Shown: piece after piece, positions 1 to 64,000 of the stretch | Layout: each line of letters begins with the position of its first letter | Numbering within the stretch: the stretch's first letter is position 1 | Assembly (NCBI GenBank): GCA_902625455.1 | Contig: CACOBL010000003.1 | Coordinates: forward strand, 406 to 64,405 | Length of the DNA stretch: 64,000 nucleotides | Direction of reading: 5' to 3' | Source: an uncultured Candidatus Actinomarina sp. | GTDB lineage: Bacteria; Actinomycetota; Acidimicrobiia; Actinomarinales; Actinomarinaceae | Made by a program: the position numbers and the translations under genes | Notes under the pieces: generated by a model | Told to the model about the DNA's origin: nothing | Databases searched by the model: none | What the model saw: the letters and a program-made list of their open reading frames with translations, nothing else

Positions 1-168
1 TTTGATTGGGCAAGAGTTGTATCAAGAAGAGCAGAAAGAAAATGTGTAACATGGTATAAAACATTAGAAATCAAGGATTCAAAAGTTGTGACTTATTTGA
101 ACAGATTATCTGATTTTCTTTGGATGATGGCACGAGACTTTGAAGAAGATTGGACGCCAAGTAGCTGA
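1..168 (+). CDS. C-terminal fragment of PduO/MMAB-type cob(I)alamin adenosyltransferase (5' part outside window)
   Basis: Frame 1 reads FDWARVVSRRAERKC...YLNRLSDFLWMMARDFEEDWTPSS*, matching the family motifs ARxVxRRAER and YLNRLSDxLF/W. The TGA overlaps the pepA ATG (TGATG). Not in the ORF track. Confidence 0.75.
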   Translation, partial: FDWARVVSRRAERKCVTWYKTLEIKDSKVVTYLNRLSDFLWMMARDFEEDWTPSS

Positions 169-1550
169 TGAGAGAACTCAGTATTTTATTCGTAAATTCT
201 ATTGATGAAAATCTAATCGCTAATTTTAAAGACCCCGAACAAATTAATGACTATTTTGAGATTCATAAATTTAAGGCAAACAAAAAAGATATCATTCTTG
301 TCCCAAAACATTATCTTAAAAACGAAAAAGACACAATCTTAGTGTCTATTGATGATTCCTTAAATAAATTAGAACTATGCGAAATAGGATCAAAAGTAAG
401 AAAATTAATCCCTTTTGACTGCATCATTAGTTATCACTTTGGTTTTAAAACTAACATAGACGTTCAAGAATTTACACTTGGATTAATACTATCAGGCTAT
501 AAATTTGAAAAATATGTTGAAGCAGATTCAAAAGAGATAAATATTCAATTTGATGAATCATTTGACATTGATGAGCAGAAATTTATAAAGGAGTCAATTT
601 ATTTTGTTAGAGATCTTGTTAATTTACCTGCACTTGATAAAACACCAGATTATTTCATTAACGAAGTTAAAGAACTTATTAGCAATGAACAAATCAAATT
701 AACTATATTCGATAAGAAATGGTTATTAAAAGAGAATTTTGGTGGTGTAATAGGTGTTTCCCAAGGTTCTTCAAAGGACCCATATTTTCTTGTAGGTGAA
801 TATAATACAGATGCAGATTTTCAAATAGCATTAATTGGTAAGGGAGTACTTTTTGATTCAGGAGGACTCTCTCTAAAGTCTCCATCTGGAATGGAAACAA
901 TGAAAACAGATATGGCAGGTGCAGCAACTGCTTGGGCTGTTATAAAACTGGTAGCTTCACTTGGGTTAGATCTTGGTGTAAAAGTTTACACACCTTTAGT
1001 AGAAAACATGCCAAGCAGCACTGCAATTAGGCCTGGTGACGTATTAAAAATGAGAAATGGAAAAACTGTAGAAGTTTTAAATACTGATGCTGAAGGAAGA
1101 TTAATAATGGCTGATGCTCTAGCTTTTGCTTCTGAAAAAAAACCAGATTTAATATGTGATGTAGCAACACTTACCGGAGCCTCATATGTTGCATTGGGTG
1201 TTGACATCGGTGCAGTTATTTCAAATTCAGAAATGTACGCAGCTGAATTCATAAATTCTAATAAAAATCAAGTTGAGTCATATCACGAACTTCCATTATT
1301 TCATGGCTACAAATCTTTAATAAAATCAAGTATTGCTGACATGAAAAACACGGGAGGAAGATTCGGAGGGGCAATTACTGCTGCATTAATACTTGAAGAG
1401 TTTGTTGATGAAATTCCTTGGGTACATTTGGATATAGCTGGCCCAGCAAGAGCACGGAGCAGTTCACCTTTAAATCCAGAGGGTGGAACAGGTTTTGGTG
1501 TTATTGGTTTTATAAATTTCTTTAAATTTTTGTCTAAGAATCACCAGTAA
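168..1550 (+). CDS. pepA: Leucyl aminopeptidase, M17 family
   Basis: GKGVLFDSGG, MKTDMAGAA and NTDAEGRL metal-binding motifs. Confidence 0.95.
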   Translation: MRELSILFVNSIDENLIANFKDPEQINDYFEIHKFKANKKDIILVPKHYLKNEKDTILVSIDDSLNKLELCEIGSKVRKLIPFDCIISYHFGFKTNIDVQEFTLGLILSGYKFEKYVEADSKEINIQFDESFDIDEQKFIKESIYFVRDLVNLPALDKTPDYFINEVKELISNEQIKLTIFDKKWLLKENFGGVIGVSQGSSKDPYFLVGEYNTDADFQIALIGKGVLFDSGGLSLKSPSGMETMKTDMAGAATAWAVIKLVASLGLDLGVKVYTPLVENMPSSTAIRPGDVLKMRNGKTVEVLNTDAEGRLIMADALAFASEKKPDLICDVATLTGASYVALGVDIGAVISNSEMYAAEFINSNKNQVESYHELPLFHGYKSLIKSSIADMKNTGGRFGGAITAALILEEFVDEIPWVHLDIAGPARARSSSPLNPEGGTGFGVIGFINFFKFLSKNHQ

Positions 1551-4416
1551 ATTTACTTACAACAAAAACTAATGTATCACCGGTTGTCATAACTGCTCCT
1601 TGAGCAACATTTGTTCCAATAATTTTTCCATTACAATTATCTAACTCATTTTCTTCAAATTCTTCTTTGAGGAATAGGATAACATTGTTATCTCTCATGA
1701 AATCTCTAATAAGGCTCTCACCTTCTTCAGGAGTCAAAGTACACGGTGTAATACTTGGAATAGCCGCGGAAAACTTGTTGCCTGAAACCTCTAAGATTAC
1801 TTCTGTTCCCTCTGGAAATTTTTCTCCATTTTCGATATCTTGACTCAGGACTAGACCAGGAGCTTCTTCTGAATCCACTAAATTTATTGTTGGTAAAATA
1901 TAAGAAGAAAAAGCAATTTCTTCTGCATCTAGAATATTTAAACCAACTAATTGTGGAATTTCTATTGTTGGTATTTCATAATATTTATCAATATCGCTTG
2001 GATCTAATGGCCAGTTAGTAACTGGTAAGTCTTTAACCACTTCTGTCATAAATTCTTTCCACATAGGTGCAGGTACTCTTCCACCAGATACATTTTTATA
2101 TAATTCTCCTTTAATTTCTACATCAGTCAAAGGCAATTGTTCCTCTGCAAAACCAATCCATACTGATGAGGTGTATTGTGGGATAAATCCTATAAACCAT
2201 GCTTCTCTAAAACCTTGGTGAGTCCCTGTTTTTCCAGCAATTTCTCTATCATCAAGTACTGCTCTTGTACCAGTACCATATTGTGCTGCCACCTCAAGAG
2301 TTTTACGTACTGCAGCAGCAGCTCCTGGGTCAGGAATGCTTGTTCTAGGAGATACAATATGCCTAAATAAAATATTACCTTTGTCATCTTCAATTTTTTC
2401 AATTAAGTATGTAGGTGCCAATATACCATTAGTGGCGAACGAAGAGTATGCAGAGGCCATTTCAATAGGAGTTGCAGCTCCTGCACCCAAAGTTAACGAA
2501 ATTACGGGATCTAATGATGAATTGATACCAATTCTATTTGCAGTTGTGGCTAATTTTTCTCCACCAAGTTCAGATGCAAGTTGTGCAAATACAGTATTTA
2601 TGGATCTTCTTGTAGCTTCTTCTAAAGATATCATTCCCGACGTATCAAGTAGTTTTATAGATCTGTTGTACTCAGCCTTATCTTGGCAAGGCTTAAAAAT
2701 ATATTGAATTTCTGACTCTATGTCAATTTGAGTCAGATTTAATTGATTTTCAATACGCTCTGGATCAAATATTATAACTTGATCTTCTGGTATTTCTTCA
2801 CCTTCCTCTAACTCTCTATAAATTATTAAATTACCCTCAGAATCATATTGGCCTAACGCTTTTGCAATCTCCATTATTTTTTCTTCCTCAGTTTCAAACT
2901 CATCAAGATTTAAACCAAGTGGGAATTGTTTTATAAAATCTTTATTTTTGATTTCTTCAACATGAAAATCAAAGCATTGAAGTTCAATAGCTCTATCCTG
3001 AGCGTCAATTTTATTAAGATATCTATCCGCAGTAATTGATGTGCCATAATTTCTTACTACCCATTTTTCTCCTACTCCATCAGGAGCACATGGATAACCA
3101 CAATTAATTTCCACCGGACTTCTAGAGTCTCTGTAGCTGTACAATTTTGCACCTGATTCAAGTGCTGCCAAAAGTGTAATTGGTTTAAAAGCAGAACCAG
3201 GATTTCTTTTACCTTGTGTTGCCAAGTTATATTGCTCTTCGTCAAAAGGCAATCCTGAAGCCATTACCTCAATTGCACCTGTGTAGTTGTTTATCAATGT
3301 AATTACACCTGTTGGTTTTGGTTCATCTGGGTTATCTTCATCAGGATCTGGCGGAACCCATGTATTAAGAACATTATTTGCATGTTGTTGCAGTGACAAA
3401 TTCAAAGTCACATATACCTTTAAACCTCCTCCTCCAAAACATGTTGTATCATCGGAAGGACAACCGAAAACTGCTTTTTTTCTTTCTTCTTTCGTATTAC
3501 CTAATACAGCAAATTGAGGATCATTTAATAATTGTCTTTTGACTTCTGCTACAACATGCTCTGCTTGTGCTATAAAATTTTTAGATTCAACCACATTTAA
3601 TGGAGCTAGTTTTGCCGATCTTGATTGTATATCAACTATAAATCCCTCTTTGAGCATTATGTTTATAACATCATTTCTTCTTTCAAGAACTCTATCTGGG
3701 TATTTTCTTGGGTTGTAATAAGCTGGGCTTCTAATAATCACAACTAAGGTTGCTGCTTCATCAAGTGTTAACTCTTGAACAGTTTTATCGAAGTATTCAT
3801 AAGCCGCTGATTGAATTCCATAAGCACCTGAACCCCAATAAATAGAATTTATATAATATTCAAGGATTTGATCTTTTGTGTATCTTCTTTCAAGTTCTGC
3901 TGCGACCACAGCCTCTGCTACTTTTCTTCGTATTGAAATTTCATCGCCCACAAATGACTGTTTTGCGACTTGAGATGTAATAGTTGAACCACCTCTAGTT
4001 ACACCTCTTAGATTGTCTAATACCGCACTAAGGATTGCAATAAAATCAACTCCTTCATGCTGATAATAGTTACTGTCCTCAGCAGCTAATAATGTATTTA
4101 CAACAAAAGGGGGGACATCAGATAGAGCAATTGGATCTCTATTTAATCCATCATGTAATTCATCAAGTATTTGATTATCAGAAGTATAAATGACAGATGG
4201 TTCAGAAAGAGAAACAAAATTTAAAACCATTCCCTCAGCTCTAGGGAGAAATCTTTCTTCTAAATCTGTAACGACTGACATTGCAGATTTTATAGGAAGA
4301 AAGACAAAAAAACCTACCCAAGCAGCAAATAGAAAACTACTAAGTAATAAAAGAAAGCCCGCTATGTACCTCGAACCAAATCTAGTTTTGTTTTCAAGGT
4401 TATGTATTTCTGCCAT
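1534..4416 (-). CDS. Class A penicillin-binding protein (transglycosylase + transpeptidase + C-terminal PASTA-like region) with a large acidic insertion
   Basis: N-terminal TM; AAED..YY.H.GVD, GGSTITSQVAK and RK..E TG motifs; SAFK, SIN and KTG TP motifs; IPQLVGLNILDAEE PASTA-like segment. Confidence 0.9.
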   Translation of the reverse strand: MAEIHNLENKTRFGSRYIAGFLLLLSSFLFAAWVGFFVFLPIKSAMSVVTDLEERFLPRAEGMVLNFVSLSEPSVIYTSDNQILDELHDGLNRDPIALSDVPPFVVNTLLAAEDSNYYQHEGVDFIAILSAVLDNLRGVTRGGSTITSQVAKQSFVGDEISIRRKVAEAVVAAELERRYTKDQILEYYINSIYWGSGAYGIQSAAYEYFDKTVQELTLDEAATLVVIIRSPAYYNPRKYPDRVLERRNDVINIMLKEGFIVDIQSRSAKLAPLNVVESKNFIAQAEHVVAEVKRQLLNDPQFAVLGNTKEERKKAVFGCPSDDTTCFGGGGLKVYVTLNLSLQQHANNVLNTWVPPDPDEDNPDEPKPTGVITLINNYTGAIEVMASGLPFDEEQYNLATQGKRNPGSAFKPITLLAALESGAKLYSYRDSRSPVEINCGYPCAPDGVGEKWVVRNYGTSITADRYLNKIDAQDRAIELQCFDFHVEEIKNKDFIKQFPLGLNLDEFETEEEKIMEIAKALGQYDSEGNLIIYRELEEGEEIPEDQVIIFDPERIENQLNLTQIDIESEIQYIFKPCQDKAEYNRSIKLLDTSGMISLEEATRRSINTVFAQLASELGGEKLATTANRIGINSSLDPVISLTLGAGAATPIEMASAYSSFATNGILAPTYLIEKIEDDKGNILFRHIVSPRTSIPDPGAAAAVRKTLEVAAQYGTGTRAVLDDREIAGKTGTHQGFREAWFIGFIPQYTSSVWIGFAEEQLPLTDVEIKGELYKNVSGGRVPAPMWKEFMTEVVKDLPVTNWPLDPSDIDKYYEIPTIEIPQLVGLNILDAEEIAFSSYILPTINLVDSEEAPGLVLSQDIENGEKFPEGTEVILEVSGNKFSAAIPSITPCTLTPEEGESLIRDFMRDNNVILFLKEEFEENELDNCNGKIIGTNVAQGAVMTTGDTLVFVVSKFTGDS

Positions 4417-4422
4417 GAGAAA

Positions 4423-4428
4423 ATTCTA
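4423..4428 (-). promoter_or_regulatory. Putative -10 box TAGAAT for a leaderless PBP transcript
   Basis: TAGAAT lies 6 nt before the ATG at 4416; no SD. Confidence 0.45.
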
Positions 4429-4450
4429 ATCCTTATATGTAACAATATTG

Positions 4451-4456
4451 TACAAT
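4451..4456 (+). promoter_or_regulatory. Putative -10 box TACAAT for a leaderless prpC transcript
   Basis: TACAAT lies 7 nt before the ATG at 4464; no SD. Confidence 0.5.
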
Positions 4457-4463
4457 TAGTGAT

Positions 4464-5534
4464 ATGGAATTTTCACCAGGACTTAGAGGAGTTGTTGCTG
4501 GAGAAACCTCTATCTCAACAGTTGGTAAAGAAGGAACTTCGTTAAGGTATAGAGGTTATGATGCAACAGATTTAACAAAAAATAACACTTATGAACAAGT
4601 TGCATCCTTAATTATTACTGATTCACTTAATGATAAAGATTTTAAAAAAAGTTTCTCTAAATATTATCTTGATATAAGCAAAGATAAAAAAATTAATGAC
4701 TTGCTTAGTGAAATAAAACAAACACTGCATCCAATGGATGTAATAAGAACAATTGTTTCATATAAAGGTGAATTAACAACGCTAAGAAAGCAAAAACTTG
4801 ATAAAGAAGACAAAACTGAATTATCTGCAAGGATCAATGCAACTGTTTGTTTCATTATTGCTTCTTACCATGAAGAAAGTTGTGATGAATTAGATAGTCA
4901 GTATTTAGTATCTAGCTCATTATTACCAAATAATTCATCAAAGGATCAACTTGAAGGCTTAGATGACATGTTAATTCTTTATGCAGAGCATGGATTTAAT
5001 GCATCAACTTTTGCAACAAGAGTTACTGCATCAACAAGAGCAGATCTTACTGGTGCAATAGTATCAGGTATTGCAACATTAAAAGGAGAATTACATGGAG
5101 GTGCAAACGAGAGAGCTGTAGAGCTAATTAACTCTTTTGATAGTGTTGAGGAAGCAGAAGTGGGAGTAAAACAATTTCTTGAACAAAAGAAAAAAATTAT
5201 GGGATTTGGCCATGGTGTTTATAAAGTACAAGACCCAAGAAGCCCAATAGTCAAAAGCTGGGTAGAGCGACTAGCTCAGACTGAATTTTCTAAAAAAAGG
5301 TTTGAGATTGCAAAGAAAATTGACCAAGTTATGGATGAAGAAAAAAATCTCTTTCCAAATGTAGATTTTTATGGAGGTCTCCTACTAGCTGAGTTAGGTT
5401 TTGAAGTTGACCTGTTTACTCCAATTTTTGTAGCAGGTAGATCTGTTGGATGGGCTGCACATTACTTTGAACAACGCGAACAAGATATTTTGATAAGGCC
5501 TGCAGCAAAATATATCGGGCCCTCTGAAAGATAG
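4464..5534 (+). CDS. prpC: 2-methylcitrate synthase / citrate synthase
   Basis: GLRGVVAGET, YAEHGFNASTF, LKGELHGGANE, MGFGHGVYK..DPRS and PNVDFY motifs; adjacent to prpD. Confidence 0.8.
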   Translation: MEFSPGLRGVVAGETSISTVGKEGTSLRYRGYDATDLTKNNTYEQVASLIITDSLNDKDFKKSFSKYYLDISKDKKINDLLSEIKQTLHPMDVIRTIVSYKGELTTLRKQKLDKEDKTELSARINATVCFIIASYHEESCDELDSQYLVSSSLLPNNSSKDQLEGLDDMLILYAEHGFNASTFATRVTASTRADLTGAIVSGIATLKGELHGGANERAVELINSFDSVEEAEVGVKQFLEQKKKIMGFGHGVYKVQDPRSPIVKSWVERLAQTEFSKKRFEIAKKIDQVMDEEKNLFPNVDFYGGLLLAELGFEVDLFTPIFVAGRSVGWAAHYFEQREQDILIRPAAKYIGPSER

Positions 5535-5537
5535 TTT

Positions 5538-6920
5538 TTGGTAAATATTAATTTAGATTTACAAATCCACAACTTCCTTTCACAACCTTTAAAAAATGAT
5601 GATCACTTTGCTTCTGCCAAGCTTGCAATTCTCGATACCTTAGGTTGCATAATTGAAGCGAGCTCTCATGATGAAGTCAATAATTTTGCTGTAAGAGATA
5701 AGTCATTTGAATTATTTTCTAACCCTTTTTTAAATTTGGGCAAATTAAATTCTTACCAAGATGTTGCATGGTATTTAACTGTATTAACAAGATGGTTTGA
5801 TTATAACGACACTTTTCTTGCACAAGAATGGGCTCACCCATCAGACAACTTTGGTTCCATATACAGTTACTTTTATGCGAATCCAAATTTTAAATTTATA
5901 GATTTTACGACAGCTTTAACAAAAGCTTACGAAATTCAGGGTTCTTTATGTCTAGGAACTTCATTAAACAAATTAGGTTATGATCATGTGTTTTATGTGA
6001 AGTTAGCATCTGGAGCTGTTTTCTCATCTTTATTAAGTAAAGGAGATGAGAAAATTGTTCAGAGAACTATTAATCATATCCTACTTGATGGTCCAACCCT
6101 TAGGTCTTATAGACACTTTCCAAATGTAGGAAAAAGAAAAAGCTGGGCGGCAGCAGATGCATCAAAAAGAGGAATAGAACTTGCCACAATTAGTCAATTA
6201 AATGATGAAGTTTATAAATCCATACAAAATGATAAAAATTGGGGATTTGAAAAAACTTATCTTAATGAATCTGGAATTAAGTTCGGTAAGGAATTAAATG
6301 ATTGGGTAATTCAAAATGTTTTGTTTAAAGTTTTATTTCCTGCAGAATTTCATGGGCAATCAGCTGTAGAAGGTGCAATTAAGTTAAGTAGAGAATTTAA
6401 TCAGAATATTGATAAAGTAAATAAAATTAATATTTTTACACATGAACCTGCGATAAGGATAATTTCTAATAAAGAAAATCTATCTAACGCTTCTGACAGG
6501 GATCACAGTCTTGAATACATGGTTTCAGCTGCTCTTCTTTTTGGAGAATTAAAATATGAAATGTACGAAGACGATTTCTCTGGATTAAACAAAATAGAGA
6601 GTTTAAGAAAAAAGATTTTTATCAGTGAAGATTCAAATTTTACTGAAAATTACTATGAATTTTCCAAAAGACATATATCAAATTCAATAGAAATTGTTTA
6701 TGATGATAATTCTACTTCTGAAAAAATTACCATTGAAAACCCTATAGGGCATCCATCGAGAAGAGAGGAAGCTATTCCATTATTAAAAGAAAAATTCATA
6801 AGAAATGTACAAAACGTTCTTTCTTCAGAAAAATCAATTTCATTATGGGAACAGGTTATCAATTTACAAAAAGATGACGAATTAACTAAATTCTTTAATA
6901 TCCTACAAGATGATGAATGA
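5538..6920 (+). CDS. prpD: 2-methylcitrate dehydratase (MmgE/PrpD family)
   Basis: RWFDYNDTFLAQEWAHPSDN, GYDHV, KSWAAADA, FKVLFPAEFHGQSAVE, DRDHSLEY and PIGHPSRR motifs. Confidence 0.88.
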   Translation: MVNINLDLQIHNFLSQPLKNDDHFASAKLAILDTLGCIIEASSHDEVNNFAVRDKSFELFSNPFLNLGKLNSYQDVAWYLTVLTRWFDYNDTFLAQEWAHPSDNFGSIYSYFYANPNFKFIDFTTALTKAYEIQGSLCLGTSLNKLGYDHVFYVKLASGAVFSSLLSKGDEKIVQRTINHILLDGPTLRSYRHFPNVGKRKSWAAADASKRGIELATISQLNDEVYKSIQNDKNWGFEKTYLNESGIKFGKELNDWVIQNVLFKVLFPAEFHGQSAVEGAIKLSREFNQNIDKVNKINIFTHEPAIRIISNKENLSNASDRDHSLEYMVSAALLFGELKYEMYEDDFSGLNKIESLRKKIFISEDSNFTENYYEFSKRHISNSIEIVYDDNSTSEKITIENPIGHPSRREEAIPLLKEKFIRNVQNVLSSEKSISLWEQVINLQKDDELTKFFNILQDDE

Positions 6921-7785
6921 AATATTTCTTCTTGTTGGTGGAGAGGCAACTAGGCTTCAACCATTATCTATTGGGATTCCAAAAGCACTTCTAACAATAA
7001 GAGGTGAAAAGATTGTTGATAAGATAATTACTCAATTCTCAAAATTTTCTGACTTTACATTTCATTTAATTTGTTCAGAAAAGCACAGACAGCATTGGAA
7101 TGATTATCAAGCATCATCTAATAACAATATAAATTTATTATTTGAACAAAAAAAATTAGACACAGCTGGTTATATTATTGAAAATATTCAAATAATGCCC
7201 GAAAAATTTCTATGCATGAACGGAGACCTTTTATTAGATGTCGATTTGGAAAATTTCATTGATTCAGCTCGTAGCTGCACAAACTCATTAATTGGTTCAT
7301 TTGAAGTTGAAGACCCGTCAAGATATGGAGTTTTAAAAGTAAATGAAAAAATGGAGGTCGAAGCTTTCATAGAAAAGCCAGAGGATGATAGATTTGGAAA
7401 TAAAATTAGCTTGGGTCTTTATCACTTTTTCAAAAAAGATATTATGTCTATCATATCTTCGCTTGACGTTCCGTGCTCTTTTGAACGAGATGTATTTCCC
7501 CGCCTCTCAACAAATCAATTGTTGAATACGTATACTGTCAAAGGAAACATGATTGATGTTGGAACTAGAGATGCATTTATTCAAGCCCACCTTTATGATG
7601 GCGAAGAAAATTGGATATCTCCAAACGATACAAAAATAAATCAACATTCAATTATTAAAAACAGTGTAATTTTGGATGGCTGCAAAATTGGTGAAAATGT
7701 TGTAATCGAAAATTCAATTATTTCCAATAATTCCACAATTGAAAGTGGAAGTATAATTAAAAACGAAATAGTTAGAACAAATTAA
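6910..7785 (+). CDS. NDP-sugar pyrophosphorylase (mannose-1-phosphate guanylyltransferase-like)
   Basis: GGEATRLQPLS..PKALL, LDTAG, NGDLL, PSRYGV, FIEKP and DVGT motifs; C-terminal hexapeptide repeats. Confidence 0.82.
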   Translation: MMNEIFLLVGGEATRLQPLSIGIPKALLTIRGEKIVDKIITQFSKFSDFTFHLICSEKHRQHWNDYQASSNNNINLLFEQKKLDTAGYIIENIQIMPEKFLCMNGDLLLDVDLENFIDSARSCTNSLIGSFEVEDPSRYGVLKVNEKMEVEAFIEKPEDDRFGNKISLGLYHFFKKDIMSIISSLDVPCSFERDVFPRLSTNQLLNTYTVKGNMIDVGTRDAFIQAHLYDGEENWISPNDTKINQHSIIKNSVILDGCKIGENVVIENSIISNNSTIESGSIIKNEIVRTN

Positions 7786-7787
7786 AA

Positions 7788-8711
7788 ATGAAAATTTTAA
7801 TTACGGGTGGAGCAGGTTTTATTGGCTCACACCTTTTAGAAGAACTTTTAAAATCTGATAATGAAATATTGGTATTTGATAACTACTTAACTGGGAAAAA
7901 AGAAAATATTGAATTCCATGGTAATTTTAAATTAATTGAAGATGATTTTGGTACTAAAAATTCATTAAATTTAATTAAAGAATTTAATCCTCAAATTTGT
8001 TTTCACTTGGCAGCTCAATCTTCTGTTGTAGTTTCTGTAGATGATCCATTACTTGATTTTGAACATAACATCTTACAACCAGTCCAACTTATAAAAACTT
8101 TACAAAGCACTGATTGTAGTAAGTTCATTTTTACCTCTTCTGGTGGAACGATATTTGGCGAGCCAAACATTTTACCAACTAGCGAATATGATTTTGCAGG
8201 TGAACCTGAGTCACCATATGGTATTGGTAAAAAGAAGTTTAACGAAATAATCATGAGTATGACAATTGATACACATTTGTCGTATTCAATTTTGAACCTC
8301 TCAAATGTTTACGGACCACGTCAGGATCCTCACGGCGAAGCAGGAGTAGTATCCATATTTTCAAATAAAATTTTAAAGAATGAAAAACCAATTATTTACG
8401 GCGACGGAGAACAAACAAGAGACTATGTATATGTGAAAGATGTTGTACATGCATTAATTTTATCTTCAAAGATTGACTCCAATTTATTTCTTAATATAGG
8501 GACTGGAATAGAGACATCTGTAAATCAATTATTAGAAACGATAAAATTTGAATTTGAATCTGATATAGAACCAATATATAAGGAGTCAAGAAAAGGTGAA
8601 CTTCTACGAAGTGTTTTGAATAGTTCTAAGGCACAAAAAGAATTAAATTGGGAATCTCAATTTTCATTAAATAAGGGTATAAAAGAAGTAGTAAGCTGGT
8701 TAAAAACTTAA
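7788..8711 (+). CDS. NAD-dependent epimerase/dehydratase (UDP-glucose 4-epimerase-like)
   Basis: TGGAGFIGSHL, SSGGTIFG, YGIGK (YxxxK), NVYGPRQDPHGEAGVV and GDGEQTRDYVYV motifs. Confidence 0.88.
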   Translation: MKILITGGAGFIGSHLLEELLKSDNEILVFDNYLTGKKENIEFHGNFKLIEDDFGTKNSLNLIKEFNPQICFHLAAQSSVVVSVDDPLLDFEHNILQPVQLIKTLQSTDCSKFIFTSSGGTIFGEPNILPTSEYDFAGEPESPYGIGKKKFNEIIMSMTIDTHLSYSILNLSNVYGPRQDPHGEAGVVSIFSNKILKNEKPIIYGDGEQTRDYVYVKDVVHALILSSKIDSNLFLNIGTGIETSVNQLLETIKFEFESDIEPIYKESRKGELLRSVLNSSKAQKELNWESQFSLNKGIKEVVSWLKT

Positions 8712-9406
8712 AGAAAAAAATCTTCTTGATCGTCTCTAATTAGTAACTCCGCATTTTCATTTGAGGATTCATATTTAAGTCCTCTTATAATAGCTATTGG
8801 AATATCAATCGACTTTTCCATAACTAATTCTGCTGCACTAGCAATTTCGTCAATTGTCGCAATTTCTGTTGCAAATAGTTCATTTTTAAATGAGTCGTAT
8901 TTCCCAATATAATTTGTAATAGGAGAAATTCCAGATGACCCTATTGCAAAATTAACCTGACCTTTTCTCCATGCTCTGCCAAACGTATCAGAAATCACTA
9001 CAGCTACTCTTTTTCCACTTGCAGTTTCTATTTGGCTTCTAAATTTATGAGCTGATTTATTTGGATCTTCGGGTAAAAGAAGAGCTTTGTTTTTCTCAAT
9101 ATTAGATTTATCTATTCCTGCATTTGCACATATGAAACCGTGTTTTGTTTTTGCAATTATTAAATCCCCTCGTTTTCTTATGATTTGTTTCGTTTCACTT
9201 TTAATTAAATCTTCAAATTCATATTCATTTAAATCTCTTTCCATACCTTCACTCTTTGAAACAATTTTTTGTGTAATCACAAAAACATCGCTATCTTTAA
9301 TGACATTTCCTGATTTGTTAATAATGTCAAATGTCATAGTGGCTAAGTCATCACCTTTTTTAACTTCAGGCAATCCTTTTATAGGAATAATTGAAATTTC
9401 ATTCAT
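8708..9406 (-). CDS. cofE: Coenzyme F420-0:L-glutamate ligase (stand-alone)
   Basis: GLPEVKKGDDL, VITQKIVSKSEG, ANAGIDKSN, LLPEDP and DTFGRAWRKGQ motifs. Confidence 0.92.
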   Translation of the reverse strand: MNEISIIPIKGLPEVKKGDDLATMTFDIINKSGNVIKDSDVFVITQKIVSKSEGMERDLNEYEFEDLIKSETKQIIRKRGDLIIAKTKHGFICANAGIDKSNIEKNKALLLPEDPNKSAHKFRSQIETASGKRVAVVISDTFGRAWRKGQVNFAIGSSGISPITNYIGKYDSFKNELFATEIATIDEIASAAELVMEKSIDIPIAIIRGLKYESSNENAELLIRDDQEDFFL

Positions 9407-10295
9407 AATTGAGTAATTTTGTAGCTAATTTCTTTGAATCTTCGATTGTTTTAAAAAGAATGCTCTCTTCGTATGTGTCGGTTAAATTATTAGAATCTCC
9501 AAAATGTACTACATATTTGTTTGCTATATTTTTGTAGAACTTCTTAATTCCTTCAATATCAGCTGTAAGCCCCATGTCTATGAAGTTCATCTTGGAGGGG
9601 CCTTTTATGGCATTGTTGTTAATAAATGGGCTAATAACTATTACATTATTATGCCTAATTAAAGCATCTTTTATTCTCTTTAGAGACAAAATTGGACCAA
9701 TCGATAAATATGGATTTGACGGTCCAATGATAATCGTATCGCTTTCACTGATAGTTCTTAGGAGTTTGTTACTAACTTTTGCTTGACTAGATCCTTGATA
9801 GGTAATATTTTTTAATCTAGGTTTTCCTTTTTTTTGAACAAAATAGTTTTGAAAATCAAGCCTCTCTCCTTGCTTTGTAATTAATTTTGTACTCACCTTG
9901 TCATTAGTCATTGGAAGAATGTCACAAAGAATATTAAATCCAGATTTTATTTCATGAGTAATTTCTGTCAAAGTTTTACCTTCATGCAGCATTTGGTTTC
10001 TAAAAAGATTGATAGCTAAATCTTTATCACCAATCATGAAATTAGTATTTAAATATTTATTTAAATGCTCATGAACTGTAAATTTATCTTTTTTTATTCC
10101 CCAACCAAATTCACCTTCAATGCCTGCGAGTCCATATATTACAGTGTCTATATCTGGAGATAGCGATACACCATTAATATATTCGTCATCACCGGTATTA
10201 ACTATTATTGATAGTTTGTTTGAACAAACTTTATATAGGCCTTTAGCAAATTTTGCGCCACCTACACCACCGCTTAAATACGTAACTTTTTTCAA
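9399..10295 (-). CDS. cofD: 2-phospho-L-lactate transferase
   Basis: LSGGVGGAKFAKG, VNTGDD, SPDIDT, F.IGDKDLA, PMTND and IGPSNPYLSIGPIL motifs. Confidence 0.93.
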   Translation of the reverse strand: MKKVTYLSGGVGGAKFAKGLYKVCSNKLSIIVNTGDDEYINGVSLSPDIDTVIYGLAGIEGEFGWGIKKDKFTVHEHLNKYLNTNFMIGDKDLAINLFRNQMLHEGKTLTEITHEIKSGFNILCDILPMTNDKVSTKLITKQGERLDFQNYFVQKKGKPRLKNITYQGSSQAKVSNKLLRTISESDTIIIGPSNPYLSIGPILSLKRIKDALIRHNNVIVISPFINNNAIKGPSKMNFIDMGLTADIEGIKKFYKNIANKYVVHFGDSNNLTDTYEESILFKTIEDSKKLATKLLNYE

Positions 10296-10340
10296 TTTTA
10301 AGAACCTATTATTTCAGACCTTTCAACTAACATTTTAATA

Positions 10341-10589
10341 ATGATAGATAAAGATATTCTAGAGGGTTTAGCTGAACTAAACGAAACAGACTTAAAGAGA
10401 ATAAAACTTCTTGTTGATAATAAATTAAATCTTCATAAAGATATTAACGTGTCATATAGGTCAAAAAATATTAAATGCGGTAAAGAATCATGCCAAAAAT
10501 GTCCCCACGGTCCATATTGGTATGCTGAATGGACAGAAAATGGAAAAAGAAGAACAAAATACTTGGGAAAAACCTTAAGTGAAGTTTAA
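10341..10589 (+). CDS. Small basic Cys/His protein (DUF6788-like), possible Zn-binding nucleic-acid binder
   Basis: KCGKESCQKCPHGPYWY...NGKRRTKYLGK pattern; TAACAT box 7 nt upstream. Confidence 0.55.
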   Translation: MIDKDILEGLAELNETDLKRIKLLVDNKLNLHKDINVSYRSKNIKCGKESCQKCPHGPYWYAEWTENGKRRTKYLGKTLSEV

Positions 10590-12765
10590 CTTTCAATCAA
10601 ATAAAATTGCGACTGTATTTCCGTTTGCAATACTCTTAATATTTTTAAGAATTGATTTAATACTTCTTAATACACTCCCAACAGGTGGTGATATGGGTGC
10701 TCATATCGTACCAACTAAATTTTTTGTTGAAGAACTTTTTTACAATTTTAAAATTAGTGGTTGGTCAAATGACTGGTTTGCAGGCTATCCAGCATATTAT
10801 TTCTATTTTCCATTACCGCCATCTATTGTTGCAATTTTAAATCTTATTCTTCCCTTCAATATCTCATTTAAAATTATGGTTTTAATTTCTTTAGTTCTTC
10901 TAGTTATTTCTATAGAAAAGTTAATAAATTTTAAAATTGGTACTTTATCTTATATAGGGTTTGCTGGAGGATTGTTATATTTATTAACCGAATCTTTTAC
11001 TATATTTGGGGGTAATCTAGCATCTTCTCTTGCAGGCCAGTATTCATTCACATATTCTCTAGCATTTGCAAATTTATCAATTTATTACATACGTAATAAC
11101 TTGATTAAGTATTCAGTTATTAAAGCGTCATTATTGTTGGGACTATCTTTGCTTTCCCACATAATTCCATTTTTGATTTATGTACCAATATTTATAATTT
11201 ATTTTTTGTCTTCAAAATCTATAAATCTCGAAAAAATAATTGGGTTATTAATTTTTTTGTTTCTAACTTTGCGCTTTTCTATCTCTTTGTTTTTAAATCT
11301 AGAATTTACAACAAATATGACATACTCTCCTTACACAAAAATCAAAGATTTAATAAAGCCTGATATCCTTCCTTTTGCAATTGCAATATTATCTTATGGA
11401 ATTTTCACAGCGGGAAGAAAATTGAAAAATATGTTTTTATCAACCGAAATGTACTTAATTTTTATATCAACATTGTTATTTTTTTATGGCCCAGAGGGTG
11501 CTTTATGGAATGGAAGATTAGTACCTTTTTTTAATTTGGGTCTAATTATTTTATTTTTCAAAATCTTTGAAGAGAAAATGGACTTGTTAATTGACAGAAT
11601 AAAACAAAAATATTTGATTATATTGTTTTATCTAATATGTTCATCATTCTTAATTTTTAATTATGTTCAAAAATGGCAAGATAGGTATGCAATTACAGTT
11701 TATTTTATTGCTTTTATAATTTTGCTTTCGTTCATAATTACTATCTATAAACCTAAATATGGATTAGGAATAACACTAATTGCACTAGTTCTGTCTTCAG
11801 TAAATTTTTTACCACATTGGTTGAATTGGAATTTTACGGGGTATGATCAAAAAGATGACTGGAGCGATATTACAAATTTATACTCTGGATTAAACCAACT
11901 TGAGCCTGGAAGAATAATGTGGGAGCCAAATTCAGATTTAAACAAATATGGTACACCTATGGTTTTAATGACAATTCCTATGTTTACAAATCATGAAAGT
12001 GTCGAAGGTCTATATTTTGATTCGAGCATAACTACCCCTTTTCACTTTGTGACCGTATCTGGTGTTGCAGAAAGTCCATCGAACCCAGTAGGAGGACTAA
12101 GTTATATAAATGGTGATTTTGACAGGGGAGTAAGATACATGAAAGAGTTAGGGGTTGATTATTTTATTTCTTATACAGATTCGATTACCGACAAAGCAAT
12201 AATGTCAGACGAATTGGAGAATTTATTCCAAAGCCCACCATTTACAGTTTTTAAAATCTATTCTGACAAGGTTCAAGTTGTTGATGCTGAAGTAGTAAAC
12301 TTTAGTCAGCCAGAATTAGTTGAAAGAATTTCTAATTCGATATTTAAACAAGAAAAAACTGACAGTTTTTTCAGTCTTGCAATGAAAGAATTCAAGTTAG
12401 ACAATAAAAAAAGAATTATTGAAGGAATAGATGCTGAAGAATCTCAGGTTCAAAACAGACTTCCAAACAAAAAAAGTGAGATTAATAATCTCAGAATTTC
12501 AAACAACAAAATAACTTTTGAGACGGAACACCCTAATGAACTTCACATTGTCAAAGTATCATATTTTCCAAATTGGACAATAGAAAATGGTTCTGGCCCA
12601 TATAGATTGTCGCCATCATTTATGGGTGTTATCCCTTATTCCAACGAAGTAAGTATGACGTTCGAAAATACATCTTTAGAAAAATCCTTAAATATTATTT
12701 CGCTAATTATTTTTTTACTTACAGCATATCTTTTAGTATTTAGAATTAAAAAATATGCTGAATAA
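10579..12765 (+). CDS. Polytopic membrane protein, PTPS-related / GT-C-like putative glycosyltransferase
   Basis: TGGDMGAH after TM1, W...WFAGYP...FYFPL loop, many TM helices, large C-terminal soluble domain; next to GtrA and GT2 genes. Confidence 0.62.
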   Translation: MKFNFQSNKIATVFPFAILLIFLRIDLILLNTLPTGGDMGAHIVPTKFFVEELFYNFKISGWSNDWFAGYPAYYFYFPLPPSIVAILNLILPFNISFKIMVLISLVLLVISIEKLINFKIGTLSYIGFAGGLLYLLTESFTIFGGNLASSLAGQYSFTYSLAFANLSIYYIRNNLIKYSVIKASLLLGLSLLSHIIPFLIYVPIFIIYFLSSKSINLEKIIGLLIFLFLTLRFSISLFLNLEFTTNMTYSPYTKIKDLIKPDILPFAIAILSYGIFTAGRKLKNMFLSTEMYLIFISTLLFFYGPEGALWNGRLVPFFNLGLIILFFKIFEEKMDLLIDRIKQKYLIILFYLICSSFLIFNYVQKWQDRYAITVYFIAFIILLSFIITIYKPKYGLGITLIALVLSSVNFLPHWLNWNFTGYDQKDDWSDITNLYSGLNQLEPGRIMWEPNSDLNKYGTPMVLMTIPMFTNHESVEGLYFDSSITTPFHFVTVSGVAESPSNPVGGLSYINGDFDRGVRYMKELGVDYFISYTDSITDKAIMSDELENLFQSPPFTVFKIYSDKVQVVDAEVVNFSQPELVERISNSIFKQEKTDSFFSLAMKEFKLDNKKRIIEGIDAEESQVQNRLPNKKSEINNLRISNNKITFETEHPNELHIVKVSYFPNWTIENGSGPYRLSPSFMGVIPYSNEVSMTFENTSLEKSLNIISLIIFLLTAYLLVFRIKKYAE

Positions 12766-13216
12766 TCTTATTAATAAACTTACAAAAAGTGACAGCTCAT
12801 TAGCTGAATTATTCAGAACATATATTGTTGGAGCATTTAATTTAATCTTTGGTCTTTTTTTGAATTATATTTTTCAATTTTTAATTTTAACCATGATTAG
12901 TTTTCCTCTTAGAACTTATTTGACCAATACATTTTCATTTGCAATTGGCGTTGTGGTTTCTTATTTTTTATCAAGAAAAATTATTTTTCAACTTTCATAT
13001 CGTGATGGCTCATGGAAGGAGTTCATAAAATATATTTCTGTAAGCTTACTTAATTTAGGAATCCCAATTCTTGTTTGGTTTTTAATTAATTTTTGGAATC
13101 CTGAATTTCAAAAAAACGAGTTGTATTACTTGGTAATTACAGTTTTAATTCATGGATCAATACTTCCAATTAAGTATTTAATTTATAAATTTTTTGTTTT
13201 TAAAGATTCTTTATAA
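12755..13216 (+). CDS. GtrA-like flippase
   Basis: 153 aa, about 4 TM; ELFRTYIVG..N, N..SF..G..VSY.LSR..IF pattern. Confidence 0.68.
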   Translation: MLNNLINKLTKSDSSLAELFRTYIVGAFNLIFGLFLNYIFQFLILTMISFPLRTYLTNTFSFAIGVVVSYFLSRKIIFQLSYRDGSWKEFIKYISVSLLNLGIPILVWFLINFWNPEFQKNELYYLVITVLIHGSILPIKYLIYKFFVFKDSL

Positions 13217-13917
13217 AACGCAATTTTTAGCTTAAATAAGCTCTTTAAAGTTCTTGGAATTCTTTTATATATAACAGAAACACTTGGTCTTATTTCGTTT
13301 ATCTTTGCAGGAACTTCCTTAAATTCATTTCCAGTTTTTTCAATTCGAAGAAGTAGTTCTGTATCAAATAAATCTTGTGTAGAAATTACTAAATTAATAT
13401 GATCATTTACAAAACTTTTCCTGACTGCTTTCATTCCGTGCGTATCAGATAAGTTAGTTTTAAATAAAATTTTTAAAATATAAACAAAAAAATTAGTGGC
13501 AAATTTTCGTATCAGTCTTCTTCCATCTTCAGAATTTTTCAATCTTTTTGATGCAATTAAACCAGCATATTTTTCTTCTAGCAATAAACACTCTCTTAAA
13601 AAACTTTCAGAATAATAATCGATATCAAATGAAATAATTATTTCATTTTTGCATTTCAAAAACCCTCTTTTAAGTGCTTCACCATAATTTGGATGATCGT
13701 TTTCAATTAAAACTACTTTGGAATTAGATTGTTCAAATTCTCTAGCGAGATTTTTTGTATTGTCAGTAGACCCATTTTCTGAGATTATAATTTCATAGTC
13801 AACAGATGTTCTTTCACAAATAGAGAGAATATTATTTATCGATTCTGCAAGAATATCTTCCTCATTGTAAATAGGAATCACAATTGAAAAGTTATTAAAA
13901 CTAGAGTTTGAATCCAT
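13183..13917 (-). CDS. Glycosyltransferase family 2 (polyprenol-phosphate sugar synthase-like)
   Basis: SIVIPIYNEE, ENGSTDNT, NYGEALKRG, FDID, D...GMKA and FDTELL motifs. Confidence 0.85.
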   Translation of the reverse strand: MDSNSSFNNFSIVIPIYNEEDILAESINNILSICERTSVDYEIIISENGSTDNTKNLAREFEQSNSKVVLIENDHPNYGEALKRGFLKCKNEIIISFDIDYYSESFLRECLLLEEKYAGLIASKRLKNSEDGRRLIRKFATNFFVYILKILFKTNLSDTHGMKAVRKSFVNDHINLVISTQDLFDTELLLRIEKTGNEFKEVPAKINEIRPSVSVIYKRIPRTLKSLFKLKIAFYKESLKTKNL

Positions 13918-13923
13918 GAACAG

Positions 13924-13930
13924 TACAATA
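13924..13930. promoter_or_regulatory. Putative bidirectional promoter core with overlapping -10 boxes
   Basis: TACAAT (+, 13924-29) is 9 nt before the pmm ATG and TATTGT (-, 13925-30) is 7 nt before the GT2 ATG, within a 21-nt intergenic gap. Confidence 0.4.
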
Positions 13931-13938
13931 ATTGAGTA

Positions 13939-15273
13939 ATGACAAAAAATAAACTAGATTTAATTTTTAAATCTTATGATATAAGGGGCGTTTATGGTGA
14001 CAGCATAGACCAAGCCATAGCTTATAAAATTGGCAAAGCTTTTGCAGAATTTGTTCTTGATGACAGTATTATTGTTGGTCATGACGGGAGAGTTTCAAAT
14101 ATTGAAATGCTTGATGCTTTTACTTCTGGAATTAAATCCATTAATAAAGAAATTATTTATGTTGGATTAGTCCCAACAGATACTGTCTATTCACTATCCG
14201 GTTTACTCAAAAAACCAGGGGCAATAATTACTGCTTCACATAATCCAAAAAATTATAATGGCTTAAAACTCTGTAATGCTGGAGCAATACCAATAGGTGA
14301 AGACTCTGGCCTAATGGATATTAAAAAACTAGCCGATAGAAATGTTGAAATACGTATTGAGAAATTTCAAAATAATGTCAAATACTTAGGTAATGAATAT
14401 TATGAACATCTCAAAAACTTAGTATCTCCAAAGAGTATTTCACAAAAATTAAACTTCGGTATTGATGGAGGAAACGGTGTATTTGGTGCGGTATTTGATG
14501 CTTTAAATAATATATACAAATTCAATGCTAGGTCTATATATTTAGAAGTCGATGGAAATTTTCCTAATCATCCTGCTGACCCATCAGACGAATCAAACTT
14601 AACTGATTTAAAAAATTTAGTTATAGATAATGATTTAGATTTTGGAATAGCATTTGATGGGGACGCTGATAGAGGTGTATTTATAGATAATCTTGGAAGA
14701 GTTATTTCAGGGAGTATGATGACAGTGTTAATATCAGAATTTTTGTCTTCACAAAAAAAAGAATTTAGAGTAGTCCACAATGTCAACGTCTCTCCTCATG
14801 CGTTAAAAATGATGAAAAATAACAATGTTGAATTATATAAATGTAAAGTCGGTCATTCCAATATAAAAAAAATGATGCGTGATGTAGATGCTGATTTTGG
14901 GGGAGAACATAGCGCTCATTTTTATTACAGAGATAACTTTTATGCTGATTCTGCAATTCTCACACTTTTGATATTTATGAAATTTTTGTCTAATAATAAA
15001 GAGAAACTCAGCTCTATAATTGATAACTACAACTTTCCACCTAGTTCTGGTGAAATAAATTTTGCTGTTAAAGATATTAATGAGTCAATCAGGAATATTG
15101 AAAGTATTTTTGAAGGGGAGTTTGATCAAACTGATGGACTTAGTTGTTTTCATAGAAATTTTTGGTTTAATGTTAGGGGTTCAAATACTGAAAATAAGTT
15201 AAGAATTAATGTCGAAGCTGATACTCAAGAAATTCTTGACCAAGTTTTAGAAAAAATTTCGAGTAGTATTTAG
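13939..15273 (+). CDS. manB: Phosphomannomutase/phosphoglucomutase
   Basis: FKSYDIRG, ITASHNP, FDGDADR and GGEHSAHFY motifs. Confidence 0.92.
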   Translation: MTKNKLDLIFKSYDIRGVYGDSIDQAIAYKIGKAFAEFVLDDSIIVGHDGRVSNIEMLDAFTSGIKSINKEIIYVGLVPTDTVYSLSGLLKKPGAIITASHNPKNYNGLKLCNAGAIPIGEDSGLMDIKKLADRNVEIRIEKFQNNVKYLGNEYYEHLKNLVSPKSISQKLNFGIDGGNGVFGAVFDALNNIYKFNARSIYLEVDGNFPNHPADPSDESNLTDLKNLVIDNDLDFGIAFDGDADRGVFIDNLGRVISGSMMTVLISEFLSSQKKEFRVVHNVNVSPHALKMMKNNNVELYKCKVGHSNIKKMMRDVDADFGGEHSAHFYYRDNFYADSAILTLLIFMKFLSNNKEKLSSIIDNYNFPPSSGEINFAVKDINESIRNIESIFEGEFDQTDGLSCFHRNFWFNVRGSNTENKLRINVEADTQEILDQVLEKISSSI

Positions 15274-15279
15274 TTGTAA

Positions 15280-16269
15280 ATGTTAGAACATGTTTTAAAT
15301 TTAGGTCATCAGTTGAAAACTGATTTAGAGACTTCAGAGGAATTTACATCATTTGATAATGAGAGAATCCTTATTGTAGGGATGGGTGGTTCTGGAGTAG
15401 CAGGTGATGTTCTTAAACTTATACTCAATCAACATACCAATATAGATGTAGAAGTTAGGAAAGCATACAATTTAACAAAATCTCAAATTGCAGCACGACC
15501 TTTCTGTTTATTTATTTCGTATTCTGGAAATACAGAAGAAACAATAAGTGTAGTTAAAGATGCAATAGATCAAAATTTGGAATGGGCAGCAATCTCTAGT
15601 GGAGGAGAGCTTTTAGATTTAGCAACTAAACATAATAAAAAGTTTGTCAAAGTTCCGGATGGGCTTCAACCAAGGGCTGCATTTGGTCTCATGACCAAAG
15701 CAGTTGTAAATTATTTACCAAATCAAACTAAAGAGTCTTTTATTAATGCATGTGATGAAGCTGGAAATTATTTAAATAATTTAACGGAAGATACTTCAAA
15801 TGAAGTTTTTGAAATTTCTAGGGATATTGCTAACCAAATCGGATCGAAAACAGCTGTAATATATGCTGGTTCAGATTTAACCTATTTAGTTGCTCAAAGA
15901 TGGAAAACACAAATAAATGAGAATTCTAAATCAAAGGCTTTTGTTGGATTTATGCCGGAAGTACATCATAATGAAATACTTTCATGGGAAGCAGATCCTG
16001 ATGGTTCAAAAAATAACTTTATCTTGATTCTTCTTAGAGGGGATGACCATAAAAAGATAGACAATAGATTTGAATTAACAAAGGAACTTCTAGGCTCTAA
16101 AGTAGACGTGCTTGATATTAAAAATATTTCTTCTGACAATTTAATTAAAGATTTATTTCATTTAGTCTTAATAGGTGATTTAGTAAGCGTCAATCTAGCA
16201 GATCATTTAAACATTGATCCATTCAACATTGACGCTATTGAAAATTTAAAGAAGAAATTAAAAGGATAG
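15280..16269 (+). CDS. Bifunctional phosphoglucose/phosphomannose isomerase (SIS)
   Basis: GMGGSG, SYSGNTEET, QPRAA, RWKTQINENSK and PEVHHNEI motifs. Confidence 0.88.
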   Translation: MLEHVLNLGHQLKTDLETSEEFTSFDNERILIVGMGGSGVAGDVLKLILNQHTNIDVEVRKAYNLTKSQIAARPFCLFISYSGNTEETISVVKDAIDQNLEWAAISSGGELLDLATKHNKKFVKVPDGLQPRAAFGLMTKAVVNYLPNQTKESFINACDEAGNYLNNLTEDTSNEVFEISRDIANQIGSKTAVIYAGSDLTYLVAQRWKTQINENSKSKAFVGFMPEVHHNEILSWEADPDGSKNNFILILLRGDDHKKIDNRFELTKELLGSKVDVLDIKNISSDNLIKDLFHLVLIGDLVSVNLADHLNIDPFNIDAIENLKKKLKG

Positions 16270-16272
16270 ATA

Positions 16273-17517
16273 ATGTCAACAATTAAAGATTCAAAATTAG
16301 CAAACACAGGACATGAAGAAGTAAGCTGGGCCAGCAGACAGATGCAAGTTTTAGAGGAAATTAAAAATGAATTTTCATCAACTAAACCTTTAACAGGCTT
16401 AAGTGTCGGTGCTTGCATGCACGTAACAAAAGAGACAGCTAACTTAATGCTTACTTTAAAAGAAGCTGGAGCAAATGTAGCTTTATGCGCATCAAATCCA
16501 TTATCTACAAAAGACTCAGTTGCAGCTTATCTTGCAGAAAATGATGTTGAGGTTCATGCTGTACATGGGGTCTCTAATGATGAATTTTTTAAACACCTTA
16601 ACTCTGTTTTAGATACAAAACCAGATATTACCATGGATGATGGGGCAGATTTAGTAACCTTACTTCTTACAGATCGATCTGATATTCCAATAATGGGTTC
16701 AATGGAAGAAACTACGACTGGAGTGATAAGACTAAAGTCTATGGAAAAAAATAATAAACTTCGATTCCCTGTCGTGGCTGTAAATGACTCTGACACAAAG
16801 CATTTATTTGATAACAGATTTGGTACGGGTCAAAGCGCAATGGACGGTGTTGTTAGAGCTACAGATCTATTAATTGCTGGGTTAAATGTAGTCGTTATCG
16901 GTTTTGGTGATTGTGGAAAAGGAGTTGCAGAGAGAGCCTATGGCATGGGCGCAAAAGTTACTGTTGTTGAACCAAACTCTGTACGTGCACTAGAAGCTTT
17001 AATGCATGGATATGAGGTGAAAAATAGTGTTAATGCTGCAAAAATTGCTGATGTTGTTGTGTCAGTAACTGGAAATATGCACGCACTTGATAAACAACAT
17101 TTTGATGTTATGAAAGATGGTGTTGTATTAGCTAATGCAGGACATTTTGATGTAGAAATAAATTTGGAAATATTAAAAGAGGACAGCTCAGAGGTTAATA
17201 GAGTAAGAGAACATGTTGAAAGTTATAAATATGATGGTAAAGAAATATTAGTTCTAGCTGAAGGAAGACTGGTAAATTTAGCTGCTGCTACTGGGCATCC
17301 AGCATCAGTTATGGATATGTCCTTCGCAAACCAAGCTTTGGCAGCTGAGTGGATTAAAAATAACCATAAAACACTGGAAGCAAAAGTGTACACCCTTCCA
17401 AGTGAAGTTGATTTAAAAATCGCTGCAACTAAATTAGGACTCATGGGTGGAGAGTTAGAAATACTCACTAAAGAGCAAATCGCATATCTCGACTCTTGGG
17501 AGCATGGCACCAGCTAA
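16273..17517 (+). CDS. ahcY: Adenosylhomocysteinase
   Basis: ACMHVTKETA, CASNPLST, DDGADL, EETTTGV, KHLFDNRFGTGQS, GHFDVEI and GHPASVMDMSF motifs. Confidence 0.97.
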   Translation: MSTIKDSKLANTGHEEVSWASRQMQVLEEIKNEFSSTKPLTGLSVGACMHVTKETANLMLTLKEAGANVALCASNPLSTKDSVAAYLAENDVEVHAVHGVSNDEFFKHLNSVLDTKPDITMDDGADLVTLLLTDRSDIPIMGSMEETTTGVIRLKSMEKNNKLRFPVVAVNDSDTKHLFDNRFGTGQSAMDGVVRATDLLIAGLNVVVIGFGDCGKGVAERAYGMGAKVTVVEPNSVRALEALMHGYEVKNSVNAAKIADVVVSVTGNMHALDKQHFDVMKDGVVLANAGHFDVEINLEILKEDSSEVNRVREHVESYKYDGKEILVLAEGRLVNLAAATGHPASVMDMSFANQALAAEWIKNNHKTLEAKVYTLPSEVDLKIAATKLGLMGGELEILTKEQIAYLDSWEHGTS

Positions 17518-17519
17518 AT

Positions 17520-20114
17520 TTGAATTTATTTAAAAAAGCACTTTCAGTTGGTAGTGGGAAGTTAACTTCTGAGCTAAATGGGATTGTTGAAGAAATAAAT
17601 AAAAAAGAGCAATCTTTTGAAAAATTATCTGATGAAGAAATAAAAACTAATTTTCAAAATCTTTCTGAAAAAATTGTTGATTCACCTTCCGATATTGAGG
17701 TAGAAGCATTTGCATATATAAGAGAGGCCGCAAAAAGAACACTTAATCAAAGACATTACGATGTTCAACTATTTGGAGGACTGGTTCTTCTTAGAAATAA
17801 AATATCTGAAATGAAAACCGGTGAAGGTAAAACTCTTGTTTCAACCTTACCAATCTCTTTAATGGCTTTATATAAAAAAGGCGTTCATGTAGTAACTGTA
17901 AATGAATACCTCGCAAAAAGAGACGCAGAGTGGATGAGTCCAATTTATAATTTTTTAGGTCTTGAAGTAGGTCTGATTTATTCAAATCAAGATTATGAGG
18001 AAAAGATTGAAGCATACAAAAAAGACATTACATATGGTACCAACAATGAATTTGGTTTTGATTATCTCAGAGATAATATGGCAATTTCAAGTGAACAATT
18101 AGTTCAAGGAGATTTGTTTTACGGTGTTATTGACGAGGTAGATTCGATACTAGTTGACGAAGCAAGAACTCCATTAATTATATCTGGCAAAGTAAGTGAT
18201 TCAACAAAATGGTACACAGAGTTCACCAAGATTGTAAAAGGAATGAAAAGAGATGTTCACTATGATATTGACGAAGCTAAAAAACAAGTTCATCCTACTG
18301 AATTAGGAATTGAATATGTCGAATCAAAACTGGGTATCTCAAATTTATACGAAAATTCTCAAACAAACTTTATACATTATTTAACGGCATGTTTAAGAGC
18401 TAAAACAATATTTGCAAAAGATGTGGATTATATTGTTTCAAATGGTCAAATCAATATTGTTGACGAATTTACAGGCAGAGTTCTTGAAGGAAGGAGGTAT
18501 TCAGACGGGTTACATCAAGCATTAGAAGCTAAAGAAAATGTAAGAATTCAAGATGAAAATCAAACATTAGCATCAATAACTTATCAAAACTATTTCAGAA
18601 TGTATGAAAATTTGGCAGGAATGACTGGTACTGCAAAAACTGAAGAAGAAGAGTTTATTCAAATATACAATCTTGAGGTTGTTGAAATCCCCACAAATTT
18701 ACCAATACAAAGAATGGATCAACAGGACGCTGTTTATAAAACTAATGAAGCAAAACTGAACGCAGTTATTGACGATATTATTGACAGAAACAAAAAAGGA
18801 CAACCAATTTTATTAGGAACTGTTTCTGTCGAAGCTTCAGAAGAAGTATCTAAACAATTAACTAACAAAGGAATCGTACATAATGTTTTAAATGCAAAAA
18901 ATCATGAACAGGAAGCTCAAATCATTGCACAGGCGGGAAGATTGGGAGCTGTTACAGTTGCAACGAACATGGCTGGAAGGGGTGTTGATATAAAATTAGG
19001 TGGAAATCCTGAGGAAATAGCAGTTCAGCAGCAAATAAAGGAAAATAAACTAGACGACCCAATGTATTTAGATTCAAAGATTAATGATTTAGAGTTACAA
19101 GTATCTGAAGAAAAAAATAAAGTATTAGAACTTGGTGGGCTATATGTTTTAGGTACAGAGAGGCATGACTCAAGAAGAATTGACAATCAGCTAAGAGGAA
19201 GATCTGGCAGGCAAGGCGACCCAGGAGAATCAAGATTTTATATTTCACTTCAAGATGACTTAATGAGAAGATTTCAAGGTGAAAGAATTGAATCAATAAT
19301 GAATAAACTCAATCTTCCAGATGAAGAACGAATAGAACAATCAATGGTGACTAAAAGTATAGAAAGGGCACAAGCTCAGGTTGAATCACTCAATTTTGAA
19401 ATCAGAAAAAATGTACTTAAATTCGATCAAGTACTAAATCAACAAAGAGAAGTTATTTACAAATGGAGAAGACAACTTCTTAGGTCTGATAGTATTGAAA
19501 ATTTAATTTCAGAATGGTTTGATGATGTTGTCAGCACTATTTCAAATAATATTGAACTACATAAAAAAAATTATGAAAACTTAGAGCATTTAAACCAATT
19601 AATTTCTGATGAACTCAGTAATTTATTAAGTGATGGAGTTAAAAAAGAATTTGTTAGAAATATCGAGATCAACGATCAATTGCAAATTGATCATGAGCTG
19701 GAGAATCTATTTAATAATAATGAATCACAAGACTTTGATACATTTTGGAAATTAGCAAGAGGTTCATCTTTATCATTTGTTGACCAATCTTGGAAGGATC
19801 ATTTAGCTGAAATGGACTATTTAAGATCTGGAATTGGACTAAGGGCAATGGGCCAAAGAGATCCGCTTGTTGAGTATCAGAATGAGGGATATACACTTTT
19901 TGAGGATCTAATTGAGAATGTTAAGTTTTCAGTAATTAGAATTCTTATGAATTTTGATAAAAGTTTTATCATACAAAATCAAGAAAACAAGGATAATGTA
20001 AAGACTACACAAATAATTAAAGATAAGATTGGTAGGAATGATCCTTGCTATTGTGGTTCAGGTATTAAATATAAAAAATGTGGAATGGTTAATAAATGTA
20101 TAAAGAAATCCTAA
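17520..20114 (+). CDS. secA: Preprotein translocase ATPase SecA (start likely TTG 17520 rather than 17496)
   Basis: EMKTGEGKT, HVVTVNEYLA, DEVDSILVDEARTPLIISG, TNMAGRGVDI, SRRIDNQLRGRSGRQGDPG motifs; C-terminal GRNDPCYCGSG. Confidence 0.97.
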   Translation: MNLFKKALSVGSGKLTSELNGIVEEINKKEQSFEKLSDEEIKTNFQNLSEKIVDSPSDIEVEAFAYIREAAKRTLNQRHYDVQLFGGLVLLRNKISEMKTGEGKTLVSTLPISLMALYKKGVHVVTVNEYLAKRDAEWMSPIYNFLGLEVGLIYSNQDYEEKIEAYKKDITYGTNNEFGFDYLRDNMAISSEQLVQGDLFYGVIDEVDSILVDEARTPLIISGKVSDSTKWYTEFTKIVKGMKRDVHYDIDEAKKQVHPTELGIEYVESKLGISNLYENSQTNFIHYLTACLRAKTIFAKDVDYIVSNGQINIVDEFTGRVLEGRRYSDGLHQALEAKENVRIQDENQTLASITYQNYFRMYENLAGMTGTAKTEEEEFIQIYNLEVVEIPTNLPIQRMDQQDAVYKTNEAKLNAVIDDIIDRNKKGQPILLGTVSVEASEEVSKQLTNKGIVHNVLNAKNHEQEAQIIAQAGRLGAVTVATNMAGRGVDIKLGGNPEEIAVQQQIKENKLDDPMYLDSKINDLELQVSEEKNKVLELGGLYVLGTERHDSRRIDNQLRGRSGRQGDPGESRFYISLQDDLMRRFQGERIESIMNKLNLPDEERIEQSMVTKSIERAQAQVESLNFEIRKNVLKFDQVLNQQREVIYKWRRQLLRSDSIENLISEWFDDVVSTISNNIELHKKNYENLEHLNQLISDELSNLLSDGVKKEFVRNIEINDQLQIDHELENLFNNNESQDFDTFWKLARGSSLSFVDQSWKDHLAEMDYLRSGIGLRAMGQRDPLVEYQNEGYTLFEDLIENVKFSVIRILMNFDKSFIIQNQENKDNVKTTQIIKDKIGRNDPCYCGSGIKYKKCGMVNKCIKKS

Positions 20115-21200
20115 GCAAAGTTAACAACTTCAATGAGAGATTGATTTCTGCAAAGGGGTATCTTTGACTTTGAAAACAAAAAAAAGAAGCTTGATCAATT
20201 AAATCTAGAGATAAATAAAAAAGGATTCTGGGATAATACGCAGTATGCCCAAAAGGTATCAATTGAAGCTTCTACTATAGAAAAATTGATAACGTCTTTA
20301 AGCAGTTTAGAAAATGACCTCATAGAGCTCAAAGAATTAATCGAGCTTACTGAAGAAGAAAATATCAATGAAAAAGACTATCAAGATGAAATAAACAAAT
20401 TAGAAAATCTGATTGAGGAGATTGAAGACGAAGCACTTTATTTCGATAAGTATGATGACTTGAATGCAGTTTTGACTATCAATGCAGGTGCTGGTGGAGT
20501 TGACGCTCATGACTGGGCTGAGATGCTTTTAAGAATGTATACAAGACACCTTTCAAGCAATAATATAGATCATCAGATTGAAGAAATATCTCAGGGCGAA
20601 GAAGCGGGAATTAAGTCAGCATCTATAAGGATCAATGGATTTAGAGCATATGCAAATTTAGAGAGTGAAAGAGGAGTTCATAGATTAGTAAGAATTAGCC
20701 CTTTTGATAGTAATAAAAGAAGACACACTAGTTTTGCAGGAGTAGATGTGATTCCTTTAATTGAAAATAATGACGAAATTAATATTCAAGATGATGAAAT
20801 AAGAATTGATGTTTATAGATCTTCTGGAGCTGGAGGACAGCATGTAAATACTACAGATTCAGCTGTTCGAATTACACATATTGATTCTGGACTAGTTGTG
20901 GCTTGTCAAGCAGAAAGATCTCAGCTTCAAAATAAAACAAGAGCATTGGAACTTTTAAAGACAAAATTATTGTTAAAAAAAAGAGAAGATGAATTGAAAA
21001 AATTGAATGAAATAAGAGGAGATCAGCACGAGGCTGGATGGGGTAGGCAAATTAGGTCTTATGTACTTCAACCATATCAGCAAGTAAAAGATGCTAGAAA
21101 CAGTGTTGAGGTAGGCAATGTACAGAATGTTCTTGATGGAGATATTTCCATATTCATTAAAGAGTACCTAAAATGGCGTAGACAGGGAATAAATGATTAA
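20096..21200 (+). CDS. prfB: Peptide chain release factor 2 with programmed +1 frameshift (23-codon ORF0 from ATG 20096, continuing at GAC 20166)
   Basis: ORF0 MYKEILSKVNNFNERLISAKGYL ends in CTT-TGA-C. The +1 frame DFENKKKKLDQ...FWDN joins the tracked ORF with SPF, GGQ and WGRQIRSYV. Confidence 0.95.
20153..20168 (+). promoter_or_regulatory. RF2 autoregulatory frameshift cassette (internal SD + CTT TGA C)
   Basis: AAGGGG-TAT-CTT-TGA-C matches the classical prfB signal. Confidence 0.95.
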
Positions 21201-21876
21201 GTTAGATAATGTTTCATTAGTATTTCAAGGTGGAAGTGTTGCACTTTCAAATATAAGTACGACTATAAACGAAGGAGAATTTGTTTATCTTGTTGGTCAC
21301 TCTGGAAGCGGAAAGTCTTCTTTTCTTAAACTTTTATATAAGGAGTACATTTCTACAAAAGGAAATATTGAAGTTGCAGGACTCGATGTTGTTCAATTGC
21401 CTAGATGGAAGACACCACTGTTAAGAAGAAAACTTGGAATTGTTACTCAAGAGCCTCAACTATTAGAAAAGAGAAATACCTACGAAAATATAGCCTTTGC
21501 TTTAGAAGTCATGGGAACTCCAAATGATGAAATCGAATCTAAAACAAATACCTTATTAGATCTTGTAGAGCTGAATGAAAATGCTTTTAAATATCCAGAC
21601 CAACTTTCCGGTGGTGAACAAACAAGAGTAAGTATTGCAAGGTCATTAGCTAACAATCCGCTTGTCCTTTTATGTGATGAGCCTACAGGTAATCTTGATC
21701 CTGAATTGAGTATCCAAATAGTTTCTTTGCTTGAAAAAATCAATAGAGCCGGAACAACAGTTGTTATGGCTACACATGATTCTTCAATCGTGAATAGAAG
21801 AAAAAAACGAGTTATTGAACTTGCAAACGGAAAAATTGCTAGAGACGAAAGTGAAGGAAGTTACATTCTTAGGTAG
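21193..21876 (+). CDS. ftsE: Cell division ABC ATPase FtsE
   Basis: GHSGSGKS, QLSGGEQ, LLCDEPTGNLDP and GTTVVMATHD motifs; position after prfB. Confidence 0.93.
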   Translation: MIKLDNVSLVFQGGSVALSNISTTINEGEFVYLVGHSGSGKSSFLKLLYKEYISTKGNIEVAGLDVVQLPRWKTPLLRRKLGIVTQEPQLLEKRNTYENIAFALEVMGTPNDEIESKTNTLLDLVELNENAFKYPDQLSGGEQTRVSIARSLANNPLVLLCDEPTGNLDPELSIQIVSLLEKINRAGTTVVMATHDSSIVNRRKKRVIELANGKIARDESEGSYILR

Positions 21877-21879
21877 GTC

Positions 21880-22755
21880 ATGAACAAATTTTCATATGTC
21901 ATAAAAAATACAATTCTTAATATGAGAAGAACTCCTTTACTGGTTTTTGCAACAATAATTGCTGTATTGGTATCTAGCTTTTTAGTTTTTACAACCCTTT
22001 CTGCTAGGTCTATTGTTCAAAACAACACAGTTAGATGGCAAAATGGTACACATGTTGTAATTTTTCTTGACGACAGGGTTACCACTACAGCACATAAACA
22101 ATTACAAGAGTCACTAGAAACTTACCCAGAGATTAGAACTGTTGAATATTTTACTAAATCTGAAGCGGAGGAAGAATTTAAAATATTATTCAAAGATCAA
22201 CCAGAATTATTAAGTGAAGTAGATTATGAAAAACTACCATCGTCATTAAGGGTAAATCTTAATGATCCATCCGATTATGAATTAATAATTGAGAGGATGG
22301 ATGGTAATCCAGCAGTTAAGGAAATAAGGACAAGTGGTGAAGCAATAGAAAGATTACTAAGCTTGACCAATACCTTAGTAATTTCAGCATCAACATTTGC
22401 ATTACTTATAGGTTTTGCAGCATTTATTCTTATTATCAATACATTAAGGCTTGCCGCGTATTCGAAGAAAAAAGAAATAAAAATAATGAGATTAGTTGGT
22501 GCATCCTCGACTTACATTAGATTGCCATTTATTTTTGAAGCAGTTTTCGAATCTTTAATTGGAACTAGTATTGCTGTTGGTCTTGGGTGGGGAATAATTG
22601 AGTATTCTAAAAATTCGATAGTAGCTGAAAGCATTTTCGACATAACAATTTCTGATAGTTATTTAATTTACTTAACTTTGGTTCTACTATTGTCCTCAAT
22701 AATTTTTGGATTGTTTGCTTCTTTTGTCGGCATAAGGAAAGTATTAAATGATTAG
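21880..22755 (+). CDS. ftsX: Cell division permease FtsX
   Basis: 4 TM plus extracellular loop; IINTLRL..YS.KKEI.IMRLVGA...YIRLPF.FE. Confidence 0.93.
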   Translation: MNKFSYVIKNTILNMRRTPLLVFATIIAVLVSSFLVFTTLSARSIVQNNTVRWQNGTHVVIFLDDRVTTTAHKQLQESLETYPEIRTVEYFTKSEAEEEFKILFKDQPELLSEVDYEKLPSSLRVNLNDPSDYELIIERMDGNPAVKEIRTSGEAIERLLSLTNTLVISASTFALLIGFAAFILIINTLRLAAYSKKKEIKIMRLVGASSTYIRLPFIFEAVFESLIGTSIAVGLGWGIIEYSKNSIVAESIFDITISDSYLIYLTLVLLLSSIIFGLFASFVGIRKVLND

Positions 22756-24121
22756 AAGGTTTTTAACTCTTTCACTGCCAATATTTCTAGTTTTGACTTT
22801 AATGTTTCCAACGAATTCGATGGCTATAACTGCAGAAGATAGATTGATAGAAGTAGAGAGACAATTACAGGCAATCGCTGAGCAAATCAGCAACTACGAA
22901 GGTCAACTTACTGATCTTGAAAATGCTATTTTGGAAAACGATAAAGATTTGCAACAAGTCAACCAAGAACTTTCTGAAGTACAATCAAGGCTGTCTGCTG
23001 CTGAAAGGGAATTAGAAAAAGCATTAGAGAATTACGATGGAACTTTAAATGACTTGGCTGAAGTTCAGCAGACTATTGTTCAAGAACAAACAAAACTTGG
23101 AAAAATTAAAAATGAAATATCTAATGTATCTGACGAATTGTTTGAAACTCAAAAAAACTTGGTAGAAGCAGATGATAAGTTACAAGAACAAGCTGTAAGC
23201 CTCTACATTAATGGTGTTATGAGTCCGACAACAGCGTTATTTGTTGAATTAGATGAATTATCAAGATTTCTTGTTGCTTTAGGTTATGCTTCTACAATTG
23301 TTGACTCAGCCTATGAGATTGTTGAGCAACTGAATGCTTTAAAAAATCTTGCTTCAACTCAGACAATATTTTTGACTCAAAGAGAAGAAGAAAGAGAAGA
23401 AATTGTAAATCTTTTACAAAATGAGGAGACAAGAAAAACTGAAATTTCTGTTGAAGCTGAAGAATTTGCTGAAGAAGTAGAGGAGAAAAAAGAAACTGTA
23501 GAAAGAGAGAAAAGGCAAGTTGAGGCTAAAAAATCTCAGGTTCTTAGAGCTAGGCAAAATGCTCAAAGTTTATTAAATCAAGCTAATAAAGAATTAGAAA
23601 AGTTGGATAAAGAACATGCTGATTTAGAAAAACTTGAAGATGCAATCCAGGCAGATATAGAAAGGCTAAGTAGTGTAGGAGGTGTTGCGCCAAATAAACT
23701 AAGCTGGCCAGTAACAACAGGATATGTTTCTAGTGGATACAAATGGAGAAGACTTGGAGGAACAACTAGTTTTCATGGTGCTATTGATATAGCAGCAAGT
23801 AGAGGTACCACAATTAAGGCTGCAGCAGGTGGTGTAGTTATTCTTGCAAGATATTATGGCCTTGCCGGAAGGACTGTATTTATCGACCACGGTGGAGGAA
23901 TGACTACTTTATATTTTCATATGGATAAAATTTTAGTTTCAGTTGGTCAAACCGTAGTGACAGGTGACCAAATAGGAACAGTTGGATCTACAGGACGTTC
24001 TACAGGACCACATTTACATTTTGAAGTAAGATTAAAAAATCCAAGTTCGGCTAATTGTTCACTACCTTACCTAGATCCAACTTCTAGAGGTAGAGTCAAT
24101 CCTTATTGTTTTCTAGATTGA
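22748..24121 (+). CDS. Coiled-coil M23 peptidase (EnvC/RipC-like FtsEX partner)
   Basis: Signal peptide, long coiled coil, FHGAIDI, GRTVFIDH, TLYFHM and TGRSTGPHLHFEVR motifs. Confidence 0.88.
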   Translation: MIRRFLTLSLPIFLVLTLMFPTNSMAITAEDRLIEVERQLQAIAEQISNYEGQLTDLENAILENDKDLQQVNQELSEVQSRLSAAERELEKALENYDGTLNDLAEVQQTIVQEQTKLGKIKNEISNVSDELFETQKNLVEADDKLQEQAVSLYINGVMSPTTALFVELDELSRFLVALGYASTIVDSAYEIVEQLNALKNLASTQTIFLTQREEEREEIVNLLQNEETRKTEISVEAEEFAEEVEEKKETVEREKRQVEAKKSQVLRARQNAQSLLNQANKELEKLDKEHADLEKLEDAIQADIERLSSVGGVAPNKLSWPVTTGYVSSGYKWRRLGGTTSFHGAIDIAASRGTTIKAAAGGVVILARYYGLAGRTVFIDHGGGMTTLYFHMDKILVSVGQTVVTGDQIGTVGSTGRSTGPHLHFEVRLKNPSSANCSLPYLDPTSRGRVNPYCFLD

Positions 24122-24552
24122 TGAAAGTATTTGCAGAAAATAGAAAAGCCAGAAATTCATATGAATTTCAAGAATTTTATCAAGCTGGAATAGTCTTGAC
24201 TGGTCCAGAAACAAAGAGTGTTAGAACAGGTGCTGTTTCAATTGTTGATGCATTCGCAATAATTGAAAACGAGGAGGCATTTCTTATGGAAATGAACATT
24301 GAGCCATATAAATATGCAGATCAAATTGATTATAATCCAAAAAATCAAAGAAAACTTTTACTTCATAAAGGTGAAATAAAAAAACTAATTGGCTTAACTT
24401 CCCAAAAAGGATTTACATTAATTGCTACAAAGATATTTGAAAAAAATGGATATATTAAAGTTGAGCTTGCTTTGGCTAGAGGCAAAAAAGATTATGATAA
24501 AAGAAAAAAACTTATTGAAAAACAGCATAAAAAAGAAATTAAGAACTATTAA
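24121..24552 (+). CDS. smpB: SsrA-binding protein (true start ATG 24121)
   Basis: ENRKARNSY, AGIVLTGPETKS, RKLLLHKGEI and LARGKKDYDKR motifs. Confidence 0.96.
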   Translation: MKVFAENRKARNSYEFQEFYQAGIVLTGPETKSVRTGAVSIVDAFAIIENEEAFLMEMNIEPYKYADQIDYNPKNQRKLLLHKGEIKKLIGLTSQKGFTLIATKIFEKNGYIKVELALARGKKDYDKRKKLIEKQHKKEIKNY

Positions 24553-26068
24553 AAACTTTCTCAGTGCCTACTCTTACATCACAAACACCTTCAAAATTTC
24601 CATCATCTTTTTTATAAATAATTGAAATAGGACCATAAGCCTTGTTGAATTTATTATCTACTTCAACTTCATGCCCTTTTTGAAGTAAAATTTCTAAATC
24701 CTCATTATTAATTTTTTCGAATCTCAATTTTGATAATGTGTCATTAGAAAAATTTTCTATTACCCATCTCGGTTCTTTAATTATTTTTTCAAAGGAATCT
24801 GAATTTTTGATATAAGGAAGTATTGTTTGAATTAATAGTTGAGGCTGATATCTCCCGCCTCTAGTTCCAGCTATAAATTCTAAATTTCCATTTTTAGACC
24901 ATATTGTTGGTGAAAGAGTATGAAGGGGTTTTCTTCCAGGTGTTAAATAATTTGGGTGATCCAAGTCTAGATTGAATCCACATCCTCTGTTATGTAGGAA
25001 AAATCCAAAACTTTCTACGCCTATCCTGCTTCCAATTCCGTGAAAATTAGATTGTATAAGTGAAACCCCTAATCCGTTTTTATCAACGGTGTTCATATAC
25101 GCTGTTCCTCCACCATGTGGTTTAGGAAAATCAAATTTTTCAGATTGGTTGGGATTAAATAGCTTTATTTTTTCTTGTATGTAATTTAGATCAACTCCTT
25201 TAAAATCTTCAATATTTTTCCCATAATCGTAAGTAATATTGTCTCGATCAGCAGCAAAAATTCTATATGTCTCAATAACTTTATGTATATCATCGTGTTC
25301 AGCACTTAACATCTCAATTGCTTTTAATGTTGATAAAGTAAGATAACCCTGTGTAGATGGTGGTGATGTCCATCCATCGAATCCATAAATATTTGCGTGT
25401 AAAGGTTTTTTCCATTCAGCTTTATAATTTCTCAAATCATCCAACGATAATATTCCATTAACACTTGAAGAGATTGATTTTGAAATTTCACTATCATAAA
25501 AATATTCCAGGCCATTTCTTTTTAACAGCTCTAGAGTTTTTCCTAATTGAGGACGCCTTAAAAGCACACCTTTTTCAAAAGGCTGGTTATCTCTATAAAA
25601 TCCATAACCAGAGGACTGGCCGCTAAGTTCTTCTTTATGTAAGGTAAGTGAATTATAGAGTTCTTCGTTGATTTCAAAACCTTCGTGGCATAAATCTATT
25701 CCAAGATCTAGGATATCTTTTATTTTTAGATTTCCATATTTTTTACTAAGTTCTATCCATCCTGCAACTGCACCGGGAACAGTTACTGATACGGGATGAT
25801 TTAATGGTATAGACTCCACATTTTTTAAATCATCAGGATTTGCAAAAGATCCAGCATATCCAGAAGCATCCAGAAAATCGGGTTCATTTTTTGATGGGTC
25901 CCAAACTAGCGCAAATAAGTCTCCACCAATACCACAAGTTTCTGGTGCTACGATACCTTGAATAAGATTAGTTGCAATAGCAGCATCAACTGCATTTCCA
26001 CCTTTGTTGTATATTTGAGATGCAATATCAGTAGATAAATAGTGAGGGGAGACAATTATGTTATTCAT
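24539..26068 (-). CDS. ggt: Gamma-glutamyltransferase family protein
   Basis: GGNAVDAAIA, CGIGGDLFAL, VTVPGAVAGW, nucleophile GTAYM, QSNF, NRG and PGRKPLHTLSP motifs. Confidence 0.9.
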   Translation of the reverse strand: MNNIIVSPHYLSTDIASQIYNKGGNAVDAAIATNLIQGIVAPETCGIGGDLFALVWDPSKNEPDFLDASGYAGSFANPDDLKNVESIPLNHPVSVTVPGAVAGWIELSKKYGNLKIKDILDLGIDLCHEGFEINEELYNSLTLHKEELSGQSSGYGFYRDNQPFEKGVLLRRPQLGKTLELLKRNGLEYFYDSEISKSISSSVNGILSLDDLRNYKAEWKKPLHANIYGFDGWTSPPSTQGYLTLSTLKAIEMLSAEHDDIHKVIETYRIFAADRDNITYDYGKNIEDFKGVDLNYIQEKIKLFNPNQSEKFDFPKPHGGGTAYMNTVDKNGLGVSLIQSNFHGIGSRIGVESFGFFLHNRGCGFNLDLDHPNYLTPGRKPLHTLSPTIWSKNGNLEFIAGTRGGRYQPQLLIQTILPYIKNSDSFEKIIKEPRWVIENFSNDTLSKLRFEKINNEDLEILLQKGHEVEVDNKFNKAYGPISIIYKKDDGNFEGVCDVRVGTEKVFNSS

Positions 26069-26075
26069 ATTGATA

Positions 26076-26081
26076 ATTATA
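26076..26081 (-). promoter_or_regulatory. -10 box TATAAT for a leaderless ggt transcript
   Basis: Perfect TATAAT 7 nt before the ATG at 26068; no SD. Confidence 0.6.
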
Positions 26082-26165
26082 AGTAATTTTTACTATATAT
26101 TTCCTTTGAAAGTTACTCGTATAAATTCAACAACTATAAACTTATAAAACAATAAGGAGTTATTA

Positions 26166-26474
26166 ATGAAAGATATAAACGCGCAAGAATACAGTGAATT
26201 ATTAAATTCAGATTCACCAGTTGTTATAGATTTTCACGCAACATGGTGTGGTCCATGCAAAGTTTTAAGTCCAATCCTTGAAGAGTTATCAAGCGAAGTT
26301 GAAGGAGTCGAGTTTGTAAAGCTAGATGTAGATCAACATCCAGATATCGCAGGAGCTAATGGAGTTATGGGAGTGCCAACAGTAGTTATGTTAAAAGGTG
26401 GAGAAGTTAAAGAACGATTTGTTGGCGTTCAGCCAAAAGAAGTAATTAAAGAAAAAGTTTCCGCTTTAATCTAA
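26166..26474 (+). CDS. trxA: Thioredoxin
   Basis: FHATWCGPCK; SD AAGGAG upstream. Confidence 0.96.
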   Translation: MKDINAQEYSELLNSDSPVVIDFHATWCGPCKVLSPILEELSSEVEGVEFVKLDVDQHPDIAGANGVMGVPTVVMLKGGEVKERFVGVQPKEVIKEKVSALI

Positions 26475-26475
26475 A

Positions 26476-26757
26476 TTGCTTCGAGTAGTTTTATTTTTAC
26501 AAGTCTTAACCTTATCTTTACTGATAGGTGCAGGAATATACTTTTACAATTATGTTCAGGTAATCAATTCTGAAATTGAGACTGTGATGTCTGTAATTCA
26601 AGACATTCAAGCATTACTTCCAAAACTAAACGCTACTGCAGATGCTGTTTCTTCATTACAATCACAATTTGGAGAAGCATTCAAAACTCTCAGTGATCTG
26701 TCATTATTTTTTAATAACTTTCTTGAGTTATTTAGTCAATTACAAGGAAATTCCTAG
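26476..26757 (+). CDS. Hypothetical single-TM coiled-coil protein
   Basis: N-terminal hydrophobic helix then amphipathic helix; packed between trxA and the glutaredoxin-like gene. Confidence 0.55.
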   Translation: MLRVVLFLQVLTLSLLIGAGIYFYNYVQVINSEIETVMSVIQDIQALLPKLNATADAVSSLQSQFGEAFKTLSDLSLFFNNFLELFSQLQGNS

Positions 26758-26759
26758 CA

Positions 26760-27008
26760 ATGAATATTAAATTTTATACTACTGACTGGTGTGGGGATTG
26801 TGTACGCTCTAAAGCCTTACTTAACAAGTTGAATGTAGATTTCGAGGAAATAAATGTAGATATAAACTCAGAAGCAAATGAATACATTACAAAATTACAA
26901 AAAAATCAGAGAAGAATCCCAACTATTGTATTTGAGGATGATACTTTTCTAGTTGAGCCATCTGATGTTGAATTAGAAAATAAATTAAAACAATTAAATT
27001 ATATTTAA
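26760..27008 (+). CDS. Glutaredoxin-like protein (mycoredoxin/NrdH type)
   Basis: YTTDWCGDC, RRIPTIVFED and EPS motifs. Confidence 0.82.
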   Translation: MNIKFYTTDWCGDCVRSKALLNKLNVDFEEINVDINSEANEYITKLQKNQRRIPTIVFEDDTFLVEPSDVELENKLKQLNYI

Positions 27009-27068
27009 TTTTAAAACTTTGTTTATTAATCATTTGAATACAGACTTAAGATAGAATTAAATTTTATT

Positions 27069-27992
27069 ATGAAAATACTTATCTGTGATAACTTAAATGA
27101 ACAAGTTTATAAAGAGCTTGAAATTATTGGTGACTGCATAGACATATCAAAATCTGAATCAAAAAAAGAAGATTTAATTAAACACATAAATGATTGTGAA
27201 ATTGTAGTGATAAGAAGCGCCACAAAATTAACAAAAGAAATTTTAAAAAATGCAAACCAGCTAAAAATAATAGCTAGATGTGGTGTTGGAGTTGACAATA
27301 TTGATTTAGATTTTGCAAAATCTAGAAATATTTTTGTTACTAATTCCCCCTCAGCAAATTTAATATCTGCAGTTGAATTAACAATTGCTTTAATAATAAG
27401 TGCATCAAGAAAGCTAATCCTTGCTGATGAGCACCTTAAGAATGGTGAGTGGAACAAATCAAAATTTTTAGGTTATGAGCTTCATGGAAAAACATTAGGA
27501 ATAGTTGGCTTTGGTAAAGCTGGACGTTTGGTGGCAGAAAGAATGAAAAGTTTTGGTATGTCAATTGTATTTTATGATCCATACGTAACAGATTGGAGTG
27601 GGCCAGAGAAAAGCTTAGAGCTTGATGATCTTCTTAAAACTTCAGACGTAGTTTCTATTCATGTAATAAAGACTAAAGACACAGAAAATATAATTTCTAG
27701 AGATAAGCTAGATTTACTTAAACATGGTTCGATAATTGTCAATACCTCAAGAGGCGGTGTTCTAGATGAAGATTACTTACTTGAACTACTAAAATCGGAA
27801 AAAATTTATGGTGCTGGTCTAGATGTATATTCAATTGAACCACCAGAAAATGTAGAGCAATATAGAGGTTTAAATCTAGTTACCACTCCACATATTGGTG
27901 CATCCACAAATGAAGCACAACTCAAAGCTGGTTTAGAAACTGTAGAAAATATAAAAAAAATCTTGGCTGGTGACGAATCTGTAGCAATTTAA
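27069..27992 (+). CDS. D-3-phosphoglycerate dehydrogenase-like 2-hydroxyacid dehydrogenase (no ACT domain)
   Basis: IRSATK, RCGVGVDNID, GIVGFGKAG, NTSRGG, GLDVY..EP and TPHIGASTNEAQ motifs. Confidence 0.85.
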   Translation: MKILICDNLNEQVYKELEIIGDCIDISKSESKKEDLIKHINDCEIVVIRSATKLTKEILKNANQLKIIARCGVGVDNIDLDFAKSRNIFVTNSPSANLISAVELTIALIISASRKLILADEHLKNGEWNKSKFLGYELHGKTLGIVGFGKAGRLVAERMKSFGMSIVFYDPYVTDWSGPEKSLELDDLLKTSDVVSIHVIKTKDTENIISRDKLDLLKHGSIIVNTSRGGVLDEDYLLELLKSEKIYGAGLDVYSIEPPENVEQYRGLNLVTTPHIGASTNEAQLKAGLETVENIKKILAGDESVAI

Positions 27993-28076
27993 ATAAAAAA
28001 AATTGTTGAAATAAAAATAAAACAGCACGATAATAAAATTACAATTTAGTTATTTAGGCTGGCACCAATAAATTAA

Positions 28077-29225
28077 CTAATTATCAAAATTGGCTTTTAT
28101 ATTTTCGTAAATCGGCCAACCATAGGGAACACATCCATCTGTCCCTTTACTTTGTTGCATCATAACTGGTGCTATTGCACCTTCTTTAGGACAACTTGTA
28201 TGTCCCCAGCCTAAAATATGGCCTGTTTCATGGTTTATAAGATACAATCTATAAGTTTCTAAATCTCTTAAAAAATCCCTGGCACCATTTTTCCATCTAA
28301 AATCATTAATCACTATATCTTTTTCATTTCTGCATGAATATATTCCATTTGTTTGCAAGGGGTAACAAAGTTCATCAGTAGTTTCAGGGGAAGCAAATAT
28401 ATATACAAAATCACTATTTTCAACACTTGTATGATGAAAACCTTTATTTGTTATATTTATCCAGCCTTTTTCATGATTAAGAATCAAGTTCAATATTCTT
28501 TTTATGCATTCAAAGTCAATATTTAGAGAAGACTCAACTTGAATTCCGTAATTAAATTTTTTGTCATCTCTTAAATTAAGAGTCTCAACTTCAATAATCT
28601 CAGAATTCTCCGCAGAATTTTCAATGCTTTCTAGATAACAACCGATTTTCAGGTCTTCTGTCCCTAAATCCTTAGATTTTGTAACAGACTCATCTGATAG
28701 AAATATTGCTGTTATATTTTCTTCTTGATTTTCTTTTATTCTTATTACTTCTTCAACTTCTGTTAGTTGTGATGTAAAAAAATTTACTTTTTCATTAATT
28801 GTTAACGTTGTAACAATATACAAAAATGTAGCTTCATCAATATTCGAGTAATTATTTTTGAAATAATTTAAAGTGTATTCATAATGTTCTAAGTATGTAG
28901 TCCTCTTATCATTTATGATTTTTAAAGAATTTTCCCACTCAGAAAGACATTCCTTTGTTAGGCTAAACCAGTTTCCAGTTTTAGAACATAAATCACTTAT
29001 GGCCTCAATAGAAGATGTTGTCTCCTGTTCAAAATCAAAATTTGGATAAATATATTTTTCAGTTTTAATCACAGGGGATGTTGTAGTAGTAGTAACTTCA
29101 ATTAATGTTGTTGTAGTTACTGCAACAGTTTCTTCAGAATCTCCACTGTTAAAAAAGTTTAAACCAAACACACTTATAGAAATTAAAAATAAAAAAAGTA
29201 GGAAGGTTTTAGTGTTTTGTTGCAT
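28077..29225 (-). CDS. Membrane-anchored DUF3152-type zinc metallopeptidase with Thr-rich linker
   Basis: N-terminal TM, TTTT tracts, IN..RW..GA, YR.YLINHETGHILGWGH..CP..G..APVMMQQS. Confidence 0.8.
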   Translation of the reverse strand: MQQNTKTFLLFLFLISISVFGLNFFNSGDSEETVAVTTTTLIEVTTTTTSPVIKTEKYIYPNFDFEQETTSSIEAISDLCSKTGNWFSLTKECLSEWENSLKIINDKRTTYLEHYEYTLNYFKNNYSNIDEATFLYIVTTLTINEKVNFFTSQLTEVEEVIRIKENQEENITAIFLSDESVTKSKDLGTEDLKIGCYLESIENSAENSEIIEVETLNLRDDKKFNYGIQVESSLNIDFECIKRILNLILNHEKGWINITNKGFHHTSVENSDFVYIFASPETTDELCYPLQTNGIYSCRNEKDIVINDFRWKNGARDFLRDLETYRLYLINHETGHILGWGHTSCPKEGAIAPVMMQQSKGTDGCVPYGWPIYENIKANFDN

Positions 29226-29265
29226 GTATATATGTTATAAGTACTTTAAATTCTTACAAAGAACT

Positions 29266-29826
29266 TTATTTTTTATAACCTATTTCGTCAATAAATTCTT
29301 CGGGCTCTAAGCCAAGTCCATCAGCAACCCTATTGATGTAATTAAAATATGAAATTACCTGAACTATTTCTGATATTGCTTTGTCATTGAACTTATTATT
29401 TTGTAATTCTTTGTAATCTAATTCAGTAATTTCTCCAGGTTTTAAAGTTAACTTTTCTGCAAATAAGCATAAAGCGATTTGTTCTTTTGTTAAGCTACTT
29501 GTTTTCCAGTCATTAGCAATTTCATCAACTAATTTTTGGTCTTTTGTCTCCGACCGGAGATCATATAAGTGAGCACGTATTCAGTATTCGCATTCATTTG
29601 AAATTGAAGTTATTACTGCAAGAAGTTCTCTATCAAAACGAGAGATTTCTAAATTTCCAAACATTGTAGAATTATATAATCGCATTGAATCTCTTAAAAT
29701 TTCTGGTGTTTGGGACTGAATTGTTAGTATATTCCAAATTCTTCCAGCTCTTCTCATGCCTTTTTCATACTCCTTTTTGAGAAGGCCAGTAGAGTCCTGA
29801 AATTTGAATAATTTAATAAATGCCAT
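29266..29826 (-). CDS. AhpD/CMD-like peroxidase-related protein, 186 aa, in-frame UGA at codon 82 (probable selenocysteine, CxxU)
   Basis: ELLAVITSISNECEY-UGA-IRAH...AEKLTLKPG...ISEIVQVISYFNYINRVADGLG. The frame stays open 104 codons past the UGA with no in-frame ATG/GTG/TTG. Confidence 0.85.
29545..29562 (-). promoter_or_regulatory. Putative bacterial SECIS hairpin
   Basis: UG(A)UCUCC-GGUC-GGAGA-CA. The loop starts 25 nt after the UGA and is built from GC-rich codons (CTC CGG TCG GAG) unusual for this AT-rich DNA. Confidence 0.75.
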
Positions 29827-29856
29827 ATTAATAATTTTTACTTAAAATAAGAGTGT

Positions 29857-30300
29857 ATGCAACTTCCAAATGAACTTAAACAAGCAATTGACAACAATGC
29901 TTTCTGTTCAATAGCAACCAAAGTCAACGAAAATGAGATTCAGAATCATCTAATGTGGGTTGATTACCAAGAAAACAAAATTCTTATTAATACAGAACAA
30001 GGAAGAAAAAAAACAGAAAATATCAGGCAGGAGCCAAATTTGTCAATTGTCATTTTTCACCCAACTGACATGTACACGAGCTGGGAAATAAGAGGTACTG
30101 TAAAAACAATAGTTAAAGACAATACTGCCAATGATCATATAGACTATTTATCAAATCGATACTTGGGCAAGCCTTATAAGCGTACAAAGGATATTACCTG
30201 GGAACAAGCAGGAATTAAATCTAGAGAAATATGGGAAGTTGAAGTAAGTAAAATTTTATCTATGGTGAGCAGACCTCAGGCAAAATCAGCTTCAGAGTAA
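29857..30300 (+). CDS. PPOX-class (split beta-barrel) probable F420-dependent oxidoreductase
   Basis: F.SIAT, MWVDY, INTEQGRKKTENI..EP..SI, EIRG.V and HIDYLS.RYLG motifs; cofD/cofE in the same window. Confidence 0.8.
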   Translation: MQLPNELKQAIDNNAFCSIATKVNENEIQNHLMWVDYQENKILINTEQGRKKTENIRQEPNLSIVIFHPTDMYTSWEIRGTVKTIVKDNTANDHIDYLSNRYLGKPYKRTKDITWEQAGIKSREIWEVEVSKILSMVSRPQAKSASE

Positions 30301-30920
30301 AACTTTAAAAAAGGATTGTTCTCAAAAGATTCTTGATCAGTTCCTAGAAATTCTTTAATTAAATTTTCTGCATTTAATGAGATATCCCCACCTCTAGAGT
30401 CAGTGTGTCCTGATTTTCTAAATAAATCTTCAGGGATTTTTTTCATAAATCTTTTAAAGTTTTCCTCGGATATTCTAAGATACTTTGCAAGTGAGAGCTC
30501 TACTTTTATTGACTGCGGTAAAACATTACAACTAAATACATATAAAGAAGCAAACATAGCCCAATCTAGTGATGAGGGTCTTCTCCCTTTTTCAAAAACA
30601 GCAAAATCATACTTTGGAAAATATTCATAAGGTGAATAAGCTAATCCGGACTTGTCTGATAAAACTTTATAAATATATCGATCAAGTAACTTAATATCCA
30701 TATTTGGAATGTTATTTTCAATTGTTAATTTACCAATTTGAAATTCACTCTCAGAAGGATGAATAACTATCTTACTAATTACAATTTTTCCAAAATAGTT
30801 TTCAATATTGACATCAAGTTGAATATTTTTTGGTATAAAAATTAACCCATCATTATCATTTGAATCAATTACTACCTGCAATTGTTCATCTAATTTAAAG
30901 CTATTGTTATTAATTTTCAT
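30276..30920 (-). CDS. Hypothetical soluble protein
   Basis: 214-aa ORF filling the gap divergent from ssrA; no motif recognised. Confidence 0.6.
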   Translation of the reverse strand: MKINNNSFKLDEQLQVVIDSNDNDGLIFIPKNIQLDVNIENYFGKIVISKIVIHPSESEFQIGKLTIENNIPNMDIKLLDRYIYKVLSDKSGLAYSPYEYFPKYDFAVFEKGRRPSSLDWAMFASLYVFSCNVLPQSIKVELSLAKYLRISEENFKRFMKKIPEDLFRKSGHTDSRGGDISLNAENLIKEFLGTDQESFENNPFLKFYSEADFA

Positions 30921-30972
30921 ATTTTAAATATTCTAATTCTCAAGTATAATTTTAGAACTAATAAAACTGTAT

Positions 30973-31310
30973 GGGGGTGAACTGGCTTCGACTTTGAAGT
31001 GAGTCTCTCAGTAGCGAGTCGAGGGTCCTAGGGCCTCGTTAAAAACGTAGGAAAATAATATAACTGCCAAACCTAAGTTGGCTTTAGCAGCTTAATTGTT
31101 GCTCGTCACCTATCGGGGCTCCCACCTCGGATAGCAATGGCGTCGAAATGTGGGATGCTGAGTTGGGTTACCGACTGACTCTTAAGATTTAGGTAAACCT
31201 GTTAGGTTATAGGTTCCGATGACTTGCCTAACAGTAAAACATCGGATGCACTCGGAGAAGCTGTTTGATAGCTTGGAAGGACCGGGGTTCGACTCCCCGC
31301 ACCTCCACCA
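30973..31310 (+). ncRNA. ssrA: tmRNA
   Basis: 5' GGGGGTGAACTGGCTTCGAC; 3' GGTTCGACTCCCCGCACCTCCACCA; acceptor stem with G3:U70; internal tag ORF. Confidence 0.96.
31066..31095 (+). other. tmRNA tag reading frame AKPKLALAA*
   Basis: ATAACT-GCC resume context; ends ALAA-TAA. Confidence 0.85.
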
Positions 31311-32489
31311 ATGAATAAAATGTATGATGTTGCAATTGTAGGGGCTGGTATTGTAGGTCTCTCTACTGCTTTAAAATTACAAGAACAAGGTAAAAATGTT
31401 CTTGTATTAGATAAAGAAAAATCAGCAGGTACTCACCAATCTGGTAGAAACTCAGGAGTTATTCATTCTGGAATCTATTACAAACCTCAATCTTTCAAAT
31501 CAAATCTATGCATAAGAGGTAGAGAGTTATTAATTGACTTTATGAGTTCAGAAAGTATTCCATTTAGAATTGAAGGAAAAATTGTTGTTGATCATGATAG
31601 AGAAAAGATTAATCATTTAAACGATAGAGCTAAAGAACTCAACATGGATGGGGTAAGGCCATTAGAAAGAAACGAAATATTAGATTTAGAACCAAATTGT
31701 AAATTTAAATCAGCATTATATGTTCCTCAGGCTGGAGTAGTTGACTATAAGGTTGTAACAGAGGTAATTGCAAAAAAATTTGAAAGTTTGGGAGGAACTG
31801 TTCAATATTTTCAAAAAATAAAATCAATAGATTCAAAGAATGACTTAAAAGTTCTTACTAGTGATAAGGAAACATTCAATTCAGAATATCTTATAAACTG
31901 TGCTGGTTTATTTTCTGACACGGTTGCTTTAATGGATAATATAAAACCTAACTTAAGAATAATTCCTTTTAGGGGTGAATATTTTGTATTAAATCGGGAC
32001 AAATCTCATTTAGTAAATAATATGATATATCCAATAAGTGATCCAAATTTACCATTTTTGGGAATTCATCTAACCAAAACAGTTGATGGTCAAATTGAAG
32101 CTGGTCCAAATGCAGTCTTAGCATTTGCCAAAGAGGGATATAAATGGAGTAACATTAATGTTTCTGAATTTAGTAAAACAATTTCTTACAAAGGCATGTG
32201 GAAGTTGGGTAAAAAATACTTTGGTACAGGCATTTCTGAGATGTATAGGTCTTTAAATAAAAAAGTGTTTCTAAAAGAAATTCTAAATTATATTCCTAAT
32301 GTTGAGTTAAAAGATTTAAAACCCCGTGTAGCTGGAGTTAGGGCACAAGCTGTAAGTTCTAATGGTGATTTAATAGATGATTTTGTTTTTGAAGAAAGTA
32401 ATAATTCTCTTCATGTTTTAAATGCACCAAGCCCTGCAGCAACAGCTTCTTTGGCAATTGGTGAGTATATTGCGGAAAAGATTAACTAA
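31311..32489 (+). CDS. lhgO: L-2-hydroxyglutarate oxidase-like FAD oxidoreductase
   Basis: VGAGIVG, HQSGRNSGVIHSGIYY, PFRGEY, PFLGIHLT, GPNAV, GVRAQA and NAPSPAATASLAIG motifs. Confidence 0.9.
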   Translation: MNKMYDVAIVGAGIVGLSTALKLQEQGKNVLVLDKEKSAGTHQSGRNSGVIHSGIYYKPQSFKSNLCIRGRELLIDFMSSESIPFRIEGKIVVDHDREKINHLNDRAKELNMDGVRPLERNEILDLEPNCKFKSALYVPQAGVVDYKVVTEVIAKKFESLGGTVQYFQKIKSIDSKNDLKVLTSDKETFNSEYLINCAGLFSDTVALMDNIKPNLRIIPFRGEYFVLNRDKSHLVNNMIYPISDPNLPFLGIHLTKTVDGQIEAGPNAVLAFAKEGYKWSNINVSEFSKTISYKGMWKLGKKYFGTGISEMYRSLNKKVFLKEILNYIPNVELKDLKPRVAGVRAQAVSSNGDLIDDFVFEESNNSLHVLNAPSPAATASLAIGEYIAEKIN

Positions 32490-34245
32490 TTTTCTCTCCA
32501 GTTTGTACTGACCATAGCTTTGAGTAAACCCCATTAATTTCTAAAAGACCTTCGTGATTTCCAGACTCAACAACTTTACCTTCCTCTAATACATAAATAA
32601 TTTCAGCATTTCTTATAGTGGATAAACGATGTGCTATTGCAATTACAGTTCTTCCTTTCTTTAGGGTGTTGATAGATCTCTGTATTGCAGCTTCAGTTTC
32701 ATTATCAACTGCTGAAGTTGCCTCATCTAAAATTAATATTTCTGGATTTTTAAGAATTGCTCTTGCTATTGAAATTCTTTGTCGCTGTCCTCCTGACAGC
32801 TTTTGTCCTCTTTCACCAACAATTGTATTTTCTTTATTAGGTAATTGATTTATAAATTTATCAGACTCAGAAAGTCTTGCTGCTTCCCAAACTTCTTCAT
32901 CATTAGCGTCTAGATTTCCGTATGCAATATTTTCAAATACAGTACCTTCAAATAGAAAAATATCCTGACTCACCAATCCAATTTTTTTTCTCAAACTATC
33001 TAGTTCTAAATCTTTTATATTTTTGCCGTCAAATTTAATTTCTCCAGATGTGGAATCATATAATCTTAATATCAGCTTTATCAGTGTTGATTTACCAGAT
33101 CCAGTACTTCCAACAATTGCTGTAGTTTGCCCTTTAGCTATGTCTATAGAAATGTTGTTTAAAACTGGAAAATTTTTAACGTATTCAAAATTTAGATTTG
33201 ATATCTGAATTTTCTCATCAAAACTTTCAAGCTTTTCAGTTCCATTGCCTATAGTGGGTGAAGTATTTTTTAGATTTATAATTCGTCTAAATGATGCCAT
33301 TGCTTTTTGATAAGAGTCAAAAATTACGCCAAGTTCTGTTAATGGCCATAACAACCTTTGAGTTATAAACAGCATCACTGAGTAAGTTGCTACTTTAATC
33401 TCACCATCTAGGGCTAAAAATCCACCAATTAAAAGTGTCGCCGTAAATCCAAATAATATTGCTATTCGAATTATCGGAATAAATGCTGCCGATAGTTTTA
33501 TTGCATGATAATTTGCACTTTTAACTTCATTTGATGAAAGGGTTATTCTTTCGCTTTCTTTTTTTTCTCTGTTAAAACTTTTTACTGTGAGTATTCCTGT
33601 AATAGAGTTTGAAAGATTAGCGTTTAAATTTTCTATATCATTTCGAATCTTTGTATATCTTTCTGCAATTCTGTTTGTGAACCTAAGGGAGCCAAAAATA
33701 ATAATTGGAATAGGTATAAAAGCAAAAACTGCAACTAATGGAGAAATATATAAAAATGTTCCACCAATAACAAGAACGGTCGTAGCAGTTTGTACTAATC
33801 TATTTGCACCGTTGTCTAAGAAAGTCTCAAGCTGATTTACATCATCATTTAGGATTGCCATTAACCTTCCAGAGGATTTATTTTCAAAAAAAGCTAAATC
33901 AAGGCTTAGGACATTATTAAAGGCATCTGTTCTTAAAGAATGCTCAATATCTTGTGAAATGTTTCTCCAAGTGACAGCTGCAATGTAGTCGAATGCTGAT
34001 TCCAGTCCCCATATTATCAAAGTTAAGATAGCGAGAATAATTAATTGTTGTCTTCTATCAGCGTATCCGAGATTTCCTATAAAGGAATCAGATCCTTCAA
34101 CAACTATATCTATTGCAATACCAATTAAAATAGGAGGAGCTAAGTCAAATATTTTATTTAGAATTGAATAAATTATTCCTCTACGGACTTTAGTATCTTG
34201 CTCAAGCGCGTACTTAAATAAATCTCTTAAATTATTTTCTTTCAT
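32482..34245 (-). CDS. ABC exporter, fused permease/ATPase
   Basis: 6-TM domain; GSTGSGKS, LSGGQRQR, ILDEATSAVD and IAHRLST motifs. Confidence 0.93.
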   Translation of the reverse strand: MKENNLRDLFKYALEQDTKVRRGIIYSILNKIFDLAPPILIGIAIDIVVEGSDSFIGNLGYADRRQQLIILAILTLIIWGLESAFDYIAAVTWRNISQDIEHSLRTDAFNNVLSLDLAFFENKSSGRLMAILNDDVNQLETFLDNGANRLVQTATTVLVIGGTFLYISPLVAVFAFIPIPIIIFGSLRFTNRIAERYTKIRNDIENLNANLSNSITGILTVKSFNREKKESERITLSSNEVKSANYHAIKLSAAFIPIIRIAILFGFTATLLIGGFLALDGEIKVATYSVMLFITQRLLWPLTELGVIFDSYQKAMASFRRIINLKNTSPTIGNGTEKLESFDEKIQISNLNFEYVKNFPVLNNISIDIAKGQTTAIVGSTGSGKSTLIKLILRLYDSTSGEIKFDGKNIKDLELDSLRKKIGLVSQDIFLFEGTVFENIAYGNLDANDEEVWEAARLSESDKFINQLPNKENTIVGERGQKLSGGQRQRISIARAILKNPEILILDEATSAVDNETEAAIQRSINTLKKGRTVIAIAHRLSTIRNAEIIYVLEEGKVVESGNHEGLLEINGVYSKLWSVQTGEKIS

Positions 34246-34256
34246 AAAGTTTTTGA

Positions 34257-34658
34257 TTATTTATTAATCTTATTTATTCCATCTCTAATTTCTTTTAGCA
34301 ATAATATTTCTTTTGATTCTGCAGCTACTGCTTCAGTTTCTTCATCGGAAACAATGTCTTCAAAATGGTTATAAGCTTTTATTACTAAAAACATTACAAA
34401 GGCAATTATTGTATAGTTTATTACTTCTCCTAGAAAAGCTCCAAATGAGCCTGCTGACATACCTGATGAAGGGTCTACATCACCGAACATACCCAGCGTA
34501 TCTAAATTAGGAAGATTTATAATTAAACCAATTAATGGCTCGACTAATCTCTTGGTGAATACATCAACCAATGACTTAAAAGAAGCACCCATAACAAACG
34601 CTACTCCAAGTTCTACAACATTACCTCTATTGATAAAATCTCTAAATTCCTTAATCAA
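34257..34658 (-). CDS. mscL: Large-conductance mechanosensitive channel
   Basis: IKEFRDFINRGNVVELGVAFVMG...LL.EIRD; SD GGAGGA before the TTG. Confidence 0.95.
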   Translation of the reverse strand: MIKEFRDFINRGNVVELGVAFVMGASFKSLVDVFTKRLVEPLIGLIINLPNLDTLGMFGDVDPSSGMSAGSFGAFLGEVINYTIIAFVMFLVIKAYNHFEDIVSDEETEAVAAESKEILLLKEIRDGINKINK

Positions 34659-34710
34659 AATTCCTCCAATTGTTTTTATAAATAATAGAATACATGTAAT
34701 CTAATAACCT

Positions 34711-36111
34711 ATGAGAAAATTTTTACTTACTTTATTGTGTTTAGTTTTAATATCTTGTTCATCGGGGAATACTGAAGAATCTGTTTCTGTAACTCAAGTT
34801 GAAGAAACCACAACCACTGAGAGTACAACAACTACATCTACCTCTACAACAACAACTGTTTATGAAGAGCCTCCATTTGCGATTGATGAGTTTGGGATAG
34901 AGATTCAAGAACCGCCAACAGAAATAAAAGAGCAATTAGCTGAATTAATGAAATTTATTGAGAGAAGGGTAGGTTTAGAATTTACTGAAGAACCTCTTTA
35001 TGATTTTTATACTCTAAATGATTATCAAGAGTACAACGCTCTTTCTTTCTTAGATGATTTTGAAGAAGATTATGAAGAAGGTGAGTGGGAAAGGGCTGTT
35101 CTTTCAGAGAACATGTGGGGTTTGAATGATTTTTCAGCTGACCAACTTTTAAATTTACAAGTAGAATTTCAGCGCTGTTTTTCTGCAGGTTCTTACAACT
35201 TATTGGATAAAACACTTAGAGTTCCTATAAAATCAGGTCAAAAAAAGCTAAATTTTTATGAACAAAGAGTAGTAGTTCATGAACTTGTTCATTCTTTACA
35301 AGGTATGCATTTTGAGGTATCCGAGTGGTATCAAGAGATGGATGATTTGGATGATTTCTCAAACTATCCAGGAATCAGAGCATTAATGGAAGCTCAAGCT
35401 GAATGGGTTGAAGCAAAATGGATTGATAGTTTAGATGCATATGACCGTCAAACTATGCAAGCACAGATTCCAAATATTTCCTGTAGGGTTCAACTTCCAA
35501 ATTATTTTTACATTCCATCAGACTTGTATTACACCTATGGTCCAATACTTTCACGAGAGATTATTAACAAAGGAAAAATGGTAGCTTTAAATGAAGCACT
35601 TGGAGAATATAAAAGAACTGGACTAACAAACCTTCCAACTTCAGAGCAAATATATTCATCCGAAAAATATTTTGCCAACGAAAGATATGATGTTATTGAA
35701 ATTGCTGATGTTGAGATCGGTAATTTTGAGTTAATAGACGAAGGTACAATTGGATCATTAGACATAGTTTATCTTTTACAAGATACTATTGGACCTATCC
35801 CAGCAATCACTGCTGCTGTTGGAATTGGGGGAGGTTCATGGAAAGATTATGTTGATCCATCAGGAAACTTAGTAATGACTGTCAAAATAAGTGGTGATAC
35901 ATCTGCGGATCTAGATGAAATATATGATGCTTATATTTTATGGGGAGATACCCAAAAAAGATTTACAGAGGTTGTAGAGCAGTACAACGGACTAATTTAT
36001 AAAGGTTCAACAAACGTTTGGATTTCTAAACAAAATGGTTTTGTAAAAATGGTTCTTTCTCAAGACCTAAAAATTATTGATGAAATCTCATCACAACTTG
36101 GTGATTTATAA
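34711..36111 (+). CDS. Lipoprotein with Thr-rich linker and gluzincin-like zinc metallopeptidase domain
   Basis: Lipobox LISC, TTTT stalk, VVHELVHSLQ and downstream ALMEAQA (third-ligand Glu). Confidence 0.72.
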   Translation: MRKFLLTLLCLVLISCSSGNTEESVSVTQVEETTTTESTTTTSTSTTTTVYEEPPFAIDEFGIEIQEPPTEIKEQLAELMKFIERRVGLEFTEEPLYDFYTLNDYQEYNALSFLDDFEEDYEEGEWERAVLSENMWGLNDFSADQLLNLQVEFQRCFSAGSYNLLDKTLRVPIKSGQKKLNFYEQRVVVHELVHSLQGMHFEVSEWYQEMDDLDDFSNYPGIRALMEAQAEWVEAKWIDSLDAYDRQTMQAQIPNISCRVQLPNYFYIPSDLYYTYGPILSREIINKGKMVALNEALGEYKRTGLTNLPTSEQIYSSEKYFANERYDVIEIADVEIGNFELIDEGTIGSLDIVYLLQDTIGPIPAITAAVGIGGGSWKDYVDPSGNLVMTVKISGDTSADLDEIYDAYILWGDTQKRFTEVVEQYNGLIYKGSTNVWISKQNGFVKMVLSQDLKIIDEISSQLGDL

Positions 36112-36116
36112 ACAAA

Positions 36117-36932
36117 GTGGGTACTCTATACATCTGCCCAACTCCAATAGGAAATTTAGATGACGTATCAAAAAGACTCATTGATGTATTAAATAATGTT
36201 GATTTAATTTATTGTGAGGATACTAGACGTGCAAAAAAGCTTTTAACTTATTTTGGAATTAAAACAAAAATAGAGTCTTACTTTATTGGCAATGAAGTAA
36301 ATAAGATTGAAGATATCAAAAGTCATTTAGAAAATGATGTAAACATTGCTCTTATTTCTGATGCAGGTACGCCTTTAATTTCAGATCCAGGTAACAAATT
36401 AGTTAAGGAAGTAATAAAGGAAGGATATAAGGTTATATCAATACCTGGTCCTTCAAGTGTACTTGTAGCTTTGACTCTTTCGGGGTTTGATATTACAAAT
36501 TTTCAATTTTTAGGATTTATACCTAAATCAGGAAAAGAAAGAACTGAATTTTTCGAAAAATTACTGAATGCACAAATGCCAAGTGTCTGTTTTACTTCTC
36601 CAAAACGTGTTATGAAAGATCTTGATTATTTTGAAAAAAATGGATTGAATTCACAAATAACAGTTTGTAGGGAATTAACAAAAAAATTTGAAACAATTCA
36701 TAGAGGAGAAATCTCAGAAGTAAAAGAAAAGCTCAGCTCAGACAATCTCAAAGGTGAGATAACTATTGTTGTTGGCCCAAGTGAATTAAATACTAATGTC
36801 AATTTTGAACTGGAATCTGCCTTAAAAATATTGTTAGACAACAACGTTCCTAAAAGAGATATAGCGAAAGCAGTATCTCTAATTACTAAAGTTTCTGCAA
36901 ACGAAATATACGATAAAGTTAAAGATTTTTAA
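36117..36932 (+). CDS. rsmI: 16S rRNA C1402 2'-O-methyltransferase
   Basis: TPIGNLDD, CEDTR, ISDAGTPLISDPG, IPGPS, RELTKKFE and KGEITIV motifs. Confidence 0.95.
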   Translation: MGTLYICPTPIGNLDDVSKRLIDVLNNVDLIYCEDTRRAKKLLTYFGIKTKIESYFIGNEVNKIEDIKSHLENDVNIALISDAGTPLISDPGNKLVKEVIKEGYKVISIPGPSSVLVALTLSGFDITNFQFLGFIPKSGKERTEFFEKLLNAQMPSVCFTSPKRVMKDLDYFEKNGLNSQITVCRELTKKFETIHRGEISEVKEKLSSDNLKGEITIVVGPSELNTNVNFELESALKILLDNNVPKRDIAKAVSLITKVSANEIYDKVKDF

Positions 36933-37158
36933 TATCGTTTATACAATTAGAACATAAAAATTTATCTTTGAGCTGATAAGTAACATCTTTAGAACCACAT
37001 ATAGAGCAAGTTTGATAGCCTTTTGTAATTATTAACTTTTTATCCTCTACATACATGGAGATTTCACTATTAGCTTCTACATCTAAAGCTTTTCTAATAG
37101 ATTTTGGAATTACAATTCTTCCAAGATTGTCAATTTTACTTCTGTTACCTTTACTCAT
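36919..37158 (-). CDS. AbrB/SpoVT-family regulator with C-terminal CxxC..CxxC
   Basis: SKIDNLGRIVIPKSIRKAL...EISMYVE...LIITK then CSIC...CSNC. Confidence 0.85.
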   Translation of the reverse strand: MSKGNRSKIDNLGRIVIPKSIRKALDVEANSEISMYVEDKKLIITKGYQTCSICGSKDVTYQLKDKFLCSNCINDIKNL

Positions 37159-37188
37159 AAATGTATTTAATCCTATGCTTATATAGTA

Positions 37189-37968
37189 GTGAATAAAAGT
37201 AAAACATTAGAGCAATTCAAATGGGTTGATACTCATTGTCATCTCCAACTTTGGAGTGATGAAATTGATGAAAATGATTTATTCAACCTAGAGTATGTAG
37301 TAATTCCTGGAGTAGACGTAGAATCTTCAATCAGAGCAAAGACTGTTTCAAATAGCTTAAAAAAAATGTCGTACTGGTCGGCAGGCCTACATCCACATCA
37401 AGCTAGTGAATTTGAAATGTTGAGACAGCAACTTGAAAATTTATTTATTGAAGCAGATTTGATTGGTGAAACTGGCCTAGATTATTATCGAAGTTTATCA
37501 CCGAGGGAAGATCAAATAGATAGTTTTCTTTACCATCTTGAAGTTGGAGACAAGCTTTCCAAACCAGTAATTGTTCATTGTAGAGATAGTTTTTCTGATA
37601 TCTATAAGATTCTTAGTGAAAGAGATAACAACAATAAAATTATTCTTCATTCATGGACTGGTGGCAATAAATGGACAAAAAAGTTTGCAGAACTTGGAGT
37701 TTACTTCTCTATTTCTGGAATCGTAACATATGACACTGCACAAGATTTACAGTTAGCAGTTAATAATATCCCATTAGATAAAATTTTAATTGAGACGGAC
37801 ATCCCTTATTTAGCACCAGTACCTTATAAAGGACAAAAAAATAAACCATCTTATATCATGTATACTGCTGAAAAAATTTCAAAAATACTTGAGATGTCTC
37901 TGGATGAGTTTTCAGAACTTACGAGAAAAAATACTGATAGATTATTATTTCGGGATTTAAATGAGTGA
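37189..37968 (+). CDS. tatD: TatD-family deoxyribonuclease
   Basis: DTHCHL, GLHPH, IGETGLDYY, VHCRDS, HSWTG and ETDIPYLAPVP motifs. Confidence 0.93.
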   Translation: MNKSKTLEQFKWVDTHCHLQLWSDEIDENDLFNLEYVVIPGVDVESSIRAKTVSNSLKKMSYWSAGLHPHQASEFEMLRQQLENLFIEADLIGETGLDYYRSLSPREDQIDSFLYHLEVGDKLSKPVIVHCRDSFSDIYKILSERDNNNKIILHSWTGGNKWTKKFAELGVYFSISGIVTYDTAQDLQLAVNNIPLDKILIETDIPYLAPVPYKGQKNKPSYIMYTAEKISKILEMSLDEFSELTRKNTDRLLFRDLNE

Positions 37969-38752
37969 ACAAGAATGGGTGGAAAAATTAGAATCGAAGC
38001 CAAATTATAAATTAGGCCAGAATTTTTTAATTGATTCAAATATTTCAAGAAAAATTACAAAATTAGTTCAGGGACAGTTAGCAGATCCGATAATCGAAGT
38101 AGGTCCTGGTACAGGTTCTTTAACTAGTGAATTATTGAAAGACAATTACAGAATTAAAGCCGTAGAAATAGATAAAAAGCTTATTGAAGTTTTAAATGAT
38201 AGATTTATAGATGTTCCTAATTTAGAAATCTTTAATGAAGATGCAATGGAATTTGACTACACACAACTTCAAGGTCCTTGGTGGATTTTTGTATCTAATT
38301 TACCCTACAACATTGGAACAAGATTGTTAGTGAAATTGATAATTGAAGTACCAGTAATTCATAGATATGTTGTCATGGTTCAGAAAGAGGTGGGAGAGAG
38401 ACTTGTCGCAAATCCCGGTGGAAAAGAATATGGCTCTCTTTCAGTTCTATTTAAATTATTTACTGAAACAAAAATTCAATTTGATGTTTCAAAAAATTGT
38501 TTTCACCCAATTCCAAAAGTTACCTCAACTGTACTAACTATTCAAAGAGAGACGATTTTAGATCAAGAAATAAGACTTCAAGCGTTTGAAATATCAAAAA
38601 TTGCTTTTCAACAAAAAAGAAAAAAAGTAAGAACATCACTTAAAACTATAATTTCTGAGGATAAGCTTGTTGAATTAGGAATAGACCCTAATAGTCGCGC
38701 AAGTAATTTAACTCCTGAAAATTATTATGATATTGCGAAGGGTACATTGTGA
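37961..38752 (+). CDS. rsmA: 16S rRNA adenine dimethyltransferase
   Basis: LGQNFL, EVGPGTG, EID, SNLPYNI, MVQKEV.ERL and F.P.PKV.S motifs. Confidence 0.95.
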   Translation: MSEQEWVEKLESKPNYKLGQNFLIDSNISRKITKLVQGQLADPIIEVGPGTGSLTSELLKDNYRIKAVEIDKKLIEVLNDRFIDVPNLEIFNEDAMEFDYTQLQGPWWIFVSNLPYNIGTRLLVKLIIEVPVIHRYVVMVQKEVGERLVANPGGKEYGSLSVLFKLFTETKIQFDVSKNCFHPIPKVTSTVLTIQRETILDQEIRLQAFEISKIAFQQKRKKVRTSLKTIISEDKLVELGIDPNSRASNLTPENYYDIAKGTL

Positions 38753-39570
38753 AAATATTAACTTCGGCAAAAATCAATCTTAATCTAAAAATTCATGATG
38801 ATTTACAAGATAATTTCCACAAGATTGAATCAGATATTATTCCTGTTGGAATTTTTGATGAAATAATAATTAAAGAAAGTAAAACAGAACAAATAGTTTT
38901 TAATATTGATAGATTGAATAATGAAACAACTACGATTCATAATGCTCTGTCTATAGTTAGAGAATGTAATCCGTCTTTTGATAAATCTTTTGAAATCATA
39001 GTTGATAAGCAGATACCGTTAGAATCTGGCCTTGGAGGGGGAAGTTCAAATGGTGCTGCAATAATTAATTTTCTTTGTTCAAATTATGAATTATTAATGC
39101 CCTCTTATCATGATGTTGTAAAGCATGTTGGCAGTGATGTCCCATTCTTTATAAATAAAAAACCAGCAAAAATATCAGGGATTGGTGAAAATGTTGTAAA
39201 TTTGAATGACATTTCACCTATGAAAATAATTATTGCTGTTCCAAAGATTGGTTTAAATACAAAACAAGTATTTGAAAAATATGATTCGATAAAATCAAAA
39301 CACTCTGAAAAATTTTTATGGAATGGTATTTCAATTTTTAATGATTTATGGAATTCGTCTATAGAGATTTATCCAGAGCTAAAAACAATAAAACAAAATC
39401 TTGAGGACAGTTATAACAAAAACTTTTTTATGTCCGGTAGTGGGTCTGCTCTTTTTTCATTGTTTGAAGAACATGAAGAAATTGAAGAAATAGTTTCCAA
39501 GGAACTCAGTCTTAAATATTTTTCAATAACTAAGAAAATTGATTGTAGTTTGTCTCAAAATGATGATTAG
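38749..39570 (+). CDS. ispE: 4-diphosphocytidyl-2-C-methyl-D-erythritol kinase
   Basis: AKINLNL, KQIPLESGLGGGSSN, GSDVPFF, GIGE and MSGSGS motifs. Confidence 0.93.
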   Translation: MKILTSAKINLNLKIHDDLQDNFHKIESDIIPVGIFDEIIIKESKTEQIVFNIDRLNNETTTIHNALSIVRECNPSFDKSFEIIVDKQIPLESGLGGGSSNGAAIINFLCSNYELLMPSYHDVVKHVGSDVPFFINKKPAKISGIGENVVNLNDISPMKIIIAVPKIGLNTKQVFEKYDSIKSKHSEKFLWNGISIFNDLWNSSIEIYPELKTIKQNLEDSYNKNFFMSGSGSALFSLFEEHEEIEEIVSKELSLKYFSITKKIDCSLSQNDD

Positions 39571-39589
39571 AATATATTTGCATAACAAT

Positions 39590-39664
39590 TGGGGGATGGT
39601 GTAATTGGCAACACAATGGGTTTTGGTCCCATCGTTGAGGGTTCGAGTCCTTCTCCCCCAGCCA
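39590..39664 (+). tRNA. tRNA-Gln (UUG)
   Basis: Acceptor UGGGGGA/UCCCCCA + G + CCA; anticodon stem AUGGG/CCCAU with loop UUUUGGU; GTTCGAGTCC T-arm; usual position upstream of glmU. Confidence 0.96.
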
Positions 39665-39675
39665 TCAATTTTGAA

Positions 39676-48414: not shown

Positions 48415-49035
48415 ATGACTGATATCCAACAAGACGGAAGAGCACGTAGACAGCAAGATATTTTTGACCTCAATAGGACAAAACTTATTAATACAGCTGT
48501 TGATGTAATAAATGAAGTTGGCGATATTAGAGAAGTTACTTTAACTCAAATTGCAAAAGAAGCTGGTGTATCACCTGCTACAGCTTACAATCATTTTCCT
48601 GACAGAATGGAAGATGTATTTTCAGCAATTGTTCATTCCAGAATGGATGTAGCTGCAAACATGGGTGCCACACTTGCAGACGAATCTTTAAGCGTAATTG
48701 AGAAATTGAAGAAGATTCCAGTCACATATGCTGAGAACCTTGTAAGCCTTGGATATACAGGAAAAGTTATTGTTGTACAAATGTTTAATTTAATCAATGT
48801 TAATAAATGGCTAGACCAAGATCCAGTACAAGCAATTACAGCTTTATTGAGTAATTCTGAGCAATATCAAGAAAGAGCAGATGAAATTGCTGTAAATGTT
48901 GCCACAGCATTTAGGGGAGCGATGTTTGAATATGCCTTAAATATTGGTGATCATGAACTGTTTAATAGATATTCAGAGGAGTTTTTCCTTAAAACCTCCG
49001 AAAATTTAGTAGAAAACATACTAAAACAGTACTAA
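48415..49035 (+). CDS. TetR/AcrR-family transcriptional regulator
   Basis: TKLINTA...VTLTQIAKEAGVSPATAYNHF HTH; TAATAT box 6 nt upstream. Confidence 0.9.
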   Translation: MTDIQQDGRARRQQDIFDLNRTKLINTAVDVINEVGDIREVTLTQIAKEAGVSPATAYNHFPDRMEDVFSAIVHSRMDVAANMGATLADESLSVIEKLKKIPVTYAENLVSLGYTGKVIVVQMFNLINVNKWLDQDPVQAITALLSNSEQYQERADEIAVNVATAFRGAMFEYALNIGDHELFNRYSEEFFLKTSENLVENILKQY

Positions 49036-49091
49036 TTTTTTAAAAAAAACATTTACTTTTAATCGATTCCAGTTAAACTTAACTTAAGTTG

Positions 49092-49109
49092 ATTAGAATT
49101 AAATCTAAT
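49092..49109. promoter_or_regulatory. Inverted repeat ATTAGA-N6-TCTAAT overlapping a TAGAAT -10 candidate upstream of the giant gene
   Basis: Read directly from the sequence; adjacent 10-bp palindrome AACTTAAGTT at 49081-90. AT-rich, so chance is possible. Confidence 0.3.
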
Positions 49110-49130
49110 TAAAAAAAGTTGTTGTGTGTG

Positions 49131-52100
49131 ATGAATAAATATAATTTTATTTTGTTTTGTCTTAAAGTTAAGACGTTCTTTCACGCCATCAACTATAAAA
49201 AAATCACAACAACAACACTTCATGTTCTTTTATTTGCATTAGTATTTATTTCTTCTTGGGCCACACCTCAAGAAGAAGCATATGCAAATACAACATGGGA
49301 ATGTAACGATGCCGCAGAGAGAGCGTATTTCTATAAACTTGACTGGGAGTTTACCGACAACTTTTTTACAATCTCTCAATATGTTGCCACATCTACATCA
49401 ACAGTTAACTTAGATGAGACTCAAGTAAGTTTATCTGGCTTAACGGTAGGTGGAACAAGCATAACTGGTGTAAAAGGTATTAATGGTTTAGCTATGTCAC
49501 CTGATGGAAAGATGTATGTAACAATCACATCTTCAGCAAACGGTACTGATCTTTTCCAAATAAATACTAATGGTTCACTCACACACTTAAAAAATATGGG
49601 AGCATATGGAACTATTGGTCAGTTAGATTTCTATCAGCTACCAGGTGGTGGTGGTCACTATGGTTTCTCATCTGGTGAGTATGTCTCTAAAGATGGCATA
49701 GATAGAATTTATTTCTCACAGGGTGCATTTGATACTGACTCTGATGGAAATGGATCAGACATTGCCAGACCAAACTCAAACATGATCTATAACGTAGCAA
49801 ACGGTACAACAACTACCTTTCCAGATCCAGGGTTTGTTAGCCCAATTAATGCTGCTGACTACGCCTATGTAGGTGACTGGGACGGATATGAGTTGGTCAC
49901 ATATGATGCAATCAATAACAAAATACACAGATTTGATATCGATAATCCATCAAACTCATCTTCAATTGACCCACAAACAAGTGCGTTTTCTGGAGCTAGT
50001 ACTGTACTTTCAGCATTTTCTTATAAAACACCCCAAGGTGAGATTCGATTTATTGTAGATGACACTAATGGTATGCGTTTTGAGATTGTAAGAAATGGAA
50101 CAAATAACTATAGCGTTACCCAAAAAGGAAGCTCTTTCTTAACAAACAACTCTGATGGTGCTTCTTGTGGACCTAATGCATATGATCCATTTTCTCCAAC
50201 ATTTAAAGCCACTCTTACAGCATGTTCCAATGGTTTCGCTACACCACAACTTAAAATCACAAACAACAAAACAAGCACACAATACTTTGATGTAGATGTC
50301 AGTGTAGATGGAGGTTCGTTTACAAATCTTGTTGACGGGCAGTCGGTGACTCCTGGCAATGATATAACGCTTTCGGCAAATCAGGAATATGACGGTCGAA
50401 CAATACAATTCCGTATGCGCTACAACTCATCTAATCCAAGTTCAGGCACATACTACAACGTAGGTCAACAATTAACTGTCAGTGGATGTGGAAACTATAC
50501 GTTAGCAACTGGTTCTGTTGCGACTGCAAATGGAACATGTTTAGGTGATGGTACATCAAAGCCTACAATTACTCTCACAGCAACTGGTAACGCGACGGTA
50601 TTTTTTGATGTTGAGTACAAAGTTGGAAGTAGCGCCTGGCAGGCATTAAAAGATGGTGAACAAGTTACAGTTGGTTCTCCAGAGACTTACGAAATAACGT
50701 CAGCAGTAGCACACAACTCTGTCGTTACTTTTAGATATATTGTTGGCGCTAGCAATCCATCAAGTACGAACTGGACAGAGTCGTCTGGTGTAACTGTTAA
50801 CTGTCCTGTATACAGTATGACTGCAAGTTTAAATTCACCTTCATGTACAACTAATCAACCATATAAGACCTACACAATGACAGTGCAAAACACAGGTAAC
50901 CAAACGCACTATGTTCACATTAAAGGAAATATAAATCAAACTGGTCAGTCTGGAACCGAAAGTTTTATTGAATATGGCACAAATATTACTGCTAATTCAT
51001 CACGTACATTTAGTTTTCAAATGTGGCATGGTGTTACACCACAAATTAAATGGATGCATTCCACTAATTACTCCAGTTATAACCTTTTCGCAAACGGTGT
51101 TAATGGATCTTTGACGTCTAATTCAAGTTATGGATCCTATTTAAAATCCGGCGATTCTTTTCTAACGCTTGCTGACTCAGAGGTTGACTGTTTCTATGTA
51201 GGTAGTGGTGGTTCCTCTAATAACTCAAGTAGCAACTATAACCAAACTACGAAAACTATATCACAGGTTTGTGATGCTCAGGGAAGTGCTATTGCAAGAT
51301 TTACTATTAAACAAAGAGATGCAGCAAACGATAGCTTTAATGGTTTTATTGATGTTGATTACTCAACAAATGGTTCATCGTGGTCAACTCTGGCTGATGG
51401 GGTAGCATTTAACGACGGAGTAACGTTAACGTATGACTCGCCATCTACATTATCCTCGGGATCAACTGCGTATTTTAGATTTAGAATTGACGATACAAAT
51501 CCTGATAGCACAGCAGCATGGGGTATCTACACCCAGGCAATAAATTGTCAGGCTGATTTTAGTGTTTCACAAACAGTAACCTCATGTTCAGCATCTGGTC
51601 AAACTACAACACTTACAATTACTAATAACGAATCTCAGACTATTTACTTTAGAGCAGTACCTTCAAAAGTTGGTGCAAGCAATAGTGAAACATCCTCATC
51701 TAATTACGAAGATGATGATATCCAGTTATTCTCCATTGCTGCAAACACTACATACTCACACACAACAACAAAGACATATACATATGGTGTCTCCAGTTAT
51801 ATTTACTGGAAAGTTCAGGGCTCTTTTACACAAAATCCAGATTGGACCAATTCAACATTACATAACTTTAATTACACTTCAGAAGTACAAACAAATTGTA
51901 ATCCTTCAACTACTGGAGTTTATGCAATGAGTGCCTGTACTAACACAGGAAAAACTTCAACGCTTACAATACAAAATAACGAATCTGTAACTATTTATGT
52001 TCGTATTCAACCATCAGAAGATCAACTTAGTACAACTAGTTATACCAGTAACTCATATTATGATAATTCACCAGCAGCTGTCGTTTATGCAATTCCAGCA

Positions 52101-55100
52101 AACACAGCCTACACATACGATGCAAACTCAAGACCTGGTTTTCAAAAAACATATACGTCAGATGTTGGTGCGCATTATTATGCACATTGGAGATATCAAG
52201 TTTCATATGTAGAGAATGTTACTTGGTCATCAGGCCCGTTCCCTTATGTTTATGTCAGTCAAGCTAGGTCATCCGCAGATATTACTTCTGGTTATTACGG
52301 AATTAACTGCAATCAGTATGAAACACTACCAACTAGTAGTTACCAGTATCGCTTTCCTGATAATACACAAACAAATTCCTGCATAAACGATCAGATTTGG
52401 GTTTCAAATCAATTTTATAACAATTCATCAGGAAACAACGAAGCTTACTCCAAGCAGTGGTGGATTTTTGAGTACTCCGTTGATGATGGACAAAACTGGT
52501 CAACTGCAAATATTTTCTACAGGAGACACAACTCTTCTACAATCCATTCTCCTCCATCAGCAACTAATAATAATGGTTGGTCTGCAACAACTACTACTGG
52601 AACTTATATTGAAATGACAAGTTACTCTTACAGATATTTCACGATTGGAACAAGGCTTGCTGATGGTTCTGTAGTAAAACTCAGATATAAAAGAGCATTT
52701 TCACAATCAGATTTAGCTAATGCTAGTTACATAGAACTTGGTTCACAGAATATGTCAACAGCAGACAGGACTGCAGAATGTGATGTTGATTTAACAGATT
52801 TTATTGAGGGAAGTGGGAATACTGATGTGACCGTTAATGGTACTGTAGTTTCTAATCTTTTAACACAAGGCACTTGTCAAAATAATGTTAATACTGGTTT
52901 TGCAGACACCATTTTTAGTATTGAAACAGATTCAGGTTCGGCTATTTATTATCTGAAGTTAGAAAAAAAAGTTGATGGAGCTGAGAACTGGACAACGGTT
53001 TACACAAATTATCAATTAAATGCTAATACGCTACTGCAAGAAACTGCACAGCTCAATCATGGACAAACCATTCAATATAAACTACATCTCTCACCAGATA
53101 CTGGAGACTTTTCTAATGCAACTGCATATACCACACCAGTTCTAACAGTTAACTGTCCAAGTACTGGTGCACAGTTAGTTTTTGCATTAGGAGACTGTGT
53201 CTCTGGAGGTAACAAACCTGTAGTAACAATTACTAATACTGGTTACCTAACAGCGCATTATGATGTCGATTACTCTATAGATCAAGGCAGTAACTGGCTT
53301 GATGCATTTGGTACAGATGTCTACAAATCTGTTTTACCAGGTGAATCAACTACATTTACCTTTACGCCAACTATGACTCAGGGTCAGACTGTAGCTTTGA
53401 AATACAGACATGCGCCAACTGCACCAGTTACTTCAGGTGCATTCACAACAGTGAATAATACAATTCTTGTTGACTGTGATGTTAATGCAACTATTGGTGA
53501 TGTGTTACAGGTTTATACAGATGCAACATGTTATGGAGGAAATCAGCGATTTAAGGTCAAAATTGATAATGATGAAACTACTTCAATACAGCTTCAGTAC
53601 AGAGCTTCAGAAGATGGAGGATCTTCTTGGACACACGCAGGTAGCGTTACTGTAAATGCATCTACTGATGATTACGTAACAATATCTGTAGATTTTCAAC
53701 ATGGAGATTCAGTAACATTTGAATTTAGAACAGAGCTTACAGCAACTTCTGCATACTCTACATACACTTCAAAAGGTCCGTATACAGTGTCATGTAATTT
53801 AGATGATTACTTTACAATATCAACATCGTATGATGGTTGTGCTTCACTTGGCCCAGATTTATTGAAACTAAAATTACAAAAAACACAAAGTACTGGTAAT
53901 ACTTATAATTACCTACATTTTGATATTGAGATATCACATGATGGCTCTACATGGAATCCTTTTGGACCATGGATACATCATGGATATGGAAGTAATGAAA
54001 CCAATTACACCAACTATGGCACCAGTTATTACAGTAATCAATATTACAGTTCTGCATACCCAAGCCACTCAGGTTATGTAAATATTGGTACCTATACCAG
54101 TTCCAATGCTAATTTCTCAGCATTTCATTTTGTTGACTCCTCACATGCCTACAAAATTCGATATCGATATTACAACTCAAATTCGACGTCTCATGATCAT
54201 ACGGCCTTAATGAACTTGTCATGGACAACCATAGATGTTGCAGCAAACCTAGGTTGTGAATCTAATGATATTGAGCCTGTTACATTAGTGTCTACACAGC
54301 AACAGTGTCAGGAGAATAGAGGAAAAGTCCAGTTTACATTTACCGACACTACGATTTCTCACAACGATCCTTATGAAGCAGCAACATTAATTTACAGGTA
54401 CTCGACGAACGGTGGAACAACGTATTCGAATCATACAAAAGTTAATCTGAATAACTCCACAACGTTTGAGCTTCCTCAATCTGCTACGTTACCTAATACA
54501 ACAGTGATAACTGTTCAATGGGGTTACATTAGAGATTTCAATAAGATTAATAATTATTTTGACCACATAGGGTCAACAAATAAAAATGGTCTTTATACAA
54601 GAATGCCGACGAGTACTCAGAATTATAATGATGGAACTCTTTCAACAAACTTCAGTACAATTGTCTATGAAAATACCACTAATATCTCTGTGGACTGTGA
54701 TCCAGATTCCACATATTCACAGACTGTAACTGAGTGTGTGTGTAGTGATAGTGGTGCAAACTCTACATTAACTATTACTAATAACGAAAACTACACAACG
54801 TATTACAAGGTTATGTATTCATTGGATGGTGGTCTAACATGGCAGTACTCTAATCCAAATATTGAGTCGGCCTACGACATATCGGTTGCGGCGGGGGCCT
54901 CAGACTCATCACAGACAGTTTTCGTACCAGACGGAAAAACAATTACATGGAGAATAAAAGATACTACTAATGGTGGTGACTTTGTTGGTCAAGACTGGGA
55001 AACTGTCGATGCAAGTGAGACTGTTGATTGTGGTTGTTCCGGTGGTGTTGTAGATCTTACTTTAGGTTCTTGTGGAAATGGTGCTGCTACACCAACAGTA

Positions 55101-58100
55101 ACTTTGGACGTGAATTCAACAGATACAACATATTTTAAGATTGAGTATAAGAGAAGTACTGACAGTGATTGGATAGTGTATAGGGCACAGGAAACTGTGA
55201 CGGGCGGTAATGATGCTCAGTTACAGTTAGATGTCACTGTTCCTCACTCAGCAACTATTCAAGTTAGATATAGAATTAGTAAAAGCACATCAACACTAAA
55301 TACTGCAGAATTAAAATACTCAGATACACTTACTGTAGATTGTCCATTTAACACAGTTTCATTTACACCTAATACTCCTGTATGTACAACAAACAATGTA
55401 CAACAACCAAATATGACTGTTGTTAACACTACATCATCAACTTCAGCGGCGTATGTAAATGTACAATACAAAATCATTAATACAACTACTAGTGAAGATT
55501 TATCTGCTGGAACGTGGGCTAATACAACATTAATGGGAGATCTTTTGCCTGCAAACGGTGCAGCCTATGTTACAGGTGACACTATAAATGTTTCAGAGGG
55601 ACAGAAAATAATTTGGCGATATGAGTGGTCATACACCAATACTTTTGCCGGTAGCTGGACATACGACCAGACTGCATCATTTGTTAACTGTGTAAAAGAC
55701 TTTACTGTTACTCAGACACTTGGTACATGTAATGCAGGTGTAAAAGCATCAACTGTAAGGCTTACAAATAATGAGACATTTGCTACTTTATATTTCAAAG
55801 TTGAGAGATCTTTTGACAATGTCAACTTCACAGTTGTAGAGGGTAATGTTGAGGTTGCCCCAACAGGTTTTCAAGAAGTCATAGTAGATGTACCTCATAC
55901 AAAACGTGTTTACTGGAGAGTTACTGCTACCAATATCAGCAACAACTATACAGCTGCTTATGCAACAGTAGCATCAATAGTTCAGTCAGATCTTGTAGAA
56001 TGTCCAGTTGTGGCAGGTACTGCAGAAGCAAGTTTAGGTAACTGTGTTGGAGGAGCACAGCAATCTACATTCAGTTTTACAAATCCAATATCATCAAATG
56101 CAAATGCTTTCTTTCATATTCAATACACATTAGATGGTGGTTCTAACTGGACAACTATAGTGGAAGAAGTGCAGCCTGGAGCTACAGAGCAAAAAACCAT
56201 CGCTGTACCTAGTGGTCAAACAATTAGATGGAAGTATTATCCACACACACAAGTAGCTACGCCATCAGGAGTTGCCTATGTTGAGTTAACGGAAAGTGCA
56301 GTCTCAGATTGTACATTCGACACTATTGAGACAGTAGCAATAGGTGAGTGTGATACTAATGGTGAGGCACTATCTAGTTATGTAATCCAGAACAATACTG
56401 GTACAAATCTTTACTACAAAATCCAATACAAAATCCAAGGAGAAAGTGTTTATACAACTGTCGACGACGACTTCTTATTAAATGCAAATACGACATCTAC
56501 GGCGTTTACAAAATCTGTACCATCAGGAAAATATATTGAGTGGAGATATTCTGTATCGAATGATCTAAACCTTATAGCTGTAGCTACTCCAAAATCACCT
56601 ATACAAAGTGCAACAGTTAATTGTAGTATTATCGACCCAGGTTTTGAGATCGCACAAGGTTCCTGTAGAGATGGGAATAAAGATGCATACTTCTATGCTA
56701 AGAATGGTGCTGCAGCAACGTCAGATGTTTATTTCCAAGTTGAAGTAAGCGTTAATGGAGAAGCATATACATCAGCAGGAACAATTATTGTTGGACCAAA
56801 TAGCCAAGCAACAATTGAAAAAACAAATCTTTCAAATGGCAACACTATTAAGTGGAGATATAAGACTTCTAAAGATAACGTAACGTACTCCACTGATTAT
56901 TCGGAATCAAGCACAATGACTATTACATGTTTATCTGGTGATGACGTCTCTATAACTATCCCAACCACATGTAACTCTAACGGAACAAAAACTGCAACTG
57001 TTACAACGGTAAATAACAGTTCATCTGATAAATTTTATTTAATTGAATACTCACTTGAGCAAAGTCCATCTAACTGGGTTTCTTTAACAAACAATTTTGG
57101 ATTGGTCGCTTCTAACACCAACACCCAAACTAAATACTTATCTGAGGGTGAGTACTTTACTATTAGGTACAAGATTTCAAATACTAATACCACATCAGCT
57201 TTTACAGGAATTGACTATATTGTTAGCGAGACAAAAGGACCTGTTAACTGTTCTGGCGACATTGAGTGGAGAGTTGCATTAGATGCTTGTCAAAGTGGTA
57301 AAAGAGATTCAGTATTCTATTATTTAAATAAGCCAAGTACTGGTGCTCCTGTATATTTCTTAGTTGAGTATTCAATAGACGGTGGAGCTTGGACAAATCC
57401 TAAAGCAGGACAGACAGCAAATTACTATACATCCCTACATACAAATAGTAATGAGCAATCTATCTCTGTAGAAGTTGGTTCGGGATCAACAATTCAATGG
57501 AGATTCAAAGATTCTCTAAGCACAGATGCGTTTGCTAATAAATCATTTACTTCTGGAACACCTAATGGACCACTGTCAGTGCTATGTGATGGAAGCATTT
57601 CACACAACGTTACTATTGGTTCATGTGTTGACAGAAAAGCATCATCAACATTGACATTGACAAATGATGGATTTGTAGATGTTTATGTCGATGTATGGAT
57701 AAGTTATGACGGTGGAGCTAATTGGAACAACCATGCAACTAGTCAGAAAGTTATAACAACATCACCAAAAGTATTTACTCAGAACAATATTACAAACGGA
57801 TCAGTTGTTAAGTGGAAATACAAATATGCAAGTACTTCTGCTGCAATTTCAAGCGCAAGCGATGTTTTAACTGATGATAAACCAGCAATTGATTGTGATT
57901 CATTAGTAACAACTCAGATTACATATTCACATGCATTTGATTCATGTGCTGATGGTGAGAGAGTTGGAACATTTACAATTAATAACCCATCAACAACAAA
58001 CAATACTGTATATGTAGAGGTGCAGTACAGAACAAAATCATCACAATCAAATAATTTCTGGACACCATATACAACATTAAATGTTGAGAGTATTGCTGCA

Positions 58101-60110
58101 GGTGCTTCAAAAGGATTTAATGCGCCTTCTGTACCTAGTGGAGGTTATGTTGATTGGAGATTTAGAGCGTCACTTGCATCCAATGATTTTGCTGGAGATT
58201 GGACGAATGATACTCATCCAGGATATTTAGCTCAATGTTTCCAATCTTCATCGCACGTTCATACTCTAGAATCTTGTATTGATGGAGAACAATACTCTAA
58301 ATTAACAATTACAAACAATGGTTCAACAACCCAGTATTACCAAGTTCAGATTCAAATTAATAATGGCAACTGGGAAACAAAATTCCCTTCAACTCCTATT
58401 GCAGGTGGACAGAATTTAGAATTTCAATGGCCAATCCAGCAGGGAGAGACTATAAGGTGGCAGTATGTCGCTTCAACGGATACTGATTTTAGCAATGACT
58501 CTCTTGTTCCATCACTTGCAAAGACCAATCAGTGTACACCAGTATTTAGCTTACAGACACAGACTGCTTGTGCTGATGCATCAACTTTAAACAATAATCA
58601 AGTAAATAACACAAAAGTTACTTTGACATTGAACAATACATCATCAGTTGATGGAAGTGTTACTGTACAATACAGATATTTACAAACTGATAACTGGAAG
58701 ACTTTAACTACAACTGCAATCTCTGCAGGAAATTCTACAAATGTTGACTATACATTAGTTGATCCATATGTTGAATTTCAATATGCTCCATTTGGAACAA
58801 CAAACTGGAGTAATAGTGGATTGGTTTATAAGGTTACTAATTGCGATACTCCAGGCAACCAATTAACTGCTACAAACACATTTATTTGTAGCGAAGACCA
58901 ACCATTTGGCCAAGTAAAAATTTCTAACTCAACAGTTACCAATCAAACTGTTACTTACTCATACTCTTTTGATGGAAATAGTTGGATTAATGAAAAGACC
59001 GTACTAATTCCAGCTAATACAACACACCTTAGTGATCTAATAAATGTTACAAAAGGTACACAAATTAGATGGAGATACAAGCCTACTAATTTAACTGATA
59101 ATGATTACAAAACTCTAACTGATACAGCACCAGTTAATTGTGATATCACGACAGATCAGCAGATAATTCATACACTTGGTACATGTGAAAATAATAAAGC
59201 TTTATCAATTATCAAAGTAACTAATCTTTCCAGCACACAGAAATCATATTTACTTGAATTCAAAGTTGATAATGGTGCGTTTGCCAGATATGAGACATTA
59301 ATTATTTCAGCGGGTGACAATACATCAAAGACTCTTGAAATTTCTGAAGGTCAAAATATCCAATGGAGAATAATTGATGCAACAAGTGATGCTTCTACAA
59401 GAGCTGTTGATGGTAACTGGGATACATCGACTGTACTTACACTTAGTTGTACAACTCCTCCTCCTACAATTCCTGAGAATAAATTTATTTTTGAACCATT
59501 AATCTCTACCAGCAGAGTTTGTAGTGAAGATGGTGGTGCAATGTTTGGTATCACTGTAGATAATTCAAGATCAAATGTTGATGCTGATGTTATACAAAGA
59601 GTATGGGTTGATAAATTTACAGTATTTGAAAAACAAGAAACTATCCCAGCAGGAGAGTCAATTCAATTCTCTAGTTTTGAAATCAGCGAAGATAAGTTCT
59701 TTACAGTTGAGTTTGAAGTTACAAATGTGAAGAATGACAAGACACAATCAATGGTTAAAAACAAGACCTCTGACTGCATTGATAATGGAATCAGTCCAAC
59801 CGATGAACAAAACCCAGTCGACGGTATTGAAGTTGAAAATCTTATTGATGGAACTGGTGATGATCAAGAAATGGGAGATAATGGAGATGATATATTCTTC
59901 CTACCAGGTGATGACTTTGTTGAATGGGTTTACGATGAAAATGCATCAGATATATCACCACCTCCATTATGCCCAGGTGACGCAAGTTGTAATAATGGTG
60001 GAGAAGACTTTGCTCCAACAGGTTCAAATGTAGGCAGATTAATAATTCTCTTAGGTTCTTTACTTATGATGGCAGGTGGTTTTATCCTAAGTAGAGGGTA
60101 CAGATTTTAA
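49131..60110 (+). CDS. Giant (~3659 aa) sortase-anchored surface protein: signal peptide, putative beta-propeller head, 28 Cys-bracketed ~100-150 aa modules, acidic spacer, FAPTG sorting signal
   Basis: Signal ending AYA|N; head ends NNSDGASC; recurring C..(T/S)xTxxN..Y/FxVEYSxDGGxxW..VxxG..IxWRY..C; FAPTG + hydrophobic helix + RGYRF tail. Confidence 0.88.
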   Translation: MNKYNFILFCLKVKTFFHAINYKKITTTTLHVLLFALVFISSWATPQEEAYANTTWECNDAAERAYFYKLDWEFTDNFFTISQYVATSTSTVNLDETQVSLSGLTVGGTSITGVKGINGLAMSPDGKMYVTITSSANGTDLFQINTNGSLTHLKNMGAYGTIGQLDFYQLPGGGGHYGFSSGEYVSKDGIDRIYFSQGAFDTDSDGNGSDIARPNSNMIYNVANGTTTTFPDPGFVSPINAADYAYVGDWDGYELVTYDAINNKIHRFDIDNPSNSSSIDPQTSAFSGASTVLSAFSYKTPQGEIRFIVDDTNGMRFEIVRNGTNNYSVTQKGSSFLTNNSDGASCGPNAYDPFSPTFKATLTACSNGFATPQLKITNNKTSTQYFDVDVSVDGGSFTNLVDGQSVTPGNDITLSANQEYDGRTIQFRMRYNSSNPSSGTYYNVGQQLTVSGCGNYTLATGSVATANGTCLGDGTSKPTITLTATGNATVFFDVEYKVGSSAWQALKDGEQVTVGSPETYEITSAVAHNSVVTFRYIVGASNPSSTNWTESSGVTVNCPVYSMTASLNSPSCTTNQPYKTYTMTVQNTGNQTHYVHIKGNINQTGQSGTESFIEYGTNITANSSRTFSFQMWHGVTPQIKWMHSTNYSSYNLFANGVNGSLTSNSSYGSYLKSGDSFLTLADSEVDCFYVGSGGSSNNSSSNYNQTTKTISQVCDAQGSAIARFTIKQRDAANDSFNGFIDVDYSTNGSSWSTLADGVAFNDGVTLTYDSPSTLSSGSTAYFRFRIDDTNPDSTAAWGIYTQAINCQADFSVSQTVTSCSASGQTTTLTITNNESQTIYFRAVPSKVGASNSETSSSNYEDDDIQLFSIAANTTYSHTTTKTYTYGVSSYIYWKVQGSFTQNPDWTNSTLHNFNYTSEVQTNCNPSTTGVYAMSACTNTGKTSTLTIQNNESVTIYVRIQPSEDQLSTTSYTSNSYYDNSPAAVVYAIPANTAYTYDANSRPGFQKTYTSDVGAHYYAHWRYQVSYVENVTWSSGPFPYVYVSQARSSADITSGYYGINCNQYETLPTSSYQYRFPDNTQTNSCINDQIWVSNQFYNNSSGNNEAYSKQWWIFEYSVDDGQNWSTANIFYRRHNSSTIHSPPSATNNNGWSATTTTGTYIEMTSYSYRYFTIGTRLADGSVVKLRYKRAFSQSDLANASYIELGSQNMSTADRTAECDVDLTDFIEGSGNTDVTVNGTVVSNLLTQGTCQNNVNTGFADTIFSIETDSGSAIYYLKLEKKVDGAENWTTVYTNYQLNANTLLQETAQLNHGQTIQYKLHLSPDTGDFSNATAYTTPVLTVNCPSTGAQLVFALGDCVSGGNKPVVTITNTGYLTAHYDVDYSIDQGSNWLDAFGTDVYKSVLPGESTTFTFTPTMTQGQTVALKYRHAPTAPVTSGAFTTVNNTILVDCDVNATIGDVLQVYTDATCYGGNQRFKVKIDNDETTSIQLQYRASEDGGSSWTHAGSVTVNASTDDYVTISVDFQHGDSVTFEFRTELTATSAYSTYTSKGPYTVSCNLDDYFTISTSYDGCASLGPDLLKLKLQKTQSTGNTYNYLHFDIEISHDGSTWNPFGPWIHHGYGSNETNYTNYGTSYYSNQYYSSAYPSHSGYVNIGTYTSSNANFSAFHFVDSSHAYKIRYRYYNSNSTSHDHTALMNLSWTTIDVAANLGCESNDIEPVTLVSTQQQCQENRGKVQFTFTDTTISHNDPYEAATLIYRYSTNGGTTYSNHTKVNLNNSTTFELPQSATLPNTTVITVQWGYIRDFNKINNYFDHIGSTNKNGLYTRMPTSTQNYNDGTLSTNFSTIVYENTTNISVDCDPDSTYSQTVTECVCSDSGANSTLTITNNENYTTYYKVMYSLDGGLTWQYSNPNIESAYDISVAAGASDSSQTVFVPDGKTITWRIKDTTNGGDFVGQDWETVDASETVDCGCSGGVVDLTLGSCGNGAATPTVTLDVNSTDTTYFKIEYKRSTDSDWIVYRAQETVTGGNDAQLQLDVTVPHSATIQVRYRISKSTSTLNTAELKYSDTLTVDCPFNTVSFTPNTPVCTTNNVQQPNMTVVNTTSSTSAAYVNVQYKIINTTTSEDLSAGTWANTTLMGDLLPANGAAYVTGDTINVSEGQKIIWRYEWSYTNTFAGSWTYDQTASFVNCVKDFTVTQTLGTCNAGVKASTVRLTNNETFATLYFKVERSFDNVNFTVVEGNVEVAPTGFQEVIVDVPHTKRVYWRVTATNISNNYTAAYATVASIVQSDLVECPVVAGTAEASLGNCVGGAQQSTFSFTNPISSNANAFFHIQYTLDGGSNWTTIVEEVQPGATEQKTIAVPSGQTIRWKYYPHTQVATPSGVAYVELTESAVSDCTFDTIETVAIGECDTNGEALSSYVIQNNTGTNLYYKIQYKIQGESVYTTVDDDFLLNANTTSTAFTKSVPSGKYIEWRYSVSNDLNLIAVATPKSPIQSATVNCSIIDPGFEIAQGSCRDGNKDAYFYAKNGAAATSDVYFQVEVSVNGEAYTSAGTIIVGPNSQATIEKTNLSNGNTIKWRYKTSKDNVTYSTDYSESSTMTITCLSGDDVSITIPTTCNSNGTKTATVTTVNNSSSDKFYLIEYSLEQSPSNWVSLTNNFGLVASNTNTQTKYLSEGEYFTIRYKISNTNTTSAFTGIDYIVSETKGPVNCSGDIEWRVALDACQSGKRDSVFYYLNKPSTGAPVYFLVEYSIDGGAWTNPKAGQTANYYTSLHTNSNEQSISVEVGSGSTIQWRFKDSLSTDAFANKSFTSGTPNGPLSVLCDGSISHNVTIGSCVDRKASSTLTLTNDGFVDVYVDVWISYDGGANWNNHATSQKVITTSPKVFTQNNITNGSVVKWKYKYASTSAAISSASDVLTDDKPAIDCDSLVTTQITYSHAFDSCADGERVGTFTINNPSTTNNTVYVEVQYRTKSSQSNNFWTPYTTLNVESIAAGASKGFNAPSVPSGGYVDWRFRASLASNDFAGDWTNDTHPGYLAQCFQSSSHVHTLESCIDGEQYSKLTITNNGSTTQYYQVQIQINNGNWETKFPSTPIAGGQNLEFQWPIQQGETIRWQYVASTDTDFSNDSLVPSLAKTNQCTPVFSLQTQTACADASTLNNNQVNNTKVTLTLNNTSSVDGSVTVQYRYLQTDNWKTLTTTAISAGNSTNVDYTLVDPYVEFQYAPFGTTNWSNSGLVYKVTNCDTPGNQLTATNTFICSEDQPFGQVKISNSTVTNQTVTYSYSFDGNSWINEKTVLIPANTTHLSDLINVTKGTQIRWRYKPTNLTDNDYKTLTDTAPVNCDITTDQQIIHTLGTCENNKALSIIKVTNLSSTQKSYLLEFKVDNGAFARYETLIISAGDNTSKTLEISEGQNIQWRIIDATSDASTRAVDGNWDTSTVLTLSCTTPPPTIPENKFIFEPLISTSRVCSEDGGAMFGITVDNSRSNVDADVIQRVWVDKFTVFEKQETIPAGESIQFSSFEISEDKFFTVEFEVTNVKNDKTQSMVKNKTSDCIDNGISPTDEQNPVDGIEVENLIDGTGDDQEMGDNGDDIFFLPGDDFVEWVYDENASDISPPPLCPGDASCNNGGEDFAPTGSNVGRLIILLGSLLMMAGGFILSRGYRF

Positions 60111-61741
60111 TGCAGTATTTTTTTGTATATCTTTTAATAATTATCATAAATATCGTCGCTGTATTAGCTGTTTTGCGTGTTAGAAGAAATAGACAAAATG
60201 ATCCAAATGTTATTACAGACGTAAAAGATAGTGATATTGTTTATGAATCAGATTCACCGCAACAAGAAAAAAGACCAGGCTTTTCCTCCAGATTCTCAAG
60301 AAATAGTAATTTGTCTTTAGGTTTTAATGAAATAGGAGATGACGAAAAAGAAGTAATCTATGGTGGAGATTTGCTTGAGCTTGCTGTTAAGAAAAAAGTT
60401 ATTAAAAAAAAAGGGAATTGGTACTTGTATGAAAACGAAAAAATTGCCTACGGAAAAGACAAAGCTAAATTCTATTTATTAGAAAATCCTGTAATTGCCT
60501 CTGAGATTAGCAATAGGGTTTATGGAACAATCAAAGTACAAAATAATGATATGTCCGTCGAAGAATCTTCAAACGAGCTAGCCGACCAATCTAACAACAT
60601 ACAGAATTTACAATCTGTAAATTTATTATCTCAAGAGTACGAAGTTGAGCTTGCTGAGGTATATGTAAAATCTAATACATTAAAAAAAGTGATTGAAAAC
60701 ACAATTGGCACTGAAGTATTAATAAGTATTGATATTAGTGAAAAGTTCAATCCCGTTTTAAATTCACCTGAGGTTTATGCAGCTGAAGTAATAGGTCTGC
60801 TTAATGAAATAGATTATATGATTGCAGCTGTAGAGAATGTTAGTAAAAACTCAAAATATCTAGGTATTGAAGTTGATGAAAAATTATTAAGAGAGAGACT
60901 CAATTTATTAATGTCTAGTCGTTTCTCGATTGTATTTACAAAAAAACCTGTTCTTAAGCATTTAAGTTTACCGATGTTGAATTTTAGAAATAGAGGAAGT
61001 AAACCATCAAGGGCAAGAACTGTAAATATATCCAATAACAGTGGTAAATCAGCAATGATTCCACTTGGCATTGGCTTACTAATAGTCGGTCTTTTTATAG
61101 TTATCTATTCAGTTACTCAAACATTCTTTTCCATGTCAGTCATTGAGGATGAGCAAAATCTCCTTAGCTTAAAATATGAACAAAATCAGGACACTTCATT
61201 GGAAGAATTAAGATTCATTAATTCTAATTCTATTGAAACAAATGTTTCTCTTGATGAGACAGGGGAGTTTCAAGAATCTGTTTTAAGCCTTGTTAGTAAA
61301 ACAATGACAAATGAAAATGCTAATGAGGAATTCTTACCGGATGTTGTAGGTAGATTAATAATATTTCCTTCAAAAGTTGACCATTATGTCGTCTATGGAT
61401 CTAGTTTAGAGAAATTAGAATTTGGACCGGGGTATTACATTTCAACAGCACTTCCTGGAACCGGCGGAAATTTTGCTATTGCAGGTCATAGAACAACATA
61501 TGGTGCTCCATTTAAAAATTTAGACAGATTAGAAACAGGAGATAATATTTACTTTCAAACTAATACTAATCAATACACATACACAGTAAGTGAAGTAAAA
61601 ATTGTAGACCCAAGTGAGACATACCTACTTTCATCATTCGGTGATGACAGAATTACATTAACAACATGTCACCCAAAATTTTCAGCTAGGCAAAGGTTAG
61701 TAGTCATTGGGATGTTGACAAAAGTTGAGGTGTTTGGATGA
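60110..61741 (+). CDS. Class E sortase with two TM helices and a cytoplasmic RecA C-terminal-like domain
   Basis: GNFAIAGHRTTYGAPF (H460), ITLTTCHPKFSARQRL (C520, R529); TM1 aa ~3-22, TM2 aa ~316-335; aa 84-137 resemble the RecA CTD. Confidence 0.9.
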   Translation: MQYFFVYLLIIIINIVAVLAVLRVRRNRQNDPNVITDVKDSDIVYESDSPQQEKRPGFSSRFSRNSNLSLGFNEIGDDEKEVIYGGDLLELAVKKKVIKKKGNWYLYENEKIAYGKDKAKFYLLENPVIASEISNRVYGTIKVQNNDMSVEESSNELADQSNNIQNLQSVNLLSQEYEVELAEVYVKSNTLKKVIENTIGTEVLISIDISEKFNPVLNSPEVYAAEVIGLLNEIDYMIAAVENVSKNSKYLGIEVDEKLLRERLNLLMSSRFSIVFTKKPVLKHLSLPMLNFRNRGSKPSRARTVNISNNSGKSAMIPLGIGLLIVGLFIVIYSVTQTFFSMSVIEDEQNLLSLKYEQNQDTSLEELRFINSNSIETNVSLDETGEFQESVLSLVSKTMTNENANEEFLPDVVGRLIIFPSKVDHYVVYGSSLEKLEFGPGYYISTALPGTGGNFAIAGHRTTYGAPFKNLDRLETGDNIYFQTNTNQYTYTVSEVKIVDPSETYLLSSFGDDRITLTTCHPKFSARQRLVVIGMLTKVEVFG

Positions 61742-63294
61742 AACTAAGAAAATATTTTTCGGTTTTTCTTATATTTTTATTTTTTATCAATGCTGGTGGA
61801 ATTGAAGATGCTGAGATAAAAATTACAGCCAATAGAGCAGATCAAGAAAATTTAGTTGTCTCGTGGTCAATAAATGGCGTAGAGAATGTAGACGATGTTA
61901 TTTTGGAAGTACTTTTTGAAAACCCATCTGCAGGACAAGTGGAGAATCCATTGATTGTTGACGACATAACAATGGATGAATTAACGAGTTCAAGAATTAT
62001 TCCATGGGACGGAAAATCTAAGTTATTGATTAAATTAAAAATATCTACTATGAATTTTGTTCAATATACAGGCGATGGCTGTAATCATACATTCTGTTTA
62101 AGAGAAAATATTGAGGAATTTGAGTCACAAGTATTTGAGATTGATGAAGTTCCTACACTACCTACAGTTCCAACAACCATTGTAGAAGTTACTCCACCAG
62201 AGCCAATGGATAACTCTACCGTTGGTAATATTGAATTCACAAATGCCTTAATAACCACTATTCCTTTATTTAGTGATATAGATTTCTCTAATCAAGCAAA
62301 AAATGCCTTCGCATTTGGAATAACTTCAATGATTATCTTTTTATTCTATGCTGTGCTCTTAGCTCAGGAATGGTTTAACAGAATTATTTCTCATTACAGA
62401 GTTAAGTGGACAAAAAAAGAGACTGTCTTACAAGAGAAAACTAGACTTGAAACATTTATGGAGATTTCGTTAATGGCAATGATTACATCACTTATATATG
62501 CTTTTGTTGAAGAAGGCTTTACGTTTTCTGTTGAACCACAGAATTTAGCTATTTTCTTGGGTGTGCTGTTTGGTTTGATTATCGTTACATTTTCATACGA
62601 GGGTATCGAATCTTTAATTGAATATTTTATTTATGATCAAAAGACAAGGTTTAGTTGGAATCCTCAAGCAATGTTCTTTGCAATTTTATCTACAGTTCTA
62701 TTTATAGTGATAGATCTTCCTTTTGGATTTATCTTGGGTTTCATAGCCTCACTTCATATAGTTTCAAATCGTGAACAAGCTGACTTATCGCCTAAATTTT
62801 ATTCCATGATTTCATTAGCAATAGTTGGATACTTATTCTTTTATGCAACTTCTTTTGATTCTGTTCAATCATCAGGTGTATTAATGGCAATTTGTAAATT
62901 GACTTATCTAATGTGCCTTGAGGGTGTGATATTTAAAGCTGTCCCATGGGGCGGTAATGAATTATTTGACGCAATAGGAGACTCAAAGGGCTTGAATCAA
63001 GCAATGCCTGTAGTTAGTTTTTTGATTAGTGTTTGGTTGTTTATAAGAATATTGGTACTACCACCAGATAGTGAATTTAATCAAATGCAACAGACACTTC
63101 TTCAGAGTGGTGCTTTAGCTTATAGATTTGCAATGGTCTTACTTTTCTATATTGCAATTATTTTAATTTTAGGAAACTTCATGAAAAAATATGCTGAGTT
63201 AAACCGACCTGTACATTTTAATGGCGACGAGATGGTTTCTGACAGTGAAATAGGTGAATTGATTGAGGATGAATTAGAGCAAACAATTCGATAA
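61738..63294 (+). CDS. Polytopic membrane protein with N-terminal secreted beta domain and Pro/Thr linker (possibly FGLLP-motif family)
   Basis: Signal/TM, ~110-aa beta-rich domain, PTLPTVPTT linker, then about 9-10 hydrophobic helices with LAQEWFN and PFGFILG. Confidence 0.6.
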   Translation: MKLRKYFSVFLIFLFFINAGGIEDAEIKITANRADQENLVVSWSINGVENVDDVILEVLFENPSAGQVENPLIVDDITMDELTSSRIIPWDGKSKLLIKLKISTMNFVQYTGDGCNHTFCLRENIEEFESQVFEIDEVPTLPTVPTTIVEVTPPEPMDNSTVGNIEFTNALITTIPLFSDIDFSNQAKNAFAFGITSMIIFLFYAVLLAQEWFNRIISHYRVKWTKKETVLQEKTRLETFMEISLMAMITSLIYAFVEEGFTFSVEPQNLAIFLGVLFGLIIVTFSYEGIESLIEYFIYDQKTRFSWNPQAMFFAILSTVLFIVIDLPFGFILGFIASLHIVSNREQADLSPKFYSMISLAIVGYLFFYATSFDSVQSSGVLMAICKLTYLMCLEGVIFKAVPWGGNELFDAIGDSKGLNQAMPVVSFLISVWLFIRILVLPPDSEFNQMQQTLLQSGALAYRFAMVLLFYIAIILILGNFMKKYAELNRPVHFNGDEMVSDSEIGELIEDELEQTIR

Positions 63295-63300
63295 ACCTGA

Positions 63301-64000
63301 ATGAGTAAAAGAACTAAATTAGTAGCTGCATCGATACTAAGTATTATTTTGTTTTTAGGTGTTTCGTACAACTATGTCTTAAATAATCCAGTTAGCGTTA
63401 CAGTTACTGCCTCTATTGGCACAACAACATCTACAACAACATCTACAACTTCAACTTCAACTACAACTACAACTACAACCACAACCACAACAACATCTAC
63501 TACTACAACTTCAACTACAACAACTGTTCCAACAACTACAACAACTATTCCAACAACGACAACCACCGTCGAAGTAAGTCCAGAAAAAGATTCTGTGACG
63601 ATAAATGATAATAACCCTGTAGATCCAACTCCTTATGAAGGTGTGTATGCAGCATTTGAAGGATTTGAAGGAGAAAATCAAAATCTACTAGATTCCTTAG
63701 TACAAAATCTTCCGGAAGTATATAAAGAAACATTATTAGAAAAAATATCATTTATAAATGGGTGTCATCTCTATGGAGTAGAAATGTTGGGCGAATGTCC
63801 ATTTGGTGTATGGGATTCAGCAGGCACATTTAAAAATGGAGATACCAATGCTGACTGGAAGTTGTCAGTTTGGGTATCAAATAGAGCTTTTAGGTCTAAT
63901 GTAGCTTTTGATACACTGCTCCATGAATCTTCTCATGCATTCTCTTATCTAAATAGAAACTGTATTGCACCAGATGGAACTAATAAAAGAAAACAAGCGC
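63301..64000 (+). CDS. Thr-stalked HExxH metallopeptidase, truncated by window end (absent from ORF track)
   Basis: MSKRTKLVAASILSIILFLG TM, ~50-aa Thr/Ser stalk, FEGFEG, NGCHLYG, CPFGVWD and LLHESSHAFSYL (63922-63936) motifs. Confidence 0.82.
   Translation, partial: MSKRTKLVAASILSIILFLGVSYNYVLNNPVSVTVTASIGTTTSTTTSTTSTSTTTTTTTTTTTTSTTTTSTTTTVPTTTTTIPTTTTTVEVSPEKDSVTINDNNPVDPTPYEGVYAAFEGFEGENQNLLDSLVQNLPEVYKETLLEKISFINGCHLYGVEMLGECPFGVWDSAGTFKNGDTNADWKLSVWVSNRAFRSNVAFDTLLHESSHAFSYLNRNCIAPDGTNKRKQA

What the first reader, a model, noticed from the sequence alone, without database searches (positions are those of the whole stretch)
29266..29826. Hidden selenoprotein: AhpD-like CxxU peroxidase with a SECIS hairpin
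Seen: the tracked 81-aa ORF stops at CEY-TGA, but the frame continues 104 codons with AhpD-like sequence (xAH, EKLT, YFNYINRVADGLG) and contains no alternative start codon. 25 nt downstream lies UCUCC-GGUC-GGAGA, made of rare GC-rich codons. Established: UGA replaces the second Cys of the AhpD CxxC; bacterial SECIS elements lie just 3' of UGA with a G-initiated apical loop; AhpD-like selenoproteins are known from marine metagenomes. Inference: this streamlined actinobacterium keeps Sec machinery, which is uncommon in the phylum. Standard pipelines would split or truncate this gene.
Basis: partly seen in the sequence, partly recalled or inferred. Interest (0 to 1): 0.75.

Follow-up and report, generated by a model that had tools for sequence, protein, structure and literature searches.

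The report
AhpD-like selenoprotein gene in Actinomarina

Summary
On the minus strand, 29826..29266 is one 186-codon frame with a single in-frame TGA at codon 82 (29583..29581), in the motif C79-E-Y-U82-I-R-A-H86. No start codon follows it.

Read through, the protein is a full-length TIGR01926 "peroxidase-related enzyme" (130 bits, cut-off 81.8). It models as a confident AhpD fold (pLDDT 90; TM 0.84 to PDB 6K40).

TGA sits at this position in 79 of 80 homologous genome loci from many phyla, in every Actinomarina relative, and in four independent marine metagenomes. Cys forms (TGC) exist. TGA is otherwise an ordinary stop in the window: 9 of 47 ORFs end in it, and prfB has the classical UGA frameshift site.

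The hairpin UCUCC-GGUC-GGAGA (29560..29547) starts 20 nt after the UGA. Its loop is the same as in the E. coli fdhF SECIS. It uses the genome's rarest codons, shows no synonymous variation in 13 relatives, and shows compensatory C-G to U-A changes across phyla.

A 2026 preprint reports them in all 84 complete Actinomarina genomes.

Verdict: a real selenoprotein gene that annotation routinely truncates, and a new member of a long-known family. Interest is low to moderate.

The parts
29266..29826 (-). Complete AhpD-like (TIGR01926, peroxidase-related) selenoprotein gene: 186 codons including Sec82, ATG at 29826..29824, TAA at 29268..29266
   Evidence: TIGR01926 130 bits against cut-off 81.8, profile positions 10-176 of 178; Pfam CMD; pLDDT 90.2, TM 0.84 to 6K40 AhpD
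29581..29826 (-). The part that standard gene callers report: an 81-aa ORF ending at the TGA
   Evidence: (the exact 81-aa product is called in NCBI and ENA assemblies, has no Pfam hit, and is indexed in 1115 blocks)
29581..29583 (-). In-frame UGA, codon 82, read as selenocysteine (second position of the CxxU redox motif)
   Evidence: the 'W' in homologues is TGA; 79 of 80 loci have TGA, 1 has TGC; TGA in 4 independent metagenomes; metatranscriptome contigs span it unchanged
29569..29592 (-). Redox-site motif C79-E-Y-U82-I-R-A-H86 (CxxUxxxH). In the model, C79 precedes helix 80-91 and U82 lies in its first turn
   Evidence: C79 nearly invariant, Y81 and H86 invariant; aligned with CVYCAVSH of 6K40; helix 80-91
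29547..29560 (-). SECIS core hairpin UCUCC-GGUC-GGAGA (nt +24 to +37 counting the U of UGA as 1): 5 bp and a GGUC tetraloop
   Evidence: RNAalifold finds it unaided; covariation; no synonymous variation; -6.2 kcal/mol; same GGUC loop as E. coli fdhF
29545..29562 (-). Extended hairpin register (nt +22 to +39). It forms 7 bp in some high-GC relatives (GACCUCC-GGUC-GGAGGUC). The two outer pairs are unpaired in Actinomarina
   Evidence: pairs 34-51 and 35-50 are broken in 11 and 14 of 77 distinct rows
29266..29580 (-). 104 codons after the UGA that encode the C-terminal half of the fold, including the family motif FNYINRVA
   Evidence: F161-R166 and A168 invariant; pLDDT 94-98 over about residues 81-160; transcribed in metatranscriptomes

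Best explanation
This is one intact gene for a 186-residue AhpD-like ('peroxidase-related', TIGR01926/COG2128-type) thiol/selenol oxidoreductase of Candidatus Actinomarina. Its codon 82, UGA, is decoded as selenocysteine. Shown here: the frame is continuous across a single UGA. The UGA occupies the second position of a CxxCxxxH redox motif. The UGA, the downstream frame and a downstream hairpin are conserved across the genus and across many phyla, and Cys-encoding homologues exist. Inferred from established knowledge of bacterial Sec decoding: when the ribosome reaches UGA82, SelB-GTP carrying Sec-tRNA(Sec) is held by the hairpin UCUCC-GGUC-GGAGA, which starts 20 nt downstream. Sec is inserted instead of RF2 terminating, and translation continues for 104 codons. 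Inferred from the family: Sec82 is the attacking nucleophile, held near His86. After reacting with a peroxide or with an oxidised partner protein it forms a selenenylsulfide with Cys79. A thioredoxin- or glutaredoxin-type reductant then reduces that bond. The exact substrate is unknown.
For: A single in-frame TGA and no later start codon. Full-length TIGR01926 match above cut-off, and Pfam CMD. PDB sequence hits to AhpD-like proteins align C79 and U82 with their CxxC (6K40, E 4e-25). The AlphaFold model needs both halves (pLDDT 90.2, pTM 0.86) and matches 6K40 at TM 0.84. In the protein database, 37 full-length clusters at 71-95% identity (about 1,980 member sequences) carry 'W' at position 82. 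The two looked up translate only 'with_TGA=W'. TGA is present in 79 of 80 genome loci from Actinomarina, other Acidimicrobiia, Acidobacteriota, Chloroflexota, Latescibacterota, Gemmatimonadota, Planctomycetota and others, and one locus has TGC. Cys forms CxxC and TxxC have TGC. The TxxC forms keep only the residue that aligns with Sec, which fits that position being the essential one. Hairpin: RNAalifold predicts it unaided. Pair 36-49 is C-G in 57, U-A in 16 and U-G in 4 distinct rows and is never broken. Pair 37-48 is C-G 71, U-A 3, U-G 1 and broken in 2. Overall 83% of cells are paired, against 33-46% when the partner is slid. In 13 Actinomarina-clade genes, codons D89, R91, S92 and E93 show no synonymous variation, whereas only 3.4% of the other 87 invariant-residue codons do. 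R84 uses five different codons while R91 is always CGG, the rarest codon. The loop GGUC is identical to the E. coli fdhF SECIS loop, read directly from MG1655. UGA is an ordinary stop here: 9 of 47 long ORFs end in TGA, and prfB carries the UAU-CUU-UGA-C frameshift site. Metatranscriptome contigs span the UGA and the downstream half. Literature: AhpD-like (COG2128, CxxU) is a catalogued selenoprotein family (PMC1088965, PMC2398784, PMC9312934). selC, selA, selD and a divergent selB are reported in all 84 complete Actinomarina genomes (bioRxiv 10.64898/2026.04.03.716425).
Against: None is in the window or in the 83 related loci fetched by then (aragorn and tblastn with E. coli SelA/B/D). The hairpin is short and has no thermodynamic signal of its own: in a 64-nt context it is not the minimum-energy fold and the z-score is 0. 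It is the minimum-energy fold only in a 51-nt context. Part of the hairpin follows from the conserved protein motif D-L-R-x-E-V. D89, R91 and E93 are invariant even in Cys forms, and one CxxC homologue (L093) keeps a perfect 6-bp hairpin. The loop lies 7 nt further from the UGA than in fdhF. There is no protein-level evidence of selenium incorporation.
Confidence: 0.93

Rival explanations
1. The UGA is read through, but not as selenocysteine. A near-cognate tRNA or a suppressor inserts Trp, Cys or another residue, and the hairpin only slows the ribosome or RF2.
For: No Sec machinery was found in the sequence I could search. Gene callers that read TGA as Trp give a complete protein.
Against: The codon sits exactly at a redox Cys position, and its homologues carry Cys there, never Trp encoded by TGG. 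The hairpin has the GGUC loop of a SelB-binding SECIS. The genus is reported to carry selC, selA, selD and selB. Only one convincing in-frame TGA exists in 64 kb, which fits a targeted mechanism better than general suppression.
Confidence: 0.03
2. Translation stops at the UGA. The gene is a truncated 81-aa remnant or pseudogene, and the downstream frame is decaying sequence.
For: This is how public assemblies annotate it.
Against: The downstream 104 codons are open in all 80 loci and in the 13 Actinomarina-clade genes examined. They contain the most conserved motif of the family, FNYINRVA. They are the best-modelled part of the fold. The TGA itself is conserved across phyla. Pseudogenes do not keep a stop codon and a 104-codon open frame over such distances.
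Confidence: 0.02
3. The organism uses a genetic code in which TGA is a sense codon (table 4 or 25).
For: The genome is low in GC (33%), and some callers translated relatives with TGA=W.
Against: 9 of 47 long ORFs end in TGA. RF2 (prfB) is present with its UGA-dependent frameshift site. A scan for ORFs joined by TGA found no other convincing case in 64 kb.
Confidence: 0.01
4. Sec is inserted, but the UCUCC-GGUC-GGAGA hairpin is mainly a by-product of the conserved D-L-R-S-E-T coding sequence, and SelB recognises something else.
For: D89, R91 and E93 are invariant in Cys forms too. The CxxC homologue L093 keeps the hairpin. There is no thermodynamic z-score signal.
Against: Rare codons are frozen at synonymous sites in a 33% GC genome. 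Compensatory C-G to U-A changes occur at two pairs, and the Leu90 CTC-to-CTT change keeps a U-G pair. RNAalifold finds no other conserved helix between -12 and +44. The TxxC Cys form L037 has lost the helix.
Confidence: 0.07

Closest known systems
AhpD-like selenoprotein family ('AhpD-like protein' of the Sargasso Sea selenoproteome 2005; 'AhpD-like 1', COG2128, CxxU, of the GOS selenoproteome 2008; PMC1088965, PMC2398784, PMC9312934)
   Same: Marine origin, an AhpD/CMD-type domain, Sec as the second residue of CxxU, Cys homologues, and a SECIS hairpin just 3' of the UGA with a small G-containing loop. It was the fourth most abundant selenoprotein family in GOS, with 299 sequences.
   Different: Nothing in kind. 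Those papers did not assign the sequences to Actinomarina. I did not compare sequences with their accessions, so identity of lineage is inferred. Assignment to COG2128 is inferred from the TIGR01926 match, not tested.
Selenocysteine use in Candidatus Actinomarina ('Actinomarina, resolved', bioRxiv 10.64898/2026.04.03.716425)
   Same: The same genus. It reports selC, selA, selD and a divergent selB in all 84 complete genomes and about 5 predicted selenoproteins per genome, many of them missed by gene callers.
   Different: The preprint names only a 78-aa family, SelD and a K07090 family. AhpD, 'peroxid...' and 'carboxymuconolactone' do not occur in its text. It found no SECIS with Rfam models. 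Here the gene is given a family, a fold and a defined SECIS.
E. coli fdhF SECIS (minimal upper stem-loop GGUUGCA-GGUC-UGCACC)
   Same: A hairpin inside the coding sequence 3' of the UGA, an identical GGUC apical loop, and similar stability of the minimal element (-4.2 against -6.2 kcal/mol).
   Different: The loop starts 25 nt after the UGA here against 18 nt in fdhF. There is no bulged U in the stem and no long lower helix reaching the UGA. SelB binding was not tested.
Structurally characterised Cys-type TIGR01926-like proteins (PDB 6K40 D. radiodurans AhpD, 3C1L, 2PFX, 2OYO, 2PRR)
   Same: 23-33% identity over the whole length, the same all-alpha fold (TM 0.80-0.84), and an aligned CxxCxxxH motif.
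   Different: They have Cys where this protein has Sec. None comes from Actinomarina.
Mycobacterium tuberculosis AhpD (AhpC-reducing alkylhydroperoxidase)
   Same: The CxxCxxxH active-site signature and the core AhpD domain (TIGR00778, 31.9 bits). The mechanism recalled from the literature, in which the second Cys acts as nucleophile, fits Sec at that position.
   Different: There is no ahpC-type (AhpC-TSA) gene within 10 kb. Only the core domain matches. Whether the partner is a peroxiredoxin is unknown.

Membership tests
Bacterial selenoprotein gene (UGA-Sec with bSECIS) | A single in-frame UGA inside a conserved ORF, with conserved sequence on both sides | tested here: met
   81 and 104 codons, both sides conserved, frame open in 80 loci
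Bacterial selenoprotein gene (UGA-Sec with bSECIS) | Homologues with Cys at the position of the UGA | tested here: met
   P0043/L093 CxxC (TGC); L037 TxxC (TGC); P0045-P0058 TxxC at protein level
Bacterial selenoprotein gene (UGA-Sec with bSECIS) | A stem-loop immediately 3' of the UGA with a small apical loop containing G, conserved among orthologues | tested here: met
   feature definition taken from PMC1088965
Bacterial selenoprotein gene (UGA-Sec with bSECIS) | selA, selB, selC (tRNA-Sec) and selD in the same genome | not testable with these tools
None is in the 64-kb window or the 83 loci searched. The preprint reports them in all 84 complete genomes of the genus. Earlier unverified notes place a Sec-type selD in this genome.
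Bacterial selenoprotein gene (UGA-Sec with bSECIS) | Selenium demonstrably incorporated (75Se labelling or mass spectrometry) | not testable with these tools
   Experimental
TIGR01926 peroxidase-related enzyme / AhpD-like 1 (COG2128) | Full-length profile match above the curated cut-off | tested here: met
   130 bits against 81.8, profile 10-176 of 178. The COG2128 assignment itself was not run.
TIGR01926 peroxidase-related enzyme / AhpD-like 1 (COG2128) | CxxC(U)xxxH redox motif at a helix N-terminus in an all-alpha AhpD fold | tested here: met
TIGR01926 peroxidase-related enzyme / AhpD-like 1 (COG2128) | Peroxidase or disulfide-reductase activity | not testable with these tools
   Experimental
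Canonical AhpD (AhpC partner, M. tuberculosis type) | Gene linked to ahpC | tested here: not met
   no AhpC-TSA family gene within 10 kb in six syntenic loci; only the core-domain model TIGR00778 passes.
NF041238 AhpD_rel_CFYUT (seleno)protein | Profile match above cut-off (175 bits) | tested here: not met
   52.9 bits, C-terminal domain only
Genetic code with TGA as a sense codon (tables 4, 25) | TGA absent as a stop and frequent inside conserved genes; RF2 dispensable | tested here: not met

The most novel reading that the evidence does not exclude
This AhpD-like enzyme may be the main peroxide or disulfide-defence selenoenzyme that helps explain why Actinomarina keeps a full Sec pathway in a 1.1-Mb genome. 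It is fixed as Sec in the whole genus: no Cys allele appears among 37 protein clusters (about 1,980 sequences) or among the 20 Actinomarina-clade loci checked at the DNA level. Its truncated product is among the most widespread mis-annotated genes of the surface ocean, with the exact 81-aa fragment in 1115 assembly blocks. In addition, its SECIS is written into the family's conserved D-L-R-x-E-V motif. That motif already forms the hairpin in a Cys form, so this coding palindrome may have predisposed the family to gain Sec and may have kept an almost identical SECIS sequence across at least eight phyla.
Probability: 0.25. Interest if true: 0.4.

Novelty: new member of a known kind. Interest (0 to 1): 0.25.

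Why it matters
The result corrects a systematic annotation error in one of the most abundant bacteria of the surface ocean. Public assemblies call an 81-residue fragment with no domain hit, where the cell most likely makes a 186-residue selenoenzyme. It also gives a family, a fold and a defined SECIS to one of the roughly five selenoproteins per genome that the 2026 Actinomarina preprint left largely uncharacterised. That preprint speculated about a ROS-defence selenoenzyme, and this gene is a concrete candidate. It does not change what is known about selenoproteins in general.

Tried and rejected

2. ARAGORN and Rfam on the window found only tmRNA and tRNA-Gln. ARAGORN on the 83 loci held at that point found no tRNA-Sec.

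3. tblastn with E. coli SelA, SelB and SelD, taken from MG1655, against the window and the same loci gave no hit at E 1e-3.

4. Walking along the genome to the sel genes was rejected. Gene numbers in the preprint's supplement place this region (MscL, SecA) at about 0.73-0.75 of the chromosome, against selA at about 0.92 and selC/selD at about 0.08-0.10. That is well over 100 kb away, and each look-up reaches only 10 kb.

5. A single-sequence fold of 64 nt gave z = 0 and a different minimum-energy structure. Thermodynamics alone does not single out the hairpin.

6. A scan for other ORF pairs joined by TGA returned 8 other candidates. All are short, lack a redox motif, or (in the cases checked against the ORF list) lie antisense to long ORFs. 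None was followed up.

7. The promoter and terminator scan around the gene found nothing above expectation and no terminator before the downstream gene.

8. One homologue has 'R' at the Sec position (P0057). Its DNA has CGA with an intact hairpin on a single 1.7-kb Logan contig. I read this as a point mutation or an error, not as a third state of the family.

Full report
**The sequence.** On the minus strand an ATG at 29826 opens a frame that reads MAFIKLF...SISNECEY. It meets TGA at 29583..29581 (codon 82) and continues IRAHLYDLRSET...YFNYINRVADGLGLEPEEFIDEIGYKK to TAA at 29268..29266. The ORF list shows only the 81-aa front half. In-frame ATG, GTG or TTG occur only at codons 1, 24, 48 and 55, so nothing could restart translation after the TGA. 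Its stem begins 20 nt after the UGA and its loop 25 nt after.

**What the joined frame encodes.** With Cys standing in for Sec, the 186-aa product matches NCBIfam TIGR01926 'peroxidase-related enzyme' over essentially the whole profile (130 bits, cut-off 81.8). It also matches Pfam CMD and the AhpD core-domain model. It falls far below the cut-off of the separate selenoprotein model NF041238.

- Against PDB sequences the best hits are AhpD-like proteins (6K40, 2PFX, 3C1L, 2OYO, 2PRR; E 4e-25 to 8e-17). Their C-x-x-C-x-x-x-H aligns with C79-E-Y-U82-I-R-A-H86.
- An AlphaFold model built on 23 homologues is confident (mean pLDDT 90.2, pTM 0.86) and is best over about residues 81-160, after the UGA. 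Foldseek matches it to 6K40 at TM 0.84 over 183 columns.
- The two halves are therefore one domain, and the 81-aa fragment alone would not be a fold.

**Is TGA simply a sense codon here?** No. The window has 33% GC. Of 47 long ORFs, 28 end in TAA, 10 in TAG and 9 in TGA. The window also carries prfB (TIGR00020, 408 bits) with the textbook programmed +1 frameshift site GGG-UAU-CUU-UGA-C at 20156..20168. RF2 therefore reads UGA as stop in this cell. A scan for ORF pairs joined by one TGA found no other convincing case in 64 kb.

**Is the TGA real?** Contigs from four marine metagenome runs belonging to four different studies cover 29581-29583 without a difference, while showing ordinary strain variants elsewhere in the gene. 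Metatranscriptome contigs run across the UGA (29512-29659 and 29542-29619, no differences) and cover the downstream half. DNA carry-over into such libraries cannot be excluded.

**Comparative evidence for the UGA.** A search of the large protein collection returned 37 full-length clusters at 71-95% identity, standing for about 1,980 sequences. All carry 'W' at position 82. The two I looked up translate to those proteins only 'with_TGA=W', so the W is a gene-caller artefact for TGA.

- A scan of one genome per species gave 581 relatives, of which the best 80 were kept. At the aligned codon, 79 have TGA (CxxU) and one has TGC (TxxC).
- The closest are Candidatus Actinomarina single-cell and metagenome-assembled genomes (74-95%). 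Next come other Acidimicrobiia at about 50%, then Acidobacteriota, Chloroflexota, Latescibacterota, Gemmatimonadota, Planctomycetota, Marinimicrobia and others.
- Cys forms exist: P0043/L093 is CxxC with TGC, and a group of TxxC proteins keeps only the Cys that aligns with Sec. That pattern fits the second position being the indispensable nucleophile. This agrees with what I recall of M. tuberculosis AhpD, which I did not test.
- One low-coverage contig has CGA at the site.

**The hairpin.** On an ungapped alignment of 80 Sec-type genes (-12 to +44), RNAalifold predicts this helix unaided.

- Counting a 7-pair register: pair 36-49 is C-G in 57, U-A in 16 and U-G in 4 distinct rows, and is never broken. 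Pair 37-48 is C-G 71, U-A 3, U-G 1 and broken in 2. Pair 38-47 is invariant U-A. Pair 39-46 is C-G 73, U-G 3 and broken in 1.
- Overall 83% of cells pair, against 33-46% when the partner is slid. None of 500 shuffles reaches the observed covariation score.
- The U-A state at pair 36-49 arises through GAC to GAU (a synonymous change) together with GUC to ACA or AUC (Val to Thr or Ile). This is seen in Actinomarina and in four high-GC genomes (three Acidimicrobiia and one Ardenticatenaceae).
- Within 13 Actinomarina-clade genes, codons D89, R91, S92 and E93 show no synonymous variation. Only 3.4% of the other 87 invariant-residue codons are that still. Mean pairwise codon difference is 0.11 for codons 89-94 against 0.46 elsewhere. 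The one change in the stem, CTC to CTT, keeps a U-G pair.
- R84, seven codons upstream, uses CGT, CGA, CGC, AGA and AGG. R91 is always CGG, which accounts for 3 of 636 Arg codons in the window.
- The apical loop GGUC is the same as in the E. coli fdhF SECIS, which I read directly from MG1655. Stability is similar to the fdhF minimal element (-6.2 against -4.2 kcal/mol).

**Caveats on the hairpin.** It has no stand-alone thermodynamic signal (z = 0 in a 64-nt context). It lies 7 nt further from the UGA than in fdhF. It also overlaps a protein motif, D-L-R-x-E-V, whose D, R and E are invariant even in Cys forms. One CxxC homologue keeps a perfect hairpin and one TxxC homologue has lost it. The frozen rare codons and the compensatory changes show that the RNA is under selection. 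Even so, the palindrome is partly paid for by the protein.

**Sec machinery.** The window and the 83 related loci held at that point contain no tRNA-Sec and no SelA, SelB or SelD.

- The literature fills the gap. 'Actinomarina, resolved' (bioRxiv 10.64898/2026.04.03.716425) reports selC, selA, selD and a divergent selB in all 84 complete genomes of nine species, no selenouridine synthase, and about five predicted selenoproteins per genome.
- From gene numbers in its supplement, this region lies at about 0.73-0.75 of the chromosome, far from selA (about 0.92) and from selC and selD (about 0.08-0.10). Their absence from the window is therefore expected.
- Earlier notes of this scan describe a Sec-type selD and a SelW-like selenoprotein on another piece of this same genome, and selC and selA-selB in other Actinomarina genomes. 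Those notes are leads that I did not verify.

**Annotation.** The exact 81-aa product is indexed in 1115 blocks of public assemblies, on contigs of up to 867 kb. It is always called as an 81-aa gene with no Pfam hit. The downstream half is either uncalled or called as a 59-61-aa scrap. One locus, L089 from GCA_902625955.1, is identical to the window over the whole gene. Synteny is conserved: a divergent F420/PPOX-like gene, then the AhpD-like gene, then a DUF3152 gene, with a thioredoxin and glutaredoxin-like cluster a few kb away.

**Comparison with what is known.** AhpD-like protein (COG2128, CxxU) was one of the new selenoprotein families of the Sargasso Sea study, with 27 sequences (PMC1088965). 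As 'AhpD-like 1' it was the fourth most abundant family in the GOS selenoproteome, with 299 Sec and 902 Cys sequences (PMC2398784). It is listed in current reviews and in BSepDB. The 2026 preprint does not mention AhpD or peroxidase and found no SECIS with Rfam models. Naming this Actinomarina selenoprotein and defining its SECIS is therefore a small addition. Several other agents of this scan reached the same reading for orthologues in other Actinomarina genomes. That is agreement, not independent evidence.

**Verdict.** This is a genuine selenoprotein gene that annotation routinely truncates, and a new member of a family known since 2005, in a genus whose Sec use was reported in 2026. Confidence in the Sec reading is 0.93, and interest is 0.25.

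Noticed in passing
window 20096..21200 (+): prfB (RF2; TIGR00020, 408 bits) with the classical programmed +1 frameshift. ATG at 20096, the site GGG-UAU-CUU-UGA-C at 20156..20168, and the body continuing in the +1 frame (the ORF list shows only 20286..21200). The site is nearly identical to the E. coli one.
   Followed up: partly
window 49119..61741 (+): A giant 3663-aa ORF with no Pfam hit at 1e-6. It is followed directly by a 543-aa protein with a C-terminal sortase domain (residues 423-536) and an unexpected RecA C-terminal-domain hit (residues 86-140). This may be a surface protein with its dedicated sortase.
   Followed up: no
window 29827..29856: Only 30 nt separate the start of the AhpD-like gene (minus strand) from the start of the divergent F420/PPOX-class oxidoreductase gene (29857, plus strand). 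No clear Shine-Dalgarno sequence or promoter match was seen, so the two genes may have overlapping divergent promoters or leaderless mRNAs.
   Followed up: partly
window 28077..29225 (-): A 382-aa DUF3152 protein with an N-terminal hydrophobic segment and an HExxH-like motif (NHETGHILGWGH). It lies 40 nt downstream of the AhpD-like gene on the same strand, with no terminator between them. The adjacency is conserved in all six syntenic loci, so the two genes may be co-transcribed.
   Followed up: partly
L092 601..1164 and L093 793..1374 (homologues): A high-GC homologue has CGA (Arg) in place of the Sec TGA while keeping a perfect hairpin. It is a single Logan contig, so this may be a mutation or an error. 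A CxxC (TGC) homologue keeps the hairpin GACUUC-CGGGAC-GAAGUC, which suggests a recent Sec-to-Cys switch or a hairpin that predates Sec.
   Followed up: partly
window 24106..27000 and 30973..31310: A cluster of redox and quality-control genes: smpB, gamma-glutamyltransferase, thioredoxin (26166..26474), then a 93-aa unknown and an 82-aa glutaredoxin-like gene (seen in the syntenic loci). tmRNA is at 30973..31310 with the tag AKPKLALAA.
   Followed up: no
window 8708..10295 (-): The F420 biosynthesis genes cofE and cofD sit in this 33% GC genome. Together with the F420-dependent PPOX-class gene next to the target, this fits an actinobacterial origin.
   Followed up: no
model m1099b4ee585b (protein of 29266..29826): Besides AhpD-like proteins, the model resembles the marine tetrabromopyrrole debrominase Bmp8 (6OHI/6OHJ, TM 0.79, 18-19% identity), a thiol-dependent reductive dehalogenase of the same fold. 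A dehalogenase-type activity for a Sec enzyme cannot be excluded, but nothing here supports it.
   Followed up: no

What the first reader, a model, noticed from the sequence alone, without database searches (positions are those of the whole stretch)
50170..59777. 28 tandem modules each bracketed by a cysteine pair: a disulfide-stapled beta-sandwich stalk
Seen: by hand I count 28 modules of about 100-150 aa. Each has one Cys near its start (LGxC, xTxC) and one at its end (VNC, VDC); module 13 has two pairs (CVC...CGC). They share T.T.N, Y/F.V(E/Q)YS.DGG..W and V..G..I.WRY. There are no long DNA-level repeats, so the array is old and diverged. Established: actinobacterial pilins and adhesins use disulfides in Ig-like domains. 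Inference: the first and last strands are clamped by a disulfide, giving a rod of order 100 nm if each module is ~4 nm, which would be long relative to an ultrasmall cell. The repeat family may be unannotated.
Basis: partly seen in the sequence, partly recalled or inferred. Interest (0 to 1): 0.78.

Follow-up and report, generated by a model that had tools for sequence, protein, structure and literature searches.

The report
Disulfide-stapled giant surface fibre of Actinomarina
One 11-kb gene of the tiny marine bacterium Candidatus Actinomarina encodes a wall-anchored fibre about 100 nm long: a propeller-shaped head on 28 bead-like domains, each probably pinned shut by one disulfide bond, and the gene takes about 1% of the genome and is strongly transcribed in the sea.

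Summary
ORF 49119-60110 (+) encodes a 3663-aa protein. Residues 351-3553 form 28 tandem modules, each bracketed by a cysteine pair; module 13 has two nested pairs. A leave-one-out profile recognises 22 modules; six are divergent.

No Pfam, NCBIfam or PDB sequence match reaches threshold. AlphaFold2 and Foldseek show tandem FnIII-like beta-sandwiches, some with an Asp-box-like motif.

The protein has a signal peptide, a beta-propeller head, the 28 modules, an acidic spacer, and FAPTG plus a membrane helix and basic tail. A sortase gene follows with a 1-nt overlap. In deeper relatives, fibre and sortase are one polypeptide.

The locus is syntenic across Candidatus Actinomarina. All module cysteines are invariant down to 37% identity, and module number is fixed at 28 or 29.

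Cysteine parity, the nested extra pair, the predicted strand A between end-Cys(n-1) and start-Cys(n), and residue couplings all favour an intramodule disulfide. It would link the A-B turn to the end of the last strand, not the first strand to the last. No Cys-Cys distance could be measured.

Metatranscriptomes show the gene far above its neighbours, while same-sample DNA is flat.

Verdict: a new variant of cross-linked Gram-positive fibrillar adhesins. What the head binds is unknown.

The parts
48415..49035 (+). TetR-family regulator directly upstream of the giant gene
   Evidence: Pfam TetR_N match, E = 3e-7. It sits in the same position in L001, L002, L004, L005 and L006.
49119..60110 (+). 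Giant fibre gene, 3663 codons. The likely true start is ATG 49131. The mature protein is about 390 kDa with pI 4.5.
   Evidence: ORF listing and translation. There are 25 full-length orthologues at 37-91% identity. Metatranscriptome contigs begin at 49088-49196.
49119..49286 (+). N-terminal leader or signal peptide. It has a basic n-region, a hydrophobic core LHVLLFALVFISSW and the sequence AYA before N57.
   Evidence: Read directly from the sequence. The leader is conserved in orthologues. No signal-peptide predictor was run.
49287..50168 (+). Head domain, aa 57-350, bracketed by invariant C62 and C350. It is predicted to be a beta-propeller.
   Evidence: AF2 gives pLDDT 65.8 and pTM 0.71. 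Foldseek finds only beta-propellers (LGI1 EPTP, fucose lectins, PknD sensor) at E about 1e-6 and TM 0.3-0.47. There is no Pfam or PDB sequence hit. It is 97% identical to L001 and L003, with dN/dS 0.03-0.07.
50169..59777 (+). Array of 28 Cys-bracketed FnIII-like modules, aa 351-3553. Start-Cys/end-Cys pairs: 369/457, 474/562, 576/691, 718/810, 823/927, 940/1064, 1088/1221, 1253/1346, 1360/1453, 1471/1559, 1574/1713, 1730/1860, 1875/1971, 1985/2075, 2089/2191, 2204/2295, 2309/2398, 2411/2502, 2516/2604, 2618/2711, 2724/2823, 2836/2926, 2943/3040, 3053/3139, 3151/3242, 3257/3341, 3356/3444, 3468/3553.
   Evidence: Cysteine pattern and module alignment, leave-one-out profile and coordinate check. 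The Cys columns are conserved in 24-26 of 26 homologues, except for two alignment-shifted columns.
54699..55037 (+). Module 13, with a second Cys pair nested around the standard one: C1873 and C1973 lie outside C1875 and C1971.
   Evidence: All four Cys are invariant in 26 of 26 homologues. In alignment A3 the family-wide columns are the inner pair.
59778..60008 (+). Acidic C-terminal spacer containing the conserved motif DDIFFLPGDDFVEWVYDE. In this clade it also has a small C-x5-C pair (C3618 and C3624).
   Evidence: Read from the sequence. The motif is also present in distant relatives P0027, P0030 and P0036.
60009..60107 (+). Cell-wall sorting signal: FAPTG, a hydrophobic helix (GRLIILLGSLLMMAGGFIL) and the basic tail SRGYRF.
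   Evidence: Read from the sequence. The second clade has LPxTG at this position, and one JGI record names it an LPXTG-motif cell wall-anchored protein. It is the only such signal in the window.
60110..61741 (+). Dedicated sortase of 543 aa: TM1, a cytoplasmic region of about 300 aa with a RecA_C-like domain, TM2, and an extracellular sortase domain with TLTTC. Its start overlaps the giant gene's stop (TAATG).
   Evidence: Pfam Sortase E = 2e-30 and RecA_C E = 1e-16. The best NCBIfam class is E, at 126 bits against a cut-off of 160. The gene is adjacent in all 7 orthologous loci and fused to the fibre in L020.
61738..63294 (+). Conserved 518-aa membrane protein of the cassette. Its function is unknown.
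   Evidence: It always follows the sortase, or is inverted together with it in L005. There is only a weak match to the FGLLP-motif membrane protein family, 45 bits against a cut-off of 150.

Best explanation
What it is. The gene encodes a sortase-anchored surface fibre (a fibrillar adhesin-like protein) of Candidatus Actinomarina.

Assembly. After Sec export, the C-terminal FAPTG / membrane helix / basic tail holds the protein in the membrane. The co-transcribed class-E-like sortase then cleaves the motif and links the protein to the wall (inferred from the motif and neighbouring genes).

Architecture. Outward from the wall come an acidic spacer, then 28 FnIII-like beta-sandwich modules in series, roughly 100-110 nm if each is 3.5-4 nm. 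At the tip is a conserved beta-propeller head that binds an unknown ligand.

The disulfide. Each module has one disulfide joining the turn after strand A to the C-terminal end of the last strand. Both ends lie at the same pole of the sandwich, next to the E-F loop. The propeller is closed in the same way by C62-C350.

How the disulfide would work. Strand A runs from pole to pole and is followed at once by the disulfide. The load-bearing covalent path through a module is therefore only strand A plus the S-S bond. The roughly 90 residues inside the loop are shielded from force. A loop nicked by a protease would also not sever the fibre. The stalk would thus be a practically inextensible tether of fixed length.

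Shown: the architecture, fold class, cysteine conservation, sortase linkage, taxon and transcription.

Inferred: the disulfides themselves, wall anchoring, rod length, the mechanical role and the binding function of the head.
For: Architecture and repeats.

Fold: AF2 of modules 13-15 gives pLDDT 85.5, with seven strands per module. The top Foldseek hits are FnIII tandems: CNTN6 5e55, titin 8bnq and RbmA 4kkp.

Evidence for intramodule pairing:
- Parity. Every conserved Cys of the mature protein is paired under the scheme head 2 + 2 per module + 2 extra in module 13. This holds for the 28-module clade, the 29-module clade, and relatives with 13 and 11 modules; the 6-module relative P0036 has one cysteine this scheme does not place. 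Junction pairing would always leave invariant C62 and the last Cys unpaired.
- Module 13. Its extra Cys sit at -2 and +2 outside the standard pair, as in an antiparallel two-rung ladder.
- Strand A. AF2 puts a 5-7-residue extended strand between end-Cys(n-1) and start-Cys(n): E10-16 between C6 and C19/21, and E123-127 between C119 and C131.
- Direct-coupling analysis of 679 modules. After the C-F strand ladder, the strongest couplings link E-F-loop position 72 to the residue after the end-Cys (rank 3 of 5253). In the window's own 28 modules this is a His...Cys-Pro pattern with Fisher P = 0.0017. Position 72 is also coupled to positions +2 and +3 after the start-Cys (ranks 16 and 9). Previous end-Cys versus start-Cys ranks 1101.

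Sortase link: the sorting signal, the adjacent sortase, the conserved cassette and the fibre-sortase fusion in L020.

Head as the functional tip: 97% identity and dN/dS 0.03-0.07, against 55-90% identity in the stalk.

Expression: RNA contigs reach depth 26-285 on the 5' part of the gene, against 0-6 on hom, thrC and tetR. DNA from the same sample is flat.

Background from the literature: disulfides are common in stalk domains of Actinomycetota adhesins (PMC12617251).
Against: - The pairing therefore rests on indirect arguments.
- The cysteines are invariant, so they cannot covary. The apparent 15-105 coupling is an artefact of how the modules were cut.
None is evident in the window.
- The head model has only moderate confidence (pLDDT 66). 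It matches propellers in general, not any adhesive family.
- Inter-module geometry is uncertain (pTM 0.45), so the rod length is an estimate.
- Contig depth is a poor measure of expression.
- Six modules are too divergent for the profile.
Confidence: 0.68

Rival explanations
1. The cysteines pair across module junctions, end-Cys(n) with start-Cys(n+1). This would make 12-32-residue disulfide loops that stiffen the linkers instead of stapling each module.
For: The short spacing between the two cysteines (mostly 13-15 aa) is very regular. It would be a plausible small loop.
Against: - It leaves invariant C62 and C3553 unpaired in every lineage.
- It cannot place module 13's four Cys without one intramodule bond.
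- AF2 predicts an extended strand between the two cysteines.
- There is no coupling between positions 2 and 15 (rank 1101). Position 1 couples to the B-C loop, while positions 17 and 18 couple to the E-F loop at the opposite pole.
Confidence: 0.05
2. The cysteines do not form intramolecular disulfides. Instead they are free, bind metal, or form intermolecular disulfides that knit neighbouring fibres into a covalent surface lattice.
For: There is no direct chemical evidence for any pairing. High transcript levels would fit a dense coat in which neighbouring molecules could cross-link.
Against: - The count is strictly even and there is exactly one pair per domain in all lineages.
- No conserved His, Asp or further Cys is available to complete a metal site; only the two Cys are invariant.
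- The coupling data place the residues flanking both cysteines of a module next to the E-F loop.
- Oxic seawater disfavours free thiols (established chemistry).
Confidence: 0.1
3. The structure is the same but the purpose differs. The fibre is not an adhesin. It would be a passive brush coat about 100 nm deep that enlarges the cell's effective size, keeps phages or grazers at a distance, or acts as a decoy, with the head serving only as a cap.
For: - Transcript levels are high.
- Module number is fixed at 28 or 29 while the stalk sequence diverges fast and shows a recombination mosaic.
- The lifestyle is free-living and planktonic (PMC7771536).
- No known adhesive domain is detected.
Against: The head is the most conserved part of the protein (97% identity, dN/dS 0.03-0.07; 56% identity between clades against 41% overall). 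This points to a specific, conserved interaction rather than a cap. dN/dS is below 1 everywhere, so there is no sign of diversifying selection.
Confidence: 0.25

Closest known systems
Fibrillar adhesins of Gram-positive bacteria (as defined by Monzon et al. 2021, PMC8286594, and PMC9210967)
   Same: Both have a signal peptide, a distal non-repeat head, a long stalk of tandem beta-sandwich domains, and a C-terminal LPXTG-type sorting signal with a nearby sortase.
   Different: - The stalk module and the head match no Pfam stalk or adhesive family.
- The organism is a free-living, genome-streamlined marine plankter, not a host-associated or biofilm bacterium.
- Module number is fixed (28 or 29) and the modules are one-to-one orthologous across the genus, rather than varying through recombination between near-identical repeats.
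Internally cross-linked stalk domains: isopeptide CnaA/CnaB pilin domains (such as Spy0128) and ester-bond domains (such as Cpe0147). The surveyed isopeptide domains often also carry disulfides in Actinomycetota (PMC12617251).
   Same: Each domain has one covalent intradomain cross-link, placed so that it bridges the start and end regions. The expected effect is the same: resistance to force and proteases.
   Different: The chemistry here is a disulfide only. There is no conserved Lys/Asn/Asp/Glu or Thr/Gln set. The fold is FnIII-like rather than CnaA/CnaB. The link runs from the A-B turn to the end of the last strand, so strand A lies outside the loop.
FnIII domains and Asp-box-bearing beta-sandwiches (Pfam fn3 PF00041, BNR PF02012, CHB_HEX_C PF03174, Reelin_subrepeat-B PF21471)
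   Same: It is a seven-strand sandwich, and the best structural matches are FnIII tandems. An S-x-D-x-G-x-x-W hairpin follows strand C in some modules. Distant profile hits are Asp-box repeats of the SprB and fn3 types.
   Different: No module reaches any family's threshold; the best E-values are 0.009-0.2. The canonical Asp-box occurs in only 5-6 of 28 modules, and a relaxed form in 12. The conserved Cys bracket is not a feature of those families.
Actinobacterial pilins with MdbA-dependent disulfides (SpaA, FimA). This comparison is from my own knowledge and was not tested here.
   Same: Both are actinobacterial, sortase-handled surface proteins whose Ig-like domains need disulfides.
   Different: Pilins are short subunits polymerised by class C sortases. 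Here a single 390-kDa chain replaces the polymer, and there is no pilin motif.
Giant repetitive adhesins of marine Gram-negative bacteria, such as Marinomonas primoryensis MpIBP. This comparison is from my own knowledge and was not tested here.
   Same: Both are very long rods of about 100-aa beta-sandwich repeats that project a ligand-binding region far from a planktonic cell.
   Different: Those are RTX/T1SS-exported and Ca2+-rigidified, with near-identical repeats and an outer-membrane anchor. Here export is by Sec and sortase, the repeats are diverged, and stabilisation is by disulfide.

Membership tests
LPXTG-type sortase substrate | N-terminal secretion signal | tested here: met
   A basic n-region, hydrophobic core and AYA|N site were read from the sequence and are conserved in orthologues. 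No predictor was run.
LPXTG-type sortase substrate | An LPXTG-like pentapeptide followed by a hydrophobic helix and a basic tail at the extreme C-terminus | tested here: met
   The window has FAPTG + GRLIILLGSLLMMAGGFIL + SRGYRF. Its clade has F/Y-A/G-x-TG, the second clade LPxTG, and deeper relatives LAETG, IADTG and MADTG.
LPXTG-type sortase substrate | A sortase encoded in the genome | tested here: met
   The sortase domain lies immediately downstream with a 1-nt overlap. It is linked in 7 of 7 orthologous loci and fused to the fibre in L020.
LPXTG-type sortase substrate | Cleavage at Thr-Gly and covalent attachment to peptidoglycan | not testable with these tools
   This needs biochemistry.
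Fibrillar adhesin (Monzon et al. 2021) | A stalk of tandem repeated domains | tested here: met
   There are 28 modules with an FnIII-like fold.
Fibrillar adhesin (Monzon et al. 2021) | A recognisable adhesive or binding domain | tested here: inconclusive
   The head is a predicted beta-propeller resembling lectin and sensor propellers only in general. It matches no adhesive family. Its strong conservation suggests function.
Pfam fn3 (PF00041) | A sequence match above the gathering threshold | tested here: not met
   There is no fn3 hit for the whole protein or for any module. Only the fold is similar.
BNR/Asp-box repeat (PF02012) | The S-x-D-x-G-x-T-W motif above threshold | tested here: not met
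   The best E-value is 0.057, in 3 of 28 modules. The strict motif occurs in 5-6 modules. Orthologues carry only 'faint' BNR hits.
Intramolecular isopeptide or ester-bond stalk domains (CnaA/CnaB and Cpe0147 type) | Conserved Lys + Asn/Asp + catalytic Glu/Asp, or Thr + Gln with a triad | tested here: not met
   Only the two Cys columns are invariant, and no other column reaches 90%. There are no Pfam hits to these families.
Class E sortase (NF033747), for the partner enzyme | A score above the NCBIfam cut-off, and an LAxTG substrate | tested here: inconclusive
   It is the best-scoring class but lies below the cut-off (126 against 160 bits). The substrate motif has Ala or Gly at position 2 in this clade, and LAETG in L020.

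The most novel reading that the evidence does not exclude
The fibre would be a length-calibrated (28 or 29 modules), disulfide-locked tether or antenna about 100 nm long. It would be a core, abundantly made structure of the smallest known free-living cells. Its conserved propeller head would dock Actinomarina physically to a specific partner, such as a picophytoplankton surface, a gel particle or a polymer. In that case this 'free-living' streamlined plankter would depend on contact, and the fixed stalk length would be set by the geometry of that contact. In deeper relatives, the same fibre is made as one polypeptide with its own sortase, which would be a self-anchoring substrate-enzyme fusion.
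Probability: 0.15. Interest if true: 0.85.

Novelty: new variant of a known kind. Interest (0 to 1): 0.62.

Why it matters
Actinomarina is among the most abundant and smallest free-living marine bacteria. Its genome is about 1.1 Mb, its cells are 0.29 um across, and it is a textbook case of genome streamlining.

Such a cell keeps, across the whole genus and at a fixed locus, an 11-kb gene that is about 1% of the genome. It encodes a fibre a third of the cell's diameter in length and is transcribed well above neighbouring housekeeping genes. That implies a major, so far undescribed, surface function. The three Actinomarina genome papers I searched do not mention it.

Structurally, it would add a disulfide-only, FnIII-like, Asp-box-bearing module to the known ways in which Gram-positive bacteria cross-link adhesin stalks. 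The cross-link is positioned so that it short-circuits the force path. This is directly testable by mass spectrometry and single-molecule pulling.

The fibre-sortase fusions in relatives are a natural case of a sortase joined to its own substrate.

Tried and rejected
- Sequence family searches. Pfam and NCBIfam scans of the whole protein and of each module gave nothing above threshold. Searches of PDB sequences with the module profile and with the head gave nothing significant either.
- Profile search of 1.84 billion proteins. It found 673 hits. Those matching the full module with both cysteines are fragments or relatives of this same fibre. The rest match only the Asp-box core of SprB, fn3 and similar repeats.
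- First alignment for structure prediction. The alignment of overlapping three-module windows (A2) came out staggered and was discarded. Non-overlapping windows (A3) aligned in register.
- Co-loss test. I looked for modules that had lost one or both cysteines, to see which are lost together. It was uninformative: 99 of 105 complete modules have both, and the exceptions are alignment edge effects.
- Start-Cys/end-Cys coupling. The direct coupling (rank 4) was rejected as evidence, because modules were cut at cysteines and the signal comes from gapped rows.
- Cys-Cys distances. They could not be computed, because model coordinates are not delivered to the Python box.
- Oxidase search. The window itself shows only cytoplasmic thioredoxin- or glutaredoxin-like CxxC proteins.
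- Literature. No mention of the protein was found in PMC7771536, PMC3747508 or bioRxiv 10.64898/2026.04.03.716425. A metaproteomics search gave nothing specific.
Full report
**1. The observation**

The window has about 33% G+C. One ORF, 49119-60110 (+), encodes 3663 aa. The likely start is ATG 49131, and orthologues begin near there.

The protein has 64 cysteines, and their spacing alternates strictly. After C62 and C350, long gaps of 84-139 aa alternate with short gaps of 12-32 aa, mostly 13-15. This defines 28 modules between C369 and C3553. Module 13 has C1873-x-C1875 ... C1971-x-C1973.

In the alignment of the 28 modules (A1), only the two Cys columns are invariant and mean identity is 17%.

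A profile built from 27 modules detects the left-out one at E <= 1.4e-5 for 22 modules. Modules 3, 7, 11, 12, 25 and 28 are divergent or carry large inserts, and are recognised only by their bracket and position. None of 280 shuffled modules scores. There are no meaningful DNA-level repeats.

**2. The protein as a whole**

From N- to C-terminus the protein has these parts.
- **Leader peptide.** It ends at AYA|N57.
- **Head, aa 57-350.** It is bracketed by C62 and C350.
- **The 28 modules.**
- **Acidic spacer.** It contains the motif DDIFFLPGDDFVEWVYDE.
- **Sorting signal.** FAPTG, a hydrophobic helix and SRGYRF.

Orthologues of the other clade have LPDTG, LPETG, LPKTG and similar motifs at the same place, and one is named an LPXTG-motif cell wall-anchored protein by JGI. 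It is the only sorting signal in the window.

The next gene, 60110-61741, overlaps the stop codon (TAATG). It encodes TM1, a cytoplasmic region of about 300 aa with a RecA_C-like domain, TM2, and a sortase domain with TLTTC. Class E is the best-scoring sortase class but lies below the cut-off (126 against 160 bits). A TetR gene lies upstream and a 518-aa membrane protein downstream.

**3. Relatives and taxon**

A word-index search found 25 full-length homologues of 3628-3761 aa at 37-91% identity. Seven were fetched with their surroundings as L001-L007. All keep the fibre-sortase pair; TetR upstream and the ~520-aa protein downstream are seen wherever the contig extends that far. Where more flank was held (L001, L002; partly L004), the wider order is GlmU, Prs, WhiB, GDPD, YqeY, Hom, ThrC, then the cassette. 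In L005 the sortase pair is inverted.

A scan of one genome per species (185,579 species) with the head alignment found 12 loci. Ten are titled Candidatus Actinomarina, OCS155 or Actinomarinales. Two short contigs labelled Gammaproteobacteria MAG are probably mis-binned.

Near-identical DNA is present in many marine metagenomes. The window is therefore from Candidatus Actinomarina. These are the smallest described free-living cells, 0.29 um in diameter (PMC3747508), with a genome of about 1.1 Mb (PMC7771536). The gene is about 1% of that genome.

Neither of those papers, nor the 2026 preprint on complete Actinomarina genomes, mentions this protein, a sortase or a giant gene.

**4. Conservation pattern**

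In a full-length alignment of 26 proteins, the module cysteines, C62, C350 and all four Cys of module 13 are conserved in 24-26 of 26. Only two columns fall short, because the alignment is shifted there.

The window's clade has 28 modules. The other clade has 29, with one extra near the C-terminus. The modules are thus one-to-one orthologous and the number is essentially fixed at about 40% identity. This is unlike adhesins whose near-identical repeats expand and contract.

Deeper relatives at the same syntenic locus have the same head, the same special last module, the same acidic motif and an LAxTG-type signal, but fewer modules.
- P0036 has 6 modules.
- P0030 has 11 modules.
- P0027 (locus L020) has 13 modules.

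In P0027 and P0036 the reading frame continues past the sorting signal's helix and basic tail. It runs into the cytoplasmic linker, TM2 and the sortase domain, giving a substrate-sortase fusion. This is strong evidence that the fibre and the adjacent sortase work together.

Against L001 and L003 the head is 97% identical (dN/dS 0.03-0.07). Modules 16-27 are 53-84% identical. dN/dS stays at or below about 0.4 throughout. dS jumps from 0.14-0.33 (leader to module 5, against L001) to above 1 in later blocks, which suggests a recombination mosaic.

**5. Fold**

- **Sequence searches.** No Pfam or NCBIfam family is matched by the protein or by any single module. The best sub-threshold hints are Asp-box-bearing families: F5_F8_type_C, Reelin_subrepeat-B, BNR and CHB_HEX_C. 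The module profile finds nothing significant among PDB sequences.
- **Wider profile search.** Against 1.84 billion representative proteins it finds 673 proteins. Those covering the whole module, cysteines included, are fragments or relatives of this fibre. The others match only the core, and are SprB, fn3 and other Asp-box repeats.
- **Module structure.** AlphaFold2 of aa 1855-2210 (modules 13-15) used a 43-row in-register alignment of orthologous and paralogous triplets (A3). It gave pLDDT 85.5 and seven strands per module. The best Foldseek matches are FnIII tandems: CNTN6 FN1-3, titin A84-A86 and RbmA, at E of 1e-7 to 1e-5.
- **Head structure.** With 8 sequences the head is predicted as a beta-propeller (pLDDT 65.8, pTM 0.71). 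It matches propellers in general: LGI1 EPTP, fucose lectins, the PknD sensor and BtuK1, with TM 0.3-0.47.

**6. Which cysteines pair?**

Four indirect lines agree on intramodule pairing.

- **(i) Parity.** Under intradomain pairing, every conserved Cys of the mature protein has a partner in the 28-, 29-, 13- and 11-module architectures: head 2, 2 per module, 2 extra in module 13, and a small C-x5-C pair in this clade. P0027's one extra Cys is the sortase's catalytic one; in the 6-module P0036 one further cysteine is left unassigned. Junction pairing always strands the invariant first and last Cys.
- **(ii) Module 13.** Alignment A3 shows that the family-wide columns are the inner pair, C1875 and C1971. 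The extra Cys lie two residues outside on each side. This is the register of two rungs between antiparallel segments.
- **(iii) Strand A.** AF2 places an extended strand between end-Cys(n-1) and start-Cys(n). The start-Cys lies in the turn before strand B. The '13-aa linker' is therefore strand A of the next module. Its two ends lie at opposite poles of an FnIII-like sandwich, and in that fold the A-B turn and the C-terminus share a pole (established topology).
- **(iv) Residue couplings.** I ran mean-field direct-coupling analysis on 679 distinct modules from all homologues (effective number 296).
  - It recovers the C-F ladder: 37-81, 39-79 and 41-77.
  - It couples E-F-loop position 72 with the residue after the end-Cys (rank 3 of 5253).
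  - It couples position 72 with positions +2 and +3 after the start-Cys (ranks 16 and 9).
  - Position 1 couples to the B-C loop (rank 22).
  - Previous end-Cys against start-Cys ranks 1101.
  - In the window's own 28 modules, His at position 72 goes with Pro after the end-Cys in 4 of 7 cases, against 0 of 21 without His (Fisher P = 0.0017).

The apparent start-Cys/end-Cys coupling is an artefact and is not used.

I put intramodule pairing at about 0.75-0.8.

**7. How it would work**

These steps are inferred. Strand A spans the module from pole to pole and is followed directly by the disulfide to the module's C-terminus. The covalent load path per module is therefore strand A plus S-S. About 90 residues per module are mechanically shielded, and proteolytic nicks in loops would not cut the fibre.

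The result would be an inextensible tether of about 28 x 3.5-4 nm, roughly 100-110 nm, a third of the cell's diameter. It carries a strongly conserved propeller head.

Disulfides are frequent in stalk domains of Actinomycetota adhesins (PMC12617251), so the chemistry fits the phylum. Exported proteins in the window also tend to have even Cys counts (anecdotal).

**8. Expression**

Four metatranscriptomes hold contigs of the gene. Depth is 26-285 over 49.4-50.7 kb and declines towards the 3' end. It is 0-6 over hom, thrC and tetR. DNA runs of the same sample as two of the RNA runs are flat across all 19 kb: 18-31, 29-62 and mostly 83-167 (one bin 41). The RNA profile is therefore not DNA carry-over. 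Contig depth is only a rough measure.

**9. Verdict**

This is a sortase-anchored fibrillar surface protein. Its stalk module is an unannotated, Cys-bracketed, Asp-box-type FnIII-like domain.

- **What it works like:** cross-linked Gram-positive adhesin stalks.
- **Membership:** the criteria for a sortase substrate are met by sequence. Fibrillar-adhesin status is met except for a recognised adhesive domain. The fn3, BNR and isopeptide families are not met by sequence.
- **Function of the head:** unknown. Adhesion or ligand capture is favoured over a passive coat because the head is the most constrained part.

Two earlier follow-up notes of this scan, on other Actinomarina genomes, reached similar readings. 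They are not independent evidence.

Noticed in passing
L020:8001-14762 (P0027); also P0036: At the same syntenic locus in deeper relatives, the fibre has a head plus 13 or 6 Cys-bracketed modules and an LAETG or MADTG signal with helix and basic tail. It continues in frame into the cytoplasmic linker, a second helix and the sortase domain. This is a natural substrate-sortase fusion.
   Followed up: partly
window 60356-60523 (within sortase gene 60110-61741): The sortase carries a RecA C-terminal-like domain (Pfam RecA_C, E = 1e-16) in its predicted cytoplasmic region of about 300 aa between two membrane helices. The domain is conserved in six of the seven orthologous loci (L005's sortase instead carries a Gmad2 hit).
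   Followed up: partly
window 49119-60110 compared with L001 and L003: Synonymous divergence is mosaic. Against L001, dS is 0.14-0.33 from the leader to module 5, but above 1 in modules 6-7, 11-12 and most of 15-28. This suggests recombination between Actinomarina lineages inside the gene.
   Followed up: partly
window 50169-59777: N-x-S/T sequons are enriched: 102 observed against 71.5 +/- 7.0 in shuffles (z = 4.3). In 18 of 28 modules one sits in the turn after strand B (for example ITNNES and LTNNET). They could be glycosylation sites or just a structural motif.
   Followed up: no
L002, L004-L007 (second clade of orthologues): The second clade has 29 modules, with one extra near the C-terminus, a head 19 aa shorter, and canonical LPxTG. 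The window's clade has F/Y-A/G-x-TG plus an extra C-x5-C pair before the motif.
   Followed up: partly
window 59892-60196: In three DNA runs of one sample, a minor contig form (about 15% of depth) replaces 303 nt spanning the sorting signal and the sortase start with 16 other nucleotides. The supporting flank is only 21 nt, so it may be an assembly artefact or come from another strain.
   Followed up: no
window 63386-63999: The Thr-rich gene starting at 63301 also shows high metatranscriptome depth (14-208) in three of four RNA runs, unlike the sortase and the 518-aa gene between it and the fibre gene.
   Followed up: no
L010 and L015: Two short contigs (14 kb and 9.8 kb) carrying this Actinomarina gene are filed under 'Gammaproteobacteria bacterium' MAGs. 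This is probably mis-binning.
   Followed up: no
window 39589-39664: The mechanically listed TTG start of the GlmU-like ORF (39589) overlaps tRNA-Gln (39590-39664). The real start must lie downstream, since the Pfam domains begin at residue 34.
   Followed up: no
window 59778-60008: The acidic motif before the sorting signal, (D/E)(D/E)I(F/Y)F..GD(F/Y).V.(Y/W).Y.E, is conserved even in the 6-13-module relatives. The last module, m28, is also a distinct and conserved type. Both may be a wall-embedded or sortase-recognition segment.
   Followed up: no

Follow-up and report, generated by a model that had tools for sequence, protein, structure and literature searches.

Sortases are usually treated as simple, single-anchor extracellular enzymes, and to our knowledge no role has been established for the cytoplasmic extensions that occasionally accompany them, even in Streptomyces. 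Among the described systems, SrtE1 of Streptomyces possesses one transmembrane (TM) helix and a functionally important cytoplasmic extension of ~160 aa that carries acidic and basic patches and contains no recognised domain (PMC5148588), so that the statement in a preliminary description of this DNA that sortases normally have one TM helix and a short tail was too broad. For the recombinase RecA, residues K280, K282, K286 and K302 in the C-terminal domain have been implicated in the binding of dsDNA (PMC4666392).

The window, that is, the whole stretch of 64,000 nucleotides analysed here from an uncultured Candidatus Actinomarina sp., contains an ORF of 543 aa (protein P0001; 60110..61741, on the + strand, as are all features of the window given below) in which Pfam and NCBIfam models identify both a homologue of the RecA C-terminal domain (RecA_C) and a sortase. 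Ca. Actinomarina is a tiny bacterium that is very abundant in the ocean and whose genome is minimal. With a probability of about 95%, the ORF encodes a genuine, transcribed, lineage-restricted hairpin sortase of the Ca. Actinomarinales that serves the giant protein encoded upstream, and in which RecA_C, without the ATPase core, has been inserted between the first TM helix (TM1) and a conserved middle domain. A literature search found no paper pairing a sortase with a RecA C-terminal domain, and there is no mention of sortase or of RecA in two genome papers on the Actinomarinales; as the preliminary description had supposed, the architecture is apparently undescribed in the literature searched.

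A RecA C-terminal domain without the ATPase core

The RecA-like segment at aa 84-137 is encoded by nt 60359-60520. It had been quoted exactly as the translation gives it, and the interval first assigned to it, 60356-60523, is wider by a single codon on either side. Ungapped alignment with residues 270-323 of E. coli RecA, which have the sequence that the preliminary description had aligned, yielded 25/54 identities (~46%), the number previously estimated by hand, and the RecA signature G..D...K.G.WY.Y..EK...GK..AK..L..NP...EI is present. The Pfam family RecA_C (PF21096) matched aa 86-140 with 60.9 bits (E 1.3e-16; gathering score 27), covering 55 of the 57 profile positions, and a 70-aa piece isolated from the ORF scored 66 bits. 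Searching the PDB sequences with phmmer returned RecA only, including the isolated C-terminal domain of E. coli RecA (1AA3; E 5.7e-11). The domain as delimited here comprises aa 84-140 (60359..60529).

The absence of the RecA ATPase core, already remarked upon from the letters alone, was borne out by a Pfam scan of the 543-aa ORF, which gave no match to PF00154, and by the RecA model TIGR02012, which reached 38.4 bits where its cut-off demands 325.3, the match being confined to profile positions 267-319. The protein is not a RecA, since the core with its Walker motifs and L1/L2 loops is missing, and action as a recombinase is therefore impossible for the fusion.

An AF2 model of the full-length protein was poor (pLDDT 43.8) and was replaced by a model of the loop, aa 78-296. 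In this model RecA_C forms a helix, three strands and two helices (H10-17, E22-24, E27-30, E33-37, H38-48 and H50-67), the alpha-beta(3)-alpha(2) fold of the RecA C-terminal domain, at a pLDDT of only 60-71. All 50 of the Foldseek matches listed were RecA, most with an rmsd of 1.0-1.3 Å over 55 residues, and superposition of the modelled domain, within the same confidence limits, on 1XMS, 2REB and 7JY6 gave this same range. The homology originally proposed was thus recovered at a significant level both by the profile and by the structural comparison.

Identity of RecA_C to mycobacterial RecA C-terminal domains was 33-36% by Foldseek, lower than the 45% to E. coli RecA. These values bear on the suggestion that RecA_C is a sensor of nucleotides or of a second messenger such as c-di-AMP, relaying a cell-wall or osmotic signal to the anchoring of the giant protein. 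c-di-AMP is described as binding the C terminus of mycobacterial, that is actinobacterial, RecA and not that of E. coli (PMC11653572, citing Manikandan 2018), and the title of Krishna 2006, as cited in PMC13076628, refers to a second nucleotide site in the ordered C-terminal domain of M. smegmatis RecA. Both would favour a sensor; however, the domain found here is nearer to the E. coli protein than to the mycobacterial ones, and we regard a sensory role as improbable.

The hairpin sortase and its cassette

Hydropathy predicts two TM helices, TM1 at aa ~3-22 (60116..60175; hydropathy 3.0-3.1 for the clade A loci and 2.6-3.1 overall) and TM2 at aa ~315-335 (61052..61114; 2.3-2.5), with clusters of K/R on the loop side of each. 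TM1, which is 72% identical between clades, is followed by RVRRNRQ on the predicted cytoplasmic side, and TM2 by the acidic stretch IEDEQ. This arrangement supports a hairpin in which TM1 would pass from outside to inside, a loop of ~290 aa would occupy the cytoplasm and TM2 would lead to a stalk and the catalytic domain outside. In one type of paralogue the LAxTG motif, TM helix and basic tail of the substrate run in frame into a homologous middle domain, TM helix and sortase, which places the middle domain inside the cell. Both lines agree with the cytoplasmic position between TM1 and TM2 put forward previously for the RecA-like domain.

The loop consists of two folded modules, RecA_C and the middle domain, with disordered linkers. 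Linker 1 (aa 30-83; 60197..60358) is variable, with 33% identity between clades and a pLDDT <50; linker 2 (aa 141-172; 60530..60625) is variable and acidic, with 31% identity and a low pLDDT; and a basic variable segment before TM2 (RNRGSKPSRARTV...GKS; aa 286-314; 60965..61051) shows 30% identity. The middle domain (aa 173-285, ~110 aa; 60626..60964), a part of the loop absent from the preliminary description, is an alpha/beta module modelled with a pLDDT of 80-89. It belongs to no known family: Pfam gave no match, and the 50 Foldseek matches listed all lie outside it. The same domain occurs in Actinomarinales sortases that have no RecA_C (L016:9056-11098, L016:3254-4474 and L017:444-1664), and RecA_C with its linkers is therefore an insertion between TM1 and the middle domain. 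The middle domain is novel and part of a ground plan specific to Actinomarinales sortases, consisting of TM helix, cytoplasmic domain, TM helix and sortase.

The catalytic domain (aa 411-543; 61340..61738) is predicted to be extracellular. Sortase PF04203 matched aa 423-536 with 105.4 bits against a gathering score of 26.6, and His460 (GHR), Cys520 (TTCHP) and Arg529 are invariant in 118 family sequences and align to those of solved sortases, which, including S. coelicolor SrtE1 (5CUW), were also the nearest solved chains. The class E model NF033747 scored highest of the class models, at 126.2 bits compared with 83.5 for class C, 70.7 for class D and 81.4 for the LPxTATN-specific SrtD; since this is nevertheless below its curated cut-off of 160, the enzyme is named class-E-like. 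An LAxTG-type signal, in which Ala is tolerated at position 2 and which is a feature of class E, is found in the adjacent substrate as FAPTG, whereas in place of the single N-terminal anchor of that class there are two TM helices around the ~290-aa loop. Of the intact, outward-facing class E sortase described earlier, the orientation, the triad and class E as best model are upheld, but formal membership of the class is not.

The cassette is headed by a TetR-family regulator (48415..49035; Pfam TetR_N, 30.5 bits), followed by an ORF for a giant repeat surface protein of 3663 aa without Pfam match (49119..60110), the presumed substrate. Its C terminus carries a predicted cell-wall sorting signal (60009..60107) of FAPTG, a hydrophobic helix and the tail SRGYRF, and its stop codon overlaps the sortase start in TAATG (60108..60112), a configuration suited to translational coupling. 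An open frame of at least 3300 aa lies at the position of the giant gene in L001, L002, L006, L008, L010, L011 and L013-L015; in the remaining loci the contig ends within the gene. In orthologues the sorting motif reads FARTG, FADTG, YGPTG, YA[IV]TG, IPFTG or LPVTG and the C terminus is conserved as ...R[GAE][YF][RK][FY], and their giant and sortase genes mostly overlap by 1 nt (TAATG, TAGTG or TGATG), the exceptions being L003, L013 and L014, where the genes abut (TAAATG, TAGATG), and L010 and L012, with a gap of a few nt. The connection of the sortase with the giant surface protein that had been drawn earlier holds up, and the coupling of the two genes extends to nearly all orthologues. A transpeptidase role on the giant protein is presumed from the adjacent substrate with its xxxTG motif, TM helix and basic tail. 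Downstream, and overlapping the sortase gene in ATGA, is a conserved polytopic membrane protein of 518 aa that belongs to no family (61738..63294); an ORF of like size stands at this position in the orthologous loci, and that of a paralogous cassette (L016:11744-13180) bears a visible sequence resemblance to it.

Occurrence and integrity of the fusion

Over 100 protein clusters from metagenomes contain the fusion with both Pfam domains, at 55-97% identity. It was also recovered, with identical gene order, from 15 species-representative genomes, the majority of which bear the label Ca. Actinomarina or Actinomarinales; the architecture first noticed in one contig is thus found in other members of the order. 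The ORF is uninterrupted in single-cell genomes, short-read MAGs and long-read MAGs alike. Independent metagenome contigs span 59955-60816, and metatranscriptome contigs span 60016-60926 and 60175-60621, from which it follows that the gene is transcribed. Unitigs of independent runs together with RNA contigs cross every junction, and no joints were reported.

As far as sequence data can show, these results leave a negligible probability that the fusion is an artefact, whether a misassembly, the remnant of a recA pseudogene or the product of a wrongly chosen start codon, and nothing was found in favour of one. Misassembly across 60110-61741, or a chimera, is ruled out by the independent unitigs, the single-cell genomes, the long-read MAGs and the RNA contigs. 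A later start codon, which would leave out RecA_C, is likewise ruled out, because TM1, which lies upstream of RecA_C, and RecA_C itself are conserved and under purifying selection.

When the N-terminal 320 aa were searched against 1.84 billion representatives, the best 150 matches comprised the fusion family and, among the non-family proteins checked, ordinary RecA or fragments of it, with a duplicated chimera and frameshifted read-throughs in addition; among these matches RecA_C was found in no other non-RecA context. No separate recA was present in the 64-kb window or in 80 fetched loci. In one Actinomarina genome (L018) the syntenic sortase has neither RecA_C nor the middle domain, with a coiled-coil-like stretch instead, from which the RecA_C module would seem to be dispensable in some lineages.

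Possible functions of the cytoplasmic domain

RecA_C is 61% identical between clades, compared with 31-33% for its flanking linkers, and 40% of its columns are invariant. Within clades pN/pS was 0.03-0.18 for RecA_C and 0.23-0.84 for the linkers; for linker 1 taken by itself it was 0.23-0.85, the near-identical pair of the window and L001 excepted. The domain is under purifying selection. Such constraint, while the linkers drift, would not be expected of an inert spacer. A folded spacer that mainly sets the geometry of the hairpin and has no specific ligand, or a domain that binds anionic phospholipids of the inner leaflet, would agree with the basic and aromatic surface (KKK...W.Y.Y), held near the membrane by flexible linkers, and with the variation of the cytoplasmic module among cassettes (coiled-coil-like in L018, nothing but the middle domain in other paralogues), which suggests a generic role; we consider a function of this kind unlikely.

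The equivalents of RecA K280, K282, K286 and K302 are K94, K96, K100 and K116, all of which are present in the sortase ORF. K100 and K116 are invariant across the family and the K280 and K282 equivalents are mostly kept, while K99, K101 and K118, where RecA has E, S and N, show little or no variation. The family domains have a mean net charge of +1.8, against -1.9 for 124 RecA C-terminal domains, making the former ~4 units more basic. The preliminary description had inferred a device that would join DNA, or a partner of the RecA C-terminal domain, to surface anchoring; the retained and added lysines would be compatible with the binding of DNA or another polyanion.

The function we tentatively favour, at somewhat less than even odds, is that of a flexible cytoplasmic tether to a polyanion, most plausibly dsDNA of the nucleoid, holding the sortase near the site of synthesis of its giant substrate. 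The RecA_C bead would bind through the retained and gained lysines, and in cells of such small size the nucleoid lies against the membrane. The sortase would arise when ribosomes re-initiate at the end of the 11-kb gene for a secreted protein, and DNA binding would then hold or concentrate it where that protein is transcribed, translated and exported, standing in for the covalent link between substrate and sortase in a paralogous cassette. Since few positions of the fold are as strongly conserved as these lysines, their retention may be structural. The isolated C-terminal domain of E. coli RecA binds dsDNA only weakly, and one tethered copy by itself would have to rely on avidity or oligomerisation. 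That non-specific DNA binding would confer no locus specificity also counts against a nucleoid tether. In a more far-reaching version, which is rather unlikely, RecA_C would tie the wall-anchoring sortase to the chromosome at its own locus and so couple the anchoring of the giant protein spatially to it.

At four sites almost every family member has a hydrophobic residue where RecA has a polar one: S/A292 is replaced by L106, Q300 by Y114, Q/E307 by F121 and K/R310 by L124. These residues point to a protein interface rather than to a DNA tether. RecA_C may have been re-used as a protein adaptor that recognises a cytoplasmic partner, such as the substrate tail (...RGYRF-COOH), the middle domain or a second copy of itself, and captures or gates substrate for the sortase. 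Besides the apparent new interface, both clades share the conserved aromatic-basic tail R[GAE][YF][RK][FY], which is found only with the RecA_C-type sortase, the substrates of RecA_C-less paralogues ending in SSRKK or PRRRR; and since a paralogue has substrate and sortase covalently joined, a module for non-covalent capture would be sensible in the split version. However, the co-occurrence of tail and RecA_C amounts to a single evolutionary event, both are basic, and we know of no precedent for a RecA C-terminal domain binding short basic peptides. An adaptor is therefore a possible but rather unlikely function.

Homology alone would suggest that RecA_C joins the sortase to the RecA/SOS machinery through RecX, LexA or RecA filaments. 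Known partners of the RecA C-terminal domain bind in the filament groove and contact the core as well, but the fusion has no core. In addition, Q300, present in 122 of 124 RecA sequences, is an invariant Tyr in the sortase family, and no SOS-related genes were found in the neighbourhood of the sortase gene. Such a connection is very improbable.

Were the sortase indeed tied to the chromosome at its own locus, this would represent a coupling of DNA to the envelope not described for any sortase, and a two-gene equivalent of the neighbouring paralogue, whose substrate and sortase make up a single polypeptide. The maintenance of RecA_C inside the cell under purifying selection suggests that information or position may be passed from the cytoplasm, possibly from the nucleoid, to the wall anchoring of a 3663-aa protein. 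The family also offers a clean case of the re-use of a RecA sub-domain outside recombination and, with the one-frame paralogue, a natural pair for studying how a sortase is kept near a giant substrate.

In comparison with known systems, the domain resembles the RecA C-terminal domain (E. coli ~270-328; PF21096; 1AA3, 2REB, 3CMU and 7JY6) in fold and sequence, at 46% identity and ~1.1 Å over 55 residues. It differs in being detached from the ATPase core and the N-terminal domain and placed between two TM helices, in its more basic charge, and in the invariant Tyr at Q300 with three further polar positions hydrophobic in nearly all members. S. coelicolor SrtE1 shares the His-Cys-Arg triad and class E as best model, and a further class E likeness is the adjacent substrate, in which the second residue of the xxxTG motif is Ala or Pro. 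Both enzymes have a long cytoplasmic region N-terminal to a membrane anchor, an analogy of position; SrtE1 has one TM helix, whereas the present sortase has two together with two folded cytoplasmic domains. The RecA_C-less Ca. Actinomarinales paralogues (L016:3254-4474, L016:9056-11098 and P0272-P0293) are alike in the middle domain, TM2, stalk and catalytic domain, with 36% identity over aa 171-540, and their cassettes likewise include an LAxTG surface protein and an ORF of similar size in the place of the polytopic protein; one paralogous cassette has in addition a 212-aa ORF (L016:11102-11740). These paralogues differ in having neither RecA_C nor its linkers, and in one type the sorting signal of the substrate stands where TM1 would be, which puts substrate and sortase in a single reading frame.

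Identity and fold of the inserted domain

The open reading frame at 60110-61741 of the window (+ strand) encodes a protein of 543 aa (P0001) in which Pfam recognised two significant domains, a RecA C-terminal domain (RecA_C, PF21096) at aa 86-140 (60.9 bits, E 1.3e-16; gathering score 27) and a Sortase domain (PF04203) at aa 423-536 (105 bits). A 70-aa piece containing RecA_C scored 66 bits alone and matched only RecA chains among PDB sequences, among them 1AA3, the E. coli C-terminal domain in isolation (E 5.7e-11). The segment quoted in the preliminary description, aa 84-137, agreed exactly with the translation, and its ungapped alignment to the E. coli sequence, with 25/54 identities counted, was upheld. 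The nucleotide range assigned to it, 60356-60523, encloses the segment but carries one surplus codon at each end, the true span being 60359-60520. The reported lack of a RecA ATPase core also held: Pfam detected no RecA ATPase domain in P0001, and the RecA equivalog model TIGR02012 scored 38 bits, over its last 53 profile positions only, against a cut-off of 325.

For aa 78-296, AlphaFold2 modelling from 16 family and paralogue sequences predicted the RecA_C segment with moderate confidence (pLDDT 60-71) as a helix, three strands and two helices. RecA was found in 50/50 matches listed when the model was compared with the PDB using Foldseek, most of them with an rmsd of 1.0-1.3 Å over 55 residues (e.g. 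1XMS, 2REB, 7JY6). Sequence profile and predicted fold together establish the homology. On both counts the inserted domain belongs to the RecA_C family, and the protein is not a RecA. The original observation is confirmed and the structural part of its interpretation supported. No second RecA_C was present in the window or in the 80 loci retrieved.

Membrane topology and the paralogous cassettes

Hydropathy analysis placed two TM helices, at aa ~3-22 and ~315-335, in all family members. RVRRNRQ follows TM1, RNRGSKPSRAR...GKS precedes TM2 and the acidic IEDEQ follows it; these flanking charges fit the proposal that RecA_C lies in a cytoplasmic loop, for which the paralogues provide stronger evidence. 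The loop also contains a middle domain of ~110 aa (aa 173-285, window 60626-60964), predicted as helix, strand, helix, helix, strand (pLDDT 80-89). It had no Pfam match, none of the 50 Foldseek matches listed fell on it, and within the data searched it occurs solely in Actinomarinales sortases. Among these are paralogues that lack RecA_C, encoded at L016:9056-11098, L016:3254-4474 and L017:444-1664, the latter two being of a 406-aa type comprising TM helix, middle domain, TM helix and sortase.

The first represents a paralogue (L016:9056-11098, L081:4477-6312 and L082:4090-5913; proteins P0272-P0293) in which a single stop-free frame starts within a Thr-stalked surface protein, of which it covers the final ~290 residues, and runs through to the sortase, in the order surface protein, sorting signal L(K/Q)LA(A/E)TG, hydrophobic helix, basic tail SSRKK, middle domain, second TM helix, sortase. 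The surface protein is a repeat protein whose C-terminal part lies in the frame. The fused frame was seen in one long-read MAG, two short-read scaffolds and more than 20 protein clusters (ENA, NCBI, Tara), and forms two clades ~47-48% identical to each other; its upstream extent is uncertain because of frameshifts in the long-read MAGs and N-gaps in the scaffolds. Such a sortase would need to cut itself off its own substrate.

The orientation of a sorting-signal helix is fixed: the protein lies outside and its basic tail inside. Because the middle domain follows this helix in the fused paralogue, it must be cytoplasmic; so must RecA_C, which lies between TM1 and the middle domain. Other Acidimicrobiia and actinobacterial sortases of the same scan had no middle domain and, where a helix was found, a single one ahead of the catalytic domain, which marks the TM-middle domain-TM-sortase plan as an Actinomarinales feature. 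RecA_C and its two linkers (aa ~30-172) are an insertion into this plan.

At the syntenic locus of Ca. Actinomarina SD4487 (L018:8090-10420), downstream of ORFs sized like hom and thrC of the window, a substrate with LANTG and a TM helix shares a single frame with a sortase that has neither RecA_C nor middle domain and carries a coiled-coil-like cytoplasmic stretch instead. The lineage can therefore dispense with the module, and the cytoplasmic module is exchangeable between cassettes.

Distribution, transcription and selection of the fusion

When one genome per GTDB species was scanned, the same fusion turned up at full length in 15 of these species representatives (L001-L015). Most belong to Ca. 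Actinomarina or Actinomarinales (OCS155) and are single-cell genomes or MAGs; one is labelled Acidimicrobiaceae. Four of these loci (L002, L007, L009 and L012) are short contigs in MAGs labelled Gammaproteobacteria (RS590), Anaerolineales (UBA832), Flavobacteriales (ERR599163_bin.88) and Methanobacteriota (ARS96), and are likely mis-binned, representing contamination in public genomes. The gene order of giant protein, sortase and membrane protein was constant as far as contigs extend. From 5.8 billion protein clusters, a word-indexed search retrieved over 100 that measure 541-554 aa; each has both Pfam domains, with 55-97% identity, and all derive from marine data of Tara, ENA, JGI and NCBI. 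When the N-terminal 320 aa were searched with HMMER against 1.84 billion representatives of 50% identity clusters, 18 proteins were recovered at E ≤ 1e-10, of which 17 were pieces or members of the RecA_C-sortase family; in the remaining matches examined, the hit was to the C-terminal domain of an ordinary RecA, commonly a fragment or a frameshifted read-through. The architecture is therefore confined to one lineage. This lineage is very abundant in the ocean. Consistent with the earlier statement that no such architecture was known, no paper pairing a sortase with a RecA C-terminal domain was found in the literature searched, and in the two papers on Actinomarinales genomes sortases and RecA both go unmentioned.

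Misassembly had been raised as a possible origin of the fusion. Independent metagenome unitigs cross the giant-gene/sortase junction and RecA_C without a joint, for example at 59955-60816 (5 mismatches) and 60049-60492 (1 mismatch), and the probability of an artefact is negligible. Several metatranscriptome studies yielded contigs over 60016-60926, 60175-60621, 60281-60549 and 59800-60144. Subject to possible DNA carry-over in RNA libraries, these indicate that the segment is transcribed and that a single RNA-derived contig joins the 3' end of the giant gene to the beginning of the sortase.

Identity between the two clades of the family was 72% for TM1, 33% for linker 1, 61% for RecA_C, 31% for linker 2, 61% for the middle domain, 30% for the segment before TM2 and 70% for the catalytic domain. 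Within clades, pN/pS was 0.03-0.18 for RecA_C, similar to the middle domain, and several-fold higher, 0.23-0.84, for the linkers. RecA_C and the middle domain are thus both under purifying selection, RecA_C being a selected, folded bead between linkers that drift.

Substrate coupling and possible role of RecA_C

The preliminary description had termed the enzyme an intact class E sortase. The class E model scored best of the class models and the triad His460, Cys520 (TTCHP) and Arg529 was invariant in 118 sequences, but the score of 126 fell below the cut-off of 160, and the enzyme is therefore termed class-E-like. Its nearest solved chains are sortases, including 5UUS, 5GO5/5GO6 and S. coelicolor SrtE1 (5CUW). 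The 3663-aa giant protein encoded immediately upstream (window 49119-60110, +) terminates in FAPTG, a hydrophobic helix and SRGYRF; its stop codon and the start codon of the sortase overlap in TAATG. Orthologues carry FARTG, FADTG, YGPTG, YA(I/V)TG, IPFTG or LPVTG, and in most of them the two genes likewise overlap by 1 nt or else abut. P0001 is thus a two-TM class-E-like sortase, genetically coupled to a giant substrate, whose gene is transcribed in the sea.

The giant protein had no Pfam match at E ≤ 0.01; it carries many repeated Cys-bracketed modules. The sortase stop overlaps (ATGA) the start of the ORF for a 518-aa polytopic membrane protein (61738-63294), which matched no family. Orthologous loci and the paralogous cassette have a comparably sized ORF behind the sortase; the one in the paralogous cassette (L016:11744-13180) is visibly similar in sequence. 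Elsewhere in the window, the N-terminus of a 352-aa ORF (43729-44787) scored 22.3 bits against IF2_N (PF04760), just under the gathering score of 25.3, and may be a second case of a small housekeeping nucleic-acid-handling domain joined to an unrelated ORF.

The lysines K280, K282, K286 and K302 of E. coli RecA are implicated in dsDNA binding, K286 and K302 being the conserved, functionally important ones, according to work cited in PMC4666392. Their equivalents in P0001 are K94, K96, K100 and K116; K100 and K116 are invariant in the family, and Lys or Arg occupies K94 in 82% and K96 in 91% of distinct sequences. Compared with 124 RecA domains, the family has added lysines where RecA has E, S or N (K99 and K118, invariant; K101, in 10/11 distinct sequences), and mean net charge over 54 residues is +1.8 against -1.9 in RecA. 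These features fit retained and strengthened polyanion binding. Lipid binding, or service as a geometric spacer, is considered improbable.

We tentatively favour a reading in which RecA_C acts as a flexible tether that binds polyanions, nucleoid DNA being the most plausible of them, at a probability of roughly 40%. Such a tether would keep or concentrate the sortase near the site where the 11-kb gene is transcribed, translated and its product exported, and would in this way replace the covalent joining of substrate and sortase seen in the paralogous cassette.

An invariant Tyr replaces Q300, which is found in 122/124 RecA sequences, and at three other positions polar in RecA all or almost all members have a hydrophobic residue (S/A292 to L, Q/E307 to F, K/R310 to L). 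These changes may reflect a new contact with another protein, or altered packing once the ATPase core had been lost. In both clades (L001-L015; window 60081-60107) the substrate ends in a cytoplasmic, aromatic-basic (I/L)L(S/R)R(G/A/E)(Y/F)(R/K)(F/Y)-COOH, a motif accompanying RecA_C-type sortases only and absent from substrates of RecA_C-less sortases. RecA_C could accordingly serve as a protein adaptor, e.g. for the conserved RGYRF tail, a reading considered somewhat unlikely; a link to the partners of RecA itself is very improbable. Binding of c-di-AMP by the RecA C terminus of mycobacteria has been reported (PMC11653572), but RecA_C resembles E. coli RecA more closely (45%) than the mycobacterial protein (33-36%), which counts against a c-di-AMP sensor, and a sensor of this or another nucleotide is regarded as distinctly improbable.

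The catalytic half of P0001 behaves like a class E sortase, and a long cytoplasmic region is common to P0001 and Streptomyces SrtE1, in which that region is required for function (PMC5148588). Unlike SrtE1, P0001 crosses the membrane with a second TM helix, and its cytoplasmic side carries two folded domains.
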